Shown: positions 1 through 64,000 of the stretch, in pieces
Numbering within the stretch: position 1 is the first letter of the stretch
Layout of the letters: each line of letters starts with the position of its first letter
Source: an uncultured bacterium
GTDB taxonomy: Bacteria; Zhuqueibacterota; QNDG01; DTFT01
Length of the DNA stretch: 64,000 bases
Assembly (NCBI GenBank): GCA_963736115.1
Contig: CAVTNR010000009.1
Coordinates: forward strand, 166,051 to 230,050
Reading direction: 5' to 3'
Notes under the pieces: generated by a model
Seen by the model: only the letters and a program-made list of their open reading frames with translations
What the model was told of the DNA's origin: nothing
Database searches by the model: none
Made by a program: the position numbers and the translations under genes

Positions 1-68
1 GGAGCCTCCACTCGGAGTTGAATCGATACTCACCCCTCCTCAATCGTCAATGTCATTGCCCTGCTCCT

Positions 69-1340
69 TCAGCCTCCGGACAACCGCGCCGCCGCTTCCC
101 CAGCCAGCCTGCCCGTGGAAAACGCGGCCTGCAGATTGTACCCGCCCGTATCCGCCTGCAGGTCCAGCACCTCCCCGCAGAAATAAAGCCCCCGGACGAG
201 CCGCGATTCCATGGTCCGCGGATCGACCTCGGACAGCCGGACGCCGCCGGCCGTGACAATGGCCTCTGAGACAGGCCTTGTGCCGGTCACGGTCAGACGG
301 AAATCCTTGAGCCACGCGAGCAGACGCTTCCGCTCTTCCGCCGTGACCTGATGGCCGGGCCTGGCCGGATCGATCCGGCACAGTTCGAGGCAGACCGGGA
401 TCATCTTCCGCGGAAGGAGCAATTTCAGCACATTGGCGGCTTCCATGCGTCCGTGCTCCCGCAGATCCCGCTGCAGCCTCTGGTCGAGTTTGGCCTCGTC
501 CAGAGCGGGTTTCAGATCGATGCTCGCCTCCACGGATTTCTTCCGCCTGAGCGCGTCCACGGCTGCGAGGCTCGCCGTGAGCACGATCGGGCCGGACAGC
601 CCGAAATGCGTGAACAGCATTTCACCGAAACCGGAGACCGCGGCCTTTCCATCCACGATCAGCGTGAGGCCCACGTTCTTCAGCGGGAGCCCCTGAAGAC
701 GGGCCGCAATGCCGCCGGCCGTGACCAGAGGCACCAGCGCGGGCCGGGTGTCCTCAATCGCATGCCCGGCTTTTTTGGCGAATCCGTACCCGTCCCCGGT
801 CGACCCGGTGCCCGGATAAGACAGTCCGCCTGTGGCCACGATCACGGCATGCGCCGTTTCGGCCCTTTGGTCGCCGTCCTTTCCCGTCCATCGCACTCCC
901 GTCACGCGCCCCCCCTCCAGCACGGGGCTCTGCACCGCCGCCCCGGTCCGGATGCGGACGCCCGCGCCTTCGGCCCACCGGACCAAAGCGGACACGATCG
1001 TGCCGGCATCCTGCGATTCGGGAAAAACGCGGCCGCCCCGCTCCGTGACCGTGGCGACGCCGAGGGTTTCGAGAAACCGGAGAAGATCGTCCGAAAAAAA
1101 TCGATGGAAAGCCTGGCGGAGAAAAAGACCGTCCGGCTGGAAATGCCCGATGAATTCTTCGAGCGCGGCGATGTTGGTGAGATTGCACCGGCCCTTTCCC
1201 GTCAGGCCGAGCTTCAGCCCCGGGCGGGGCATCTTTTCGAGCAGAAGGACGGAGGCGCCGTTTTCAGCGGCCCGGCCCGCCGCGATCAGGCCCGCGGGGC
1301 CGCCGCCGGCGACGAGTATGCGGATCTTGGAGTCTGTCAT
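69..1340 (-). CDS. NAD(P)/FAD-dependent oxidoreductase, HI0933/BaiN family
   Basis: GGGPAG FAD motif, TGKGRCNLTN, ATGGLSYP.TGSTGDGY, VTAGGV and GGYNLQ.AF.TG motifs. Confidence 0.9.
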   Translation of the reverse strand: MTDSKIRILVAGGGPAGLIAAGRAAENGASVLLLEKMPRPGLKLGLTGKGRCNLTNIAALEEFIGHFQPDGLFLRQAFHRFFSDDLLRFLETLGVATVTERGGRVFPESQDAGTIVSALVRWAEGAGVRIRTGAAVQSPVLEGGRVTGVRWTGKDGDQRAETAHAVIVATGGLSYPGTGSTGDGYGFAKKAGHAIEDTRPALVPLVTAGGIAARLQGLPLKNVGLTLIVDGKAAVSGFGEMLFTHFGLSGPIVLTASLAAVDALRRKKSVEASIDLKPALDEAKLDQRLQRDLREHGRMEAANVLKLLLPRKMIPVCLELCRIDPARPGHQVTAEERKRLLAWLKDFRLTVTGTRPVSEAIVTAGGVRLSEVDPRTMESRLVRGLYFCGEVLDLQADTGGYNLQAAFSTGRLAGEAAARLSGG

Positions 1341-1395
1341 AAAAGCAGGGTTCGGATGGCCGTCTCGTGCCGGCCGGCGGAAGCCTCCGGTCCGG

Positions 1396-2310
1396 TCACC
1401 AGCGCTTGAGCTTGCTGAGCAGAATCACCCCGAGGCTCAGGAGCCCCGAGGCGGCCAACACGAGCCAGAACATAACCGGCCTTTCCGAAAGGGGGATCGG
1501 AACGTTCATGGAGAACAGGCTGACGAGAAACGTCGGCACCATCAGGCCGATCATCACGATGTTGAGCGTCTTCATCAGCACGTTCAGGTTGTTCGAAACC
1601 ACGGAGACCCGGGCGTCCATGAGGCCCGCCAGCACCTCCGAGTAGATGCGGGCCTGCTCCTGGCATTGTGTGTTTTCAATGGAAAGGTCCTCGAGCAGAT
1701 CGACGCTCTCGGCGGTCAGGCGGAGCCGGCCGGCGCAGGACTTGAGCCGGTCGATGACGCGTCCGTTCGATCCGATGGCGTTCAGGTAGTACACCAGGCT
1801 CTTCTCCAGCGTGAAGAGATTGAGCAGGGTCCGGTTTTCCATGGCCTTGTTGATCTCGTGCTCGAGGTCCTCACTGCACATGTTGATGACGCGGAGGTGC
1901 TCCTCGAAATGAAAAATGGACCGGTAGATGATCTTGAGGGCCAGCTCCTGAAGGGACTTCACCCGGCCGAACATCTTTCCCTCGAACAGGGGAATATCCT
2001 CGTTCAGGACGATGACGAGCCGTCCGCTGAACAGGAACATGCCCACGGACGACACATTGAACAGAAAATTGTCCTCCGCGCTGTACCGCTTGGGTCTCTT
2101 GGTGATGAGAGCCGCGTGCCGGGGCTCGAACTCGATGCGGGCCAGCTCGTTCGGGTCCAGCGCCGAGTTCAGCGTGTGCTCGTCGATGCGCAGTTTCTGA
2201 GTGAGGTTGCCCCGCTCGGTTTCATCGGGATTCACGAACACCAGAATGCCGCCCCTGCCGTTCCCGCCCGCGACGACCCTGCCGCCCTCGATTCGGTAGT
2301 GCTTCAGCAT
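1396..2310 (-). CDS. CorA-family divalent cation (Mg2+) transporter
   Basis: SNNLNVLMKTL, C-terminal two TM helices with FSMNV (GMN-like) motif; ATG at 2310 chosen over upstream ORF start. Confidence 0.85.
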   Translation of the reverse strand: MLKHYRIEGGRVVAGGNGRGGILVFVNPDETERGNLTQKLRIDEHTLNSALDPNELARIEFEPRHAALITKRPKRYSAEDNFLFNVSSVGMFLFSGRLVIVLNEDIPLFEGKMFGRVKSLQELALKIIYRSIFHFEEHLRVINMCSEDLEHEINKAMENRTLLNLFTLEKSLVYYLNAIGSNGRVIDRLKSCAGRLRLTAESVDLLEDLSIENTQCQEQARIYSEVLAGLMDARVSVVSNNLNVLMKTLNIVMIGLMVPTFLVSLFSMNVPIPLSERPVMFWLVLAASGLLSLGVILLSKLKRW

Positions 2311-2335
2311 ATCGCCCCGTCCGGCCGATGCCGGC

Positions 2336-2638
2336 TTACACGTCCACCACGGAATTTTCGTCCGCCCCGAAGGAGGACGGCACATACCGGTCCGCCGACC
2401 AGTCGTTCTCCCAGGTGCGGCCGTCGATCAGGTACCGGAACTGATAGGACCGTCCGGACTCGAGCGTGAGCGCGACCTGGAAGGATCCGTTGGCCATGCG
2501 CTTCATGGGCGCGGCCTGCGGATCCCATCCGTTGAACTCGCCCGCCAGGTGCACGGTACCGGCGCCCTTCACCGCCTCCTTCGAGAGCGTGAAGGTGACC
2601 TTGCAGGCGTTCTTTGTTTTGAGGTATTGTTTTTTCAT
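2336..2638 (-). CDS. Isoamylase early-set / CBM48-like glycogen-binding small protein
   Basis: VTFTL, VHLAGEFNGW, YQFRYLIDG..WEND motifs. Confidence 0.85.
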   Translation of the reverse strand: MKKQYLKTKNACKVTFTLSKEAVKGAGTVHLAGEFNGWDPQAAPMKRMANGSFQVALTLESGRSYQFRYLIDGRTWENDWSADRYVPSSFGADENSVVDV

Positions 2639-2716
2639 ATCACCCTTTCCTGACTCCCCCGGCGGGGAATCGCCTTTTACGGCGGACGGACGGGAGTCCG
2701 TCGCAGAGCCGGTCCT

Positions 2717-4306
2717 TCAGTTGACGAGAAGCAGTTTCCGGGTTCGTCGGGCGCCGCCCGCGTCGAGCACCGCCACGAACAATCCGCTGGCCGCGTCCGC
2801 GGGCCGCCAGACACAGCGATGCATCCCGGCTTCGAGCCTCCCGTCGATGAGCCGCGCGACTTCGCGGCCCCCGGTCGTGAGAATGCGAAGCGAAGCCTCC
2901 GCCGGGACCGGGATGTCGAAGGGAATCACGGTTTCACCGTTGAAAGGATTGGGATAATTGGGTCCGATTCCGAAGCCTGCGGCGCCGGCCCCGTCCGGAC
3001 GGCCGCGGTGTCCGACGCCCGTCAGCTCGAAGCGGGTCCGGTCGTCGAGAACGCCGAGCAGGACGCCGTTTCCGTCGAAGAGCCGGAGCGCGACGCTGTC
3101 CGTGCCGGCCGGAAGCGCCACGGCCTCATCGAGACGGAACGGCTGCAGCGGGCTGACATAATACTCTGCCCCCTCCGCGAGCAGGACTCCGCCCTGGTAG
3201 AAGGCGGCTTTCGCCCTTCCCTCAAAAAAAACACCGTACTGGCCCTTCAGTCTCTGCTCGATCGGATCGTATGTCATTTGTTCGGCCTGAGCGCCCACGG
3301 GTGTGACGTCGAGCACCGGGGTGGCCATTCGGGTCAACCACCAGTCCTCGGTGAACGTGTAACGGTTCGCGCCGGACGCGGCAGCAGGCAGCCGGACGAC
3401 CGGACTCACGACCTCGACCTCCATGTACGCGGGGCTGGAATTGATCCACACTTCGACATGCGCGCCCTCGTCGGGGTAATTGCCCTCGAACAGATCGAAT
3501 GTCTTGACGGACACGACCGAATCCCTCCGGTTCGCGTAGGCGATCCATCCCTTGTGCGAATCCGCGAATATCTTTTTTCCCTCCGGGAGGAACTGCACAC
3601 CGTACACACCGTCCGCCACCTCGCCCTTCCAGGCGGCCGAGGATTTGTCCCACCGGACGCCGTCCGACCCGAAAACGCTGTTCGGGTTGATCGGGAAATA
3701 GGCCCAGAAATTCTCATAATCCCGCTCGTCCGGATGGTGGACGACGACCTGGGTGATGTCCCACATGCCCCATTCCGCCGAAGCCGTGCCCTCGTTGATC
3801 ATGGTCTGCTGCATGCGCACCCGGCTCGTTCCCTTGTATACCGTGGCCCGACGCTCGAACCGGATGTTCGGGGCCAGCCATTGCTCAACCGGGCTCGACA
3901 CGAAGACGGCAACCGAATCAGGCGTGTCCGCCGCGATCTCGTATGTGTACAGGCCGTAGTCCAGAGTGGGCGGCGGCGGCCAGTTCCATTTCGACTGGGG
4001 CGACGGCCAGTTCTTGAATCCGCCGTACTGGTACAGGCCTCCCCGCGCCGGAGTGTGCGTCTGGCCGACCAGGTCTTGAGCGACATACAGAGTCGCGTAG
4101 CCGCCCAGGTCGTACTGCATCACCCGGGCCCCGATGTCCGGCATCGTGGCCATGGTGACGAGGCCGTTGGACATGACAATCGCGTTCCAGCCCCATCCGT
4201 TGTAATCGGACTCCGTCCGGATCGATGGCGCCTGACTGAAAGCCGCGGCACCGAAGAAAGTCAGCATGGCAATCATGGTCAAGGAGGTCATTCGTCGCAC
4301 GTTCAT
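2717..4306 (-). CDS. Secreted DUF4380-like protein with C-terminal FlgD/T9SS-like sorting domain
   Basis: Signal peptide; PDIGARVM, GG.K.WPSPQ..W..PPP motifs; C-terminal NYPNPFN...SGLF...KLLLV; GGAG RBS before ATG 4306. Confidence 0.7.
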   Translation of the reverse strand: MNVRRMTSLTMIAMLTFFGAAAFSQAPSIRTESDYNGWGWNAIVMSNGLVTMATMPDIGARVMQYDLGGYATLYVAQDLVGQTHTPARGGLYQYGGFKNWPSPQSKWNWPPPPTLDYGLYTYEIAADTPDSVAVFVSSPVEQWLAPNIRFERRATVYKGTSRVRMQQTMINEGTASAEWGMWDITQVVVHHPDERDYENFWAYFPINPNSVFGSDGVRWDKSSAAWKGEVADGVYGVQFLPEGKKIFADSHKGWIAYANRRDSVVSVKTFDLFEGNYPDEGAHVEVWINSSPAYMEVEVVSPVVRLPAAASGANRYTFTEDWWLTRMATPVLDVTPVGAQAEQMTYDPIEQRLKGQYGVFFEGRAKAAFYQGGVLLAEGAEYYVSPLQPFRLDEAVALPAGTDSVALRLFDGNGVLLGVLDDRTRFELTGVGHRGRPDGAGAAGFGIGPNYPNPFNGETVIPFDIPVPAEASLRILTTGGREVARLIDGRLEAGMHRCVWRPADAASGLFVAVLDAGGARRTRKLLLVN

Positions 4307-4353
4307 CTCCTGTCTGGTTGTGCCGGTCGCGTGAGCGGAAAGCGGACCGGTTA

Positions 4354-5280
4354 TCAATGCCCCGGCTGTACGGGCCGGAGGGCCTCCGCGAGATCGGACC
4401 GGAATTCGCGGCGCTTCCTGTGGTCCCGGATGACGCCGGCCCCCCTGCGAACGGCCGCGTACAGGGCGAGAAAAACCACGGCCGGAAACACGATGCAGTC
4501 AAACACGAATCCCGCGATGAGTTTCAGCACCCATTCGGTCAGCTCGCCGGTCCGGCGGGCCAACAGGGCCGTGACGCGCTCGAGTTTTTCCCTGCCCTCG
4601 GTGATTTTCCCCCACAGGCCCGACCGCCCGTCCCGTGGCCCATTCAGTTCCGTTTGGATCCGCTGGAATCCGTCATGGGCCTGTTCGACGGACGGGCGCG
4701 TGATGCGTTTCGAAAGCCAATGGCCGCCCGCGATTGAAACGGGGACCACGAGCGTCAGCGCGACGGCTACGAGTCCGGCCATCCACGCGGCGTCGCGGAG
4801 AAACGCCCGGAGAAAGCGGAGCCGGGGCAGGGTCCACGCAACAACGAGACCGAACAGAATCGCGGCGAATGTCGCGGCCAGAAACCAGGAAGAAAGCAGG
4901 TCGGCCGCCTGAAGCAGGTACCGGGTGCCCAGCAGAACCGCGGCGCACGCGAGCACCACGCGCCAGGCGATGTCCACATAGTCGTAGGCCGACTGGACCA
5001 CATTCCCGACCTCGAGGTTGAAGCCGATTCCCACGTCCGACCCCTGTACCACGGCCAGGCCGACCTTCACGGCCGAGATCACGGCAAACGTTTTCAGGGT
5101 TTTGTCGAATGAGGCCGACAGATAGGCGTCGTTCGACGCCTTCAACCGGCCCAGCCCGGCGGCGTCCATGCCTTTACGCATCAGCCCGCCGACCGACAGT
5201 ATGACCGCGGCGGACAGGAGAAGGACTGCGGCGGCGCGCCTGGCCGCCGGAGGGTTCGCGTTCATGGCGTCAACCGTCAA
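4354..5280 (-). CDS. Hypothetical multi-pass membrane protein
   Basis: 308-aa ORF with several hydrophobic segments, overlapping the proC stop; start uncertain (5280 or 5265). Confidence 0.7.
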   Translation of the reverse strand: MTVDAMNANPPAARRAAAVLLLSAAVILSVGGLMRKGMDAAGLGRLKASNDAYLSASFDKTLKTFAVISAVKVGLAVVQGSDVGIGFNLEVGNVVQSAYDYVDIAWRVVLACAAVLLGTRYLLQAADLLSSWFLAATFAAILFGLVVAWTLPRLRFLRAFLRDAAWMAGLVAVALTLVVPVSIAGGHWLSKRITRPSVEQAHDGFQRIQTELNGPRDGRSGLWGKITEGREKLERVTALLARRTGELTEWVLKLIAGFVFDCIVFPAVVFLALYAAVRRGAGVIRDHRKRREFRSDLAEALRPVQPGH

Positions 5281-6106
5281 GTTTGAATAGCGTGGAGGCC
5301 TTGTCCCTGGAGGTCAGAATGCCCTTGATCATGGCCGAACTGAACCCCTCGTGTTCCATCTGATTGAGGCCTGAAATGGTGCATCCCCGCGGCGTGGTCA
5401 CCCGGTCGATCTCCGATTCCGGGTGTTCCTGCGACTGCAGGAGCAGCGTGGCCGCGCCCCGAGCGGTCTGGGCCGCGATGCGGAGCGCGTCCTGCGAGTG
5501 GAATCCGACTTCGATGCCGCCCTGGGACGCGGCCCGGATCGCCCGCAGAAAAAACGCGATACCGCACGCGCCGATGACCGTGGCGGCAATCATCTGCTCC
5601 TCGTCGATTTCAAGCACCGTCCCCACGGCTTCGAAAATCCGGGACGCGGCCGCCGCGGTTTCGGGTCGCGGCCTGCCCTTGCCGTAGGCGATGCAGGTGA
5701 TCGATTCTCCGATGGCCGCCGCGATATTGGGCATGGCGCGGAGTATGGGCGTTTTTCCGCCGGTCAGCGTCGCGATGTCCTGCAGGCCGACGCCGGACAC
5801 GACCGAAGCCAGCACATGCCGGGACGGTTTGAGACCGGGACGGATCTCCTGAAGAAGGGACTTGATCTGGCGCGGCTCCACCGCCACGACAATGAAATCC
5901 GAATTCGCGACCGCGCGGACATTGTCGGACCCGACATCGAATCCCTGCTTCCGCAGGCCGTCGAGCGGCCGGGGGTTCCGGCGGGTAAGCGCGATCTGCC
6001 CTGCATGGAAGCGGCCGGAACGGACCAGCCCCTTGGCGAGCGCGGTTCCGATGTTCCCCGCGCCGAGCACGGCGATCCTGAAGGATTTGGGTCTGGATGC
6101 GGGCAT
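5270..6106 (-). CDS. proC: Pyrroline-5-carboxylate reductase
   Basis: GAGNIG Rossmann motif, RAMPN, VTTPRGCTI motif. Confidence 0.95.
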   Translation of the reverse strand: MPASRPKSFRIAVLGAGNIGTALAKGLVRSGRFHAGQIALTRRNPRPLDGLRKQGFDVGSDNVRAVANSDFIVVAVEPRQIKSLLQEIRPGLKPSRHVLASVVSGVGLQDIATLTGGKTPILRAMPNIAAAIGESITCIAYGKGRPRPETAAAASRIFEAVGTVLEIDEEQMIAATVIGACGIAFFLRAIRAASQGGIEVGFHSQDALRIAAQTARGAATLLLQSQEHPESEIDRVTTPRGCTISGLNQMEHEGFSSAMIKGILTSRDKASTLFKLDG

Positions 6107-6144
6107 GACGGGATCCCCCGGAGGCGTTTTCAGTCGGCCGGATC

Positions 6145-6615
6145 TCAGCGCGAGATCCGGAGAATTTTATAGGCGAGCTGGCCAGCCGGCACCTGGATCT
6201 CGACCACCTCGTTCACGGGTTTCCCCAGCAGTGCCTTGCCGACCGGAGAGGTGATGGAGATCTTGCCTTCGAGAAAATCGGCCTCCGCCTCCGACACCAG
6301 CATGTACTCGATTTCCTGCTTGTCCTTGAGGTCGAGCAGCCGAACCGTGGCCCCGATGTACGCCTTGTCGTGGGCGATATTCTGGCCGTCGAGGATCGAC
6401 GCGGAGGAAAGCTGGGAAACCAGTTCCGAAATCTTGGCCTCGTTGAGGGCCTGCTCCTGCTTGGCGGTCTCGTATTCGGCGTTCTCGCTCAGGTCTCCGA
6501 AACCGCGGGCTGTTTCCAGCTGTTTCGCGATTTCCATGCGCCGCACCTTGACGAGGTAATGGAGCTTCTCCCGCAGTTTCTCGTATCCCTCGCGGGTGAT
6601 ATGCATGATCGGCAA
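6145..6615 (-). CDS. greA: Transcription elongation factor GreA
   Basis: GDLSENAEY, ISITSPVGKALLG; GGAGG RBS upstream of TTG at 6615. Confidence 0.95.
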   Translation of the reverse strand: MPIMHITREGYEKLREKLHYLVKVRRMEIAKQLETARGFGDLSENAEYETAKQEQALNEAKISELVSQLSSASILDGQNIAHDKAYIGATVRLLDLKDKQEIEYMLVSEAEADFLEGKISITSPVGKALLGKPVNEVVEIQVPAGQLAYKILRISR

Positions 6616-6730
6616 TGATAACCTCCTGGTCAATCGAATGAAAGCTTGCCCGGAACCTGATCGAAGGGTTTGCCCTGGGCCCCGCGCTCAGACGGAGCGT
6701 CCGCCCCGTGCGAGTCCGGACTGGGACGGA

Positions 6731-8654
6731 TCAGGCTTTCCCGAACTCCATCAGGGTTTCCCGGTAGGAGTCCGGGGTTCCGATGTCGAAACGCCTGCCC
6801 CGCACGACCACGCCGGTGAATCCTTCTTCGCGCCTCAGGCGCTCCAGACAAGTGGTGAGCTGGAACTCCCCGCGCTCGCGCAGGTTGTGCCGTATGTTCT
6901 CGTCCAGAAACTCGAAAATCCGGGGTGTCAGCACGTACTGGCCGAACACCGTGAGATAATGCCCGTCCGCGACGCCCTCGACGCGAAGGTGTTCCTGCGC
7001 GTACCCCGGCTCGGGTTTTTCCGCGAACTCGCTGATGGACAGCGACTCCCCGGATTTTTCCCAGACCCCGGACACGCACCCGAACCGCCTGATCTCGGCC
7101 TCCGGAACGGCCTTGAGCCCGACCGTGCTCCGGTTCGCCTTTTCAAACACATCGAGCACCTGCCGGGCGCACGATTTTTCCGTGTCCGACGCGTAAATAT
7201 GGTCCCCGAGCATCAGCAGGAAGGGCTCGTCCCCGGCGAATTCACGCGCGGCGTACACGGCGTGGCCGAATCCGTCCTGGGTTTCCTGAACCGCGAATCG
7301 GATCCGGTTGCCCAGTTCGAGCAGGGCGTCGTTGACGGCCCGGTCCTCCTTCGAAAGCTTGTTCAGGTTCTCGATGGTCGGCGGCTGGCAGAAGAACTCC
7401 TCGAACAGCTCGCGGTCCGCTTTCTGGACCACGAGACAGACCTCCTCGATGCCCGCGTTCACCGCCTCCTCGATGATGAGCTGAATCACGGGCTTGGCGC
7501 GTCCGGTCCGGTCCACGACCGGGAACAGCTCCTTTTTCAAAGCCTTGGACGCGGGAAACAGCCGCGTTCCGAAACCGGCGGCGGGTATCACGGCCTTCCG
7601 GACCCGGTGCGCCGAACGGAGGACGAGTTTCAAGCCGGGCATGGACAGCTTGTCCCGGAGTATCTCCACGACCCGGTTCTGTCCCGCCTCGTCCCGGCAG
7701 ATGAACTGGGCGGTGCCGTCTCCCTGGGATCCGACGCCCTTTCCGCCGTAGACATGGGGCGCAAGATCGGGGTGGTTCAGTACGTTATGCAGAACCGGAG
7801 CCGTCAGCTGGGACGGGCAGGCCGGCTGAAGGGCGCGGTCGAACTCGGCCTGGGCCTCGCGCATGAGGGCTCCGATCGCGGCAGCGTCGCCCCCGCAGAA
7901 TCGCTTCCTTGGCTTCGGTTACGATACGCCGGTTCACGGGTCCCAGATACTCCTGGACGCCCTTCTGGAGGTCGTTGTCCGCGAACGGGTAGCAGTGGTT
8001 CAGCTGGTTCAGGATTTCCCTCGTGTCCTTGCCCGCCTGCAGGTCCACGATGACGAAATACAGGTCCTTCGGCACGCTCAGCTCTTCCACGTCGATGCGG
8101 TCGCCGTCGAAAGACATCAGCACCGGTCGGTTGCCGTAGGCACAGCCCTGGTCCATGCGGCCGCACCGGGAGGGCGTGGTGATTTCGCCGAGATAGGCGA
8201 ACTCCATCTCGCCGCGGACGGTCATTTTGAGGTCATAAATGCGGTTGAACGCGCGGGCCACCAGCACGCATATAGCCGCGCTGGACGACAGCCCCTTTTT
8301 CACCGGAAGGTCGGTCAGCGTGTTGTCGATCTCCAGACCCCGCACCCGGTAATGGGTCAGAATCTGGTACGCCACGCCCGCCGCGTAGCTGAAGAAACCG
8401 CCCTTCTGGGCCTCGGCGAGCAGGGCGTCCTTTTCCATGGGGAGCTCGAACGGCCCGACCCGATTTCCGTCGTTCAGGGTCGCGGACACGACAAGCCGGT
8501 TCGGATGGGGTTTGGCTTCGGCGTGTATGCCCTGGTTGGTGCCCGTGATGATGGTGAAGCCCTTTTCCAGGTCGGCGTTGATGCGCCGGTAACTGCCGGC
8601 CCAGTCGCTGTGCTCGCCGAACAGGCAGATGCGTCCGGGGACGAATATTTTCAT
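6731..8654 (-). CDS. GHMP (galactokinase-like) sugar kinase fused to GalU-like nucleotidyltransferase; one-base frameshift at ~7890-7894
   Basis: PGRICLFGEHSD, LPVKKGLSSSAA, CGRMDQ in the first frame; KAVIPAAGFGTRLFP, LLMLGD, EFAEKP in the second; removing one base of the C5 run joins them as LRGDAAAIGALMREAQ (~640 aa). Confidence 0.8.
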
Positions 8655-8679
8655 GCCGGGGCTTTCCTGTCGTTTGGTA

Positions 8680-8714
8680 AAAACGAACTCCAAACCGCCG
8701 GGGCGGTTTGGAGT
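8680..8714 (-). terminator. Intrinsic-terminator-like hairpin in the leader of the kinase/GalU gene
   Basis: Perfect 13-bp stem ACTCCAAACCGCC/GGCGGTTTGGAGT followed on the minus strand by TCGTTTTT. Confidence 0.55.
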
Positions 8715-8795
8715 GGCTGGATTTCGGACACCGGATGACAAGGTCCCGTTCAGACGCCCCTGACCGGGCTCCTGAACGGGACCTTGCTCACGATT

Positions 8796-8824
8796 AGTAT
8801 ACGCATTCGAAAAACAAAAATCAA
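8796..8824 (-). promoter_or_regulatory. Sigma-70-like promoter
   Basis: TTGATT-N17-TATACT on the minus strand. Confidence 0.55.
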
Positions 8825-8828
8825 GCTT

Positions 8829-9419
8829 TTATTTTCCGGGAAAGGACGTGTGCAGCCCGGACAGGAACATCTCCACGGCCACGGTGACCAGTATCATGCC
8901 CATCAGACGCTCGATGGCCGTGAGTCCGCGCTCGCCGAAAAACCGGCTGAGCCGAGCCGAAAAAATGAGGGCCACCATCGACACGAACCACGCGATGACC
9001 AGGGCCGCGAACCAGGCGGGCCATCGCGAGGGTTCCCGGGCCATGAGCAGGATCACCGTGGACATGGCCGAGGGGCCCGCGATCAGGGGGATGGCCAGAG
9101 GCACGATGAACGGTTCGCCCGTCGTTTTATCCCCGAACAGGTCCTCCGAACCGGAGAACACCATCTTGATCGCGATCATGAACAGGATGATGCCCCCGGC
9201 GATGGAAAGCGAGGACTGCGAAATGTTCAGAATCGTGAGGATGTAACGCCCCGTGAAGAGGAAAAACATCAGGATGACGAGCCCGATGCAGGACTCCCGG
9301 ATGATGATGTGCCTGTGCCGGACGTGCGGCACGTTCTTCAGCGCGCACAGGAACAGCGGAATGTTGCCGATGGGATCCAGCACCAGGAGGAGCAGGACCA
9401 CGGCGGAGATGATGGACAT
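8829..9419 (-). CDS. MarC family membrane protein
   Basis: DPIGNIP, IAGGIILF, IVPLAIPLIAGP, ERLMGMIL motifs. Confidence 0.92.
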   Translation of the reverse strand: MSIISAVVLLLLVLDPIGNIPLFLCALKNVPHVRHRHIIIRESCIGLVILMFFLFTGRYILTILNISQSSLSIAGGIILFMIAIKMVFSGSEDLFGDKTTGEPFIVPLAIPLIAGPSAMSTVILLMAREPSRWPAWFAALVIAWFVSMVALIFSARLSRFFGERGLTAIERLMGMILVTVAVEMFLSGLHTSFPGK

Positions 9420-9463
9420 GTCGGACTTCCCTTCAAGGAGCCTGTACTTCTGAAAACTCCGGC

Positions 9464-10516
9464 TCAGTCCTTTTCAACGGAAAACCGGTATTCGGTCACG
9501 GTCCGGTATTCCTCGCCCGGCCTGAGCGTGGTGGACGGAAATTCCGGCCGATTCGGCGAATCCGGAAAATGCTGGGGTTCCAGGCAGAATCCCGTCCGTA
9601 ATCCGTAGGCTTTGCCGCTCTTGCCGGTCAGGGACCCGTCCAGAAAATTCCCGGAATAGAACTGGATTCCAGGCTCCGTGGTCCACACTTCCATGACCCT
9701 GCCCGAACCCGGTTCGGTCATCCGCACCGCCCGTGACAGGGCGCCGCCCCCCGTGTTCAGTACAAAGTTGTGGTCGTATCCGCGGCCGAGCTTGAGCTGT
9801 TCGTCCGGATCGCCGATGCGCAGTCCCACGGGGCCGGGTTTCGTGAAATCCAGCGGCGTCCCTTTGACCGGCCTGAGTTCGCCGGTGGGGATGAGATTGG
9901 CATTCACGGGCGTGAAGCGGTCCGCATCGATCTGAAGCAGATGCCCCAGGATGTCCCTGCTTCCCTCTCCCGCCAGGTTGAAATACGAATGGTGCGTCAG
10001 GTTCACGACCGTGGCTTTGTCCGTGACGGCCCGGTAATCGATGCGCAGAATCTGCTCGTCCGTCCACCGGAATTCCACGGTCACGTTCAGGTTGCCGGGG
10101 AACTGCTCCTCGCCGTCCGGGCTGACACGCGAAAAAACGACCCCGTCGCCTGAGGCGGAAGGCTCCGCCTTCCATAGCATCAGATGAAAACCCATTTTCC
10201 CGCCGTGCAGGCTGTTCGGCCCGTCATTGGGGGTCAGCCGGATCTCCCGTCCGTCCAGCTTGAAGGCCGCGCCCGCGATGCGGTTGCCGTACCGGCCGAT
10301 GGTCCCGCCGATGAAACAGCCGTTGGTCGCGTATCCGTCCGGGGTGCCGAACCCCAGCGTGACGTCCTCCTTCCGGCCCGCGCGGTCCGGCACGGTCAGG
10401 GAGACCAGCGACGCCCCGAAATCGGTGAGAACGGCCGTGCAACCGTTCCGGTTGGTGAGCTCGAACAGTTCCGTTTCCGTGCCGCCGGACGTCCGGCCGA
10501 AAGGTTTCCGTTGCAT
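9464..10516 (-). CDS. galM: Aldose 1-epimerase (galactose mutarotase)
   Basis: IGRYGNRI, LHGG, NLTHHSYFNL, YDHNF, FCLEPQHFPDSPN; ATG at 10516. Confidence 0.93.
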   Translation of the reverse strand: MQRKPFGRTSGGTETELFELTNRNGCTAVLTDFGASLVSLTVPDRAGRKEDVTLGFGTPDGYATNGCFIGGTIGRYGNRIAGAAFKLDGREIRLTPNDGPNSLHGGKMGFHLMLWKAEPSASGDGVVFSRVSPDGEEQFPGNLNVTVEFRWTDEQILRIDYRAVTDKATVVNLTHHSYFNLAGEGSRDILGHLLQIDADRFTPVNANLIPTGELRPVKGTPLDFTKPGPVGLRIGDPDEQLKLGRGYDHNFVLNTGGGALSRAVRMTEPGSGRVMEVWTTEPGIQFYSGNFLDGSLTGKSGKAYGLRTGFCLEPQHFPDSPNRPEFPSTTLRPGEEYRTVTEYRFSVEKD

Positions 10517-10532
10517 GAGTCTGTTTCCTCCG

Positions 10533-12521
10533 TCAAGATTGGGAATGGTTCGTTCCGGTTGCGCCGAGCGATTCTTCCACGGCCCGGAGCAACGCATTGA
10601 GGTCATAGGGTTTCTGGAGAAAGCGGAATCCCCTCTCCAGGATGATCGGCCACTGTGATTTCTGATCGGTGTACCCGGAACAGAGGAGAATCCGCGTCCC
10701 CGGATACAGCCGGAGGATGTCGTCGGCCAGGTCGATGCCGGTCCGGTCGGAAAGCACGACATCCGTGAACACCAGGTCGAAAGCGCCCTTTTCACGGCGG
10801 ACCAGATCCCAGGCGGATTGAACGCTGTCGGCCACGGTCACGCGGTAGCCGCATTTCAACAGCGCCTTGGCCGCGGATTCGCGGACCTTGTCCTCGTCCT
10901 CCACCAGCAGGATTCTCTGGCCGCGACCCGGACGGTCCGGGGTCCGGGAGCGGGATTCGGAGGCCGGTTCCGCGGGCACGGCCGCGGCGGGCAGGTACAC
11001 GGTGAACACCGATCCCCGGCCGGGCTCGCTCGTGATGTGAACCGCGCCCTCGTGCTGTTTCACGATTCCGTACACCACCGACAAACCCAGCCCGGTCCCC
11101 TGCCCCGCGGGTTTCGTGGTGAAAAAAGGCTCGAAAATATGCTCGATCACGTCCGGGGTCATTCCCGTCCCCGTGTCCGCCACCGACAACACCGCGTACG
11201 ACCCGGCCTTCACGTCGGGCAGGTCGCGGCACTCCCGCTCTCCGAGTACCGCATTGGCCGTCCGTATCGTGACCGTGCCGCCGCCGGGCATCGCGTCCCG
11301 CGCGTTCAGCACGAAGTTCATGATCACCTGCTCCATATTGGACGCGTCCGCCCGCACCGGAAAGAGGGCGGAATCGAGCTCGGTGCGTATTTCAATGTCC
11401 TCGCCGATCAGCCGATGCAGCATGCGGAGCAGGTTCTCGATGATCGGATTGACCGCCAGCGTCCGGAATTCCATCGGGTGCTTCCGGCTGAACAGGAGCA
11501 GCTGTCGGATCAGGCCCGTGGCGCGAAGCGCGGAATTCCGGATTTCCTTGAGCTCGCCGGAGAGGTCGTTTGAATCGTCGGTTTTCATCATGGCGAGGTC
11601 GGCGCTGATCTGAATCGCCGTCATGAGGTTGTTGAAATCATGCGCCACGCCGCCGACCACCGCGCCGATGGCCTCCATCTTCTGCGACTGAAAAAGCTGC
11701 TGCTGAATCTTGTCCTTCTCATCCTCGGCGAGCTTGCGGCCGGTGACGTCCCGGAGACTGCAGAGGACGATGTCCCGGCCCTCGAAACGGGTGCGGCTGC
11801 ATTCCAGCTCCGCGACCGGACCGCGGCCGCCGGCGGAGGAAACCGCGCCCTCGTAGCGCGCGAAACCGTTCTGTTCCAAACGATCGAGGAACAGGGCGTA
11901 CACCGCGGGAAAGGGGATGAACCCGGCCTCCGCCAGGGTGCGGCCGATCACCGAACCGGCGGGCGCGCCGATGAATTCCATGGTGAAGGGGTTGGCTTCC
12001 GTGATGCGTCCCGTTCCCGAATCGAGCAGGAGAATGCCCTCCCGCGCGGTTTCAAAAAGCCATTGGAACCGTTTTTCCGATTCGCGGAGCGCGGTCTCCG
12101 CGCGCCGGCGCGCCTCGGACGAGGAACTGCGCCGCAGGGCGCTTCGGACGGCGCGGGCCAGACGGCCGGGTTCGTCCTTCGGGACGAAATCGTCGGCTCC
12201 GGCCCCGATGCAGTCGAGGGCCTCCGGTTCACGGTCCGGCGAAGCCAGGATGATGAACGGAATGTCCGGATGGTACTGCCGGAGCAGGCGGACGGCTTCG
12301 AGGCATGCGGGCGCGGCCAGGGCGTCGTCGTACAGAATCAGGTCCGTCTGCGATGAAAGCATCTCGCGCAGATACGCGTCCCGGTCCCCGGCCCGCCGGA
12401 TGCGGCAGGACAGACCGGCGGCCGCCAGTTCTCTTTCCGCGGATGAGGCCGTATCCCCGGCCGGGTCCGCAGGCGCGGCCGCGAGTACGAGCACACGGAT
12501 GGTTTCCGCGGGGCCGGTCAT
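10533..12521 (-). CDS. Hybrid sensor histidine kinase (REC-PAS-HisKA-HATPase-REC)
   Basis: QSQKMEAIG..GGVAHDFNN H-box, NARDAM N-box, IFEPFFTTK, GTGLGL, C-terminal ILLVED/TDVVL/KP receiver. Confidence 0.92.
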   Translation of the reverse strand: MTGPAETIRVLVLAAAPADPAGDTASSAERELAAAGLSCRIRRAGDRDAYLREMLSSQTDLILYDDALAAPACLEAVRLLRQYHPDIPFIILASPDREPEALDCIGAGADDFVPKDEPGRLARAVRSALRRSSSSEARRRAETALRESEKRFQWLFETAREGILLLDSGTGRITEANPFTMEFIGAPAGSVIGRTLAEAGFIPFPAVYALFLDRLEQNGFARYEGAVSSAGGRGPVAELECSRTRFEGRDIVLCSLRDVTGRKLAEDEKDKIQQQLFQSQKMEAIGAVVGGVAHDFNNLMTAIQISADLAMMKTDDSNDLSGELKEIRNSALRATGLIRQLLLFSRKHPMEFRTLAVNPIIENLLRMLHRLIGEDIEIRTELDSALFPVRADASNMEQVIMNFVLNARDAMPGGGTVTIRTANAVLGERECRDLPDVKAGSYAVLSVADTGTGMTPDVIEHIFEPFFTTKPAGQGTGLGLSVVYGIVKQHEGAVHITSEPGRGSVFTVYLPAAAVPAEPASESRSRTPDRPGRGQRILLVEDEDKVRESAAKALLKCGYRVTVADSVQSAWDLVRREKGAFDLVFTDVVLSDRTGIDLADDILRLYPGTRILLCSGYTDQKSQWPIILERGFRFLQKPYDLNALLRAVEESLGATGTNHSQS

Positions 12522-13450
12522 CGCCCGAACCTCCACCGGGGCAGGAAACGGAACCACCTGCGTCCGGCCGGAGCGGTCAGGTCCCTCAGCTCCGCGAGCT
12601 TGTCCTCTGCCGCTGATTCGCCCCTGCGGATGATGTCGTCCAGCAGTTCGAAACTGGCCCAGTGGATATTGCCCATTTTCGGCCGTATCACCACGTCCGC
12701 GCCGGACAGATTGGCTTCATTGAGGCGGAAATTCGTGATTTCATCGGCCCGGAACATGACCTCCAGCCCGTTCTTGAATGAAGGCGGCCGCACCAGTTCG
12801 CGGGTCACGTCCACGGCCACGACCTTGTCCGCGCCGAGCCGGCGCGCCTCCTGGACCGGCACCATCTGAACGACTGCGCCGTCCACCAGAAAACGGCCGT
12901 CCTGCTCCACAGGCGGGAACGTGCCGGGAATGCCCGCGCTCGCGGACACGGATTTGCGTATGGAACCCCGACGCAGGGCCACGTCCTCGCCCTTCCACAG
13001 ATCCGTCGCCACGGCCGCGAAGGGGATGCGCAGATCGCGGATATCCTCCTCGTCCAGTAGCGAACGCAGGGCGCTGTCGAGAACGCCGCGCTCCAGCAGG
13101 CCCAGCTCCGAAAACGCTCTTTTGACCATATAGGTCTGTTTCATGAAGGCGTACATCCGGTCCAGGAGCCCCGTGTTCGCGTCGTCCTTGTTCTTGACGC
13201 CGGCCATGCGCCGCGAAAGGTCCCGGTACCGGTCACTGCTGAAATAATTGCGCACGCGCTCCTCAACGGCCCGGGCCGAGCGGAGCTGGGCGTACATCGC
13301 CCCCATGATGGAACCCATGCTGGTTCCCGCGATGCAGGTCACGGGTATCTTCTCGCGTTCCAGCACTTTCAGGACGCCGATGTGCGCGAGGCCGCGAGCC
13401 CCTCCGCCGCCGAGCGCCAGTCCGATGCGGACCGCTTCTTTTTGTCCCAT
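12518..13450 (-). CDS. Patatin-like phospholipase
   Basis: GGGGARG, GTSMG nucleophile, VDGA motif. Confidence 0.92.
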   Translation of the reverse strand: MGQKEAVRIGLALGGGGARGLAHIGVLKVLEREKIPVTCIAGTSMGSIMGAMYAQLRSARAVEERVRNYFSSDRYRDLSRRMAGVKNKDDANTGLLDRMYAFMKQTYMVKRAFSELGLLERGVLDSALRSLLDEEDIRDLRIPFAAVATDLWKGEDVALRRGSIRKSVSASAGIPGTFPPVEQDGRFLVDGAVVQMVPVQEARRLGADKVVAVDVTRELVRPPSFKNGLEVMFRADEITNFRLNEANLSGADVVIRPKMGNIHWASFELLDDIIRRGESAAEDKLAELRDLTAPAGRRWFRFLPRWRFGR

Positions 13451-13503
13451 TCAGGCAACTCCCTCAGACTTCTTTGATGCGGCCCGTGCGGCCGCCCGCC
13501 GGC

Positions 13504-14139
13504 TCATCCCAGCAGCCACCCGAGCACGGTCCGTACCGCGGGCCGCAGAACGCGTTCATTGAGGCCGAATAACATCATAAGCACGATCAATGCGAGCCCG
13601 AACCGTTCCAGCCGGAGAAAGGCCGCGGCGAGACGCGGCGGGAGAAGCCCGACCAGGAGCCGAGAGCCGTCCAGAGGCGGTATGGGAATCAGGTTGAAAA
13701 GCGCCAGCACTGTATTGACAATTACGGCGACCAGAAGAAACCGCGTCAACGGATGGTCGAGTCCGGCCCAGGGCAGAATCAGGCGGAACACCGCCGCGGA
13801 CAGCCCGGCAACCGCGAGATTGGAAAGCGGACCCGCGGCGCCGACGATCGCGAGGTCACGCTTGGGTTTGCGGAAACGCCAAGGATTGATCGGCACGGGT
13901 TTGGCCCATCCGAACAGGACGGGCGAATGCGTGACCGCGAGAAGCGCGGGCAGTATCACGGTGCCCATCGGGTCGATGTGCGGGATCGGATTGAAGGTCA
14001 GCCGGCCCGCTTCCCGGGCCGTGCCGTCTCCGCACCGGGCGGCCGCGGCGCCGTGCGCCACCTCGTGCAGGATCACCGAAAACAGGAGAACCCCGATCTG
14101 CGTCAGAATGTCGGCCAGTTTCAGAATCAAGTGCGTCAC
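13504..14139 (-). CDS. Site-2 protease family (M50) membrane metalloprotease
   Basis: HEVAH and FNLIPIPPLDG motifs; GTG start overlaps the lpdA stop. Confidence 0.92.
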   Translation of the reverse strand: MTHLILKLADILTQIGVLLFSVILHEVAHGAAAARCGDGTAREAGRLTFNPIPHIDPMGTVILPALLAVTHSPVLFGWAKPVPINPWRFRKPKRDLAIVGAAGPLSNLAVAGLSAAVFRLILPWAGLDHPLTRFLLVAVIVNTVLALFNLIPIPPLDGSRLLVGLLPPRLAAAFLRLERFGLALIVLMMLFGLNERVLRPAVRTVLGWLLG

Positions 14140-15542
14140 CGTCTCAGTTTGTGCAGGCATTCGCCCCGGACATCGTGGGCGGCCTCGCACACCGCCTCGG
14201 CCAGAGTCGGATGCGAATGCAGGGTCCCGGCCACGTCACCCGCGGTGAGCCCGAGCCGCACCGCGAGGGCGATTTCCGCGATCAGCTCGGAAGCGTGCGG
14301 GCCGACGACCTGGCCGCCGAGAATACGCTCCGTGGCCGCGTCCGCGACGAGCGCGACAAACCCCTCGGTTTCTCCCGCGGCCGCGGCCTTGCCAAGGGCC
14401 GCCATGAGGAAGCGGCCGGTCTTCGTCTCGATTCCCCTGTCCTCGGCCTCTTTTCCGGTCAGGCCCACGGATGCGACCTCGGGATCGCTGAAGATCGTGA
14501 CCGGCACGGTTCCGTCGTTCGGCGGAAGCGGCCGGCCCATCGCGTGTTCCGCGGCGCGTATGCCCTCGCGGGCCGCGGTGTAGGCGAGCAGCCATTTTCC
14601 AGCCACATCGCCCGCCGCGTACAGGCCCGCGGCCGAGGTCCGGCCGTATTCGTCGGCGCGGATGAATCCGCGTTCGAGCGTCACGCCCGCGGCTTCAAGC
14701 CCGAGGCCCGCGGAATTCGGGGTTCGGCCGGCGCAGACCAGGACTTTTTCCGTCTCCTCGGCACGGCCGTCCGCCAGTTCGGTGACGCAACGTCCGTTCC
14801 GCACGAAGACGGAACGCACCGCGACGCCGGTGTGGATGCGGACGCCCCTCCGGCCCATGGCGGCCGCCAAAGTCTGGCCGGCGCGGCTGTCCATGCCCGG
14901 CAGAATCCGGTCCGCCATTTCCACGATCACGACCCGGGTGCCCAGGGACGCGAACACGCGGCCGAATTCCACGCCCACGGCGCCCGCGCCCACGACCAGC
15001 AGGCTTTCCGGAACCGCTTCGAGTTCCAGCGCTTCGTCGCTGGTGATCACGTGAACGCCGTCGAACGGAAAAATCGCGGGTCTGGCCGGTTCGGAACCGG
15101 TCGCCACGATCACGGCTTTGGATGCGGCCAGCCGGGCTTCTCCGCCTTCGGCATCGCGGACCAGGACGGTGAGCGGTCCGTCCAGTCCGGCGCGTCCCCG
15201 CATGAGCCGGACCCCGCTTCCGGAAAGCAGTTTTTCCACACCGCCGACAAGCTGTCCGACGATCCGTTTCTTCCGCGCCTGCATGGCCGGCCAGTCGGGG
15301 ACCGGCGTTCCGGCCGAGAATCCGAAGGACGAGGCCCGCTTCGCTTTTTCGAACGCCTCCAGGGATCCGATCAGCGCCTTGGTGGGAATGCACCCGCGGT
15401 TGAGGCAGGTGCCGCCGATTTCGCGGTTCTCGACCACGGCTACGGACGCGCCGAGCCGGGCCGCGGCCAGGGCCGCCGAATACCCGGCCGTGCCCGATCC
15501 GAGCACGAGGATGTCGAATGTTTCGACCGGCGTTCCCATCAT
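14136..15542 (-). CDS. lpdA: Dihydrolipoyl dehydrogenase
   Basis: GGTCLNRGCIPTK redox disulfide, GAGAVG, HSHPTLAE. Confidence 0.9.
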   Translation of the reverse strand: MMGTPVETFDILVLGSGTAGYSAALAAARLGASVAVVENREIGGTCLNRGCIPTKALIGSLEAFEKAKRASSFGFSAGTPVPDWPAMQARKKRIVGQLVGGVEKLLSGSGVRLMRGRAGLDGPLTVLVRDAEGGEARLAASKAVIVATGSEPARPAIFPFDGVHVITSDEALELEAVPESLLVVGAGAVGVEFGRVFASLGTRVVIVEMADRILPGMDSRAGQTLAAAMGRRGVRIHTGVAVRSVFVRNGRCVTELADGRAEETEKVLVCAGRTPNSAGLGLEAAGVTLERGFIRADEYGRTSAAGLYAAGDVAGKWLLAYTAAREGIRAAEHAMGRPLPPNDGTVPVTIFSDPEVASVGLTGKEAEDRGIETKTGRFLMAALGKAAAAGETEGFVALVADAATERILGGQVVGPHASELIAEIALAVRLGLTAGDVAGTLHSHPTLAEAVCEAAHDVRGECLHKLRR

Positions 15543-16549
15543 CTTCCTTCCGTCGTATCGGAACCGGACTCGAACCGATGATCCTCCCCCGCGTTCCGTC
15601 GGTTCCGGATCAGCCACTTGGCCACGGTGCTCTTTTTCGTGCCGACCACCACGTCCCTCAGCCCTTCGTACAACTCCGGGTCATTGATCAGGAGCCCGAG
15701 CGTGCCTGCTCCGGTATCCAGCTTGGCGGACACCCTCGCGAGCGAACGGGCGGCCGACTGCAGATCGTTCAGCGTGCCGTCCATGTATTCGGGATCGTTG
15801 ATCAGCCGGCCGAGCGCGCCCCGCTCGCCCTTCAGGTTGGCGGCCGTGATTTTCAGGTCCGCGGCCGCGGACTCGACGTCGGCCAGGGTTTTCCGCAGAT
15901 CCGCCGTGCTGTCGGACATCAGAACGCCCAGCGCGCCCTGGCCGCGTTCCATCCGGTCCAGAATCACGACGAGCCGTTCGGACGCGACGGAGAGGTTGTG
16001 GAGCGTCCGCTTCAGCTCCAGCGGTTCGTTGAGCGCGGTCCCAATGGCGCCGTCGCCATGGTCAATCTTCGAGATGACCCGCAAAAGTCCATCGATGACC
16101 GAGGACGTGCTGTCGACGATGGCGCTCATGCTGGACGACTCGTCCGCCTCGATGAATCCGCCCGCCGGAACAGCCGGCTGGTCGGGGCTTCCCATGGAGA
16201 GCAGAACAACCTTGCCATAGACAATGCTCGCGGAGCCGATCCTCGCGCGGGTGTCCCGCCGGATGCGCTTCGATGCGTCCTTCTGGATCGTGATCTCGAC
16301 CACGATGCGTTTTTCATCCAGCGCCTCGGGGAATCCGATGCGGCTGACATTCCCCACCTCCACGCCGGTCAGCAGGACCGGGTCGCCCTTGTAGAGCCCG
16401 GCCGTGGTGGCGAACTGGATGCGGTAAGAGATCCGGTCGGCGAACCAGTTCTGCGTGCCGCCGATCGTGAACACCACGAACAGGAGGATCACGATCACCG
16501 CGAGAATGAAGGCGCCGACGCGCATTTCCCGTTTCGTGCGAGCGGACAT
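15539..16549 (-). CDS. MlaD/MCE family substrate-binding protein
   Basis: N-terminal VGAF TM, GL..G.PV...GVEVG.V MCE motif, repeated GxLGxLIND helices. Confidence 0.9.
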   Translation of the reverse strand: MSARTKREMRVGAFILAVIVILLFVVFTIGGTQNWFADRISYRIQFATTAGLYKGDPVLLTGVEVGNVSRIGFPEALDEKRIVVEITIQKDASKRIRRDTRARIGSASIVYGKVVLLSMGSPDQPAVPAGGFIEADESSSMSAIVDSTSSVIDGLLRVISKIDHGDGAIGTALNEPLELKRTLHNLSVASERLVVILDRMERGQGALGVLMSDSTADLRKTLADVESAAADLKITAANLKGERGALGRLINDPEYMDGTLNDLQSAARSLARVSAKLDTGAGTLGLLINDPELYEGLRDVVVGTKKSTVAKWLIRNRRNAGEDHRFESGSDTTEGR

Positions 16550-16589
16550 AGTTGCGCTTTCCTTCCGCCGGCCGCGGGGCCGGGGCTTA

Positions 16590-16746
16590 TCGGGTGTCCA
16601 GAAGCCTGGTCATTCTGGTTCCGATTCTTCTGGATGATCGGAGATTGGGCTTCTGGCCACTCCGACGAGTCGAATTTCCCGCCGCTTACGGCGTCGATCA
16701 TCCAAGTTTCTGGTGATCCCGCGCAGCGGGCGGCGGGGTCCTTCAT
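16590..16746 (+). mobile_element. Non-autonomous ~156-bp structured element, copy 1 (IS200/IS605-end-like)
   Basis: Homologous to 18311-18466, 41707-41910 and 47132-47287; CCAGAAGCC...GGCTTCTGG stem, terminal GGCGGGGTCCTTCAT. Confidence 0.75.
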
Positions 16747-17468
16747 CCCTTCAGAAAATCCTGAATGATGCGGTCATCGCTCGCCTGGATCTCGGCGGGC
16801 GTGCCCAGGAACTTGATGCGGCCGCGGTACAGAAAGGCGATGCGGTCCGCGATCGACAGGGCGCTCTGGATGTTGTGCGTGACCACCACGGATGTGACGT
16901 CGAGCTTTTCGTGCACGCCGCGCATCAGCTTGGTCACCCATTTGGTGGTGATGGGGTCCAGCCCCGTGGTCGGCTCGTCGTAGAGCAGGGCCTTCGGCTC
17001 CAGAATGACGGCCCGGGCCAAGGCCACCCGCTTGCGCATGCCGCCGCTGAGCTTGTCGGGCATCATTTTCTCGACGCTCTCCAGCCCGACCATTTTCAGC
17101 TTTTCCCGCACGCGATCGCGGATCTCCCGGTCTGAAAGACGCGTATGCTCCCGCAGGGGAAAGGCGACATTCTCCATGACCGTCAGGGAGTCGAACAGGG
17201 CGCCGTTCTGGAACAGAAACCCGATGCGGCGGCGCCACTCGAGCCAGTCCGCTTCGCCGAAATCATCGCCGGGGCGCTCCTCGAGGTATACGCGTCCCCG
17301 GTCCGGGCTGAGCAGACCCACGATGTGCTTCAGAATGACCGTCTTGCCCGATCCCGATCCCCCGAGTATGACCAGCATCTCCTTCTTGCGGATGAGCACG
17401 GTCAGCCCGCGGAGGACTTCCTTGCCTTCGAAGGACTTATGCGCCTCGTCAAAAAATACGAAAGGCAT
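16743..17468 (-). CDS. ABC transporter ATP-binding protein, MlaF-like
   Basis: GGSGSGKT, LSGGMRKRV, YDEPTTGLDP. Confidence 0.93.
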   Translation of the reverse strand: MPFVFFDEAHKSFEGKEVLRGLTVLIRKKEMLVILGGSGSGKTVILKHIVGLLSPDRGRVYLEERPGDDFGEADWLEWRRRIGFLFQNGALFDSLTVMENVAFPLREHTRLSDREIRDRVREKLKMVGLESVEKMMPDKLSGGMRKRVALARAVILEPKALLYDEPTTGLDPITTKWVTKLMRGVHEKLDVTSVVVTHNIQSALSIADRIAFLYRGRIKFLGTPAEIQASDDRIIQDFLKG

Positions 17469-17474
17469 GTCGCC

Positions 17475-18239
17475 TCACAAAATCACCAGCAGCTTGGTCA
17501 GCGCGTAGTCGGACACGATCACGCAGATCGAGCTGGCCACCACGGCCTTGGTCACGGATCGACCCACCCCCTCCGCTCCCCCGGTGACGCCCAGCCCGTA
17601 ATAACAGCCGATCAGGGAGATGAAAAATCCGAAGAAACCGGCCTTGAACATGCCGTGGAGAAAATCGCCCAGGCCCACCGCGCGGTCCACCTGAGAGAGA
17701 TAGGTGTCGAACGTCATGTGGATGTCCACAAGGCTCACCACGAGCCCCCCGAGTATGCCGACGACATCGGCCACAACCGTAAGCAGCGGGAAGACGATGA
17801 CCGCGGCGGCCACCCGAGGGAACACGAGTTTCTTGGCCGGGCTCGCGCCCATGAGCCGGATCGCGTCGATCTGTTCCGTGACGGCCATGGAGCCGATCAC
17901 CGAAGTGATGCCGGCTGCGACCCGGCCGCCCACCAGAAGCGCGGTGAGCAGGGGGCCGAATTCGCGCGTGATGGCCAGCGCCACGCCGATGCCGATCATT
18001 GCCCGGCCCGCGAAATTCGCCTCGGAATAGGCCACCTGCACGGCCAGCACCATGCCCACAAAAAACGAGAACAGGACCACCATGAGAAGCGACTGCACGC
18101 CGATCTCGTCCATCTGGGCGACGACGGCGCCGAACTCGGACGGACGGCGGAATCCGTATTTCATGGAATCACGCCAGAGCAGGGCGATGCCGCCCAGGCT
18201 TTCAGAGGCGTTTCGGATCATCCGTTTCAGCATGAACAT
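17475..18239 (-). CDS. ABC transporter permease, MlaE-like
   Basis: REFGPLLTALLVGGRV, SMAVTEQIDA, GAEGVG..VT motifs. Confidence 0.93.
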   Translation of the reverse strand: MFMLKRMIRNASESLGGIALLWRDSMKYGFRRPSEFGAVVAQMDEIGVQSLLMVVLFSFFVGMVLAVQVAYSEANFAGRAMIGIGVALAITREFGPLLTALLVGGRVAAGITSVIGSMAVTEQIDAIRLMGASPAKKLVFPRVAAAVIVFPLLTVVADVVGILGGLVVSLVDIHMTFDTYLSQVDRAVGLGDFLHGMFKAGFFGFFISLIGCYYGLGVTGGAEGVGRSVTKAVVASSICVIVSDYALTKLLVIL

Positions 18240-18310
18240 CCGTCCGCGGGCCCGCGGTCCTCCCACGGCCCGGCCTGCGGCCTGTCCGGGAAACGGTCGG
18301 GGCCGGTCAT

Positions 18311-18466
18311 TCGGGCGGCCAGAAGCCTGGTTTCCTGGCACACTTGATCGAGGATGGTGGGAGATTGGGCTTCTGGCCGCTCCGACAAGTTGAATTTTCC
18401 GCCGCTTTCGCCGTACTTCATCCCAGTTTCCTGTAATACCCCACCACTTTTGGCGGGGTCATTCAT
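18311..18466 (+). mobile_element. Non-autonomous 156-bp structured element, copy 2
   Basis: TCGGGCGGCCAGAAGCC...GGCTTCTGGCCGCTCCGA stem; ends GGCGGGGTCATTCAT; preceded by TCAT. Confidence 0.75.
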
Positions 18467-20112
18467 TTGAACGTGACGAGGCTCGGATCGAATTCCGCGG
18501 GCGCCTCGAACCCGAGAAAGTTCAGGCATGTGGCCGCGATATGGCTCAATCCGGGACCGGCCGCGTCCGACAGCCGGAAGGCGCCCGCGAGCGAGGGCGC
18601 GTACATGATGAACGGAACCGGATTGAGTGTGTGGGCCGTCTTGGGCACCGGTTTCCCGTTCGCGTCGGTCTTGGGTTTGCCCTTCTTGTCCATTTCGAAC
18701 ATCTCGTCGGAATTGCCGTGGTCCGCGGTGATCAGGGCCGCGCCCTCCAGGGACGCAATGACCGGAAGCAGTCGCGACAGTGCCAGGTCCACGGCCTCCA
18801 CGCCCATGACCGCGGAGCGGAACACGCCGGTGTGGCCGACCATGTCTCCATTCGCGTAATTCACACGGCCGAACCGGTGCCGGCCGGATTTCAGCTCTTC
18901 GATGAGCCGGTCCGTGATCTCCGCACTCTTCATCCAGGGCCGCTGTTCAAAGGGAACTCGGTCGGACGGGATTTCGATGTAGGTCTCCGATTTTGCGTCG
19001 AACTTGCCGCTCCAGTTGCCGTTCCAGAAATACGTGACATGCCCGAATTTCTGGGTCTCGCTGATCGCGAGCTGGGTCACGCCGGCCCGGGCCAGCATCT
19101 GTCCGAGCGTATTCTCGAAAACCGGCGGCGAGACGAGGAATTGACCCGGAATTTTCAAGTCGCCGTCATACTGCATCATGCCGGCGTATCGGACGCGGGG
19201 CCGCGTTCCCCGGTCGAACTTGTCGAAGGCCTCATCCTCGAAGGCGCGGCTGATCTCGATGGCGCGGTCGCCCCGGAAATTGAAGAAGACCACCGAGTCG
19301 CCGTCGCGGATCGGGCCCAGGGGCGCGCCGTTCCGCTCGATGACAAAGGCGGGCAGGAACTGGTCGGTCACGGCCGGATCGCGCTCCCGGATGGCCCGGA
19401 TGGCCTGCTCGGCCGAGGCGAATCGTTCGCCCTTCCCCTGCACATGGGTTTCCCAGCCGAGCTTGACAATGTCCCAGTCGGCCTCGTACCGGTCCATGGT
19501 CACCTTCATGCGGCCGCCGCCGCTGGCAATGGCGTAATCCGCGCCGGCCGCGTTCAGCTCCTTCAGAAAAGCCTCGAACGGCACGATGTATTCGAGCGCG
19601 GACTTCTCGCCCACGTCCCGGCCGTCGAGCAGGATGTGGATGCGGACGGTAGCCACGCCTTCCGCCTTCGCCTGCTTGAGCATGGCCTGGAGATGCCGGA
19701 TGTGGCTGTGCACATTGCCGTCGGAGAACAGGCCGATGAAATGAAGGGCGCTGTTCGACTGCTTCGCGCCGGCGGTGAGCTGTTTCCAGGTCTCGGTCTG
19801 CCACAGCCGGCCCGAATCGATCGCGTCATTGACGAGCCGCGCGCCCTGGGCGAAAACCCGGCCCGCGCCGATGGCGTTGTGCCCCACCTCGGAATTGCCC
19901 ATGTCCTCGTCCGAGGGCAGGCCCACGGCCGTGCCGTGCGCCTTCAGCGTCGTGTGAACGCATTCCTTCATCAGACGGTCCAGGGTCGGAGTGGCCGCGG
20001 CGGCCACCGCATTTCCCTCGTTCTCGGGCCCGATGCCCACGCCGTCCATCACCACGACCAGAACCGGCCCTTTACAGCCGGAAAATCCGGACAAACGCTT
20101 GAGTGTGCTCAT
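18463..20112 (-). CDS. gpmI: 2,3-bisphosphoglycerate-independent phosphoglycerate mutase
   Basis: MGNSEVGH, DGRDV, FNFRGDR, DMVGHTG, TADHGN, HT.NPVP. Confidence 0.96.
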   Translation of the reverse strand: MSTLKRLSGFSGCKGPVLVVVMDGVGIGPENEGNAVAAAATPTLDRLMKECVHTTLKAHGTAVGLPSDEDMGNSEVGHNAIGAGRVFAQGARLVNDAIDSGRLWQTETWKQLTAGAKQSNSALHFIGLFSDGNVHSHIRHLQAMLKQAKAEGVATVRIHILLDGRDVGEKSALEYIVPFEAFLKELNAAGADYAIASGGGRMKVTMDRYEADWDIVKLGWETHVQGKGERFASAEQAIRAIRERDPAVTDQFLPAFVIERNGAPLGPIRDGDSVVFFNFRGDRAIEISRAFEDEAFDKFDRGTRPRVRYAGMMQYDGDLKIPGQFLVSPPVFENTLGQMLARAGVTQLAISETQKFGHVTYFWNGNWSGKFDAKSETYIEIPSDRVPFEQRPWMKSAEITDRLIEELKSGRHRFGRVNYANGDMVGHTGVFRSAVMGVEAVDLALSRLLPVIASLEGAALITADHGNSDEMFEMDKKGKPKTDANGKPVPKTAHTLNPVPFIMYAPSLAGAFRLSDAAGPGLSHIAATCLNFLGFEAPAEFDPSLVTFK

Positions 20113-20209
20113 GTTTTCGGTTATTCCTTTTTCGGTTTGCGTGCGCCTCGCGGCCGGCGGCCTGGAGGCGGACTTCGCGAAGGCCCCGGGCCTTCGGGAG
20201 GTCCGGTGT

Positions 20210-21279
20210 TCACATCTCGATCAGTTCGTAATCCATGCTTCCCAGGCCGATCTCAGCGCCGTGCCGGATCTGCGCGCGGCCGTCGAATCCGGGATAGGAC
20301 AGGTCGGTCAACTCTTTGCCGGATCTTTTCACAATGAGGTCGAGGCTCGCGGCGTCCAGGGCCACGGGGTCCGGTCCCGCGAGTATGCCGATGTCCGGGA
20401 GTATGGGCTTCTGCCGGAAAGGCATGCAGTCGCAGTCCTTGGTGACCGACAGAAGGAAGTTCAGGTACACGGTCCTGTCCTGCCGTCCGATCACGACGCC
20501 CAGAGCGTGCTCGGCCATGCGCTGCTGCAGGTCAACCGAGTCCCGGTTCCAGTCATGCGTGATCGCGTCGAAACGGCATACGGTCACGCATTCGCCGCAC
20601 CCGATGCAGATTTCAGGATCGATCGCGGCCTTGCCTCCGGTCAGCGTGATCGCGTCCGCGGGGCAGTGTTCCGCGCACACGCCGCATCCCGTGCAGTTCT
20701 CCTGTGTGACTTCGGGTTTCAGTACGGCGTGCTGTCTGAGCTTGCCCTTGCGGCTGGCGAAGCCCATGCCGAGATTCTTGATTGCGCCGCCCAGTCCCGT
20801 GGCCAGGTGGCCGGTGACATGCGACAGCACGATCAGGCTGTCCGCGTCCCGTGCCGCGGCCGCCACGGACACTTCCTTGAAAATGCGGCCCGGTATGGCA
20901 ACCGTCTTTTCGTCCGAACCGTTCAGGCCGTCCGCGATGATCACGGGCGCGCCTGTTTCCCGAGCGTGAATCCCCGGTCCGCGGCGAACCGGAGATGACT
21001 GACCGCGTTGTCGCGCACGCTCTTGTAGAGAACACAGGTATCCGTGAGAAACGGCTGGCCCGAACAGGCACGCACCGCCTCGACCACGGGCCGGACGTAA
21101 TCGGGAGGGATGGAAGTGTCGTTTTTCAATTCGCCGAAATGCAGTTTGACCGCGACCCGGTCATGCGCCTTGACCCGGGACGCAATGCCCGCGGCTTCGA
21201 GCAGAGCGCGGATTTTCCGCTGGATCTCTTTCACCGGTTCTTCCCTGCGGGCAGGGGTGAAATGAATCCTGGATTTCAA
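20210..21279 (-). CDS. DUF362-domain protein with 2x[4Fe-4S] ferredoxin domain; frameshift at ~20960
   Basis: VKLHFGE, PFLTD, IIADGL.G, GGAIKNLGMG, two CxxCxxCxxxC motifs, CDC, DPVALD; the two ORFs are offset by one missing base. Confidence 0.85.
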
Positions 21280-21480
21280 TTTAATTTCCTTTTTCGTTCT
21301 TTCATGTCAACAACGACCGGATGTGCGGAAAAATCAATTCGACTGACCGATTGCCCGGTTATGTGATCCCGGGCATAGTCATAATATTACAATATCGCTA
21401 CGGACGGTTTACTGCACAGCCACACATTAAAACCTATTCTAACATCATTGAATTTATGAATTTCTGCCTTTAAAAGCAAG

Positions 21481-21513
21481 AAAAAGCCTCCCCTGCTGAT
21501 GACAGGGGAGGCT
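21481..21513 (-). terminator. Rho-independent terminator
   Basis: 11-bp stem AGCCTCCCCTG/CAGGGGAGGCT followed by a T-run on the minus strand, downstream of 21600-22235. Confidence 0.75.
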
Positions 21514-21599
21514 GTATGATTTTAGATCTGGGATGAAAAATCGGATAGGTGCGGTTGTTGACAGAACGGCAGTGACCGTCCGCAGTACGATTGTTCTCT

Positions 21600-22235
21600 T
21601 TATTTTTCGATCAAATTGACGTTCTCCAGAGATCCGATAACGCGACCACCATTGATCAGAATCACATCCACTTTATAATCCGGATTATTGACCCTGATGT
21701 CGCCTTCCACCACCGAACCATTATTAATTTCAATAACTTGGGGGTGCTCCTGATCCGAGTGGATATTTTTCGAACGTTTGATCATGATACCGCCCTCGAT
21801 CCGGCTCCCGTGATTCAGATAGACATCGCCATTGTATAGAATGATACCTCCCTGCACCAGCGCGCTGTCGAGCCGTACGGGCCCGTTCACTGCCTTGATG
21901 CCCCTTTTCACGACCGAGCCGGGCTCCATTTCCAGAGAACCGTTTACAATTTCCACTTTCCGGTTCACCACAGCCCCCTCTGCCATGGATATTCCCCCGT
22001 TCACGGATTTCAACCCGCGCACCATGGATCGTTTGCCGATCTGAATACTGCCGTTGACGCTCATGCATTCGCCCTGCACCCGGCAGTCCGACCCGACACG
22101 GACATTCCCGTTCACGGAGCGTGCGCCGCGGCTTCTCCGGGATCCGTCCGGGACCCGCACATCCTTGTTCACGCTGAAATCGCAGGCCGTGAAAACCAGG
22201 AGCAGGCCTATTGCCGCGCTGAGTATTTTTCTCAT
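21600..22235 (-). CDS. Lipoprotein with DUF4097-like beta-solenoid (SVNG) repeats
   Basis: Lipobox-like LVFTAC; repeated SVNG/VNG.I motifs; ATG at 22235. Confidence 0.75.
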   Translation of the reverse strand: MRKILSAAIGLLLVFTACDFSVNKDVRVPDGSRRSRGARSVNGNVRVGSDCRVQGECMSVNGSIQIGKRSMVRGLKSVNGGISMAEGAVVNRKVEIVNGSLEMEPGSVVKRGIKAVNGPVRLDSALVQGGIILYNGDVYLNHGSRIEGGIMIKRSKNIHSDQEHPQVIEINNGSVVEGDIRVNNPDYKVDVILINGGRVIGSLENVNLIEK

Positions 22236-22282
22236 CTGTTCAATCTCCCGAAATGGTTCATGGGGGAATAACCATCTGGATA

Positions 22283-22305
22283 TACGGAAGCCCTGACGAA
22301 AAGTT
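22283..22305 (-). promoter_or_regulatory. ECF-sigma-type promoter candidate
   Basis: AAC-N16-CGTA on the minus strand ~50 bp upstream of the lipoprotein start. Confidence 0.45.
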
Positions 22306-22399
22306 GGCGCCGGAAAGTGGTTGTCGTCCTGAGGATGGCTTTCCTGCTTCGCCCGCGAAGGACCTTGGAACGTTAACACGTTTGAACGTTCCAACGTTT

Positions 22400-23242
22400 T
22401 CACGGCAGCACGATGTTGTCGATCAGCCGGGTCTTTCCAAAGAAAACCGCCACTGCCAAAAGTCCTCCGGAACGGGCTTTTTCCAGCGGCTGTAAAGTAT
22501 CGGGATCCGCGAGCGACACATAATCGATCCGTGCCGAAGGTTTGGATTCGATCATGTTTTTCACGGAACGGACAAGAACGGACGCATCCCGCTCGCCTTT
22601 CCGGAACAGGTCCTCAGCCGCGAGCAGGGACTGCCGGAGCACCACTGCGTCCGCACGCTCGGATGGGGAGAGATACACGTTTCTGGAGCTCATGGCGAGC
22701 CCGTCCGCTTCGCGCACAATGGCTGCCACCACGATTTCCACGTCTAGGTTCAGATCCGCGGTCATGCGGCGGATGACCGCGGCCTGCTGCGCGTCCTTCT
22801 GCCCGAAAACAGCGACATGGGGTTTGACCGCGAAGAACAGCTTGGCGACCACCGTGGTCACGCCGCGGAAATGGCCGGGCCTGGAGGCGCCGCACAGGGT
22901 TTCGGTGAGGCCGTCCACATCGACGTGCGTGCAATGCCCGGACGGGTACATTTCCGTGTCCAGGGGATTGAAAATAATGTCCGTGCCCTCCGCTTCAGCG
23001 AGTTTCCGGTCGCGCTCGAAATCGCGCGGATACGCCGCGAAATCCTCCTTCGGTCCGAACTGGGTCGGGTTCACGAAAATGGAGACCACGACGCGGTCCG
23101 TTCTGCGGCCGGCTTCGCGGATCAGGCTCAGGTGACCTTCGTGCAGAAAGCCCATGGTGGGGACGAAGCCGATCTTCAGGCCGTCTGATCGCATGCGGTC
23201 CGCTTCGGTCTGCATCTCTTTGATGGAATGGATGATTTTCAT
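22400..23242 (-). CDS. panC: Pantoate--beta-alanine ligase
   Basis: PTMGFLHEGH, FVNPTQF, RPGHFRGV, FGQKD, DGLAMSSRN, RLIDN. Confidence 0.97.
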   Translation of the reverse strand: MKIIHSIKEMQTEADRMRSDGLKIGFVPTMGFLHEGHLSLIREAGRRTDRVVVSIFVNPTQFGPKEDFAAYPRDFERDRKLAEAEGTDIIFNPLDTEMYPSGHCTHVDVDGLTETLCGASRPGHFRGVTTVVAKLFFAVKPHVAVFGQKDAQQAAVIRRMTADLNLDVEIVVAAIVREADGLAMSSRNVYLSPSERADAVVLRQSLLAAEDLFRKGERDASVLVRSVKNMIESKPSARIDYVSLADPDTLQPLEKARSGGLLAVAVFFGKTRLIDNIVLP

Positions 23243-23260
23243 CTGGAATCTCGCACAAAA

Positions 23261-23360
23261 AGTTCATAGTTCCTGGTTCATAGTTCATAGTGAAAGAAGT
23301 GTCTGTTCAGCTGCCGATTCCCTTTTTAACTATGAACAATGAACTATGAACCATGAACTA
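23261..23360. repeat. Inverted arrays of heptamer repeats (GTTCATA/G ... TATGAAC)
   Basis: Four GTTCATA-like units, a spacer, then four to five reverse-complement units. Confidence 0.85.
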
Positions 23361-23367
23361 ATAATAC

Positions 23368-24825
23368 TCATCCCTTTATAACTCCCAGCGGTTTCAGCTT
23401 CGCGACCTTGCGCGACAGCCCCGCCATGTGCACGACGTGCACCACGTCGTCGATCGGCTTGTAGGCCTCAGGCGCCTCCTCGCGCAAAGTCTCGCGGCTC
23501 CGCGCGATGACATGGATGCCCTTTTCCAGAAGCTCCTTGGAAATGGACCGGTCCTGGGTGGCGCGAATCGCGGCCTGGCGCGACATCCTGCGTCCCGCGC
23601 CGTGGCACGTGGAGCCGAACGTCTCCTCCATGGCTTTCGCGCATCCCGCCATGACATACGAGGCGGTTCCCATGTCTCCGGGCACGAGCACGGGCTGACC
23701 GAATGCGCGGTAGATCTCCGGAACGTCCGGGTGCCCCGGCCCGAAGGACCGCGTGGCTCCCTTCCGGTGCACCACGACTTTCCGGGCCGCGCCGCCGACG
23801 GTATGCTCCTCGAATTTGGCGATGTTGTGCGCCACGTCGTACACCAGGCGCATGCCGAGACGTTCGGCGGACTCTCCAAGCGTGCGGCTGAAGGTCTCGC
23901 GCACCCAGTGCAGAATGAGCTGGCGGTTCGTCCACGCGTAATTGGCAGCTGCCGCCATGGCCGCGTAATAACGCCTGCCCTCGGGCGATTCCACGGGCGT
24001 GCAGGCAAGCTGTTTGTCCGGAACGGATATCTTGTATCTGGACATGGCCCGGACCATGGTCTCGATGCTGTCGTCGCAGACCTGGTAGCCCAGTCCGCGC
24101 GAACCCGTGTGGATCATGACCGTGACCTGTCCCCGGAACAGACCGAAGGCTTTCGCTGCCTCGTTGTCCGTGATGTCGGCCACTTCCTGAATCTCGATAA
24201 AATGGTTGCCCGCGCCGAGCGTGCCGAGCTGGGGCCTGCCGCGCTCCAGCGCGCGGGCCGACAAGGCCTCCGGATCCGCGCCCTCCAGACAGCCGCGCTG
24301 TTCGGTCCGATCGATGTCCTCCTGCCACCCGAAACCGGCGGCCACGGCCCAGGCCGACCCGTCCCGCAGGACGGACGCCTCGTCGCGCGCCGACAGCTTG
24401 AGCTTGCCCGAGGATCCCACGCCGCACGGCACGTTCTGGAACAGGGCCGCGGTCAGGTCACGTATCCGGTCGCGTATGTCCGCCGCGTTCAGGTCCGTGC
24501 GGACCAGGCGCACACCGCAATTGATGTCGTATCCCACGCCTCCGGGCGAAATGACGCCCTCGGCCGCGTCCATGGCCGCAACGCCGCCGATGGGAAATCC
24601 GTACCCCCAGTGTATGTCCGGCATGGCCAAGGACGGCCCGACGAGCCCGGGCAGGTGCGCGACATTGGCCACCTGCTGGGGCGCCTGATCGGCCTTGATC
24701 TGGCTGAGCATGGCTTCGTCCGCGTAGATGATGCCCGGCTGTTTCATGCCGCGCTGGTAAAAGGACGGAATCCGCCAGCGGAACTCATCTATTTTCTCAA
24801 GCGGGCCTTTCCACGGTTCGCTCAT
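23368..24825 (-). CDS. rtcB: RNA 3'-phosphate/5'-OH ligase RtcB
   Basis: MPDIH.GYGFPIG, GYDINCG, GNHFIE, HTGSRG, HNIAK, HRKGAT, CHGAGR. Confidence 0.96.
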   Translation of the reverse strand: MSEPWKGPLEKIDEFRWRIPSFYQRGMKQPGIIYADEAMLSQIKADQAPQQVANVAHLPGLVGPSLAMPDIHWGYGFPIGGVAAMDAAEGVISPGGVGYDINCGVRLVRTDLNAADIRDRIRDLTAALFQNVPCGVGSSGKLKLSARDEASVLRDGSAWAVAAGFGWQEDIDRTEQRGCLEGADPEALSARALERGRPQLGTLGAGNHFIEIQEVADITDNEAAKAFGLFRGQVTVMIHTGSRGLGYQVCDDSIETMVRAMSRYKISVPDKQLACTPVESPEGRRYYAAMAAAANYAWTNRQLILHWVRETFSRTLGESAERLGMRLVYDVAHNIAKFEEHTVGGAARKVVVHRKGATRSFGPGHPDVPEIYRAFGQPVLVPGDMGTASYVMAGCAKAMEETFGSTCHGAGRRMSRQAAIRATQDRSISKELLEKGIHVIARSRETLREEAPEAYKPIDDVVHVVHMAGLSRKVAKLKPLGVIKG

Positions 24826-24885
24826 GGGTCTCCTTCTCGATACTTCCTGAAACGCTCATCCGGATGTCATCGCGGGGCCGACATA

Positions 24886-24916
24886 CGCTCCGGGAGGCTC
24901 CCAGCCTCCCGGAGCG
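24886..24916. repeat. Perfect 14-bp inverted repeat hairpin
   Basis: CGCTCCGGGAGGCT-CCC-AGCCTCCCGGAGCG. Confidence 0.8.
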
Positions 24917-24953
24917 TGGATGCTGTCGATGCGAGGCCGGTCCCCGGATCGAG

Positions 24954-25109
24954 TTGTAGGTCCGAAATGGTCCCGCGTAACGGGACCAAGTTATTGTATT
25001 TTTTTATAGTATTGAAGGCCCGCCGTCTTTCGCGGGCCTTTCGGACATTTCTCTTCGGCCAGAGCATCCAAAATGTCCGATAGCCCTGAAGGGCATATCG
25101 GACCTACAA
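24954..25109. repeat. REPIN-like element with TTGTAGGTCCGA terminal inverted repeats
   Basis: TTGTAGGTCCGA...TCGGACCTACAA with internal hairpins; related pieces at 30451-30503, 41796-41845 and 63406-63454. Confidence 0.7.
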
Positions 25110-25898
25110 TATCCTGTAAAGGTCCGTCCGCCTATCCCCGAACAGATCATTGTAAGCATTCACCCGCTTGTCCCTGGCGGAATGCGGATCGATTTCCGCG
25201 ACGCGGACGCCTTCCTCCTCTTCGGACATGCGGAACAGGATTTCACCCCGCACGCCCGTGACCTGACTCTTTCCGATGAAACGGAGCCCCGGTTTTCCCC
25301 CTCTTGCTTCGGTGCCCGTCCGGTTCGCGGTGACCGTGAACACGCGGTTCTCAATGGAACGCGTGACCATGGCATCCGGGCAATAGGGCAGAACGAGATT
25401 CGCCGGATGGCAGATGATATCCGCGCCCGCGAGGGCCAGGGACCGGGCCGACTCAGGAAAAGTCCAATCGAAGCACACCATCAGCCCCAGTCGGACACCC
25501 GCCGCTTCCCACACCCGGAATCCCGTGTCTCCCGGAGAGAACCAGAGCGTTTCCTCGAAGAACAGATGGGTTTTCCGGTACGTTCCCATCCATCCTTCAG
25601 GCCCGATCAGAACGGCTGAGTTGTAAGTTTTCCCGTCCGCCTGCTCCGCGAGGCCAGCGACAATGAACATCCGCCTGGAACGGGCCAGGTCCGAGAGCGC
25701 CAGCACGGACGGCCCGTTCGGAACCGGCTCCGAAAGCTGACGGACCTCGTCCATGGAAGCGAACTGATAACCGGACAGGCAAAGTTCGGGGAGCACCACG
25801 AGACCGGCGTCTGTTCCCGACAGGGCGGTCCGGATGCGGTCGAGATTGGACCGGACGTCCCCGAACTTCGGACTAAACTGGAATACCCCGGCTTTCAC
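25104..25898 (-). CDS. Carbon-nitrogen hydrolase (nitrilase/amidohydrolase family)
   Basis: LPEL..SGY, YRKTHL, VCFDW.FPE (Glu-Lys-Cys triad), RSIEN; GTG at 25898. Confidence 0.92.
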   Translation of the reverse strand: MKAGVFQFSPKFGDVRSNLDRIRTALSGTDAGLVVLPELCLSGYQFASMDEVRQLSEPVPNGPSVLALSDLARSRRMFIVAGLAEQADGKTYNSAVLIGPEGWMGTYRKTHLFFEETLWFSPGDTGFRVWEAAGVRLGLMVCFDWTFPESARSLALAGADIICHPANLVLPYCPDAMVTRSIENRVFTVTANRTGTEARGGKPGLRFIGKSQVTGVRGEILFRMSEEEEGVRVAEIDPHSARDKRVNAYNDLFGDRRTDLYRIL

Positions 25899-26824
25899 CG
25901 GATCGCCTTCACGATCATGGGAATCAGTCCGTCTCCGAAACCAAAAGGCACAGGCGTGGCGGACAGGACGAACACGGCGAGCAGGACCCACCCCAGCGCC
26001 GTGCGCTTCCGGTCCAACGGAAGGTCGTCGTTCAGAGTCGGCGGGTGTTTCCGGATGAAAAACAGCAGAACGGCGAGCAGAATCCATCCGGCGTACAGAA
26101 AGAGACACACAGCCGCCAGGGCCGAGTAGAACACGGCCGCCACAACGCGGCTCCGGCTGCGGAAAAGCGCGTATGAAACATGGCCGCCGTCGAGCTGTCC
26201 GATGGGCAGAAGGTTGAGAGCGGTCACGAGCAGACCCACCCACCCGGCGAATGCCAGCGGGTGGAGCAGAATGTCCTGCCCCTCGGCGATCGGACCCACG
26301 GCCAGGCGCGACAGACCCTTGAACAGGAGGGAATCGCCGAGCGAGATGGTCCCTTCGCCGAAGGATGCGGCCGGCAGAATTTTCGATTTCAATACGCCGA
26401 TGACAATGGCCGGTATGATGAGCGCCAGTCCGGCCAGCGGGCCGGCCGCGCCGATGTCCATGAGCGCCCTGCGGTCGCGTATGAACCCGGACATCCGGAT
26501 GACCGCGCCCATGGTGCCGAACGGCGAGAAAGGCATGGGGATGAAATACGGAAGCGTGGCCGGAACGCCGTGGCGCCGGGCCGCGAAAAAATGACCCATT
26601 TCATGCGCCAGCAGAATGGCCATAATCGCGCCCGAGTACCAGAGCGCGCCGCTGATGCCGTCGTTCAGGCCGACGAAAAAGGTCGTTCCGACCGTCAGAA
26701 CGAACAGAACGGCGTGCAGCCAGATTTTCTGGCCATCCGCCCAGTGCTTCGGCCGGAACATCTTTTCCGGCACGAACCGGGTCGCCTCGGAACGGAATGT
26801 GGGAATCGGCGTTTGGTCCTGCAA
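25895..26824 (-). CDS. Site-2 protease family (M50) membrane metalloprotease
   Basis: HEMGH, LPYFIP, AGPLAG, LNLLPIGQLDGGH. Confidence 0.93.
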   Translation of the reverse strand: MQDQTPIPTFRSEATRFVPEKMFRPKHWADGQKIWLHAVLFVLTVGTTFFVGLNDGISGALWYSGAIMAILLAHEMGHFFAARRHGVPATLPYFIPMPFSPFGTMGAVIRMSGFIRDRRALMDIGAAGPLAGLALIIPAIVIGVLKSKILPAASFGEGTISLGDSLLFKGLSRLAVGPIAEGQDILLHPLAFAGWVGLLVTALNLLPIGQLDGGHVSYALFRSRSRVVAAVFYSALAAVCLFLYAGWILLAVLLFFIRKHPPTLNDDLPLDRKRTALGWVLLAVFVLSATPVPFGFGDGLIPMIVKAIR

Positions 26825-26836
26825 ATCGTCTCCTCT

Positions 26837-27610
26837 TTAATCCAGCACGGCGATCACGGTTTCACCGAGCGACAGGTCCAGCTTGTCCCGCGCGCTTCCG
26901 TGGTTCACCGAAAGTTCCAGCGCGTCCGCGCCGCCGAGAATGGCCAGAAGCTCCCCGGCTGGCACATCGAGATACGACCGGGACAAGCTCTCCAGCACAA
27001 GCCCTTTCACCAGCACCCGGACACGGTCCGCGTCCGCGAGCCATTCAGCCGGTATATTGGTAATCGCATTTCCGTAACGGTCGAAGGCGATGACTTCGCC
27101 CACGATGCGGTCCTCGAGCCGGGCGGCTGTAGCAATGGTTCCGTGCTCAACCTCTTCGAAAGGCCGGCCCAGCTTTTCGACAGGCACGCCCTTTGCCAGA
27201 TGGCCGGCCAGGGGCGCGAATATGTCCCGGCCGTGAAACGTGCGGCTGACGGTTTCGCGGAAATACTCCGGCCGTGTGGCGCAGAAGACTTTGGCATCCG
27301 GATTGCCGTCGAACACGTATTTCAGCACCCTGTTGTTCGGCGCGAGAAAGACATAATCCCGCGTTTTCACAACCAGGATCAGCCGCTCGGTGCCCACGCC
27401 CGGATCCACGACCACGACGTGAATGGAGCCTTTCGGGAAGAACGGGTACGCGCCCCTGATCACGTAAGCGGCACGGTCCACATCCTGAGGCGGGATGTCA
27501 TGCGATACGTCCACGATTTTCGCGTCCGGCTCGATGGAAAGGATGACGCCCTTCATCGCGGCCACGTACGGGTCGGACAGCCCGAAATCGGTGGTGAGTG
27601 TGATGATCAC
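26837..27610 (-). CDS. SAM hydroxide/halide adenosyltransferase family (DUF62)
   Basis: TLTTDFG, VVDPGVG, TFHGRDIFAP, DRYGN.ITN. Confidence 0.93.
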   Translation of the reverse strand: MIITLTTDFGLSDPYVAAMKGVILSIEPDAKIVDVSHDIPPQDVDRAAYVIRGAYPFFPKGSIHVVVVDPGVGTERLILVVKTRDYVFLAPNNRVLKYVFDGNPDAKVFCATRPEYFRETVSRTFHGRDIFAPLAGHLAKGVPVEKLGRPFEEVEHGTIATAARLEDRIVGEVIAFDRYGNAITNIPAEWLADADRVRVLVKGLVLESLSRSYLDVPAGELLAILGGADALELSVNHGSARDKLDLSLGETVIAVLD

Positions 27611-27765
27611 GGGGTTCCCCCGATATTGGGAAGGCTAGAAAGAAGATACGTCCCGGCGGGTCGGATGTCAAGGGGAATTGGAACTATAGGCAGGCTTGAG
27701 CGTTCATGCGAGTCGCCCTGAGACATCCCCTCCTGCTTCGCCCCCGAAGGGCCTTGCGGCGGATC

Positions 27766-30288
27766 TCACGGCAACCCCGACGCCGCGCCCAGCCTGGCGT
27801 CGTTGTACCACGACGTGTAGTCCTCGGTGGTCACCTGACCGTTCAGGTTTATGTCCGTGTCCTTGTATCCGGATTCCCCGAGGCGGGCGGAATTGTACCA
27901 GGCCGTGTAATCCATCGGTCGTCACCTGGCCGTCCTGGTTGATGTCCCCGACCCACATTCCGTAAACCCCGGTTTCCAGCAGTTTCACGGGATTTAAACC
28001 GTACGAGGACGAGGCATTGTCCGCGAAAGAGAAGGGGCTGGATGAGGAAACGGACAGACCCAGCGGATCCGCGCTCATCACGGCCGCATGATTCCTGTGC
28101 TTGACGACGACGTAATAGTCCCCTGCCGGCGCGCTGATCGGAATGCGCGTGATAAGTTCCGTTGTCCGACACGATGCGGCCGTCACTGCGGAGCAGGGCG
28201 CTTTTTGATGCGATTGCAGGCCCGTTTTCGTCCGCCCTCAGCTCAACCAGCACCCAATCCGTAATGCCGGACGGAACGGTCACGCTCCTGTCATTGTCCT
28301 CCTCATACGGCGGAACGGACGGGACCTGTGCCGCATCCCGGAGCGTTGTCACCATGGCGTCTCCGGCCGTTGAATACGCGCCCTCCAGAATGACTTTTGC
28401 GTCCACGAACACTTCAGGCGGATAAGCGGCGTTCACGTCGAGCTTGCCGTATCCCCAGGTGGCGTTGGGGCAGGCGCCTGTGTACGCGTCCGTGGCCGCG
28501 TTTCCGGTGATGGCGTCGTATAATTGCTGGGGCGTGAGGGTCGGGGTTTTTTGGAGAAGCAACGCCGCGGCGCCGGCAACAACCGGGCAGGCCATGCTGG
28601 TGCCTTGCATCACGTAATAATCCGCGTCTCCCCCGACTCACGCCGTCATTGTCCACCCAGAAAGAGTTAGAGATAGTAAATATATCTGTGTCCCGTATGG
28701 AAATGATTGCAGAACCGGGCGCTGTGATTTCCGGTTTTTGCGCTCCGTCTATTCGAGGCCCGCGGCTGGAAAACGAACAAATGATTCTCAACGCTCTCGC
28801 CATATGCTGTATAAGTAACTACCAATTATACTGGCGTGCCCAGTATTGACCGCGACGTCCAGGCCGCCACGGCCATGGCATGATCCGCGACTGCCGGACT
28901 GCCGACGGTATAGGCCGGGATCAGGCGATTGAAAAGTCACAGGCTGTGTCATTCCAGTATTCGTATATATGGAATGTCACCGTATTGGAAGAGTATGTCT
29001 GAACTCTCAAGTAATATGTATCCCTCGGACACAGTCGCGGTTGTACAGGAGACCTGCGATTCGGTAGCTCTGTGCACTTTCTGTGGTTGAGTACCAGGTC
29101 ACATCGACTGTATTCGGCTTTCGTCAGAGGCCGAAATATCGTGAGCTGAAGGGCGTTACTCGCCGATGATCCCGTCCCTCCATACCAGATTGAATTGCAA
29201 CTTCGTAGTCCCGGCTGCACCGCTAACCACGTATGGAATTTCGGACTGTGGACGTGTTCGGTCCGACCGTACCGCTGTAATGCCTTCCGTCATTCGCGGT
29301 GTTGCCGGCGGAAAGAAATACCAGCCCTGCCCTGCTCATAGCACCAGTCCACCGTCTGTTCCATCGACTCACTGCCGTCGTTGAAATACTCCCCACCCGC
29401 CATAGCTCATACTGATAATATCCGCATTGTACGTGCTGACCGCTGCTGTCATTGCCGCAACTATCGCGGCGCCCGTAGCGCCGCCGGTTACGTCTTGTCC
29501 GATTTTCAGAAAAACCAGATCCGCTCCCGGAGCCATGCCCTTGTAAGCGCCTCCGCCGTTCCCCGACATTGGCCGCAGACCGCACCCGCGGCCGAGTACT
29601 GTGCCGGTCACATGCGTACCGTGGCCGGTTGCTGTATTTTCCACATCTGTGTCAGATCGGATCCGTGCGTGAACCGGACGAATAGTCTTCCTTCTCGAAA
29701 CTCGCCGGCAAATCCGCATTGACCGGGTCCGTGTCCAGTCCGGAGTCCAGGATGGCGACCTTGACGCCTGATCCGTCGCTTCCCTTTTCCCAAACCAGAT
29801 CAGCCTCTGATCGCCTTGTACGCGGCATTGTTCTGCGGTTGAAGAATCCGCTCCGCTGAATCCATGCGCTTGATGAAAGGCAGTGCCAGAACGTCCGCGT
29901 GCTTCAATGGGGGCAGTTTCGCCAGAATGAAACCCCAGGGGTGTTTGCCGACAGGAGGCGTCCAGGTTTCAGGGTATACGGTCACGCCCAATTTGTCCAG
30001 CACTTTCAGGTTGGCGCCGCTCGGCACATCGAGCATGTACACCACGACCATGGCCCCGTCTTCGTCCTGAGCCGATGCCCGATCCGAGGCGGCGGCCAGC
30101 TTTTCGTCGAGCATCATCTCGAGCCCGCCGCCCAGCTTGTGGACAAGCGAATCCGGCGTGAACACGCGCCTGGGCCCGAAGGCATTCGTCCCGTTCCCGG
30201 TCCGGTTCTCTGCAAACAGGACGGTCGCGGCGGACAGCAACAGAACGATTACCGTGTGCATGCGGATTGCGGATTTACCGTTTATCAT
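27766..30288 (-). pseudogene. Secreted S8 subtilisin-like protease with C-terminal LEG/HRNH + dockerin-like module; multiply frameshifted (pseudogene or sequencing errors)
   Basis: Signal peptide; VAILDSG, GHGTHVTG and GTSMACP catalytic motifs in successive frames; tail ILEGAY..DWVLVELR..HRNH..GDINQDGQVTT..DINLNGQVTTEDY. Confidence 0.8.
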
Positions 30289-30329
30289 CTTCACCTCTTC
30301 CCTCGGGTCTCTATTCCAATCAAAACCGT

Positions 30330-30522
30330 TGTCATTGCGAGCCCCGCGGCAGCGGGGCGCGGCAATCTCAGCCTCAAACTGGTCCATCCGAGATTGCTTC
30401 GTCGCCGCGCAAACGCGGCTCCTCGCGACTCCACATCTCAAAACCCGTCGCGGAGAAATTGTCCGAAAGGCCCGCAGAAAAATGCGGGCCATTTCGGACC
30501 TACATGGCTACTCGCAATGACA
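30330..30522. repeat. TGTCATTGCGAG...CTCGCAATGACA palindromic element containing a nested GTAGGTCCGA-family unit
   Basis: 12-bp terminal inverted repeat, internal GCAATCTC/GAGATTGC stem, nested GTCCGAAAGGCCCGC...GCGGGCCATTTCGGACCTAC. Confidence 0.75.
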
Positions 30523-30524
30523 TA

Positions 30525-33009
30525 TTACGGCACCCGCGACGCGGCGCCGAGCCGCGCGTTATTGTACCACATCGTGTAATCCATGGTCGTGACCTGGCCG
30601 TCAAGATTCACGTCCTCAACGAGGTATCCGGACGCCCCGAGTCTGGCCGCGTTGTACCAGGACGTGTAATCCATGGTCGTCACCTGGCCGTCGCGGCTCA
30701 CGTCCCCGGCCCACATTCCGTACAGTCCGTCACGAAGCTGTTTCATCCCTGCCGGACCGTAGCTCTGGCCCTCTTCGGACAGATTGACGGTTCCACTTTC
30801 CCTGTCCGTCAGAAGAACCGCGGACGCGCTCATGACCGGCAGATGGTTGCGATGCCGTATCACTATATAATAGAATCCTGTGTCGATTTTCAGTGGAATC
30901 GGGCCCGCAAGGCTGTCCGGATCGACAATGGACCCGTCCGACAGCAGAATCGCGCTTCTGGACAGGAATGCGGGTTCGGACGGCCCGGTTCTGAGCTGTA
31001 TCAGCACCCAGTCCACCGCATTTTCCGGGAAATCGGTCACGGTTTCAGGATCCTCCGCATACGGGGAAGCGGAAGGAATCCGGCCTCCTCCATTCAATTC
31101 CGAAGACAGGTTGTCTCCCGCGGCATTGTACGGTCCTTCGAGAAACGCGATCGGGGACACAACCACCGCATGCGAACGGAACGTGTTGTCCGCTGAGAGG
31201 CCGAGCTTGCCCCATTGATTCTCCGATAATACGCGGAAATGATATTCCGTGTACGGGTCGAGGCCTGAAAGCATCACGCGATGCAAGGTGGTTCTGTTCG
31301 CGTCCAGTTCGGTCGTATGTCCATAAGCCTCGGTCGTACCGTACTCGACCTGCGAGGTCGCGGGGACGTCCGTGTCCCAGGCGATAAATGCGCTGTCCGT
31401 TCCAACCTCCTCAACACGGAGATTGGAAATCATGGGATAATCGCCGTACGTGTAACTCCCGGGCTGATAGTAATTCCAATTCTGTTTCAGGCGGGTGTAG
31501 AGCGGATCGTCCCATTTTGAAGGCTTGGGCTGGTTGGTATTCGGTTCCGCGTTCCAGTATATCTTGACCTGAAAGTCCGTGCTGTCGTACGATACGATTT
31601 CCTCCCTGCTGTCGCCCGCGACATCCGCGACATACAGCAAAGTCGCCTGCATGGCAGGCGTCTGGCCCGCGGTGGACCAGTACGCCGTGCCGGTCATGGG
31701 ATCAAGCACACCCAGGTTGCCGTTCGCGTGCCGTGCCAGGGACGCGATCTGATCCGTGGGCAGTCCGAACCAGTCGATGGTGGAAGAGGGTTCCACGCCC
31801 TCGCTGTTTCCGACCGGATTGAATCCCGCCGGAAGGGCGGCGCCGATGTTGTAATCCGCGATCTGAGCCCCTGTCGCATTGAACATCCAGGGATGCTGGT
31901 GGTCCAACCAGGGGAGCAGTGGCCCCCTTGAGCTCAGCCAGACTTCGGCGTGATTGTGAGCCGTCGTGAAGTTGCCGGCCGCGACGTTCTGCGGCTCCTT
32001 CGGCTTTTCCGGTTCGGGATAGTAGAGCGTTGTCTCGTTACGCCAGAGAATACCACCCGTGGCTCAGCATGGCCGTGTGGTAATCGTAAAAGAAGGGCCA
32101 TACAGATCCATTCGATGTATTGTCCTCTTCGACCACGATCCATTCGAGACCCGGCAGATCAGGCCTGAAATCACCCACGGTCACTGCGTCGATGTGATCC
32201 ACGTACTTGTCATATCCGTTCTCCCCCACCCATTCGGACGGATAGGAAAGCGTAGAGACGATACCTGTATGGTCCACGTAACCCGCGCCCACGACTTCGT
32301 CCCTGCCGTCATTGTCCACATCCGCGGCGATGAACGGGCCGTGCGCAGGCCCCCAGTAGCCTTCGTAATACCCGTTGACCGTGTTCCGGTCCTGTTCCAC
32401 ACGCCAGAGCTGGCTTTTGTTATCCATCCGATAAGCGATGAGCGCGCGGTTGTAGTAATAGGCCGGATGCGCCCCCTCGATGCTCGTATCCATGGTCTGG
32501 ACGATGATGTCCCGGTCACCCTCGCCGCGCAGGTTGACGATCTGCACGTGGCCGACAATCTGATCGGTATTGCTCGTACTCACGCTGAACCGGGTTTCTT
32601 CCTCTCCCGTGGCCCCGTCCAGAACCACCACCTGGTTCACGCCTGGTTCGTAATGCAATGCGATGATTTCCACCGTCCCGTCCCCGTCCACATCTCCGAC
32701 CGCATGCTTGACCGCGTGGTTGTTGATCAGTACCCCCGGATAGGAACAATCCGCGCTCCACATGAAAACGCCCCAATGGTCGTAAGCATACACCTTTGTC
32801 TTGGAGCGGTAAGTGAAATCGAGAAGCCCGTCTCCGTTCAGGTCCGCGGTGAAAAATGAGGAGAAATACCCCCAGATCTCGTCTTCGATCGGAAAAGTGT
32901 ACGGATTGGACGGATACTCGGGCATATCCGCAAGTCCGGATCCGAAGCCGAATACAACGCTGATCGCGAGAATGAGAAGGATGAAAAGGCTGCTGTCAGT
33001 TTTTCTCAT
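30525..33009 (-). CDS. Secreted FG-GAP/PL11 (rhamnogalacturonan lyase)-like beta-propeller + FN3 + LEG/HRNH + dockerin-like tail; one extra base at ~32057
   Basis: DLNGDG, DVDGDG, DVDNDGRDE, HID.VTVGDF.PD.PGLE motifs; FN3 (SQVEYG..GL.P.T.Y.F.V); two DxxxDGQVTTMDY repeats; frames join as LSHGGILW. Confidence 0.75.
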
Positions 33010-33195
33010 AACCCCAATAAAAAGGCAAAGTTCGGGCCATCCCCTCCGCATCGAATTCCAGTTGAAAGAGCGCCTAATTCCCGTTTTTACAAGACAGCTG
33101 ATCCCCCCTTGATCTCATGGGAAGACGCAAAAGCCATTTCTGAAGCCTAAAGATAGGAATTATTTTCCCTAAAACAAAGCACGTGAAAAAGAACA

Positions 33196-33226
33196 TCCCG
33201 CGGGTTTTTACCAACCAGCGGGAGGT
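33196..33226. repeat. CCTCCCGCGGGTT-family palindrome (degenerate copy)
   Basis: Similar to 37159-37190, 46963-46998 and 48765-48800. Confidence 0.6.
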
Positions 33227-33237
33227 ATTCCTGGGAA

Positions 33238-33275
33238 TAAAAAGAGCCGTCGGTATGACCGACGGCTCTTTTTTA
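33238..33275. terminator. Bidirectional Rho-independent terminator
   Basis: AAAAAGAGCCGTCGGT-ATG-ACCGACGGCTCTTTTT just after the 33297 stop. Confidence 0.85.
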
Positions 33276-33296
33276 TGTCTCTATGGAAGGTTACGT

Positions 33297-34451
33297 TTAC
33301 CGCATCAACGTCATTTTGCGCACAGCCGAGAACTCGCCGGCCTGCACGCGGACGAAATACATGCCGCTCGAAACCGCGTTCCCCAAATGATTCGTGCCGT
33401 CCCACTTGACGTCATACCGGCCCGCGGTCATGTGCCCGTCAGCGAGCATCTTCACTTCGCGGCCCAGCAGGTCGAATACACGAACGGATACAAGGCCGTC
33501 CTCAGGCAGTTCATAATGGATGGTCGTTTCCGGGTTGAACGGATTCGGGTAATTGCGCGACACGCTGAACTCCTCGGGCAGGGGGAGCGCCGCTTCAACC
33601 GCGATCGGGCCGAGAAACTGCGACTGGCCGGTCAGGGAAACTTCCTCGATCTTGTACCAGAACGTCTTTCCGTGCGCGCTCCTGTCCGTGAACGTGTAAT
33701 CGTTTCTGGACGAGGAATTGCCGCTGCTGGGGATGAGCGCGGTTGTGACGCGCTTATTGATCGCATTCTCGGATTCACCGCGCCACACGTGGAATCCGGC
33801 GCTGTTGGTCTCGCTCTCCGTGGTCCAGCTCAGCGTCACGCCCTCGCGGCTGGTTGTCTGGGCCGTGAAATTCGTCATCTGAACCGGCAGGGACATGTCG
33901 CCGAGGTCCTGGTTGGAAACCACAAAATCTATCTGAGAACCCTTTGGCGCATTGGTCCAATTGCTGAAATACGCGGCGGCATCCGTCGCGTCGGAGATGG
34001 TGACGTTGGCGGTCCCGGTTGAAGCGATGTACCATTTCAGCGTGACCACGGTCTGCCAACCGGCAGTGACATCCCAACCAGGCGGATTTCCGGGGGGTGT
34101 GGCAACATTCAGCGCATTGACAGTCGGCCCTGTGACCAGCAATCGATAATATCCGCTCCAGCGATCCGCCGAGGTGGCGTATCCATCCAGAAAGCTGAAG
34201 GCCCAGCCTGCGGACGGGTCATCGCCCCATTGTGTCAGAGTGGAGTTATAGTAAACATCGATAGTCATGGAAGCAAGCGTGCGGGGCGGAGTGCCCGTCA
34301 TCCGTACCTGAAGAGCCACATGAAATTCCTGGCCGACGGCCATATCGTTCCGGGTATTGATGAGCCGGAATTCCGCATCATCCGCCCTAACGATTTCAGA
34401 CATTAAAAAACATGCGGTTAACGCCATTAAAAATTTTATCGCATTTTTCAT
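33297..34451 (-). CDS. Secreted protein: cohesin-like N-terminal domain, LPV-junction Ig/FN3-like domain, FlgD/T9SS-like sorting tail
   Basis: Signal peptide; GQEFHVALQV..ASMTIDVYYN..L..VVTLKW beta pattern; SLPVQMTNF; NYPNPFNPET...SGMYF...KMTLMR. The cohesin call is pattern-based only. Confidence 0.7.
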   Translation of the reverse strand: MKNAIKFLMALTACFLMSEIVRADDAEFRLINTRNDMAVGQEFHVALQVRMTGTPPRTLASMTIDVYYNSTLTQWGDDPSAGWAFSFLDGYATSADRWSGYYRLLVTGPTVNALNVATPPGNPPGWDVTAGWQTVVTLKWYIASTGTANVTISDATDAAAYFSNWTNAPKGSQIDFVVSNQDLGDMSLPVQMTNFTAQTTSREGVTLSWTTESETNSAGFHVWRGESENAINKRVTTALIPSSGNSSSRNDYTFTDRSAHGKTFWYKIEEVSLTGQSQFLGPIAVEAALPLPEEFSVSRNYPNPFNPETTIHYELPEDGLVSVRVFDLLGREVKMLADGHMTAGRYDVKWDGTNHLGNAVSSGMYFVRVQAGEFSAVRKMTLMR

Positions 34452-34494
34452 CTTTTTCCTCCTCGCCAGATCATCAAGGTACTTTTCCAATATA

Positions 34495-34523
34495 AATATA
34501 AGGAGTCTTTTCCCTATACGCAA
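34495..34523 (-). promoter_or_regulatory. Sigma-70-like promoter candidate
   Basis: TTGCGT-N17-TATATT about 45 bp upstream of ATG 34451. Confidence 0.45.
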
Positions 34524-34635
34524 CCTGTTTATTATTCACGCGTTTCCCCGCTCGTTTTCACCTCTTCAATCCCCCGCCTCTCCGTCTCTCCCCTTCTCCG
34601 TTTCATTCATCCCAAAGCCCACATTATTCGAAAGA

Positions 34636-36660
34636 TCACGGCACCCGGGAAGAACCTCCGGCCCGCGCTGTGTTGTACCAGACCGAATAATCCGAAGTGG
34701 TCACCTGTCCGTCCAGATTGAAATCAGTCGGGACGTATCCGGAACCTCCGACTCTCGCGGAATTGTACCAGACCGTGTAATCCGTTGTCGTGATCTTGCC
34801 GTCCGCGTTCGCGTCTCCGGCCCACATGCCCCATATGCCGTTTTCCAGAAGGTGCTGCCCGCCTGTTCCGTAGCAGGATTCCGGCGAGGCCGTGAAGTCG
34901 ACACTCGCTGATGTTTGCAAATCGAGCGCCAAAGGCGAGGCGCTCATCACAGCCCCGTGATTGCGGTGCCGGACGACGACATGATACGATCCCGGCGGCA
35001 CGCCAGGAATGACCAGGTCCGCTGTCGTTCCGTCCGGTTCCACTATGGTCCCGTCATGCTTCAGGAAAAAGGACCGGCCGCCCGCGGTTGTGCTCCCGTC
35101 CGGGAGACGCAGTTCAACGAACACCCAGTCCGTCACGTCTTCGGGAACCGCGCCCTCGGTGCGTCCATCCGCATAGGGTGAAACAGAAGGGATCCGGTCC
35201 GAGGCGTTCAATTCCGTCGTCATGGTTCCGCCCGAACCGTAAGGCCCTTCGAGCATGACTCGAACCGCCGTGCGGACCCGGTTGGGGCTCGTGTACGCGT
35301 AAATGCACGGGTCGATGTATCCGTCCTCCGGGTTCCAGGACTGCCGGTCCGGCATCTTGGTCCAGCAATTCCCCCACTCGATGATCGGATTGTTGTATCC
35401 CTCGACCAGAGTTTCCGCGGGCAGGGGCGTGGCCCACCCGGGTGTCTGATACCGGACCTTGATGTAATAATCATTCCCGTCGGCCAGACAGACCGGCTGG
35501 GATAGGCTGAAGGTGTAGTATCCGGCATACGCGCAGTTCTGTTCCGGGACAGCCGCAAGCATGCCGGTCAGCCGGCTGTCGCCGTCGAAATCGTCATACA
35601 CTTCGACGCTGATCTTGGCTCCCGCGCTGACCGCCCAGGTGCCGATGCGGTCAAGCCGGACGTCCCCGTCCGCGACGAAACGGACCAGGCCGTCGGCTGT
35701 GTCCGTGATGTAGCCGACACTGCAGATGAATCCGGATTCCGCGTATGTGGTGATGCCCGACCCGGAAGTATAATCGATTGCGCCGCCGAATCGTGCGATC
35801 GAGGAATTGAATTTCGTGTCCTGGTAGGAGACGTAAAAGTACCCGGCTTCACCCCAGGCCGTTCCCCAACTGTTCTTGACGATCCACGCGCCTGTGCCGC
35901 CTGCCGTGACCTTGTTGTCGTCCCATCCGGCCAGGACAACCGCGTGGTTGGGAGAAGCGGTTCCGGGATAATGGTATGTGCGGTTCTGGGAATTGTAATA
36001 GGCAGTGGCATAATACATGTTGGTGTACAGGCCGCCGGAGGTCATCAAAGCGTTCTTGATGACCGCAGGATCACGGGGAAAAAAATGGACGGACGTGACT
36101 GTTCCCTGCGGATCGAATCCGGACGGGCAGTCGACCGTCTTATGATCGTCATCGTACGGATCATCCGCTTCCGAATAGGGTCCGGATCCCCTAACCAGGC
36201 ACGCGGATGCCATGTACGCATTGCCTCCGAGGCAGGGCGCCTTCAGAAACGGGAGATGGCAGGTGTTCAGGTGGTCTTCCGAAAGGTCAAACACGCCCCT
36301 GCCGCTGACCGCCCAATCGGACTCGACTGCGCCCAAAACGCCGAAAGCCCAGCAGGACCCGCAATTGCCCTGATTCTTCACCGGCGTCAGGCCGTTCGAT
36401 TCCCGGAGGTCAAACCTGGGAGGCGGTTCGGACTGGGGTGTCATCCACGCGCCGTCCACGGGCCGGTCTGAGTTGATCAGGAAAGGCGGCGGTATTTCTC
36501 CGAGCCGCCGGCCTTCAGCCGTGACGTCCCGATAACGGCCGTTCCTCTGCTGGTTTCTCCATCGCAGGAATTCAGGATTCCAGTTCTCGTCCCTGACCGC
36601 GCCTTGCGGAAAAGCCGAGGCCATCGCGGCCAGTACAACGACTGCAATTGTTTTTCTCAT
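34636..36660 (-). CDS. Secreted papain-like C1A cysteine protease with lectin-like domain and LEG/HRNH + dockerin-like tail
   Basis: Signal peptide; QGNCGSCWAF, NHAV, KNSWG catalytic motifs; tail MLEGPY..DWVFVELR..HRNH..GDANADGKITTTDY..DFNLDGQVTTSDY. Confidence 0.9.
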   Translation of the reverse strand: MRKTIAVVVLAAMASAFPQGAVRDENWNPEFLRWRNQQRNGRYRDVTAEGRRLGEIPPPFLINSDRPVDGAWMTPQSEPPPRFDLRESNGLTPVKNQGNCGSCWAFGVLGAVESDWAVSGRGVFDLSEDHLNTCHLPFLKAPCLGGNAYMASACLVRGSGPYSEADDPYDDDHKTVDCPSGFDPQGTVTSVHFFPRDPAVIKNALMTSGGLYTNMYYATAYYNSQNRTYHYPGTASPNHAVVLAGWDDNKVTAGGTGAWIVKNSWGTAWGEAGYFYVSYQDTKFNSSIARFGGAIDYTSGSGITTYAESGFICSVGYITDTADGLVRFVADGDVRLDRIGTWAVSAGAKISVEVYDDFDGDSRLTGMLAAVPEQNCAYAGYYTFSLSQPVCLADGNDYYIKVRYQTPGWATPLPAETLVEGYNNPIIEWGNCWTKMPDRQSWNPEDGYIDPCIYAYTSPNRVRTAVRVMLEGPYGSGGTMTTELNASDRIPSVSPYADGRTEGAVPEDVTDWVFVELRLPDGSTTAGGRSFFLKHDGTIVEPDGTTADLVIPGVPPGSYHVVVRHRNHGAVMSASPLALDLQTSASVDFTASPESCYGTGGQHLLENGIWGMWAGDANADGKITTTDYTVWYNSARVGGSGYVPTDFNLDGQVTTSDYSVWYNTARAGGSSRVP

Positions 36661-37006
36661 CCTGATCGCCCCCGGTTGTCCCCTAAGGCCGGTGCATATA
36701 CGAATGGACAGACCTCGATGCGGAAACCGCTTGTCCGGGCTTTTGGTTGTCAAATACCCCGAACAGCGAAAATCCGCATTAAAGCAGGGATGATGGCGTG
36801 CCGGATGGGAATGGACGAGAGCAGGAGAGGGATTACGCGCAGTTGAACCGCTGGCACTGCATGAAGCGAATCATCGATCCCCGTCCGCCAACGCGGATCA
36901 TCCAAATGACCGATTTAAACCGTTCAGGAATCCCCTTTGGCTGAATATCGCAATATGTTAATTCGGGGATTCTCTGGTCGGGATACACCGATCCACTTAA
37001 TACACG

Positions 37007-37022
37007 TGCAAGTCCAGTGCCA
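37007..37022 (-). promoter_or_regulatory. Sigma-54 (-24/-12) promoter
   Basis: TGGCACTGGACTTGCA (GG-N10-GC) in an intergenic region, oriented toward the protease cluster. Confidence 0.65.
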
Positions 37023-37158
37023 TAATCGGTGTCTTGGGGGTATCGGCTGTAATATTAAAAGGTTGGAGGATTCTGTGGGTCGGTATGTTCGGGAGTGAAA
37101 CCGGAAAAAATTACTTCAGCAGGCACGATTATCGTCCAATTATCCCCCCATAGAAAAG

Positions 37159-37190
37159 CCTCCCTCAGGTTGGTACAAACCTTCGGGAGG
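37159..37190. repeat. CCTCCCGCGGGTT-family palindrome (degenerate copy)
   Basis: CCTCCCTCAGGTT...AACCTTCGGGAGG. Confidence 0.6.
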
Positions 37191-37238
37191 GTTTTCTGAT
37201 ATTGGGATCAACGCATTACCCTAATTATTCCACTTTTC

Positions 37239-37276
37239 ATCCGCGAAAATCCGTTTCATCCGCCTGATCCGTGTTC
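37239..37276. repeat. 9-bp periodic ATCCG tandem repeat
   Basis: ATCCGCGAA ATCCGTTTC ATCCGCCTG ATCCGTGTT; reverse-complement array at ~49674-49709. Confidence 0.7.
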
Positions 37277-37290
37277 TATTTTTGGGACAG

Positions 37291-37710
37291 TCACTCCCCA
37301 ATCGCCTGCACCACGATGTCCCTCTTTCTCGGCCGCGTGTCGCAGTCCACGAGCACGATCTGCTGCCACGTTCCAAGCAAAAGGCGGCCTTTCTGGAAGG
37401 GGACGATCAGCGAGGGGCCGATGAGCGAGGCGCGCACATGGCCGTGTCCGTTTCCGTCTCCCCAGGTGTTATCGTGCTGGTAGGGATGGTCCGCGGGCGC
37501 GATTCGCTCGAGCGCTTCGGGGAAATCATGGAGCAGTCCGGGCTCGAATTCGATGGTCGTGACGCCGGCGGTCGCGCCGGGCGCGAACACCGTGACCTGT
37601 CCCTCGGTCATGCCGGTCTCGGCCAGGACGCCAGCCACCGCTTCAGTCAGATCGACCGGGTGGGAGTTGCCTTTCGTGGAGACGGGGATGTGGGATGTGT
37701 GGATTTTCAT
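37291..37710 (-). CDS. YjbQ/UPF0047 family protein
   Basis: TAGVTTIE.EP, NGHGHVRASL.G, L.LGTWQ.I motifs. Confidence 0.92.
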   Translation of the reverse strand: MKIHTSHIPVSTKGNSHPVDLTEAVAGVLAETGMTEGQVTVFAPGATAGVTTIEFEPGLLHDFPEALERIAPADHPYQHDNTWGDGNGHGHVRASLIGPSLIVPFQKGRLLLGTWQQIVLVDCDTRPRKRDIVVQAIGE

Positions 37711-37726
37711 GAACCCCTCCGATGAA

Positions 37727-37759
37727 AAGTGCCGGGCACCTTGAAGGTGCCCGGCACTT
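37727..37759. repeat. AAGTGCCGGGCAC-family palindrome
   Basis: AAGTGCCGGGCACCT-TGA-AGGTGCCCGGCACTT; second copy at 47948-47980, half copy at 48751. Confidence 0.8.
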
Positions 37760-37804
37760 GATTCACAAATACCAGCGTTCGTGGACCCCGGGGTCAGACA
37801 CAGT

Positions 37805-38770
37805 TCACCCCGCGAGCTTGCGGATCTCCTCGGAATCCCCGAAATTCACCACATACCGCTCGATGAATTCCGGCACCGTGTACCGGTGGCTCTGCGGCCC
37901 GTCGGTCTCAATCACGTACGCCGCGGCCAGACTGCCGATGCGGCCCGCGGTCTCCCAGGAGAGGCCGAGCGCCATCCCCCGCATGAGCCCGGCGCGGAAC
38001 GCGTCGCCCACGCCCGTGGGATCGGCCGCCTTCTTCGGTCTCGCGGGCGGAATCGGAATGTCCCCCCGGGGCGTGCGGATCAACGACCCTTTCGCGCCCA
38101 ACGTGACGATCAGGCATTCGGACAGCGCAAGCAGGCCGGCGTCGTCCAGGCCGGTCTTTTTCCCCATCATCTCGAGTTCGTATTCGTTCACGATCAGCAC
38201 AGTCGCCTTGCGGCTGCCCTCGACCAGGTCCTCGCCCGAGAGGCGGGCGATCTGCTGGCCCGGGTCGAAAATGAAAGCGGTTCCCGCGCGCCTGCATTCG
38301 TCCGCGTAGCGGATCATGGCCTCCGGGTCGTTCGGCGCCACAATGGCGAGCGCGCGGGGGCCGGCCGCGGCCAGAAATGGTTTCAACGAATACTCCTTCG
38401 AGAACCGCATGGCGCCCGTGTAAAAGGAGCAGATCTGGTTTCCGGCGAGGTCCGTGTTCGCGAAAAAAGACGCGGTGTACACGTCCGGAATCTCATGCAC
38501 GCCCGATGTGTCGACCCCGGCCCCGTCGAGAAACTCGCGGTATTCCCCGAAATCCTGGCCCGCTGTCCCGATGAGCAGGGGCTTCGTGCCGAGCAGGGCC
38601 AGGGAATAGGCGATATTCGGCCCGCAGCCGCCCCGCAGTTTCTTCATCGTGTCCGCCAGAAAGCTCACGCTGATTTTGTCCAGCTTGTCGGCGATGAAAT
38701 GATCCGTGAACTTTCCGGGGAACTGCATGAGGGTGTCGTATGCGATGGAACCGGTGATGAGCAGTTTCAC
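37805..38770 (-). CDS. PfkB-family carbohydrate/nucleoside kinase (adenosine kinase-like)
   Basis: GSIAYD, GGCGPNI, FDPGQQ, NEYE, DPTGVGDAFRAG. Confidence 0.9.
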   Translation of the reverse strand: MKLLITGSIAYDTLMQFPGKFTDHFIADKLDKISVSFLADTMKKLRGGCGPNIAYSLALLGTKPLLIGTAGQDFGEYREFLDGAGVDTSGVHEIPDVYTASFFANTDLAGNQICSFYTGAMRFSKEYSLKPFLAAAGPRALAIVAPNDPEAMIRYADECRRAGTAFIFDPGQQIARLSGEDLVEGSRKATVLIVNEYELEMMGKKTGLDDAGLLALSECLIVTLGAKGSLIRTPRGDIPIPPARPKKAADPTGVGDAFRAGLMRGMALGLSWETAGRIGSLAAAYVIETDGPQSHRYTVPEFIERYVVNFGDSEEIRKLAG

Positions 38771-38805
38771 GGTCGATTCTCCTCGTTGGGATAAGGGGGC
38801 CGCCG

Positions 38806-38865
38806 CCCGGGAGAAAGTCCGGGAGAAAGCCCTGAAGAAAACCCGGGGGAAAACCGGGGAGGGAG
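38806..38865. repeat. Degenerate 12-bp tandem repeat (~5 units of CCCGGGAGAAAG)
   Basis: Visible 12-bp periodicity in the argS-kinase intergenic region. Confidence 0.65.
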
Positions 38866-38890
38866 CCCCGGCGGAGTCAGCCCCGTCCGG

Positions 38891-40552
38891 TCACATGCTT
38901 TCCGGCGCGGAGATGCCCAGCAGGCCTAGCCCGTTGGCGAGCACGGTCCGCGTGGCGCGGCACAGCGCGAGTCGCGCCTGAGCGGCGGGCACGTTCTTCT
39001 TCGACACCACGCGGAGGTTCTCGTCCTGTTTGCCCGCGTGCTGAAAATGATGGTACACGGTCGCCGCCTCCTCGAGGTAGGTCGGCAATTTGTGCGGTTC
39101 GAAATTGCGACCGGCCTCGGCCACGACACGCGGGTACGACAGCAGGATGCGCGCCAGGTCCTTTTCCGCGGGCTCGGCCAGGAGCGACAGATCCGGCGCC
39201 GCGACCTCGTCGATTCCCTCCTCCTTCGCCTTCCGGAGGATGCTGGAGATGCGCGCATGGGCGTACTGCACGTAGTAGACGGGGTTCTCGTCCGACTGCG
39301 TCTTGGCCAAAGTCAGGTCGAAGTTCAGATGGCTCGACATGGAGCGGTTGATGAAGAAGTAGCGCGTCACGTCCGGCCCGACCTCGTCCATCAGCTCGTC
39401 GAGCGTGACGAAATTGGCCTTGCGCGTGCTCATCTTGACCTTTTCCTTTCCCTCGGTCAGGGTCACGAATTGGTGGATGAGCACCTTCACCCGCGACGGA
39501 TCGTACCCCATGGCCTTGAGGCCGGCCATCACGTCCGGGTAGGTGGCGATGTGATCCGCGCCGAATATGTCGACGATAAGCTCGAATCCGCGGTCGTATT
39601 TGTCCTTGTGATAGGCCATGTCGGGAAGGCGGTAGGTCGGTTCGCCGGTGGACTTCACGATGACCCGGTCCTGATCGAGCCCCGCCTTCGTGGCGCGGAA
39701 CCACACCGCGCCCTCGGAATCGTAGGCCAGGTCGCGCTTCCGGAGCTCCGCGACCACCGCGTCGATCTTGCCCGTGTCGTACAGGGAACGCTCGTTATAA
39801 TAGACGTCGAAACGGATGCCGAGGCGCTCGAGTGTCTTGCGGATGTCTGCGAAAATCGCGTTCTCCGCGAGCTGCTGAAAGTACGCCAGGTTCTCCGGCG
39901 CCCCGAAATCGTCGCCCTTCTCCCTGGCCGCCGCGGCCGCGATGTCGCGGATGTACTCGCCCTGGTAATGGTCCTCCGGAAAGTCCCCGCCCCGGCCGAG
40001 CCCTTCGAGGTAGCGCAGGCGCACGGACTCGCCCAGCACGCGCATCTGCCGGCCCGCGTTGTTGAAGTAGTATTCCCGCATCACATCGTGACCGTTCGCC
40101 TCGAGCAGGCGCGACACGACGTCTCCGATCACCGCCTGCCGGCCGTGACCGATGGTGAGCGGCCCGGTGGGGTTCGCGCTGACGAATTCGACCTGCGTTT
40201 TGCGGCCGGCGCCCGAATCGTTCCGTCCGTAGGCCGGCCCGAGCCGCAGGATTTCCGTGATCGCATCGGCCAGGGTGGCCGGCCCGAACGTGAAATTGAT
40301 GAACCCGTTTCCGGCCACCTCGATCTTCTCGATCCGCGAGGGATCCGAAGGCAGAAAGGCCGCGATTTTTTCAGCCGCGGCTTTGGGGCTCATCCGGTTC
40401 GCCTTGGCGATGGCAAAAGCCGCGTTGCAGGTCAGGTCGCCGTGGCCCTTCTGCCGCGATTCCGCGATCTCCACGGCCTCCGGCCCGGCCTCGAATCCGG
40501 CTTTTCGGATCGCCTCGATGAGCCGCTGTTTCAATTCATTTTCAATGGGCAT
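38891..40552 (-). CDS. argS: Arginine--tRNA ligase
   Basis: VEFVSANPTGPL..GH.R, FGADH, KMSTRK, YYVQYAHAR, GISAPESM. Confidence 0.97.
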   Translation of the reverse strand: MPIENELKQRLIEAIRKAGFEAGPEAVEIAESRQKGHGDLTCNAAFAIAKANRMSPKAAAEKIAAFLPSDPSRIEKIEVAGNGFINFTFGPATLADAITEILRLGPAYGRNDSGAGRKTQVEFVSANPTGPLTIGHGRQAVIGDVVSRLLEANGHDVMREYYFNNAGRQMRVLGESVRLRYLEGLGRGGDFPEDHYQGEYIRDIAAAAAREKGDDFGAPENLAYFQQLAENAIFADIRKTLERLGIRFDVYYNERSLYDTGKIDAVVAELRKRDLAYDSEGAVWFRATKAGLDQDRVIVKSTGEPTYRLPDMAYHKDKYDRGFELIVDIFGADHIATYPDVMAGLKAMGYDPSRVKVLIHQFVTLTEGKEKVKMSTRKANFVTLDELMDEVGPDVTRYFFINRSMSSHLNFDLTLAKTQSDENPVYYVQYAHARISSILRKAKEEGIDEVAAPDLSLLAEPAEKDLARILLSYPRVVAEAGRNFEPHKLPTYLEEAATVYHHFQHAGKQDENLRVVSKKNVPAAQARLALCRATRTVLANGLGLLGISAPESM

Positions 40553-40911
40553 CAGGCCGGGTCTCCGAATGCGGTCGTTTTAGCGTCGTTCCACAGTCGC
40601 TCGAGGCCGTAGAAGTCCCGCTCTTCCTTCTGAAACACGTGTACCACCACGTCGACGTAGTCGACGAGCACCCAGCGCAGGTGCTGGACACCCTCCGTGT
40701 GCCACGGCCGGCGTCCCCGGCCCTGCATGCCGTCGAGCACGGCCTCGGCGAGGGCTTTCACGTGCGTGTCCGAGTCGCCGTGACACACCACGAAATAATC
40801 CGCGATGTCCGTGGCGGCCCGGATATCCATCAGGCGCACGTCCTGTGCCTTTTTGCCCAGCAGGCAGTCTATGATTCTCCGGGCGTCGGTATGCGACGGG
40901 TTACGGGCCAA
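40552..40911 (-). CDS. rsfS: Ribosome silencing factor
   Basis: KKAQD, DYFVVC, WVLVDYVDVVVHVF, R.FY.LE.LW. Confidence 0.95.
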   Translation of the reverse strand: MARNPSHTDARRIIDCLLGKKAQDVRLMDIRAATDIADYFVVCHGDSDTHVKALAEAVLDGMQGRGRRPWHTEGVQHLRWVLVDYVDVVVHVFQKEERDFYGLERLWNDAKTTAFGDPA

Positions 40912-41684
40912 TTCGGTTCTCCAGTATCGCTTTCCACGCGGCCAGGGTCCGGAAATTCTTCCCCAGGACGACGGTGGCGTCCACCATGTACATGTCGTGC
41001 GTCTCCGATATCACTTCGCGCTTCGGGACGCCGAGCGCGTCCGCCAGTTTACGGGCCGATGCCAGGTCGCTCCTGCGGTCGATCACCAGCGTGGCGGGCA
41101 CGTTGAAGCTCTCGTAATTGTCCGTGCGGACCACATCGTAGCCTTTTTTGCGCAGATAGGCCGTAAACTTGTCCGCGATTTTGGGAACGCCGCATCCGTT
41201 CAGAACCTCGATTTGCAGAGGGCCTCTCGGTTTTTCCGGAACCGCAACACGGCTTTTCGCCGTAGCGCCGCCTGAAGTCCCCTTTTCTCCGGTTTCCTTT
41301 CCGGCCGCCGCGCCGCCGGAGGCCTCGGTTCCGCGGCCGCTTGGGATGCCGCGCCGGATCCGGCCTTCTCGGCGCGATCGGCGGTCCCTCGCCCGATCCG
41401 GCCTGGGCCGTGATCGAAGTCCGACCTTTCGCGGCCGGACCCGGCTTGCCGGATTTACCGGCCGTGCATTGCCGGATTCCGAAACCGATCAGGCCGATAT
41501 TCACGGCCAGCACGACGAAAATAGCCGCGTTCATCCAGTCGATGCGGACCGAAGGAAGCCGGAACGAAGGGAGCTTGAATTTCGGCATACGGAACGCGGA
41601 TTGGTTCCGGACCTTACGGCCCGGCATGGTCTGAAATTCCGGCTTTTTGAACGAGCCGGACCTGCGCCTGCGGCCGCCGCTCAT
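40901..41684 (-). CDS. Membrane-anchored LytR C-terminal domain protein; one extra base near 41370
   Basis: N-terminal TM in one frame; IEVLNGCGVP.IA..F..YLRKKGYDVV...DATVVLG in the frame of the 40901 ORF. Confidence 0.75.
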
Positions 41685-41706
41685 GACGCGCCCCGGGAAG
41701 GCTCAA

Positions 41707-41910
41707 TCGGGCGGCCAGAAGCCTGGTCATTCTGGTTCCTGCTTTCTGGATGATTGGAGATTGGGCTTCTGGCCGCTCCGACGGGTTTGATTCCCCGGCT
41801 TCGCCGGACCAAGCAATTAGATTTTTTCTGTTTGAAGGCCCGCCGCTTGTCTTCAATAATTCGTAAATGTAATCGCTTGATCCCGCGAAGCGGGCGGCGG
41901 GGTCCTTCAA
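41707..41910 (+). mobile_element. Structured element copy 3 (204 bp, with an internal foreign segment)
   Basis: Same 5' stem and GGCGGGGTCCTTCAA end; preceded by TCAA; middle resembles 24982-25025. Confidence 0.75.
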
Positions 41911-41985
41911 TAAAAAATGACCGAGAAAGGGGCTTCTCGGTCAGGCGAAACGCGATATCCAAAGTCGTTTTCACGCCGCAGGACC

Positions 41986-42444
41986 CTACCTCGTGGTGTA
42001 CCGGGTGAAGGGTGAAATGGAAGCGGCCGGAGTCTGTTGATAGTCGAAAAACAAATGCGTCTTGTCCGACGGCCTGTAATCCAGAGACGCGCCCTTGATG
42101 AAGAATTGTCCGGCCGATGACCCGGTCAGGCCGGCGCCTCCCAGGGGCTGATGCAGGTAACCGACCTGCAGGACAGCGGTCAGCGGATCGGCGATCTGGT
42201 ATTGCAGGGTGTTCAGGTACAGGCCCTGGTTGAAAGACCGGCTGCCCGCGGAGAAAAACGACAGGGAATAGCTTTGCGTCATCTTGAAACGCGAAGGATC
42301 GATGAGCCCTTCCAGTATACCCGAAGGCCGCCGGAACAGCTCAGTAGGCTTGAAAATAGAGGACTTGGCCTCGCCTCTGTACTGTCCGAAAGCCAGCATG
42401 GGGCCGAGCATGCATATTGTGATGAAGAATGCCCGTTTTTTCAT
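41986..42444 (-). CDS. Hypothetical exported protein
   Basis: Signal peptide MKKRAFF...AFG; beta-strand-rich mature part. Confidence 0.7.
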   Translation of the reverse strand: MKKRAFFITICMLGPMLAFGQYRGEAKSSIFKPTELFRRPSGILEGLIDPSRFKMTQSYSLSFFSAGSRSFNQGLYLNTLQYQIADPLTAVLQVGYLHQPLGGAGLTGSSAGQFFIKGASLDYRPSDKTHLFFDYQQTPAASISPFTRYTTR

Positions 42445-42654
42445 GTTTGGACCGCTCCGGATGCGTGTAACCTTAATAGAATAATAGGCAAAGAAACGCC
42501 AAAAGTCAACCGGTTTCTGCGGGAACCGGGGCTGTTTCCCATAATAAAACATCACCACGGAAGATCACAGAGACACACGGAAAAGATAATTATACTGTTT
42601 TCTACTTCCTCCGTGAATTTCCGTGTTCCTCGGCCGTTCCCTCTTTATATTAAA

Positions 42655-44661
42655 TTAACGCCTCAGCACCACTTTCCGTTCCAGGGCGACGCCCTCCCCT
42701 TCCAGCCGGATGATGTAAATTCCGGAAGCCAGCGGCCGGCCCGAATCGTCACTGCCGTCCCATTCCACGTTCTGAACCGGTCCGTTCTCCCATCGCACCG
42801 AACCCAGCGACCGCACCCGTTCGCCGATGCAGTTGTACGCGGCCAGAACCGCTGATCCTCCTGCCGCCGCGCTGTCCCGCAATTCCACCCCTATGACCGT
42901 GACCCCGCTGAAAGGATTGGGATAATTCGGTCTCAGCATGACCGCATGGGGTTCGCGGAATGGAATGTCGGTCACCGTTCCCCGCCTGGTCTTGAGCAGA
43001 ACCCAGCCCTCCGGGTCCAGGCGGATCGAATCCGGCCGGAACGGAAGATTCCAGCGGAAACGTTCGACCCGTTCGAGCACCCAGACCGTGGTATCGGCCG
43101 TGACGGACCCGGGACCCAGGGCGCGGACATCCACCGGCATCTGAAACACCGCGCCGGAAGGATCCTGCGCCAGGTCCAGTTCCAACTCCCAGGACGGATC
43201 CGGTCCGGTGACTGCGCTTGAGGCAGTCGCTTCCCAGTCGACGACCACGGACAAATATCCGGGGGAATCGAGCCACTCGCTGAAAAACCATTCCAGGTCC
43301 ATGCCCGATCCGTCCTCGCAGGCCGACTGAAAATCGCGGCGCGAAGCATTGCCGTACAGGTGCGCCGCGTAATAGGATCGCAGACTCTCGAAGAAGGCGT
43401 CATCCCCCATGACGCGCCTCAGCATGTGCAGGATCACCGATCCCTTGCAGTAGCTGATGCCGTAATTGAAGAGCTCGCCCTCCGGCGGATCGTAGACCGG
43501 AAAATCCTTCTCTTCGGCCTGGCTGAAATAAACCTCGGCCTGCGACCGCATCTCGCCGGAATACGCCCCGGATCCGAACCGGTGCTCGTGAAAAAGGGCC
43601 TCGCAATACGTCGCGAATCCCTCGTTGAGCCAGATATCCGGCCAGTCGGCCAGGGTCACCGCATCGCCCCACCAGGCGTGCGCCAGCTCATGCACGAATC
43701 CGTCCTCGCGCGCCCGGTTGCCCCTGAACCAGGCCGCGTTGATCGTGGTCATGGTCTGGTGCTCCATGCCGCCGTAATTGAAATCGCGGGTCACTTCCGC
43801 GTGCCCGTATTTTTCGAACGGGTACACGCCGAACAGGCCGGAGAAAAACGACATGGCCTCGGGCAGGTTGGTCAGGTCCTCCACGGCCTTGGCGGAATCG
43901 CTCTCGAACACGCAGTTCAGGCAGTCCACGGACCCGCCGTCCGCTGTCGGATAGCGGTCCGTCCATATCGCGTAATACCGGGACATGGTGACGCAGATCA
44001 GATACGTGGCGATCGGCAGTTCCGTTTCCCATTGAAACGTCTCCGTGCCGTCTTCGCGGGTGCGGTCGATCAGCACGCCGTTGGACGCGACGAAAACGCC
44101 CTCCGGGACCGTGGCGATGACGGACGCCGTCGCCTTGTCCCAGGGCACGTCCTTGCAGGGGAACCAGTACCGGGCGCTCGAGGGCTCGGACATGGTATAG
44201 GCGCAGGTGTCATTGCGGAAGAAGCCCGCGTATTGGGGATCGGCCTCGTACCGGATGCGAACCGTGAAGGTTTCGCCGGCCGAGGGCCGCTTCAGCAGGG
44301 GCACGACGATCAGGTGGCCCTGCATCTCCCACGGCGCGGATTCGCCGTTCACTTCAACGGACAGGATGTCCATGTAGGGACCGTGCACGGCCATGGACGG
44401 CAGATCGTCCCTAAGCGATTCCGCGGTCAACGTCACAACACCGCTGAAGCGCCTCGAAATCAGGGGAAAGTCCAGATCGAGGGTGTAGGACAGCGCGTCG
44501 TAACCGCGTATCAGGTCCGATTCCGCGCTCGGCCGCGCCAGGATTTCGCGCTTCTTCTGAATGCCGGTCCGCGCCGAGCCGGAACCGGTCGCGCCGGCAC
44601 CGGAGGTCCCCGCGGCCAGGGCCGCGGCGATCAGCAGGGCCGGGACAAAACGGATGTTCAT
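42655..44661 (-). CDS. Secreted M1 family aminopeptidase with FlgD/T9SS-like tail
   Basis: GGMEH, HELAH.WWG, WLNEGFA, Y.KG; NYPNPF...ASGIY...KVVLRR. Confidence 0.92.
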   Translation of the reverse strand: MNIRFVPALLIAAALAAGTSGAGATGSGSARTGIQKKREILARPSAESDLIRGYDALSYTLDLDFPLISRRFSGVVTLTAESLRDDLPSMAVHGPYMDILSVEVNGESAPWEMQGHLIVVPLLKRPSAGETFTVRIRYEADPQYAGFFRNDTCAYTMSEPSSARYWFPCKDVPWDKATASVIATVPEGVFVASNGVLIDRTREDGTETFQWETELPIATYLICVTMSRYYAIWTDRYPTADGGSVDCLNCVFESDSAKAVEDLTNLPEAMSFFSGLFGVYPFEKYGHAEVTRDFNYGGMEHQTMTTINAAWFRGNRAREDGFVHELAHAWWGDAVTLADWPDIWLNEGFATYCEALFHEHRFGSGAYSGEMRSQAEVYFSQAEEKDFPVYDPPEGELFNYGISYCKGSVILHMLRRVMGDDAFFESLRSYYAAHLYGNASRRDFQSACEDGSGMDLEWFFSEWLDSPGYLSVVVDWEATASSAVTGPDPSWELELDLAQDPSGAVFQMPVDVRALGPGSVTADTTVWVLERVERFRWNLPFRPDSIRLDPEGWVLLKTRRGTVTDIPFREPHAVMLRPNYPNPFSGVTVIGVELRDSAAAGGSAVLAAYNCIGERVRSLGSVRWENGPVQNVEWDGSDDSGRPLASGIYIIRLEGEGVALERKVVLRR

Positions 44662-46874
44662 CTGCGTTTTCCCCGTCCGGCCGGAGGTGTCGGCCTCGAC
44701 TTCGGCTTCAGCTTCGTTCTTGGTTTCGGCTCCAGCACAGGCACGAAATCGATTTTTCTCTGGCTCTTGAGCACGCGCGACACGCGCACTTTCATCGAAT
44801 CCCCGAGCCCCACGACCTGTCCCGAGTTCCGGCCCGTGAGCCGGAAATGCGCCGCGTCGTGCACCCAGTAGTCGTCCGACAGATCGGAGATATGGACGAG
44901 GCCTTCAATGAGAAATTCCGGGATCTCCACGAACACGCCGAATCCCGTGACTCCGGACACCACGCCCTCGAATTCGTCTCCGATGTGGCGCTCCATGAAC
45001 TCGGCCTGTTTGACGCGAATGGACTCGCGCTCGGCCTGCTGGGCGAGAATCTCTCGCTCCGTGGACTGCTTGCATATCTCCGACAGGCTTGCGGTCATCA
45101 CCGGGCGGCCGGGTCCGCCCGGCGCGCCGTAGGCCTTGAGCAGGCGGTGCACGACGAGATCGGGGTAACGCCGGATCGGGGACGTGAAATGCGTGTATTG
45201 GCTGAAGGCGAGGCCGAAATGTCCGACATTGGAGGTGTCGTACTGCGCCTTCATCATGGTCCTGAGCGCCACGTCCTCGATCACCACCTTGTGTTTCGAA
45301 CCTTGTATGCCGGTCAGGTAGCGCTGGAACTGCTTCGGCGTAACAGCCTTTCCGACCTTGAAGGGCACGCCGAGCGCGCCGACGAAGCGCGAGAAGTCCG
45401 TGAGCTTTTCCGTTGACGGCTTTTCGTGCACGCGGTAAACGAACGGCAGTTTCTCGTGAAGTCTGAGGCGGAGGCGGCCCACATGCTCGGCAACCGTCCG
45501 GTTTGCGAGCAGCATGAACGCCTCGATGAGCCTGTGGCTTTCGAGCCTTTCCTTGAGCCGGACATCCGTGGGACGTCCGGTCTCATCGAGCCGGATCTCG
45601 GCCTCGGGCAGGTCGAAGTCGATCATGCCCTCGACCTCCCATTTGCGAAGCAGAATCTGCGAGAGGTTTCGCATGTCGCGGAGCTTCGATGCGAGCTCGG
45701 GCGAAGCCCCGGGAACGGCCGGCGCGGTCTTTCGCTTTCCGCCGTCGATCAGGGCCTGGGCCTGCGTGTAGGTGAGGCGGTGTTTGGAATGGATCACGGT
45801 CTCGGCGATGCGGTAATCGAACACCTCGCCGGAATCGGAAAGCTCGAGGAGAACGCTGTACGTGAGCCTGTCCTCCAGCGGCCGCAGACTGCAGAGGTTG
45901 CCGGACAGCCTCTCGGGAAGCATGGGAATGACCCGGTCCACCAGATAGATGCTGGTCGCGCGCGACAGGGCCTCGCGGTCCACGGCCGATCCCGGTGTCA
46001 CGAAATGGCTGACATCCGCGATGTGCACGCCGAGCGCCCAACGGCCGTTCGGGAGTTTTTCAAGGGATACGGCGTCGTCGAAATCCTTGGCATCGTCCGG
46101 GTCTATGGTGAAAATGAACTGATCCCGCAGGTCGAGTCTTCGGCCGGTTTCCGATTCGGGGATTTCGGCCGGTATGGCGTTCACTTCCTGTTCCACCGCA
46201 GCGGAAAAACGGGACGGCAGGTCATGCGCCACGAGCACGGAGAGGACGTCCACGCCCTTCTCGTTCGGGAACCCGAGCACTTCATCGACGCGGCCCTCGG
46301 TCGGCCTGCGGTCGTCCGTGCGCACCACCTCGACCACCACCTTCTGCCCGTCCTTGGCCCCGTTCCGGAGCTCCTCCTCGATCGAAATGTCGCGGGACAT
46401 TTTGATTTCATCCGGCGTGACGAAATGGATCTGCCGGCCCTCGTGAAAAGTGCCCACGATGCGCTGGCGCGCCCGCGAGAGAATTTTCACGACCCGGCCC
46501 TCGGGCGACTTGCCGGGCTCCTGCGACCAGATTTCCACCTCGACCCGGTCGCGGTGCATGGCCCCGGCCATCCGGCTGTCGCTGACGAACACCTTTTCGC
46601 CCCCGTCTTCGCGGAGCAGAAAACCGTAGCCCTGGGTCTTGACGTGCAGGACCCCTTCGGCTGTTTTCATGGCGCGTTTGGACCCGAACCGGCCGCCCTT
46701 GTACCGGCCGATGGTATCGGCTTCGACGAGCGCCCTCAGCGTCATCTTGAAATCCCGGTAGTCCCGGGTGTGGACGTTGAGCTTGCGCGCCAGCTCCCGG
46801 CTCTTGAAGCTCTGGCCGGGACGGGCGTTCAGGTATTCCTGCAGGGATTTTTCGACTGTGTCTTTTTCCTTCAT
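44658..46874 (-). CDS. rnr: Ribonuclease R
   Basis: TIDPDDAKDFDDA, HIADVS, HFTSPIRRYPD, C-terminal S1 domain. Confidence 0.96.
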   Translation of the reverse strand: MKEKDTVEKSLQEYLNARPGQSFKSRELARKLNVHTRDYRDFKMTLRALVEADTIGRYKGGRFGSKRAMKTAEGVLHVKTQGYGFLLREDGGEKVFVSDSRMAGAMHRDRVEVEIWSQEPGKSPEGRVVKILSRARQRIVGTFHEGRQIHFVTPDEIKMSRDISIEEELRNGAKDGQKVVVEVVRTDDRRPTEGRVDEVLGFPNEKGVDVLSVLVAHDLPSRFSAAVEQEVNAIPAEIPESETGRRLDLRDQFIFTIDPDDAKDFDDAVSLEKLPNGRWALGVHIADVSHFVTPGSAVDREALSRATSIYLVDRVIPMLPERLSGNLCSLRPLEDRLTYSVLLELSDSGEVFDYRIAETVIHSKHRLTYTQAQALIDGGKRKTAPAVPGASPELASKLRDMRNLSQILLRKWEVEGMIDFDLPEAEIRLDETGRPTDVRLKERLESHRLIEAFMLLANRTVAEHVGRLRLRLHEKLPFVYRVHEKPSTEKLTDFSRFVGALGVPFKVGKAVTPKQFQRYLTGIQGSKHKVVIEDVALRTMMKAQYDTSNVGHFGLAFSQYTHFTSPIRRYPDLVVHRLLKAYGAPGGPGRPVMTASLSEICKQSTEREILAQQAERESIRVKQAEFMERHIGDEFEGVVSGVTGFGVFVEIPEFLIEGLVHISDLSDDYWVHDAAHFRLTGRNSGQVVGLGDSMKVRVSRVLKSQRKIDFVPVLEPKPRTKLKPKSRPTPPAGRGKRR

Positions 46875-46962
46875 ATTTTCCTCTGGCTAACCTCTATACA
46901 TTACCGAATCCGGGCATGAAAAGCAACTGGAATCAACGTGCGGTTGGGTACGTCCAACAAAA

Positions 46963-46998
46963 AACCTCCCGCGGGTTCTTACAAACCTGCAGGAGGTT
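46963..46998. repeat. CCTCCCGCGGGTT-family palindrome
   Basis: AACCTCCCGCGGGTT...AACCTGCAGGAGGTT. Confidence 0.7.
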
Positions 46999-47058
46999 GA
47001 TCCTGATCCGGAACGCGCGATTGACCGGAACTTGAGCTCCGGACGATCACAAATTTTT

Positions 47059-47838
47059 TTAACGGTGCTCCAGCGTTCCTATCCGTTTCTCGTGATCGTC
47101 CAGACTGTGGTCGTGACGCCGGATGGCGTGAATGAACAACCCCGCCGCAAGCGGCGGGGGATCCCAAAGAACTTTGATGATGGACGCCGCAATCGGCGGG
47201 GAATCAGACTCGTCGGAGCGGCCAGAAGCCCATCCTCCGATCATTCAGAGAACCGGAACCAGAATGAACATGCTTCTGGCCGCCCGATCGAGAGCGGCCT
47301 TTTCCGTTTTGGAGTCCGTGATGATACCGGCCAGGCCGTCTATCGCGGTCATTACGCCGTCGAAACGCTCGTGCAGCTCCTGCCTGATTCCATGTTTGAA
47401 ATCGCTCAGGTCTCCGGAGACCTGAACGACCTGGACCGCCACACGGTCGATATCCCGGCTTAGGGTAGCTTTCGTTTCCTTCAAGTCGGTTCTGACGGCG
47501 GAAATTTCCTGGCGCAGGGAAACTTCTGTTTCTCTCAAGTCGGATCTGACCGCGGATATCTCCCCGCGCAAAGCGGCTTCTGTCTCCTTCAAATCAGTTC
47601 TGAGGGCGGATATCTCCCCGCGTAGTGAGGTTTCCGTTTCCTTCAGGTCGGTTCTAACTGCTGATATCTCCCCGCGTAGTGAGGTTTCCGTTTCCTTCAG
47701 GTCGGCTTTAACCCCGGAAATCTCCTGGTGATGAGCCTTTACCGCTTCCTGTAAGTCGGTTCTGACGGCGGATATCCCTTGGTGCAGTCCATCGGCTGTA
47801 TTCTTCAGATCCGCCTTTGTCGCGAAGTCGTTCTTCAT
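47059..47838 (-). pseudogene. Coiled-coil tandem-repeat protein (ATKADL N-terminus, 18-aa repeats) interrupted near the C-terminus by the 156-bp element
   Basis: ~6 units of ISAVRTDLKETETSLRGE (54 bp); current stop at 47245 lies inside the element; excision gives ...KAALDHAIRRHDHSLDDHEKRIGTLEHR*. Confidence 0.7.
47132..47287 (-). mobile_element. Non-autonomous 156-bp structured element, copy 4 (intragenic)
   Basis: Inverted relative to the other copies; terminal hairpin CCCCGCCGCTTGCGGCGGGG followed by TTGTTCAT. Confidence 0.8.
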
Positions 47839-47947
47839 TTTGACCTTCCTTGGCTTCGTCAAAGGGGACAATAGACAACCGGGATAATAACCAATTCCCG
47901 GATCAAACACAAGAAGGAAATCGAAGCAGATGCTGTTCGGGGCTCCC

Positions 47948-47980
47948 AAGTGCCGGGCACTTCAGAGGTGCCCGGCACTT
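47948..47980. repeat. AAGTGCCGGGCAC-family palindrome
   Basis: AAGTGCCGGGCAC-TTCAGAG-GTGCCCGGCACTT. Confidence 0.8.
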
Positions 47981-48060
47981 TTCTGTCCTCAAAATCCCAT
48001 TGCGACAGAATCCCCGGTTTCATACATTCCCCTGTCCGCCGAAACGGAGGTCTCTAGCCC

Positions 48061-48747
48061 ATGCCTTCATATGCCTATGCCATCCTGTGCCTTCCCTTTG
48101 TCGGCCTCTGGCTATGGCTCTATGCCCAGAACCCGACATTACGGAAACACCTGCTGTGGATGAGCGCGCTACTGGGCATCGCGGGACCCATTGCAGAATT
48201 CTGGCACACCCGGGATTACTGGAATCCCGGGTATCTCATTCCAGTGAAAATCGGATCCTGGCGATTCGGTTTTGAGGATTACGTTCTGACTTTCGCCATG
48301 GCCGGTATAGCCATGATGCTGTTCGAACATATCCTGACCAAACGCGGAGCAGAGCCTCTCCCTGAATGGAGATGGAAGACACTGCTCTGCCTGGACATGT
48401 GCGGCAATGCCGGCATTCTCTGCATGGCCTTCTTCATCTATATCCTGAAGGTCAATTCCATATACGCCCTGATCTCGAGCCTGGCTGTCGCGAGCGTGGT
48501 TCTTTTCGGGAGAAGGAAGAATTGGCTTCTCCCGGCAACCTTGGCCGCGGCTGTATACGCCTTCGGATACTGGCTGATTTTCCGGTTTTATATGATGCCT
48601 CTTTTTCCGGGCGCGCTTGAGCGGGCGTGGAACCTGGAGGCTTTGTGGGGCGTGCGGCTGGCCGGTGTGCCTGCGGAGGAAGTCGTGTGGGCCTTTGTAC
48701 TGGCCCTGTTCGTCGGGCCGATCGTGAGGGCGTGTTCTGAGAGATAG
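48061..48747 (+). CDS. Lycopene-cyclase-domain-like membrane protein
   Basis: Two hydrophobic halves each with W...G...E[DE]..[FW] motifs (FGFEDYVLTF; GVPAEEVVWAF). Confidence 0.65.
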   Translation: MPSYAYAILCLPFVGLWLWLYAQNPTLRKHLLWMSALLGIAGPIAEFWHTRDYWNPGYLIPVKIGSWRFGFEDYVLTFAMAGIAMMLFEHILTKRGAEPLPEWRWKTLLCLDMCGNAGILCMAFFIYILKVNSIYALISSLAVASVVLFGRRKNWLLPATLAAAVYAFGYWLIFRFYMMPLFPGALERAWNLEALWGVRLAGVPAEEVVWAFVLALFVGPIVRACSER

Positions 48748-48764
48748 GGCAAGTGCCGGGCTAC

Positions 48765-48800
48765 AACCTCCCGCGGGTTTTTAAAAACCCGCGGGAGGTT
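48765..48800. repeat. Perfect 36-bp palindrome, CCTCCCGCGGGTT family
   Basis: AACCTCCCGCGGGTTTTT|AAAAACCCGCGGGAGGTT between convergent genes. Confidence 0.85.
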
Positions 48801-48807
48801 TTTTACA

Positions 48808-49665
48808 CTATCCTTTTTCCACGCAGAACCCCGCGAAAGGACATTCCGGACACGCCCCCCGGTCGGGCGGATCAGGGCAGGCCTGAAGTTTCCCCGCCGT
48901 GCACAACGCGAAATCGTATCTCACAGGATCTTCCGGATCGAACCGCCGCAAAACCTCCGTGATCTCGATCGCCATTTTCCAGTCCGCGGCGGACCGCTGT
49001 GTGAGCCCCAGCCTCCGGCCTATCCTCGCGACATGCGTGTCGAGCGGAATCACCAGCTTCGATGCCGGAATGTCCGGCCATATTCCGAAATCCAGACCGT
49101 CCTTCCGGACCATCCATCTCAGGTACAAGTTGAGCCGCTTGCACGCGCTACCGTCCGCCGGATCCGCGAGAAAATGCCTCAGCCCGGATCCCGGCTCCAT
49201 TGCCCGACGCAGGGATTTCGGAACCGGCGCGTCGGACAAACCCCGGACGAATGCGGACAAGGAAGGCCCGATGTCCGCGTGATCCGGAGAATATCCCTTC
49301 GCGAAAAACCGGCCTAATGTCCCGTGGTCTTGGATGGCATTCCCAAGGCGAAGGGACAGCAGGTCCAGGTCCGCCTCGCGGAAGAAACGATAGACGAATC
49401 CCCTGAACGCGCCGCCTTTCCGGACCGGATCATAATTCCGGATGAAGCGGCCGGGCGATGGGCCCATGCGTTCCAGCGCATCCGCGACCGCCTTACGGAT
49501 GAGGTCCGCTCGTCCGAGAGCCAGAGCGCAGGCAAAAATTCCCGCGATCTCGATGTCCAGGGGGTCTTCGTACCTGCGGACGATTTCAAGGGGATCGAGA
49601 TTGAGATAGGACGCGTCCGTGGATGCGGCGAGTCCGTCGAGGAGTTCCTTCAGCCCGGGACGCAT
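48808..49665 (-). CDS. TIGR02757/DUF2400 family protein
   Basis: DP, DIEIAG, SACKRLNLYLRWMVR, DFGIW, PLDTHV, DPVRYDFAL; C-terminal Cys cluster. Confidence 0.9.
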   Translation of the reverse strand: MRPGLKELLDGLAASTDASYLNLDPLEIVRRYEDPLDIEIAGIFACALALGRADLIRKAVADALERMGPSPGRFIRNYDPVRKGGAFRGFVYRFFREADLDLLSLRLGNAIQDHGTLGRFFAKGYSPDHADIGPSLSAFVRGLSDAPVPKSLRRAMEPGSGLRHFLADPADGSACKRLNLYLRWMVRKDGLDFGIWPDIPASKLVIPLDTHVARIGRRLGLTQRSAADWKMAIEITEVLRRFDPEDPVRYDFALCTAGKLQACPDPPDRGACPECPFAGFCVEKG

Positions 49666-49736
49666 GGATGGAACGCGGATTTGACGGATGGGACGGATTT
49701 TCACGGATACTCAGAATCAAGAAGGCAAGGGAGATT

Positions 49737-51239
49737 TTACTTCGCGATCGGAAGCCCGCCAGCCGCCGTGGGCTCCGCTTGCGAGGCAGCTTGCGGAGCA
49801 TTGGACGCGGCGGCCACGGGCCGAACAGGTTCCGCATCCACGGCAGTCATCATTTCCGAAACCCGTACCGGCTTGTATCCCAGCCGGTTCAATCCCTCGA
49901 TGATGGACTCCAGCTTCTCGTGCGGCTTGTCGTCCCTGCGCTCCGTGCCCAGGTGCATCAGTATGACCGCGCCATTGGCCCCGTTCTTCCCGGTCTCGGC
50001 GAACCGCAGTATTTTATCTTCGACTTCCTCGGCGGAATGGTAGGCCTTTGACTTCCGGTCCGCGACCCAGTCCATGGTGTCCATGGTCTCGGCCCATCCG
50101 CGGCCCGTGGTCCATCCCACGTGACGGAACCCCGCGTCCGCGGCCCAGCGGAGTATCTCGGCGTTGAATTCGCCGTAAGGCGCCCGCCAGACAGGCGACA
50201 GGTCGCGGCCCGTGACCGACCGGAACAGGGACGCGGTTTTCAGCAATTCATCCCGCATCCGCCCGGCGGTGATGCCGGGCCGCGTGGTCTGCTTCCGATC
50301 CTCGGCGTAAGTCGTGAGATGGGGATGCCGCCAGGTGTGGTTGCCGACATCATGCCCTTCCGCGACGATGCGTCTGACCATCTTCTGGTGCTTTTCAATG
50401 AATTCGCCCGTGAGAAAAAACGTGGCCCGCGTTCCGGTCTTCTTCAGCGCGTCGAGTATGGGGCCGGCCGCATTGTCGCTCGATCCTCCGTCAAAAGTGA
50501 AGGCGACCTCTTTCCGGGCCGTGGATCCCCGCGAGAAATCCCGGAAAAGCGCGGCCGGAGTCGGCGCCGCATACGCGAGGGTCATGACCTGAAGAACGGA
50601 CACGTCGCCGTTGATGGACAGGGCCCGAACTTCGATGCGCGTGACGCCCCGTTTCAGTTTGACCCGCTCGAACGAGAACCGTCCGTCCTCCGCGAGCGCC
50701 GCGGCCACCGGCTTACCGTCCACGATGAGCGAGACAATGCGTCCGTCCTCGGCCGCGCCGGTCACGTCAATGACATTCGAGGTCACCATGCCCGCCTGGG
50801 TCGGCCGGAACACGGTTTCGACCGGCCGGCCTGAAGTGTCGGCCGCGACAGCCGTCCAAGCCTCGGGTTCCCCGCCGGTCACGGACTTCAGCTCGCGCCC
50901 CAGAGTCCAGATGCGGACCACCGCGAAAAGCAGGCCCAGCCCGAGCAAAGTATCGAGCGCGATGCGAGCCGGCTGACTGCGCCAGGCCCGCCGGCTCTTC
51001 CGCTTCCGGCCGGGCTTTTTCGCGAACCGCCGGCCGGCCGCCGCGGCAAGGGTCCGGGCCAGAGCCCTCGCCCCGCATCTGAGCCCGCACACCGTCACGC
51101 CGGCCGACTGCTTCGAACACCGGTAGCAGATCGCCTTTCCGCATACCGAGCAGGTGTCGATGGCAGCAATGTCCGGATGGTTGTCACAGAAAATCATGGA
51201 ATCCGGATCTTCGTCATGTGTCGGTTGAATTTCCGCCAT
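49737..51239 (-). CDS. B-box-type Zn finger + TM + Ig-like + polysaccharide deacetylase (CE4/NodB)
   Basis: CDNH..CSVC...CYRC...C...C; one TM; TFDGG, ATFF, GNHTWRH, WRAPYG, ILMH. Confidence 0.85.
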   Translation of the reverse strand: MAEIQPTHDEDPDSMIFCDNHPDIAAIDTCSVCGKAICYRCSKQSAGVTVCGLRCGARALARTLAAAAGRRFAKKPGRKRKSRRAWRSQPARIALDTLLGLGLLFAVVRIWTLGRELKSVTGGEPEAWTAVAADTSGRPVETVFRPTQAGMVTSNVIDVTGAAEDGRIVSLIVDGKPVAAALAEDGRFSFERVKLKRGVTRIEVRALSINGDVSVLQVMTLAYAAPTPAALFRDFSRGSTARKEVAFTFDGGSSDNAAGPILDALKKTGTRATFFLTGEFIEKHQKMVRRIVAEGHDVGNHTWRHPHLTTYAEDRKQTTRPGITAGRMRDELLKTASLFRSVTGRDLSPVWRAPYGEFNAEILRWAADAGFRHVGWTTGRGWAETMDTMDWVADRKSKAYHSAEEVEDKILRFAETGKNGANGAVILMHLGTERRDDKPHEKLESIIEGLNRLGYKPVRVSEMMTAVDAEPVRPVAAASNAPQAASQAEPTAAGGLPIAK

Positions 51240-51245
51240 GCCCTC

Positions 51246-51306
51246 AATTTAGGACAAATCGTGAAAAAGTCAAGCCCCTTGACTTTGATGAAATTTGTCG
51301 TATATT
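51246..51306. promoter_or_regulatory. Back-to-back divergent sigma-70-like promoters
   Basis: Plus strand TTGACT-N16-TATATT (51279-51306); minus strand TTGACT-N16-TAAATT (51273-51246). Confidence 0.55.
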
Positions 51307-51330
51307 TCTAAAAATACTGGAGGTACAATC

Positions 51331-52776
51331 ATGGCCTTCGCACCCGAAAAACTCCGCCCCCAGTCCCTGTGGACGTATTTCAACTCGGTCTGCGGCATTC
51401 CCCACTGTTCCAAAAACGAAAAGGCGCTCGGCGATTTCGTCCTGGCAGCCGCAAAAGCCCGGGGATGTACAGCGAAACGCGACGCGGCCGGCAATGTGCT
51501 GATCGAGGTTCCGGCGACCCAGGGAAAGGAAAAATCTCCTGTCGTTGTTCTTCAGGGCCATCTGGACATGGTCTGCGAGAAGAATTCCGCCACAAAGCAT
51601 GACTTCGATCGCGATCCCATCCGGCCGTTCGTGGACGGGGACTGGATCAAGGCCGAGGGCACCACGCTCGGCGCGGACAACGGCATCGGCGTCGCGGCCT
51701 CGCTTGCCGTGATGGACGACGACACCCTGACGCACGGCCCGCTCGAACTGCTCTTCACGGCGGACGAGGAAACCGGTTTGAACGGCGCCAACGGGCTCCA
51801 ACCCGGCTTTCTCAAGGGACGCATTCTGCTCAACCTCGACAGCGAGGATGAAGGCGTTTTCTTCATCGGATGCGCGGGCGGGGCCGATTCGGACATCGCG
51901 CTTCCGATCAAACGCGCCTCCGGCGGTTCCGGCGATTCCCTCAAGGTCACGCTGTCCGGCCTGCGCGGCGGACACTCGGGACTCGACATCAACACCGGCC
52001 GGGGCAATGCAGTTCAGCTCCTGGCACGGATTCTCTATGGCCTGAACGTGCCGTTCTCCCTGGTCCACCTGGAGGGCGGCAACAAGCACAATGCCATTCC
52101 GCGCGAAGCCTTCGCCCATGTCGTCACGAAAGACCCGGCCGGGCTGAAAAAAGCGCTCGATGCGGCCCTGAACCAGATCCGGTTCGAGTACAAGACCGTG
52201 GAAAAGGATACCGCCCTGACCGTCGAGCCGGCGAAGGATTACCACCGCAATCCCATGGACGACGCGGGCCGGAACGCCTTTCTCTCCCTCCTGCTGGGCC
52301 TGCCCCACGGCGTTCTGGCCATGAGCCAGGACATTCCTGAACTCGTGGAAACGTCGAACAACCTCGCCATTGTCCGGGTCACCGAGTCCAAGGCGCTCAT
52401 CCACACCAGCACACGGAGCTCCATCGGGTCCGCGCTCGAGGCCGGAAGAGCGAAGATCGCGGCCATCGCGGGTTTGGCCGGGGCCGAAATCAACCATCTG
52501 AGCGGATACCCGGGCTGGGCGCCGAACATCCAGTCGCCCCTGCTCGCTGTGATGAAAAAAGTGCACAAGGACCTCACCGGGAAAGAGCCCGAGATCAAAG
52601 CCGTTCACGCGGGCCTGGAATGCGGCATCATCGGCGAGAAATACCCGGGCATGGACATGATCAGCTTCGGCCCGGACCTGCGCAATCCGCATTCTCCGGA
52701 CGAAAAAGTGAGCATCCCCACGGTGGAGCGCTTCTACAACCTGCTGGCCGCGACGCTCAAGACGCTGGCCGGTTAG
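51331..52776 (+). CDS. pepD: Aminoacyl-histidine dipeptidase (M20C)
   Basis: QGHLDMV, TTLGADNGIG, DEETGL.GA, NLDSE, GGHSG, HAGLECG, HSPDE; GGAGG RBS. Confidence 0.95.
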   Translation: MAFAPEKLRPQSLWTYFNSVCGIPHCSKNEKALGDFVLAAAKARGCTAKRDAAGNVLIEVPATQGKEKSPVVVLQGHLDMVCEKNSATKHDFDRDPIRPFVDGDWIKAEGTTLGADNGIGVAASLAVMDDDTLTHGPLELLFTADEETGLNGANGLQPGFLKGRILLNLDSEDEGVFFIGCAGGADSDIALPIKRASGGSGDSLKVTLSGLRGGHSGLDINTGRGNAVQLLARILYGLNVPFSLVHLEGGNKHNAIPREAFAHVVTKDPAGLKKALDAALNQIRFEYKTVEKDTALTVEPAKDYHRNPMDDAGRNAFLSLLLGLPHGVLAMSQDIPELVETSNNLAIVRVTESKALIHTSTRSSIGSALEAGRAKIAAIAGLAGAEINHLSGYPGWAPNIQSPLLAVMKKVHKDLTGKEPEIKAVHAGLECGIIGEKYPGMDMISFGPDLRNPHSPDEKVSIPTVERFYNLLAATLKTLAG

Positions 52777-52785
52777 GAGGCGGAC

Positions 52786-53208
52786 ATGGCCGACATTCAA
52801 AAGAAGGAAAAAGCGAAGACATCCGTCGAGGGCCGGGACACGGCCCTTCTCTCGGCGATTTCGCACGTGTCCATACTCGCCGTCTGCATCATGGGCCCGC
52901 TGACCCTGATCATTCCCCTGGTCATCTGGCTCTCGGAACGGAACCGTCCCAAACCGACCGAAGATGTGATTTTTCACGCCCGTCAGGCTCTTTTCTTCCA
53001 GGCGGCCGTGTACGTCGCCACGCTCGCCGCGGGACTGGTGGCCGGCCTGCTGACCCTGATTTTCATCGGCCTGCTGATGGTTCCGTTCGTCATCCTGTTC
53101 TTTCTGGCAGCCGTGGCGTACGGCGTATACGGCGGCGTGCAGGTGTGGCAGGGGCGGCCTTTCCGGTACCGTTACCTGACGGATTTCATCGAAAAGAACT
53201 TTCACTGA
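52786..53208 (+). CDS. DUF4870-like membrane protein
   Basis: PLVIWL, HARQAL.FQ, G..FRY motifs with three TMs. Confidence 0.8.
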   Translation: MADIQKKEKAKTSVEGRDTALLSAISHVSILAVCIMGPLTLIIPLVIWLSERNRPKPTEDVIFHARQALFFQAAVYVATLAAGLVAGLLTLIFIGLLMVPFVILFFLAAVAYGVYGGVQVWQGRPFRYRYLTDFIEKNFH

Positions 53209-53305
53209 TCCGGCGACTGCTTTAGACCCCGGGGTCGAGACGTCCAGCAGAACAAGTCCCCGGGATCCAACCGGACCTGTTCCCGGATCGATGCCACCTG
53301 AAACT

Positions 53306-53338
53306 AAAGGCCGTTCCCTGCTGAAGGAACGGCCTTTT
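53306..53338 (+). terminator. Rho-independent terminator
   Basis: AAAGGCCGTTCC-N8-GGAACGGCCTTTT. Confidence 0.65.
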
Positions 53339-53360
53339 CCATGCGCAAAGGAACAAATTC

Positions 53361-54155
53361 ATGGACAGCCTTCTGGTTCTCGACTGCGACGGCGTGATCG
53401 CGGACTCCATTCACGATTCCGTGCGGACCTCGGTCAATGCCTACATGGACATGCGGCCCGGCCACGGGCTCCCGCTGAAGGCGCGTCTCGAGACCCCGGA
53501 ATCCGTGTTCGCTTTCGAGAATGACCATCCGGAAATTATGTCCCGCTTCCGGGCCCTCATCCCCATGGGCAACCGCGCCGAGGAATACCTCGTGATCTGG
53601 AGCCTCATCGATTCAGGCCTCGCGGCCGCCATCCGGGATCAGGCCGCGTTCGATATAGCCGGATCCGCGATCCCATCCGCGGAACGCGACGCGTATGCCG
53701 GCCGTTTCTACGGCCTTCGCGTCGAATGGCAGAACCGCGATCCGGAATCGTGGGCGCGGCTTCTGCCGCCTTTCGCGGGTGTGCCTGCCGCGCTCCGGAG
53801 CCTGAAAAACCGCTTCAGACTTGCGATGGCCACTTCCAAGGATCTCCGGTCCGTGCATCTCCTGCTGAAGAACTACGGCGTGGAAGACTGCTTCGCGCCT
53901 GAGCTGATACTCGACAAGGAATTCTCCTACTCCAAGCGGGATCACCTGGTCCGGCTGATGGAAGTGTCCGGCGTTCCCTTCAGCCGCATGCATTTCGTGG
54001 ATGACAAGCTCATCCATCTGCAGGCCGTGAAGGACCTCGGCGTGAAGGCCTGTCTGGCGGCGTGGGGATTCAATTCGGAGCGGGAGCACCGCCTTGCGGC
54101 GGAAGAGGGATTTACAGTGCTGGGACTGGGGGAGTTTGCGAAGATGATGCCTTAA
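53361..54155 (+). CDS. HAD-family hydrolase
   Basis: LDCDGVIADS motif I, ATSK, FVDD, AAWGFN. Confidence 0.85.
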   Translation: MDSLLVLDCDGVIADSIHDSVRTSVNAYMDMRPGHGLPLKARLETPESVFAFENDHPEIMSRFRALIPMGNRAEEYLVIWSLIDSGLAAAIRDQAAFDIAGSAIPSAERDAYAGRFYGLRVEWQNRDPESWARLLPPFAGVPAALRSLKNRFRLAMATSKDLRSVHLLLKNYGVEDCFAPELILDKEFSYSKRDHLVRLMEVSGVPFSRMHFVDDKLIHLQAVKDLGVKACLAAWGFNSEREHRLAAEEGFTVLGLGEFAKMMP

Positions 54156-54161
54156 TAAAAA

Positions 54162-54328
54162 GGTTCATAGTTCAGAGTTCATGGTTCATAGTTAACAAAA
54201 TGTTCATGGTTCAAGTTCATAGTTCATGGTTCATGGTTAAGAAAAAAGAATGGTTCATAGAAGAAGAGAAATTAATCAGCCTCGAAACACCTCTTTAACT
54301 ATAAACTATGAACCATGAACTATGAACT
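54162..54328. repeat. Inverted arrays of GTTCAT(A/G) heptamers
   Basis: About ten forward units, then ACTATGAACCATGAACTATGAAC, between convergent genes. Confidence 0.85.
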
Positions 54329-54332
54329 CTTT

Positions 54333-55802
54333 TCACTCCGCCACAAAGAACGCGCCTTCGATTTCAGCATGAGCGGACGATGCCGCAACAGGCCGCGCCT
54401 CAGCCGGCTCCGGTTTCGTCTGCCCCACAAAACCACTGTCCGGATATTCCCGTTTCAGATAAGCCAGCATCTGCACCGCCTTCCCGCTGTCTCCGACGCG
54501 GTCGCGAAGCAGAACATACGACTGCACCAGGGACCTCTCCCGCGCCCGTCCGGACGGGTATTGATTGGCGTACATCATGTACAGGCTGACCGCCTCCTGC
54601 CCGACGCCTCCCTTTTCCAGCGCGGAAGCGAGCCTGTAGAGATTCTTCTCCGTGAGCCGGTCCAGAAATCCCAGACCGGACAATTCACGGAAGACCGCGG
54701 CAGGCGCGGCCCCATTCGCGTTTTCCGGGGACTTGAACAGGATGTCCAGACCCATGTTGTACAGCACAGCCGCGTTTTTTTCCATGCCCCGCGTCGCGAA
54801 TGCTCGGCCGTAGAAGAAATACTTGCGTACGTTCCGGGGATCCGCCTGCAACGCGACCATGGCTTGCTTTGCCAGCGGAATGCCGGGCTCGATGCGGGGC
54901 ATTCCGGCCGCCGCGGCCGCCAGGGCCGCCGGCGCGTCGAACAGGCCCGCTCCCAGGCCGAGCAGTTGGAACGATCCCGCGACACCGGCGCCGAACACGA
55001 AACCGCCGATATGCGCCCAGTAGGCGGTGCCGGCTTCGCCCGCGGAACGCGCTCCGATGAGCTGGAGCAGGAACCATACAGGAAGCACCACATACGCCCG
55101 TGTGGTGAAGAACCCCACCGGCTTCCAGAACCGCAGAAGGAAAACATACAGAAACTTCATCTTGACGCTGTAATACTTGACGAGAAAAACGCCCATGATT
55201 CCCGCGATCGCGCCCGAGGCCCCCACTCCAGGCACCAGGCTGTCGGGTGACCGGAGCATGTGCAGGCCCCAGGCCGAGATGCCGGACAGCAGGTAGCAGA
55301 TCAGAAAACCCCACCAGCCCCAGTCGTCCTCCAGATTGCATCCCACGGCCCAGAGAAACAGCATATTTCCGAACAGGTGCATGAACCCCGCGTGCAGAAA
55401 CAGGGAAAAAAAGAGCTTTAAAAGCGAAAAACGGGCGGGGATGAAACCCCAGCGCATGAAGAGCCGGTTTTCCAGAAGGTTCCGGTAATCCGCGTACAGC
55501 GACCGCCATTCCTCATGCTCCGGCCGCATGGAGCTTTTCGCGACCTCGGCGTAAAACCGCTCATGCACATCTTCATAGCGGGCGGTTTGAAAGTATTCGG
55601 GATTTTGTTCGTGAATCTCCCGCAGATACGGCATTTCGATCGAGGTCAGCTGTGCGTTCAGTTCAGACAGCTCACGGTACTCCCGGCGCACGATTTTATC
55701 CGTGAAAACCCAGACCGTGAGGTTCAATAAAATGAGCCCCATGGTCAGATACGGCAGTTTAACCGTCTCTTTTTCCGTGCGGATCGGGAACGTGAAGAAC
55801 AT
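54333..55802 (-). CDS. Rhomboid family intramembrane serine protease with a soluble C-terminal helical (TPR-like) extension
   Basis: FLHAG.MHLFGNMLFLW, GASGAIAG, AYWAHIGG. Confidence 0.92.
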   Translation of the reverse strand: MFFTFPIRTEKETVKLPYLTMGLILLNLTVWVFTDKIVRREYRELSELNAQLTSIEMPYLREIHEQNPEYFQTARYEDVHERFYAEVAKSSMRPEHEEWRSLYADYRNLLENRLFMRWGFIPARFSLLKLFFSLFLHAGFMHLFGNMLFLWAVGCNLEDDWGWWGFLICYLLSGISAWGLHMLRSPDSLVPGVGASGAIAGIMGVFLVKYYSVKMKFLYVFLLRFWKPVGFFTTRAYVVLPVWFLLQLIGARSAGEAGTAYWAHIGGFVFGAGVAGSFQLLGLGAGLFDAPAALAAAAAGMPRIEPGIPLAKQAMVALQADPRNVRKYFFYGRAFATRGMEKNAAVLYNMGLDILFKSPENANGAAPAAVFRELSGLGFLDRLTEKNLYRLASALEKGGVGQEAVSLYMMYANQYPSGRARERSLVQSYVLLRDRVGDSGKAVQMLAYLKREYPDSGFVGQTKPEPAEARPVAASSAHAEIEGAFFVAE

Positions 55803-55916
55803 AGGGGCATATTATACAAAAATGATGCCACGGATTTAAATTTCAATATCTTGTAAAATTTGAACTTACTGTCTTAAGGGCGGGCTAAATGAGGGGTCCC
55901 CGGCAATTTCTTCCTG

Positions 55917-57026
55917 CTACCTGATTTTCTTTTGAAACCTCCATACCGCGGTTGAAAAGATGACCGCCCCGAACAGGAGAAGGGCCAGCGTCTGGGGGTA
56001 CAGTTCCCTGGGTCCGGATCCTTTGATGAAAGTGCCGCGCGTGACCGCCAGCATGTACCGCATCGGGTCCAGAAAGGACGCCAGCCGCATGACAGCCGGC
56101 ATGTTTTCGATCGGGAACATGAAGCCCGACATCATCAAAAAGAAGAACAGGAAAAACACGGTGAGGAACATGGCCTGCTGCTGCGACTGGGCCATGGCCG
56201 AGACCAGCAGTCCGATGCCGAGCGTGGTGAAGAGGAACAGGACGATGTTGAACAGGAACCAGCCCGCGTTCCCGGCAATGGGGATGCCGTACCAGAGCCT
56301 CGCGAATCCCACGGCCAGAAGGAGCTCCAGAAACCCGATCACGGAATACGGGATGATTTTCCCGATCAGAATCTCGTGTTTCTTCAGAGGCGACACGAGG
56401 AGCTGGTCGAATGTGCCGATTTCCTTTTCCCGCACCAGGCCCATGGCGCTGACCATGGACGTCACCATGAGCACCAGGAACACGATGATGCCGGGAATCA
56501 TGTAATTCGCCATTTTCAGATCTTCGTTGTACCGGATGCGGATGTCCGGAACCAGACGCTTCCGGACCGGCAGTCCGGACGCGGCCGCGACTTCGCCGAC
56601 CGCTTCCTCCAGAATGCCGATCGCGTAACCGAGCGCGACCGTCGACGTGTTGGAGTCCTGGCCGTCGAGCAGAATCTGAATCGCGGTTGGGTTGCCCGCG
56701 GCCGCGTCCGCCGCGAAACCGGCCGGAATGACCAGGGCCGCCTGTGCCTTTCCCGAGTCAAGGGCCCGGCCCGTTTCAGCCTCGTCCACGCTCTCCGAAG
56801 TCATCCGGAACGTGTCGTTGTTCCGGAACCGGTCCACGACGCTCCGGCTGAGCTCCGATCCGTCCCGGTCGCACACCGCGAGCTTCACCGCGCGCACGTC
56901 CGCGGACACGGAGTACCCGAGCAGGAGCAGCTGCACGATGGGCATGACAAAAAGAAGCGCCATCATGGGCCTGTCCCGCCGGAGCTGGAGAAATTCCTTT
57001 TTCACGAGATGCCGGATGCGTCTCAC
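55917..57026 (-). CDS. ABC-2 transporter permease (YbhR-like)
   Basis: KEF.QL.RD, VREKEIGT.DQL.VSP, SGFMFPIENMP. Confidence 0.92.
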   Translation of the reverse strand: MRRIRHLVKKEFLQLRRDRPMMALLFVMPIVQLLLLGYSVSADVRAVKLAVCDRDGSELSRSVVDRFRNNDTFRMTSESVDEAETGRALDSGKAQAALVIPAGFAADAAAGNPTAIQILLDGQDSNTSTVALGYAIGILEEAVGEVAAASGLPVRKRLVPDIRIRYNEDLKMANYMIPGIIVFLVLMVTSMVSAMGLVREKEIGTFDQLLVSPLKKHEILIGKIIPYSVIGFLELLLAVGFARLWYGIPIAGNAGWFLFNIVLFLFTTLGIGLLVSAMAQSQQQAMFLTVFFLFFFLMMSGFMFPIENMPAVMRLASFLDPMRYMLAVTRGTFIKGSGPRELYPQTLALLLFGAVIFSTAVWRFQKKIR

Positions 57027-57029
57027 CGG

Positions 57030-58142
57030 TCAATCCTCCAGCCTGAGCTTGAACTGGCGGATGCCGACCGTCGTAACGATCAGGCCGAATGCCAGGAGAA
57101 AAAGAAAGGGTTCCCGAAGCGCGGCGGTTTCCGTTCCCTTGAGCATCACATGACGGATGATCTTCAGAAAATACGTGGCCGGCACGAATGACGACAGAAC
57201 CTGCAGCACTTTCGGAAGGGAGGCGATGGGGAACATGAACCCGGAAAGCAGAAGACTGGGCAGAAAAGTCAGAACCTGCGACGCCATCATGGCCACCATC
57301 TGGGACTTCGCGCGGCCGGAGATCAGCACGCCGATCGAAAGCGCGCAGAACACGTACACGAGGGCCGCGGCCAGCAGAAACACGGCATTGCCCCGGAACG
57401 GCACCCCGAAAACCGCCATGGAGAACAGGATCACCAGGCCGGAATCGAGCAGGGCGATGAGTATATAGGGCGCGAGCTTTCCGGCCACGAGCTCCGCGGG
57501 CCGGATCGGAGAGACCAGAATCTGCTCGAGCGTGCCTGTCTCGCGCTCGCGGACGAGCGTGATGGATGTCAGAAGCACGCAGATCATCATCATGACCACG
57601 GCCACCAAACCGGGCACGATGAAATGCGAGCTCTTGAGGTCCGGGTTGTACCAGACGCGCGGCTGAATGGATACGGGAAGCAAACCGGTTCCGGCGTTCA
57701 TCTCGAGGGTCTGCACGGCGCAGAACATGCGCAGATAGTTCACCGCGACCTGCGCGGTGTTGGCGTTCGAACCGTCCACGATGAACTGCACATGCGTGTC
57801 CCCATCCCGCTTCAGAGAGCGGCCGGTGCCGGGCGGAATGACGAGGCCCGCCTTGAATGCGCCCCGCATCAGCCCTTGCGACAGGTCCTCGCGATCCTCC
57901 AGAATCTCGGCGGTGCGGAAATAACCCGAGGCCGTGAGGTCCCGCGCCAGCGCCCGTGAGTCCGCGGTCCGGTCCTGGTCCAGCAGGCCCATGGGGATCT
58001 CGCGTATGTCGAACGTGATCGCGTACCCGTAGAGAAAAACCATGCTGACCGGCCAGAGAAACACGACCGCGAGGCTCCTCGGATCACGGAGAATGTGGAT
58101 GAACTCCTTGCGGAGAACGGCCATCAATCGGCGCGGGCTCAT
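57030..58142 (-). CDS. ABC-2 transporter permease (YbhS-like)
   Basis: KEF.HI.RD, WYNP.L.S..F.VPG, RERETGTLEQ. Confidence 0.92.
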   Translation of the reverse strand: MSPRRLMAVLRKEFIHILRDPRSLAVVFLWPVSMVFLYGYAITFDIREIPMGLLDQDRTADSRALARDLTASGYFRTAEILEDREDLSQGLMRGAFKAGLVIPPGTGRSLKRDGDTHVQFIVDGSNANTAQVAVNYLRMFCAVQTLEMNAGTGLLPVSIQPRVWYNPDLKSSHFIVPGLVAVVMMMICVLLTSITLVRERETGTLEQILVSPIRPAELVAGKLAPYILIALLDSGLVILFSMAVFGVPFRGNAVFLLAAALVYVFCALSIGVLISGRAKSQMVAMMASQVLTFLPSLLLSGFMFPIASLPKVLQVLSSFVPATYFLKIIRHVMLKGTETAALREPFLFLLAFGLIVTTVGIRQFKLRLED

Positions 58143-58950
58143 TGCGACGCAATCCTCCTGCCGATCAGTTCCACGAACGCGTCCTCCATGGTCGCCCATC
58201 CGCCCGATGCCTTGAGTTCGGCCGGCGATCCCATGGCCACGATTCGGCCGTCGTGCATGATGGACAGCCGGTTGCAGTATTCAGCCTCATCCATGTAATG
58301 CGTGGTGACAAAAATCGTGGTGCCCCCTTCCGCCAGGTCATGGATGAGCCGCCAGAACGCGCGGCGCGAAACCGGGTCCACGCCGCCCGTGGGCTCGTCG
58401 AGGAACAGCAGGCCGGGCTTGTGGAGCATGGCCGCGGTGAGCGCGAGCCTCTGTTTCCAGCCCAGAGGGATTTCGCGGGGGAAGCGTCCGTACAGGGTCT
58501 CCAGGCCGGTGAATGCGGTCGCGCTTTTCAGCGCGGCGCGGAAAGCGTTACCTTCCAGGCCGTGCACGCCTCCGGCGAATTCCAGATTCTCATGGACGGT
58601 CAGGTCGTCGTACAGGGAGAATTTCTGCGACATGTACCCGATATGGCCTTTGAGGCTGTCGGAATCGGATGCAATGTCGAATCCCTCGACAACTGCCCGG
58701 CCGGATGTCGGGGCCAGCAAACCGGCCAGCATGCGGATGGTAGTCGTCTTGCCCGCGCCGTTTGCGCCGAGAAAGCCGAATATCTCCCCGTCCCGCACCC
58801 GGAACGAAATGCCGTCCACTGCCGTGAATTTTCCGAATTTGCGGACAAGATTCTCCACGATCACGGAATCGGATCGGAATGCGCCTGCTTTTTCTTTACG
58901 ATCTCCGTCACCGGACCGATACCGGGCTTATTTTTATCAGGCCGTTTCAT
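58139..58950 (-). CDS. ABC transporter ATP-binding protein; probable frameshift near 58870 (or true start at GTG 58864)
   Basis: GANGAGKTT, LDEPTGGVDP, TTHYMDEAE; ATG 58950 overlaps the upstream stop but is out of frame by one base. Confidence 0.85.
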
Positions 58951-59870
58951 CCGCCCATGAGCTCCACAAAAGTGTCCTCGATTCCCGGCCGGATGCGGCT
59001 GATCCGGCCCGGCTTGCCTGCCGCGCTTTCCGACAGGGTGCGGCGGATCATGGCTTCAAGCGCTTCCGGTTTCTCGGGTCCGCTGACATGGATGCGGTCC
59101 CCATAGGCCTGCACGGAGCGGAAAAGGCCCGAGCCGGTCAGTGCTTTCGCGAACCGGGCCGGGTCCACGCATTCCACTTCAACCAAAGTGTTCCGGAACA
59201 GCTTCGGAATGTCCGCCGGTTTGTCCGTGTGCAGAATGCGGCCCTTGTGCATCAGGGCGACGCGGTCGCACCTGCCGGCCTCGTCCATATAAGGCGTGGT
59301 CACCAGTATGGACACGCCCTCGGCCCTGAGTTCCGACAGGATGTCCCAGAATTCCCTTCTGGAAACGGGATCCACGCCCGTGGTGGGCTCGTCGAGCAGG
59401 AGCACTTTGGGGGTGTGGATGAGCGTGCACGACAGGGCCAGTTTCTGCTTCATACCGCCGGACAGGGCCGCGGCCTTCCGGTCCGAGAATGAGCCGAGCC
59501 TGCTGAACTTCATGAGCCGCTCGAGCCTGCGCCTCCTATCCGCTGGAGACACTTCGAACAGATCCGCAAAAAATCGCAGGTTTTCGGCCACGGTAAGGTC
59601 CGGGTACAGGGAGAATCGCTGGGGCATGTAACCGACTATGGCGCGCACAGCCGCGGTCTGGCGGGCCGTGTCCAGGCCGGCCAATCTGCACTCCCCTGAA
59701 TCGAATCGGATCAGGCCGCACAGCGACCGGAGCAGAGTCGTCTTGCCCGCGCCGTCGGGCCCGATGAGCCCGGTCATTTCACCCGATGCCGCGGTCAGGT
59801 CCACGCCGTCAATGGCCGTGACGTTTCCGTAGCGCTTGACGAGGCCTTTGATTTCGATTGCGGGGGTCAT
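58947..59870 (-). CDS. ABC transporter ATP-binding protein
   Basis: GPDGAGKTT, LSGGMKQKL, LDEPTTGVDP. Confidence 0.93.
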   Translation of the reverse strand: MTPAIEIKGLVKRYGNVTAIDGVDLTAASGEMTGLIGPDGAGKTTLLRSLCGLIRFDSGECRLAGLDTARQTAAVRAIVGYMPQRFSLYPDLTVAENLRFFADLFEVSPADRRRRLERLMKFSRLGSFSDRKAAALSGGMKQKLALSCTLIHTPKVLLLDEPTTGVDPVSRREFWDILSELRAEGVSILVTTPYMDEAGRCDRVALMHKGRILHTDKPADIPKLFRNTLVEVECVDPARFAKALTGSGLFRSVQAYGDRIHVSGPEKPEALEAMIRRTLSESAAGKPGRISRIRPGIEDTFVELMGG

Positions 59871-59879
59871 TCTTTTTTC

Positions 59880-60147
59880 AGTTCATAGTTTATAGTTCAT
59901 GGTTCATAGTTAATTTCATTTGGTAGCCGCAGCCCTTCAATATTCTCATAATATAATAACTTGGTCCCGTTCATCGGGGCTTCAGGCTGCGCAAGGTTGT
60001 CGTACATTCATACCCCCGCAATTTTCTGAATGAAACCCTGAAGGGTAAATTCCACAAAAATGCATTCTGACCTATTTTAACTATGAACAATGAACCATGA
60101 ACTAGGAACTTAATTCTAAAATGCGCAACCTAAAGGTTGCGGCTACC
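59880..60147. repeat. Interleaved heptamer arrays and GTAGCCGCA-family REP pair
   Basis: GTTCATA array 59880-59911, GGTAGCCGCAG at 59922, TATGAAC array 60079-60105, CGCAACCTAAAGGTTGCGGCTACC 60124-60147. Confidence 0.75.
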
Positions 60148-60173
60148 TTACCCGAAACGGATAGAATCAAGAC

Positions 60174-61067
60174 TTAAGGTATAAGGACATCCGCCGGCAT
60201 CCCTATCTTCAACGTCCCGTCCGGATTCGACACTTCGACCTTCACCGCGTACACCAGATCCGAACGCGCGTCGCGCGTCTGCACCATTTTCGGCGTGAAC
60301 TCGGCCTTCTGCGAAATCCAGGACACTCTTCCCTTGAACTCACGTCCGGGCGCGGAATCAATGCGGAGTACAGCCTCGCTGTTCAGCCTGATCCTGCCCA
60401 GATCCGTTTCCTTCACATACACCTTGATCCACATCCGCTCCAGATCCGCGACCGCTGCCACGGGTCCGCCGGGTCTGGCGATTTCGCCACGGTCCAGGTA
60501 TAATTGCGTCACAATACCGGACAGCGGCGAACGCAAGGTCGCGTCATCCAGTCCGCTTTCCGCCAGTTCGAGTTGGAGCCGCACCTGCTCCTCCTTGGAG
60601 CCCAAAGCCTGCAGGCTGGTTCTGCTGTTTTCATACTGCGTTTTCGCTGCCAGAAATCCGGTTTCCGCGTCCTCGAACTGCTGCTGAGACACGCTGGACT
60701 CTTCGTGCAGAGCGCGGATGCGGTTGAATTTCTTCTCCGCGGCCTTGAAATTCTCCTCAGCCAGGGCAGCGGCCCGTTCCGCGTTCCGGATGTTGAGACG
60801 GACTTCATTCAGGCCGGCCGCGAGCTGACGCTTCTGCAGGCTGAGCTTTTCCGTTTCAATGATGCAGAGTACGTCCCCCCAGCCCACGGAATCCCCTTCC
60901 TGCACAGCCAGGGAATCCACGGTTCCGGCTGTTTTGGCGCCGATGGTGATTTCCGTGGCCTCGAGAACTCCGGACCCGTCAAATGCGGGCGCGGGTTTGC
61001 GGGAACAGCCCATCCATCCGAGCAGAATCAGGCAGGCTGCGGCTGTCGTGTATGCCGATCGTTTCAT
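60174..61067 (-). CDS. HlyD-family periplasmic adaptor subunit (YbhG-like lipoprotein)
   Basis: Lipobox WMGC, VQEGD.V, SP.SG, AEFTPK.VQT...R..LVY.VK, LK.GMPA. Confidence 0.92.
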   Translation of the reverse strand: MKRSAYTTAAACLILLGWMGCSRKPAPAFDGSGVLEATEITIGAKTAGTVDSLAVQEGDSVGWGDVLCIIETEKLSLQKRQLAAGLNEVRLNIRNAERAAALAEENFKAAEKKFNRIRALHEESSVSQQQFEDAETGFLAAKTQYENSRTSLQALGSKEEQVRLQLELAESGLDDATLRSPLSGIVTQLYLDRGEIARPGGPVAAVADLERMWIKVYVKETDLGRIRLNSEAVLRIDSAPGREFKGRVSWISQKAEFTPKMVQTRDARSDLVYAVKVEVSNPDGTLKIGMPADVLIP

Positions 61068-61208
61068 AAAGACCTCTTTCACTTGATGATTCCCCACGGC
61101 TGAAGCCGTGGGCTCCATGTTCTATATTCTTTGCGCTATGCCCTGTGCGCTCTCAACTCGGAACCCGGAACTCGAAACTCGGAACTTTCGAATTTATATC
61201 CCGCGCTT

Positions 61209-62574
61209 TCATTCATGAAACCCTGAAGGGTTAATTCCGTAATCCGCCACTTTCCCCACCGCCCTGCGCCACGCGGACCGGGCGATGAACACATCGATCT
61301 CAGTCTGCGCCTTCAGGGTGCGACTGCGGTCCCATTCAGACTGGGCGTCGAAGAATTCGGAATGCGAAGACTGGCCCTGCTTGTACAGGTTCTCGGCCAC
61401 GCGGAAACCTTCGGATGCCTGTTCTTCCATCTCCGAGACCAGGGCCAGACGTTTCCCCGCCTCCTCCAGCCTGAGCACGGAACGGGTCACATCAAGGACC
61501 ACGGCTTCGCGTATCTTCCTCTCCGTGTCCTTCATCTTCCCGGCCTGCAGGGACGCCTGTTTGTGCCTCGAGGCCGTTTTCCCCCATTCCCAGAGATTCC
61601 ATTCCAGGCCCGCCCCGACCAGCCAATAGTCCATCCACTCGCGGCCGATAAAATTGATTCCCGGCTTGCCGTATCCCAGAACGCCGAATGCAGCCACGGA
61701 CGGAAACCACCGGCCCGCTGTCACAGCCTTCCCTTCCTCAGCCGCTTTGACCGCGAACCGCGCTCCTGCCAGTTCAGGTCTGGCTTGTTCAGCGGAACGG
61801 ATCGAGGTCTCGAGGTCTACGGACGCGGACGTATCCGGCTTCACATCCGAGAGCACAGCGCCCGCGGGAAGCGGCCGGCCCATGGCGTTTTCCAGAAACG
61901 CGTCCGCCAGCCTCACCGCGTTCTCGGCCTGCAGAACCGCGAGCTCGGCCTCGGTGCGCCTGACTCGGGCCTTGAGCAGTTCATCCCGCTTGATCAGTCC
62001 CTGCTCGAAAAACCGCTCGACATCCGCAAGATGGGCGCCGACCTGATCACGTCCGGACCTCGCGATGTCGAGCAGTTTCCTCGCCTTCAGGCATCCGCCG
62101 TACGCGGCTTCCACGGTCTGGACGCATTCACTGCGCCTCGCTTCGACTTCGGCAGTCCGGGCAGAAGCGGCCGCATCCGCCGCGCGTTTCGCATGCACCA
62201 GGCGGAACCCCGTGAACAGCGGCTGTGTGGCCGTGAGCCGCAGGTCCGTCTGGTCCCGTACGCCGAGGGACATCCCGCCTTCAGGGAACAGGGAGACCGG
62301 CGGACCGCTGCTCCACGGGAGAACGATCGACGGGGAATTCGAGTTTCGGCACCATGCTCTGCCGCCTGAATGATCCCGAAGCATCCACGGACGGGAAAAA
62401 GGAAGCCAGGGCCTGGGCCGCATCCTCTTTCGCGGATCGTGCGTCCGACTCAGCGACAGCCAGGGTCGGATTGGACTCCAGCCCGGCTCGGACGCAATTC
62501 TCGAGCGTGACCATTGTCTGTCCCGAACAGACGGCGGCGAAAAATCCGAAGAACAGCCAATTGCGGACTCTCAT
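61209..62574 (-). CDS. TolC-family outer membrane efflux protein; one extra base at ~62332-62335
   Basis: TLENCV..GL..NP.L and FPSV in the N-terminal frame; QPLFTG, RPEL, WNLWEWG in the second; joins as LEFPSIVL. Confidence 0.85.
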
Positions 62575-62584
62575 TCAAATCCCC

Positions 62585-63244
62585 TTATCTCGGCAAAAGC
62601 CCGTTCAGAACCAGATCCGACACGGCCTTTTCGCGCATCTCCAGCAGTTTTTCCTCGGGCACGGATGCGAACACATCGGGCCAGCCGACGGACAGCACGG
62701 GCCTGGCGATGAAATAGAAGACGTTCATGGAAATGATGTTCAGAATGGTCTGAAGCGGATCCACGTTACGGATTTTTCCGGACCGGGCACCGGCCTCGAA
62801 AATGCGGACAAAATCGGGGTAGCGATCGGACTTGATTCTTCCGAAAATTTCCCCCAGCACTTTGGGGACTATCGGATGATTCGAGTGCATTTCCCTGAGC
62901 AGGATTTTGGGGATAGCCGGGTGTTCTGCCAGAAATTGGAAATGCAAGTGTACGATTTGTGGTATCAGCGTTCTGGGATCCGGATCGCCTTGAGGCCGGA
63001 TTTCAGAGAAACGGGTGAAGAGCTCCTCGAATGTTTCGCGCAGAACAGCCTCGAACAGGGCTTCCTTGGACCGGAAGTAATAGTAAATCATGGCTTTATT
63101 GGCGCCTGCCCGGTCCGCTATGGCCTGCATTCTCGCGCCGTCGAATCCTCTTTCGATGAATTCCTCGGTTGCTGAAGCCTTGATCTTTTCGCGTGTGGAT
63201 TCTTCAGGAATATTGTTTATGGCTTCATTCATATCATTAACCAA
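62585..63244 (-). CDS. TetR/AcrR family transcriptional regulator (start may be ATG 63232)
   Basis: F.ERGFDGA.M..IA..AG.NKAMIYYYF.SKE.LF HTH. Confidence 0.93.
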   Translation of the reverse strand: MVNDMNEAINNIPEESTREKIKASATEEFIERGFDGARMQAIADRAGANKAMIYYYFRSKEALFEAVLRETFEELFTRFSEIRPQGDPDPRTLIPQIVHLHFQFLAEHPAIPKILLREMHSNHPIVPKVLGEIFGRIKSDRYPDFVRIFEAGARSGKIRNVDPLQTILNIISMNVFYFIARPVLSVGWPDVFASVPEEKLLEMREKAVSDLVLNGLLPR

Positions 63245-63297
63245 CCATTTGGTTTAACTGAATGGTTAAATATAATGCGGCGAAATGAAAAAGTCAA
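63237..63297 (-). promoter_or_regulatory. Sigma-70-like promoter with overlapping palindromic operator candidates
   Basis: TTGACT-N17-TATATT (63297-63269) followed by TTTAAC-N6-GTTAAA and AACCA-AA-TGGTT palindromes. Confidence 0.6.
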
Positions 63298-63316
63298 GAT
63301 ATCTTTAAAAAACCCG

Positions 63317-63555
63317 GTAGCCGCAGGCTTCAACCCGAGAAAGTCACGATATCCTTTAAAACCTGGTAGCCGCAGGCTTCAGCCTGCGAATGTATATAAC
63401 CAAAAAGGTCCGAAAGCCTCGCCTGCTTCGCAGTACTCGGCATTTCGGACCTACATTCTTTGAACTTTCTCAAATCGCAGCCTAAAGGCTGCGGCTACCT
63501 GAAAATATAAAGGCGAGGAGGGGAACTATGAACCATGAACTCTGAACTATGAACT
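63317..63555. repeat. REP cluster: GTAGCCGCAGGCTTCAGCCTGCG units, nested GTAGGTCCGA-family unit, heptamer array
   Basis: GTAGCCGCAGG at 63317 and 63366, inverted copy 63476-63498, AGGTCCGAAA...TTTCGGACCTAC 63406-63454, ACTATGA array 63523-63555. Confidence 0.75.
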
Positions 63556-63559
63556 CGTA

Positions 63560-64000
63560 TTAATCCGCAGCCCCGTACCTCAGCGTCTCCCCCATCCATT
63601 CGCTGACATCGCGCCATTTGGCCTGGCGCGCGGAAATCCACGTGTGCAGGTTCAGAGACGCGGACTCGATGGACCAGTCCTCCTCATTCGCCCAGTACAG
63701 AATGCCCTCTTCCATGTACATCTTGGCCCCGAAAATCACGGGGTAGTACTGCTCGGGCGTGGGCGCGAGGTTGAAATGCGTGACGTTTTCAAACAGGATT
63801 TCAATGGCAGAGGGCGACGCAACCTGGCGCTGAAAAAGCACGCGGATGCGGGTGTTGAGTCCGTTGGGGTAGTACATGCTCAGGTCGGACTTCACCCAAT
63901 GGTCGGTCCACAGGTGCACTTCGCGCAGACAGCTGTCGCGGAAATTGCCGAATGCCCGCATGACCTGATCCACGTCTTCGTTCGAGGCGATTTCGATCCA
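63560..64000 (-). CDS. Hypothetical protein, 5' end at or beyond the window edge
   Basis: Open frame from the window end (WIEIASNEDVDQVMRAFGNFRDSCLRE...) to the stop at 63560. Confidence 0.65.
   Translation of the reverse strand, partial: WIEIASNEDVDQVMRAFGNFRDSCLREVHLWTDHWVKSDLSMYYPNGLNTRIRVLFQRQVASPSAIEILFENVTHFNLAPTPEQYYPVIFGAKMYMEEGILYWANEEDWSIESASLNLHTWISARQAKWRDVSEWMGETLRYGAAD

What the first reader, a model, noticed from the sequence alone, without database searches (positions are those of the whole stretch)
27766..37022. Candidate cellulosome-like cohesin-dockerin complex of secreted proteases and a lyase-like enzyme
Seen: four co-oriented secreted genes. Three unrelated catalytic heads (C1A papain-like protease, FG-GAP/PL11-like propeller, S8 subtilase) end in the same ~210-aa module with two Ca-binding-like repeats and lack the NYPNPF sorting tail. 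The fourth (33297-34451) has no recognisable catalytic motif but has a cohesin-like beta domain and does carry that tail. Known: dockerins are duplicated DxNxDGxVxxxD-plus-helix repeats that bind cohesins in cellulosomes, and cohesin/dockerin modules also occur outside cellulolytic systems. Inference: a single-cohesin adaptor anchors or co-exports interchangeable dockerin-tagged enzymes, forming a protein/polysaccharide-degrading surface complex in a Gram-negative FCB-like lineage. I know of no characterised example of this architecture, but cannot confirm novelty without a search.
Basis: partly seen in the sequence, partly recalled or inferred. Interest (0 to 1): 0.87.

Follow-up and report, generated by a model that had tools for sequence, protein, structure and literature searches.

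The report
Surface-anchored cohesin with dockerin-tagged enzymes
An uncultured Gram-negative bacterium encodes a small surface-anchored "socket" protein next to proteases and a lyase-like enzyme that all end in the matching "plug", a clostridial-cellulosome-style docking kit rebuilt on the type IX secretion pathway; binding is untested.

Summary
The four co-oriented minus-strand genes exist, but in this assembly the S8 gene is broken by many single-base frameshifts and the lyase-like gene by one.

The shared 210-aa tail folds (pLDDT 96) as an X-module plus dockerin dyad. Its only strong structural matches are clostridial type II X-dockerins (Z 10.1 and 9.5; next row 4.8).

The fourth protein is cohesin fold + FN3 + T9SS type A sorting domain. 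For residues 22-191 the top 16 structural matches are all cohesins (Z up to 14.8). No sequence method sees this: it is an unannotated cohesin-like family.

In 26 of 28 related genomes the best cohesin-like gene carries the tail itself or sits beside a tail gene. Two families have a three-gene cassette that looks like a two-tier scaffoldin system.

Complex prediction gave only weak support (0.33; best control 0.02).

39 of 69 tail-bearing genomes lack this cohesin-like family. 32 of those 39 have canonical Pfam cohesins; 7 have none detected.

An in-silico precedent exists in Cloacimonadota (PMC8542988), and this scan has noted similar T9SS cohesin-dockerin systems on other DNA.

Verdict: a real, conserved variant of a known kind.

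The parts
34636..36660 (-). C1A papain-family cysteine protease with Sec signal peptide, lectin-like domain and C-terminal X-dockerin tail; intact
   Evidence: Pfam Peptidase_C1 1.9e-35 and Lectin_like 7.8e-15. The Cys/His/Asn motifs (CGSCWAF, NHAV, NSWG) are visible in the translation; that these are the papain motifs is recalled. 84% aa identity over the full length to the G029 orthologue.
34639..35268 (-). X-module + dockerin (XDoc-like) tail of the C1 protease, 210 aa
   Evidence: AF2 pLDDT 96.1, pTM 0.92. VIA: 3kcp_A Z 10.1 and 5g5d_B Z 9.5, next row 4.8. Foldseek top 10 are all type II XDoc chains. Dockerin_1 22.5 bits. Both DxNxDGxxxxxD loops are visible.
33297..34451 (-). 384-aa adaptor: signal peptide, cohesin-fold domain, FN3 domain, T9SS type A C-terminal sorting domain
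   Evidence: AF2 pLDDT 86. Fold search. TIGR04183 38.4 bits, cut-off 23. Single copy in the genome.
33879..34388 (-). Cohesin-fold domain (residues 22-191 of the adaptor)
   Evidence: VIA-wide: the top 16 rows are all cohesins; best 6kgc_A Z 14.8, rmsd 2.4, 137 of 144 aligned. No Pfam or PDB sequence hit.
33582..33884 (-). FN3-like domain (residues ~190-290)
   Evidence: VIA Z 10.9 to Ihog FN3 (2ibg_A, 2ic2_B). The Foldseek top hit 2w1n is a cohesin+FN3 double module.
33312..33551 (-). T9SS type A C-terminal sorting domain (residues 301-380; contains NYPNPFNP)
   Evidence: Por_Secre_tail PF18962 30.3 bits (cut-off 27) and TIGR04183 38.4 bits.
30525..33051 (-). FG-GAP / rhamnogalacturonan-lyase-family-11-like propeller protein with fn3 domain and XDoc tail (30528-31148); one single-base frameshift near 32061 in this assembly
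   Evidence: Pfam RGL11_C 3.6e-11, FG-GAP_3 2.2e-10, fn3, Dockerin_1 24.0 bits. tblastn of the intact G029 and G030 orthologues switches frame once at 32062/32060.
27766..30288 (-). S8 subtilase with XDoc tail (about 27769-28394); reading frame broken many times in this assembly
   Evidence: Peptidase_S8 hits on fragments in three frames. Three-frame reading. About 14 single-base insertions against the G029 orthologue. The segments are 82-90% identical to the intact orthologue.

Best explanation
The 384-aa protein is a minimal anchoring scaffoldin. It is exported by the type IX secretion system through its C-terminal sorting domain and, as for other type A cargo, is probably fixed to the outer-membrane surface. 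It presents one cohesin-fold module on an FN3 spacer.

The neighbouring secreted enzymes (C1 cysteine protease, RGL11-like propeller, S8 serine protease) and four more proteins elsewhere in the genome carry no T9SS signal. They end instead in an X-module-plus-dockerin dyad with two intact Ca-binding loops. This dyad plugs into the cohesin, so that interchangeable degradative enzymes are displayed on the cell surface.

Shown: the folds, the domain order, the T9SS signal and machinery, and the conserved gene adjacency.

Inferred: the physical binding, its Ca dependence, the surface location, and the route by which the enzymes cross the outer membrane.
For: 1. Cohesin fold. Residues 22-191 of a pLDDT-86 model match solved cohesins in the top 16 rows (Z 14.8-11.2; rmsd 2.2-3.8 for 15 of them, 12.9 for the two-domain 2w1n_A row). 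The best non-cohesin for that range is Z 10.8. The Foldseek top hit is the cohesin-FN3 module 2w1n.

2. XDoc fold. The tail model (pLDDT 96.1, pTM 0.92) matches type II X-dockerin dyads at Z 10.1 (3kcp_A) and 9.5 (5g5d_B). The next row is 4.8. The ten best Foldseek rows are all XDoc chains. The Ca-loop aspartates D152, D163, D182 and D193 are invariant in 30 tails.

3. Division of labour. 0 of 76 tail-bearing proteins list a T9SS-tail Pfam family. All 34 adaptor homologues list PF18962 and/or PF13860.

4. T9SS machinery is present: PorU 839.9 bits, SprA 643 bits.

5. Synteny. I took the best cohesin-like match of each of 28 related genomes. In 26 the tail lies in the same or the adjacent ORF. 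Same-genus genomes G029 and G030 keep the order C1 - adaptor - RGL11-like - S8.

6. Co-occurrence. All 30 genomes positive with the cohesin-like profile are tail-positive.

7. Scaffoldin-style relatives. Cohesin-like + XDoc fusions are followed by a divergent cohesin-like + FN3 + CTD gene (hhalign 96.3%, E 1.7e-9). There are also 3x cohesin-like + FN3 + CTD proteins (L134).

8. Complex prediction: weak support. Score 0.33 (runs 0.32, 0.37, 0.33); best of 3 controls 0.02. The mark was reached by 116 of 157 solved complexes and 2 of 215 mismatched pairs. At 0.60 or under it was reached by only 18 of those 157 and by both mismatches that passed. The runs agree in at least 96% of contacts and the partner's pLDDT is at least 89. 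Cohesin-dockerin complexes are solved, so the pass may reflect likeness only.
Against: - No sequence method links the N-domain to cohesins. Pfam gives nothing at E<=10, 0 of 17 family members hit Pfam at 0.01, and the profile finds 0 PDB chains at E<=1.
- 39 of 69 tail-bearing genomes of the phylum lack the cohesin-like family. This includes same-genus G028 (76% complete; 9 tail matches).
- 7 of those 39 also lack a Pfam Cohesin match. One of them, G036, is 92% complete and has 18 tail matches. The tail therefore does not strictly need this partner.
- Two best cohesin-like genes (G101, G107) have no tail gene nearby.
- Another possible partner exists in the same genome: a 1532-aa T9SS protein with a Pfam Cohesin hit of 27.4 bits.
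- The complex prediction is only a weak pass.
- Two of the three enzyme genes are interrupted here.
- How CTD-less enzymes cross the outer membrane is not shown.
Confidence: 0.6

Rival explanations
1. The XDoc tail binds something other than the neighbouring protein: a canonical cohesin elsewhere (for example the 1532-aa T9SS protein on contig C12), a cell-surface glycan, or itself. The 384-aa protein would then be an independent T9SS surface adhesin or binding protein that happens to share a cohesin-like beta-sandwich.
For: The tail is present in 39 genomes that lack the cohesin-like family. Pfam cohesins occur in 149 of 167 genomes of the phylum. The own genome has a Pfam Cohesin hit of 27.4 bits in L144:11582-16180. 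The adaptor has no sequence similarity to cohesins. The complex prediction is only weak.
Against: Adjacency or fusion occurs in 26 of 28 genomes across five families. All 30 profile-positive genomes carry tails. The cohesins stand 2-4 Z units above other beta-sandwiches for this domain. The controls of the complex job scored 0.00-0.02 against 0.33.
Confidence: 0.2
2. Co-export: the XDoc enzymes, which have no T9SS signal of their own, bind the CTD-bearing cohesin protein in the periplasm. They are then carried through the T9SS translocon as a folded complex. The pair would be a secretion adaptor as well as an anchor.
For: CTD and XDoc are mutually exclusive: 0 of 76 against 34 of 34. The tail is always at the extreme C-terminus with an invariant last proline. 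A tail gene usually lies immediately upstream of the cohesin gene. That T9SS moves folded cargo is established knowledge, recalled.
Against: No piggy-back export through T9SS is known to me (recalled). No secretin was found in the own genome, but secretins are present in 150 of 167 genomes of the phylum, including all three same-genus relatives. A secretin-based route is therefore probably available, and its absence here is best explained by 87% completeness.
Confidence: 0.1
3. In this particular genome the locus is decaying: the S8 and RGL11-like genes are pseudogenes and the system is no longer functional here.
For: There are many frame changes in S8 and one in the RGL11-like gene. 5 of 7 tail genes are interrupted genome-wide. 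The adaptor orthologue of G029 has an in-frame TAG.
Against: The S8 pieces outside the scrambled central stretch are 82-90% identical to the intact G029 orthologue. That is no lower than the intact C1 protease (84%) or the RGL11-like gene (84%). About 14 of the gaps against the G029 orthologue are isolated single-base insertions in the window. This pattern fits assembly or polishing error, or very recent events. No reads could be laid on the region.
Confidence: 0.1

Closest known systems
Type II cohesin / X-module-dockerin complexes of Clostridium (Acetivibrio) thermocellum and relatives (PDB 2b59, 3kcp, 4fl4, 5g5d, 5k39)
   Same: The tail is a compact Ig-like X-module packed on a duplicated F-hand dockerin (Z 10.1 and 9.5). 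The partner has a cohesin jelly-roll fold. The cohesin-bearing protein is the cell-anchoring component.
   Different: Here the XDoc sits on enzymes (proteases, a lyase-like propeller) rather than on the primary scaffoldin. Anchoring is by a T9SS sorting domain on a Gram-negative outer membrane, not by SLH or sortase (the clostridial side is recalled). The cohesin has no detectable sequence similarity to Pfam Cohesin. There is no CBM and there are no cellulases in the locus.
Putative cellulosome-like complex of Ca. Stygibacter (Cloacimonadota), Williams et al. 2021, PMC8542988 (passages read)
   Same: An FCB-group Gram-negative. It has dockerin-bearing S8 and cysteine (C25) peptidases and polysaccharide-active enzymes, and a cohesin protein with a conserved C-terminal domain for surface attachment that the authors tie to T9SS. 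It too was inferred from genomes only.
   Different: That system has one 3,755-aa scaffoldin with tandem Pfam-recognisable cohesins and CBM2/CBM3. Here there is a 384-aa single-cohesin adaptor from an unannotated sequence family, an X-module in front of the dockerin, and (in relatives) a three-gene two-tier cassette.
Non-cellulosomal cohesin-dockerin pairs of Clostridium perfringens glycoside hydrolases (GH84C Coh-FN3, PDB 2w1n; NagJ-NagH, 2ozn)
   Same: A cohesin directly followed by an FN3 module (Foldseek top hit; VIA row 15). The kit is used outside cellulose degradation to join enzymes. The dockerin rows 2ozn_B, 2vn5_B and 6kg9 align at rmsd 1.7-2.2 over 55-58 residues.
   Different: Those are Gram-positive and join enzyme to enzyme, not enzyme to an anchored adaptor. 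They have no X-module and no T9SS.
T9SS type A cargo anchoring (e.g. Porphyromonas gingivalis gingipains; PorU sortase, A-LPS attachment) - recalled knowledge
   Same: The adaptor has a TIGR04183 type A CTD. The genome encodes PorU and SprA.
   Different: In the known cases each enzyme carries its own CTD. Here the enzymes lack it and would be held indirectly through a protein-protein plug.

Membership tests
Cohesin (Pfam PF00963) | Nine-stranded flattened beta-sandwich (jelly-roll) cohesin fold | tested here: met
   The top 16 VIA-wide rows for model residues 22-191 are solved cohesins. Best: 6kgc_A Z 14.8, rmsd 2.4, 137 of 144 aligned. The model's pLDDT is 86.
Cohesin (Pfam PF00963) | Match to the family's sequence profile | tested here: not met
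   No PF00963 hit at E<=10 for the domain. 0 of 17 family members hit any Pfam family at 0.01. The A3 profile finds 0 PDB chains at E<=1.
Cohesin (Pfam PF00963) | Ca-dependent binding of a dockerin | not testable with these tools
   There is only a weak-support complex prediction: 0.33 against a best control of 0.02.
Dockerin type I-like (Pfam PF00404) | Two tandem ~22-residue segments, each a 12-residue DxNxDGxxxxxD Ca-binding loop followed by a helix | tested here: met
   Both loops can be read in all three window tails. D152, D163, D182 and D193 are invariant in 30 tails. Helices 161-172 and 191-202 appear in the model.
Dockerin type I-like (Pfam PF00404) | Match to the family's sequence profile above the curated cut-off | tested here: inconclusive
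   RGL11-like tail 24.0 bits (over 22.9). C1 tail 19.7 to 22.5 bits (just under). In the six-frame search both pass when neighbouring stretches are added (28.7 and 29.9 bits).
X-module-dockerin (XDoc) dyad of type II/III cohesin-dockerin systems | Ig-like X-module packed against the dockerin as one rigid unit | tested here: met
   pTM 0.92 for the 210-aa tail. 3kcp_A Z 10.1 and 5g5d_B Z 9.5 over model residues 1-210, next row 4.8. Foldseek gave no E<=0.001 match (best 1.0e-3), but its ten best rows are XDoc chains.
T9SS type A cargo | C-terminal type A sorting domain (TIGR04183 / PF18962) | tested here: met
   Adaptor: TIGR04183 38.4 bits (cut-off 23) and PF18962 30.3 bits (cut-off 27). The three enzymes have no such hit.
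T9SS type A cargo | T9SS machinery in the same genome | tested here: met
   PorU NF033707 839.9 bits (cut-off 420) and SprA TIGR04189 643 bits (cut-off 200).
Cellulosome (sensu stricto) | Multi-cohesin scaffoldin with a cellulose-binding CBM, carrying dockerin-tagged cellulases/hemicellulases | tested here: not met
   The adaptor has a single cohesin-like module, in a single copy, and no CBM hit. The heads in the window are C1, S8 and RGL11-like/FG-GAP. Multi-cohesin relatives exist only in other genomes (L134).

The most novel reading that the evidence does not exclude
The X-dockerin tail replaces the T9SS sorting domain. Enzymes that lack any outer-membrane export signal of their own dock onto a CTD-bearing cohesin carrier in the periplasm and ride through the type IX translocon with it. 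The cohesin-dockerin pair would then be a modular 'secretion by proxy' adaptor and not only a surface anchor. In related families this is extended to a two-tier cohesin/X-dockerin hierarchy built from a cohesin sequence family that no database recognises.
Probability: 0.1. Interest if true: 0.85.

Novelty: new variant of a known kind. Interest (0 to 1): 0.62.

Why it matters
Cohesin-dockerin assembly is the textbook mechanism of Gram-positive cellulosomes and a favourite scaffold of synthetic biology.

This locus is a compact, conserved version wired to the Gram-negative type IX secretion pathway. It consists of one 170-residue cohesin-fold module on an FN3 stalk with a T9SS anchor, and X-dockerin tags on proteases and many other heads. 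The heads seen are C1, S8, M6, beta-helix, metallophosphoesterase, LRR, lysyl-oxidase and multicopper-oxidase families.

If the pair binds, three things follow:
- A whole unannotated cohesin family would be explained: 85 representatives at 50% identity.
- It would show how uncultured FCB-group bacteria hold CTD-less enzymes on the cell.
- It would offer a minimal orthogonal plug-and-socket pair for surface display in Bacteroidota-type hosts.

It also gives a concrete, cheap test (two small domains, ITC with and without EDTA) of an idea that so far exists only as a genome inference (PMC8542988).

Tried and rejected
1. The search for related loci on genome contigs with alignment A1 keyed on the NYPNPFNP T9SS motif. 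It returned mostly unrelated T9SS proteins. Only L021 (a Calditrichaceae-labelled MAG) held full tails. The scan was effectively wasted for synteny.

2. Sequence routes to 'cohesin' all came back blank:
- Pfam at E<=10.
- phmmer against PDB.
- Profile A3 against PDB.
- Pfam on all 17 family members.
- BLASTP against P0146, a protein with a Pfam-cohesin annotation (E 61).

3. The argument 'no secretin, so the enzymes have no export route'. PF00263 is absent from the own genome but present in 150 of 167 genomes of the phylum, including G028, G029 and G030. I rejected this as support for co-export.

4. Promoter and terminator scan of 27500-37300: 7 promoter-like sites against 4.5 +/- 2.3 expected, and 13 terminator-like sites against 8.4 +/- 3.3. 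Uninformative, and FCB promoters are not covered.

5. The look-up of sequencing runs for 27700-33100: none was listed. The frameshifts could not be checked on reads, and read laying was not used.

6. Naming the phylum. NCBI names of homologues say only 'bacterium'. A handle search through named loci gave no kinship.

7. Literature searches. Only PMC8542988 bears on T9SS-linked cohesin-dockerin. PMC6109693 and PMC3534657 (passages read) were irrelevant. My recollection that a Latescibacteria genome paper reported dockerins was not borne out by the 'Latescibacteria + dockerin' search.

8. I considered programmed frameshifting in S8 and rejected it: there are too many sites and the orthologues are intact.
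Full report
WHAT IS THERE

The window is contig C9:166051-230050 of a 3.34-Mb, 31-contig MAG, 87% complete. All genes of the finding lie on the minus strand. In order of transcription they are:

(i) A C1A cysteine protease, 34636-36660. It has a signal peptide, Peptidase_C1 (1.9e-35) and a Lectin_like domain.

(ii) A 384-aa protein, 33297-34451.

(iii) An FG-GAP / rhamnogalacturonan-lyase-11-like propeller protein, 30525-33051 (RGL11_C 3.6e-11, FG-GAP_3, fn3).

(iv) An S8 subtilase, 27766-30288.

The three enzymes end in one homologous 210-aa module. The RGL11-like and S8 tails are 41-54% identical to the C1 tail, with E from 6.7e-59 (RGL11-like) to 4.1e-12 to 1.1e-20 (the three S8 pieces). 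None has a T9SS tail. Protein (ii) alone has one: TIGR04183 38.4 bits against a cut-off of 23, and PF18962 30.3 bits against 27.

THE OBSERVATION NEEDS ONE CORRECTION

The S8 gene is not an open frame. Its Asp, His and Ser motif regions lie in different frames. A DNA alignment to the intact orthologue of same-genus genome G029 shows about 14 isolated single-base insertions in the window. tblastn of the G029 and G030 orthologues hops between all three frames. The RGL11-like gene has one single-base shift at about 32061.

Genome-wide, 7 genes carry the tail and 5 of them are interrupted.

Outside its scrambled central stretch, the S8 pieces are 82-90% identical to the intact G029 orthologue. The intact C1 protease and the RGL11-like gene are both at 84%. 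I therefore think sequencing or assembly error, or very recent events, more likely than old decay. No reads could be found to settle this.

THE 384-aa PROTEIN

It has 34 homologues in the 5.8-billion-protein set, and all 34 list T9SS-tail Pfam families. Its N-domain alone has 85 representatives at 50% identity in the 1.84-billion set.

An AF2 model from 32 sequences has pLDDT 86. A search of 48,161 PDB representatives that does not rely on Foldseek puts solved cohesins in the first 16 rows for residues 22-191. The best is 6kgc_A (Z 14.8, rmsd 2.4, 137 of 144 residues). Others include 1ohz, 2vn5, 4uyp, 5lxv and 3kcp. The best non-cohesin for that range is Z 10.8.

Residues 190-290 are an FN3 domain (Z 10.9). 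The best Foldseek hit of the whole model is the cohesin+FN3 double module of C. perfringens GH84C, 2w1n.

No sequence method sees this:
- Pfam gives nothing at E<=10.
- 0 of 17 family members hit Pfam.
- The family profile finds no PDB chain at E<=1.

It is therefore an unannotated sequence family with a cohesin fold. I file it as 'cohesin-fold', not as a Pfam Cohesin member.

THE TAIL

A model from 30 tails has pLDDT 96.1 and pTM 0.92, which means one rigid unit.

Only two chains score above Z 5. Both are X-module-dockerin dyads of C. thermocellum type II complexes: 3kcp_A (Z 10.1) and 5g5d_B, the XDoc of CipA (Z 9.5). The next row is 4.8. Foldseek's ten best rows are all XDoc chains, although none reaches E<=0.001 (best 1.0e-3). 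Isolated dockerins align to residues ~147-205 at rmsd 1.7-2.2 (2ozn_B, 2vn5_B, 6kg9).

Both 12-residue loops (D-x-N-x-D-G-x-[VI]-x-x-x-D) are intact, and their first and last aspartates are invariant in 30 tails. Pfam Dockerin_1 scores 24.0 bits on the RGL11-like protein. On the C1 protein it scores 19.7 bits, or 22.5 on the 210-aa tail scanned alone. The cut-off is 22.9.

Across public data the tail is attached to many heads: C1, S8, M6, RGL11/FG-GAP, beta-helix, metallophosphoesterase, LRR, lysyl oxidase, multicopper oxidase and lactonase families. Of the 76 proteins found, none lists a T9SS-tail family.

CONTEXT IN RELATIVES

The phylum set holds 167 species genomes. Two of them, G158 and G162, are flagged unpublished. 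They count in all denominators below.

- The cohesin-like domain is found in 31 genomes with the single sequence and in 30 with a 17-sequence profile.
- The tail is found in 69.
- All 30 profile-positive genomes are tail-positive.
- 39 tail-positive genomes lack the cohesin-like family.

Pfam Cohesin PF00963 matches 149 of 167 genomes, 144 of them over the cut-off. Without the two unpublished genomes the count is 147 of 165. Canonical cohesins are therefore nearly universal in this phylum. 32 of the 39 'orphan' tail genomes have one. 7 do not: G024, G025, G034, G036, G040, G041 and G116, which are 78-99% complete.

For an unbiased look at adjacency I fetched the best profile match of each of the 28 related positive genomes. 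I left out the own genome and the weak G057 hit. I scanned the loci with HMMs built here. In 26 of 28 the tail lies in the same ORF or in the neighbouring ORF. The exceptions are G101 (a 726-aa protein with three cohesin-like modules + FN3 + CTD) and G107.

Same-genus G029 and G030 keep the window's order, C1 - adaptor - RGL11-like - S8, with intact 836-915-aa S8 and 873-892-aa RGL11-like genes.

Families f19 and f20 show a recurring three-gene cassette:
- Gene 1: a ~130-aa N-domain + XDoc.
- Gene 2: a cohesin-like domain + XDoc.
- Gene 3: a ~175-aa N-domain + FN3 + CTD.

The N-domain of gene 3 is a divergent member of the same cohesin-like family (hhalign 96.3%, E 1.7e-9). The dockerin helices of gene 2 differ visibly from the enzyme-type ones. 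I read this as a two-tier, scaffoldin-like hierarchy. That is inference.

MECHANISM

The own genome has PorU (839.9 bits), SprA (643 bits) and about 40 ORFs with a CTD-like end. The adaptor should therefore be exported by T9SS. From established knowledge of type A cargo (recalled), it should be attached to the cell surface.

The most economical reading is that the adaptor displays XDoc-tagged enzymes by cohesin-dockerin binding.

The one complex prediction allowed used cohesin residues 22-192 with the C1 tail, both as alignments, and two Ca ions. It gave weak support:
- Score 0.33 (runs 0.32, 0.37, 0.33); best of 3 controls 0.02.
- The mark was reached by 116 of 157 solved complexes and 2 of 215 mismatched pairs.
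- At 0.60 or under it was reached by only 18 of those 157 and by both mismatches that passed.
- The runs agree in at least 96% of contacts and the partner's pLDDT is at least 89.
- Cohesin-dockerin complexes are solved, so the pass may come from likeness.

How the CTD-less enzymes cross the outer membrane is open. I tested the idea that no secretin-based route exists. PF00263 is absent from the own genome but present in 150 of 167 genomes, or 148 of 165 without G158 and G162. All three same-genus relatives have it. The absence here is best put down to incompleteness, and co-export through T9SS remains only a low-probability reading.

COMPARISON AND NOVELTY

The kit works like a type II cohesin/X-dockerin anchor, but with differences:
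- The XDoc sits on enzymes.
- The anchor is a T9SS sorting domain.
- The heads are proteases and a lyase-like propeller.
- The cohesin is invisible to sequence profiles.

It is not a cellulosome in the strict sense. There is a single cohesin, no CBM and no cellulase.

Full-text searches were run for cohesin + dockerin + 'type IX secretion', for cohesin + dockerin + T9SS, and for 'cellulosome-like' + T9SS. They returned one relevant paper, Williams et al. 2021, PMC8542988. I read passages of it. It infers from MAGs of Ca. Stygibacter (Cloacimonadota):
- dockerin-bearing GH18, GH57, S8 and C25 enzymes;
- a 3,755-aa tandem-cohesin scaffoldin with CBM2/3;
- a conserved C-terminal domain for surface attachment, citing a T9SS review.

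I found no experimental characterisation of such a system in those searches.

Notes of this scan list 74 earlier findings in at least 69 genomes that hold the words cohesin, dockerin, T9SS, anchor and scaffoldin. The eight listed describe cohesin-dockerin systems tied to type IX secretion on other DNA. None matched this tail by sequence. These are unchecked AI notes, and I did not test them.

I rate the finding a new variant of a known kind.

VERDICT

- Observation: partly confirmed. The genes and modules are real, but two genes are interrupted.
- Interpretation: partly supported. Fold, domain logic and synteny are strong. Binding is untested. The tail is not restricted to genomes with this adaptor.
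- Confidence in the surface-display reading: 0.6.
- Interest: 0.62.

Noticed in passing
G000:C12:356500-373000 (locus L144; outside the window): Four tandem FG-GAP/ASPIC-UnbV propeller proteins (757-1532 aa), each ending in a FlgD_ig/T9SS-tail region. Two have internal Pfam Dockerin_1 hits, and the 1532-aa one has a Pfam Cohesin hit of 27.4 bits (cut-off 24.1). This is a second, different cohesin/dockerin-bearing T9SS locus and a possible alternative partner for the XDoc tails.
   Followed up: partly
Own genome: C9 (window 27766-33051), C17:5557-7366, C7:18260-19921, C31:18162-20616: 5 of the 7 XDoc-tail genes of this MAG are interrupted by frameshifts. Housekeeping genes in the window, such as the 485-aa RtcB-like and 553-aa ArgRS-like ORFs, are intact. 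The cause is unknown: assembly error in strain-variable genes, or real inactivation.
   Followed up: partly
L115 (G029:C67) 9445-10623: The adaptor orthologue of the same-genus genome G029 (93% identical N-domain) is split by one in-frame TAG.
   Followed up: no
Window 34639-34641, and the last codon of all 30 aligned tails: The tail always ends the protein, and its last residue is an invariant proline (...[VIL]-P-COOH). I know of no such feature in canonical dockerins (recalled). It might be a processing or sorting determinant.
   Followed up: no
L134 (G101:C42:213000-220000) 2640-4817; also G100:C217, G098:C22, G099:C18, G094:C134, G095:C305: Proteins of 723-742 aa with three tandem cohesin-like modules, of which the one examined (L134, 726 aa) ends in FN3 + a T9SS tail. 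These are scaffoldin-like members of the same unannotated family.
   Followed up: partly
L021 (Calditrichaceae-labelled MAG, contig CAZBWV010000058.1) 505-8192: Two genes with full XDoc tails (6e-60, 6e-58) flank a T9SS FN3+CTD protein. That genome holds 9 tail matches. The tail therefore reaches beyond the window's phylum set. Tail-bearing proteins are also labelled Rhodothermia and Flavobacteriales.
   Followed up: partly
P0143, P0146, P0169: Some XDoc-tail proteins carry a canonical Pfam Cohesin (PF00963). That domain is unrelated in sequence to the window's cohesin-like domain (BLASTP E 61 for P0146). At least two cohesin lineages are thus fused to this tail.
   Followed up: partly
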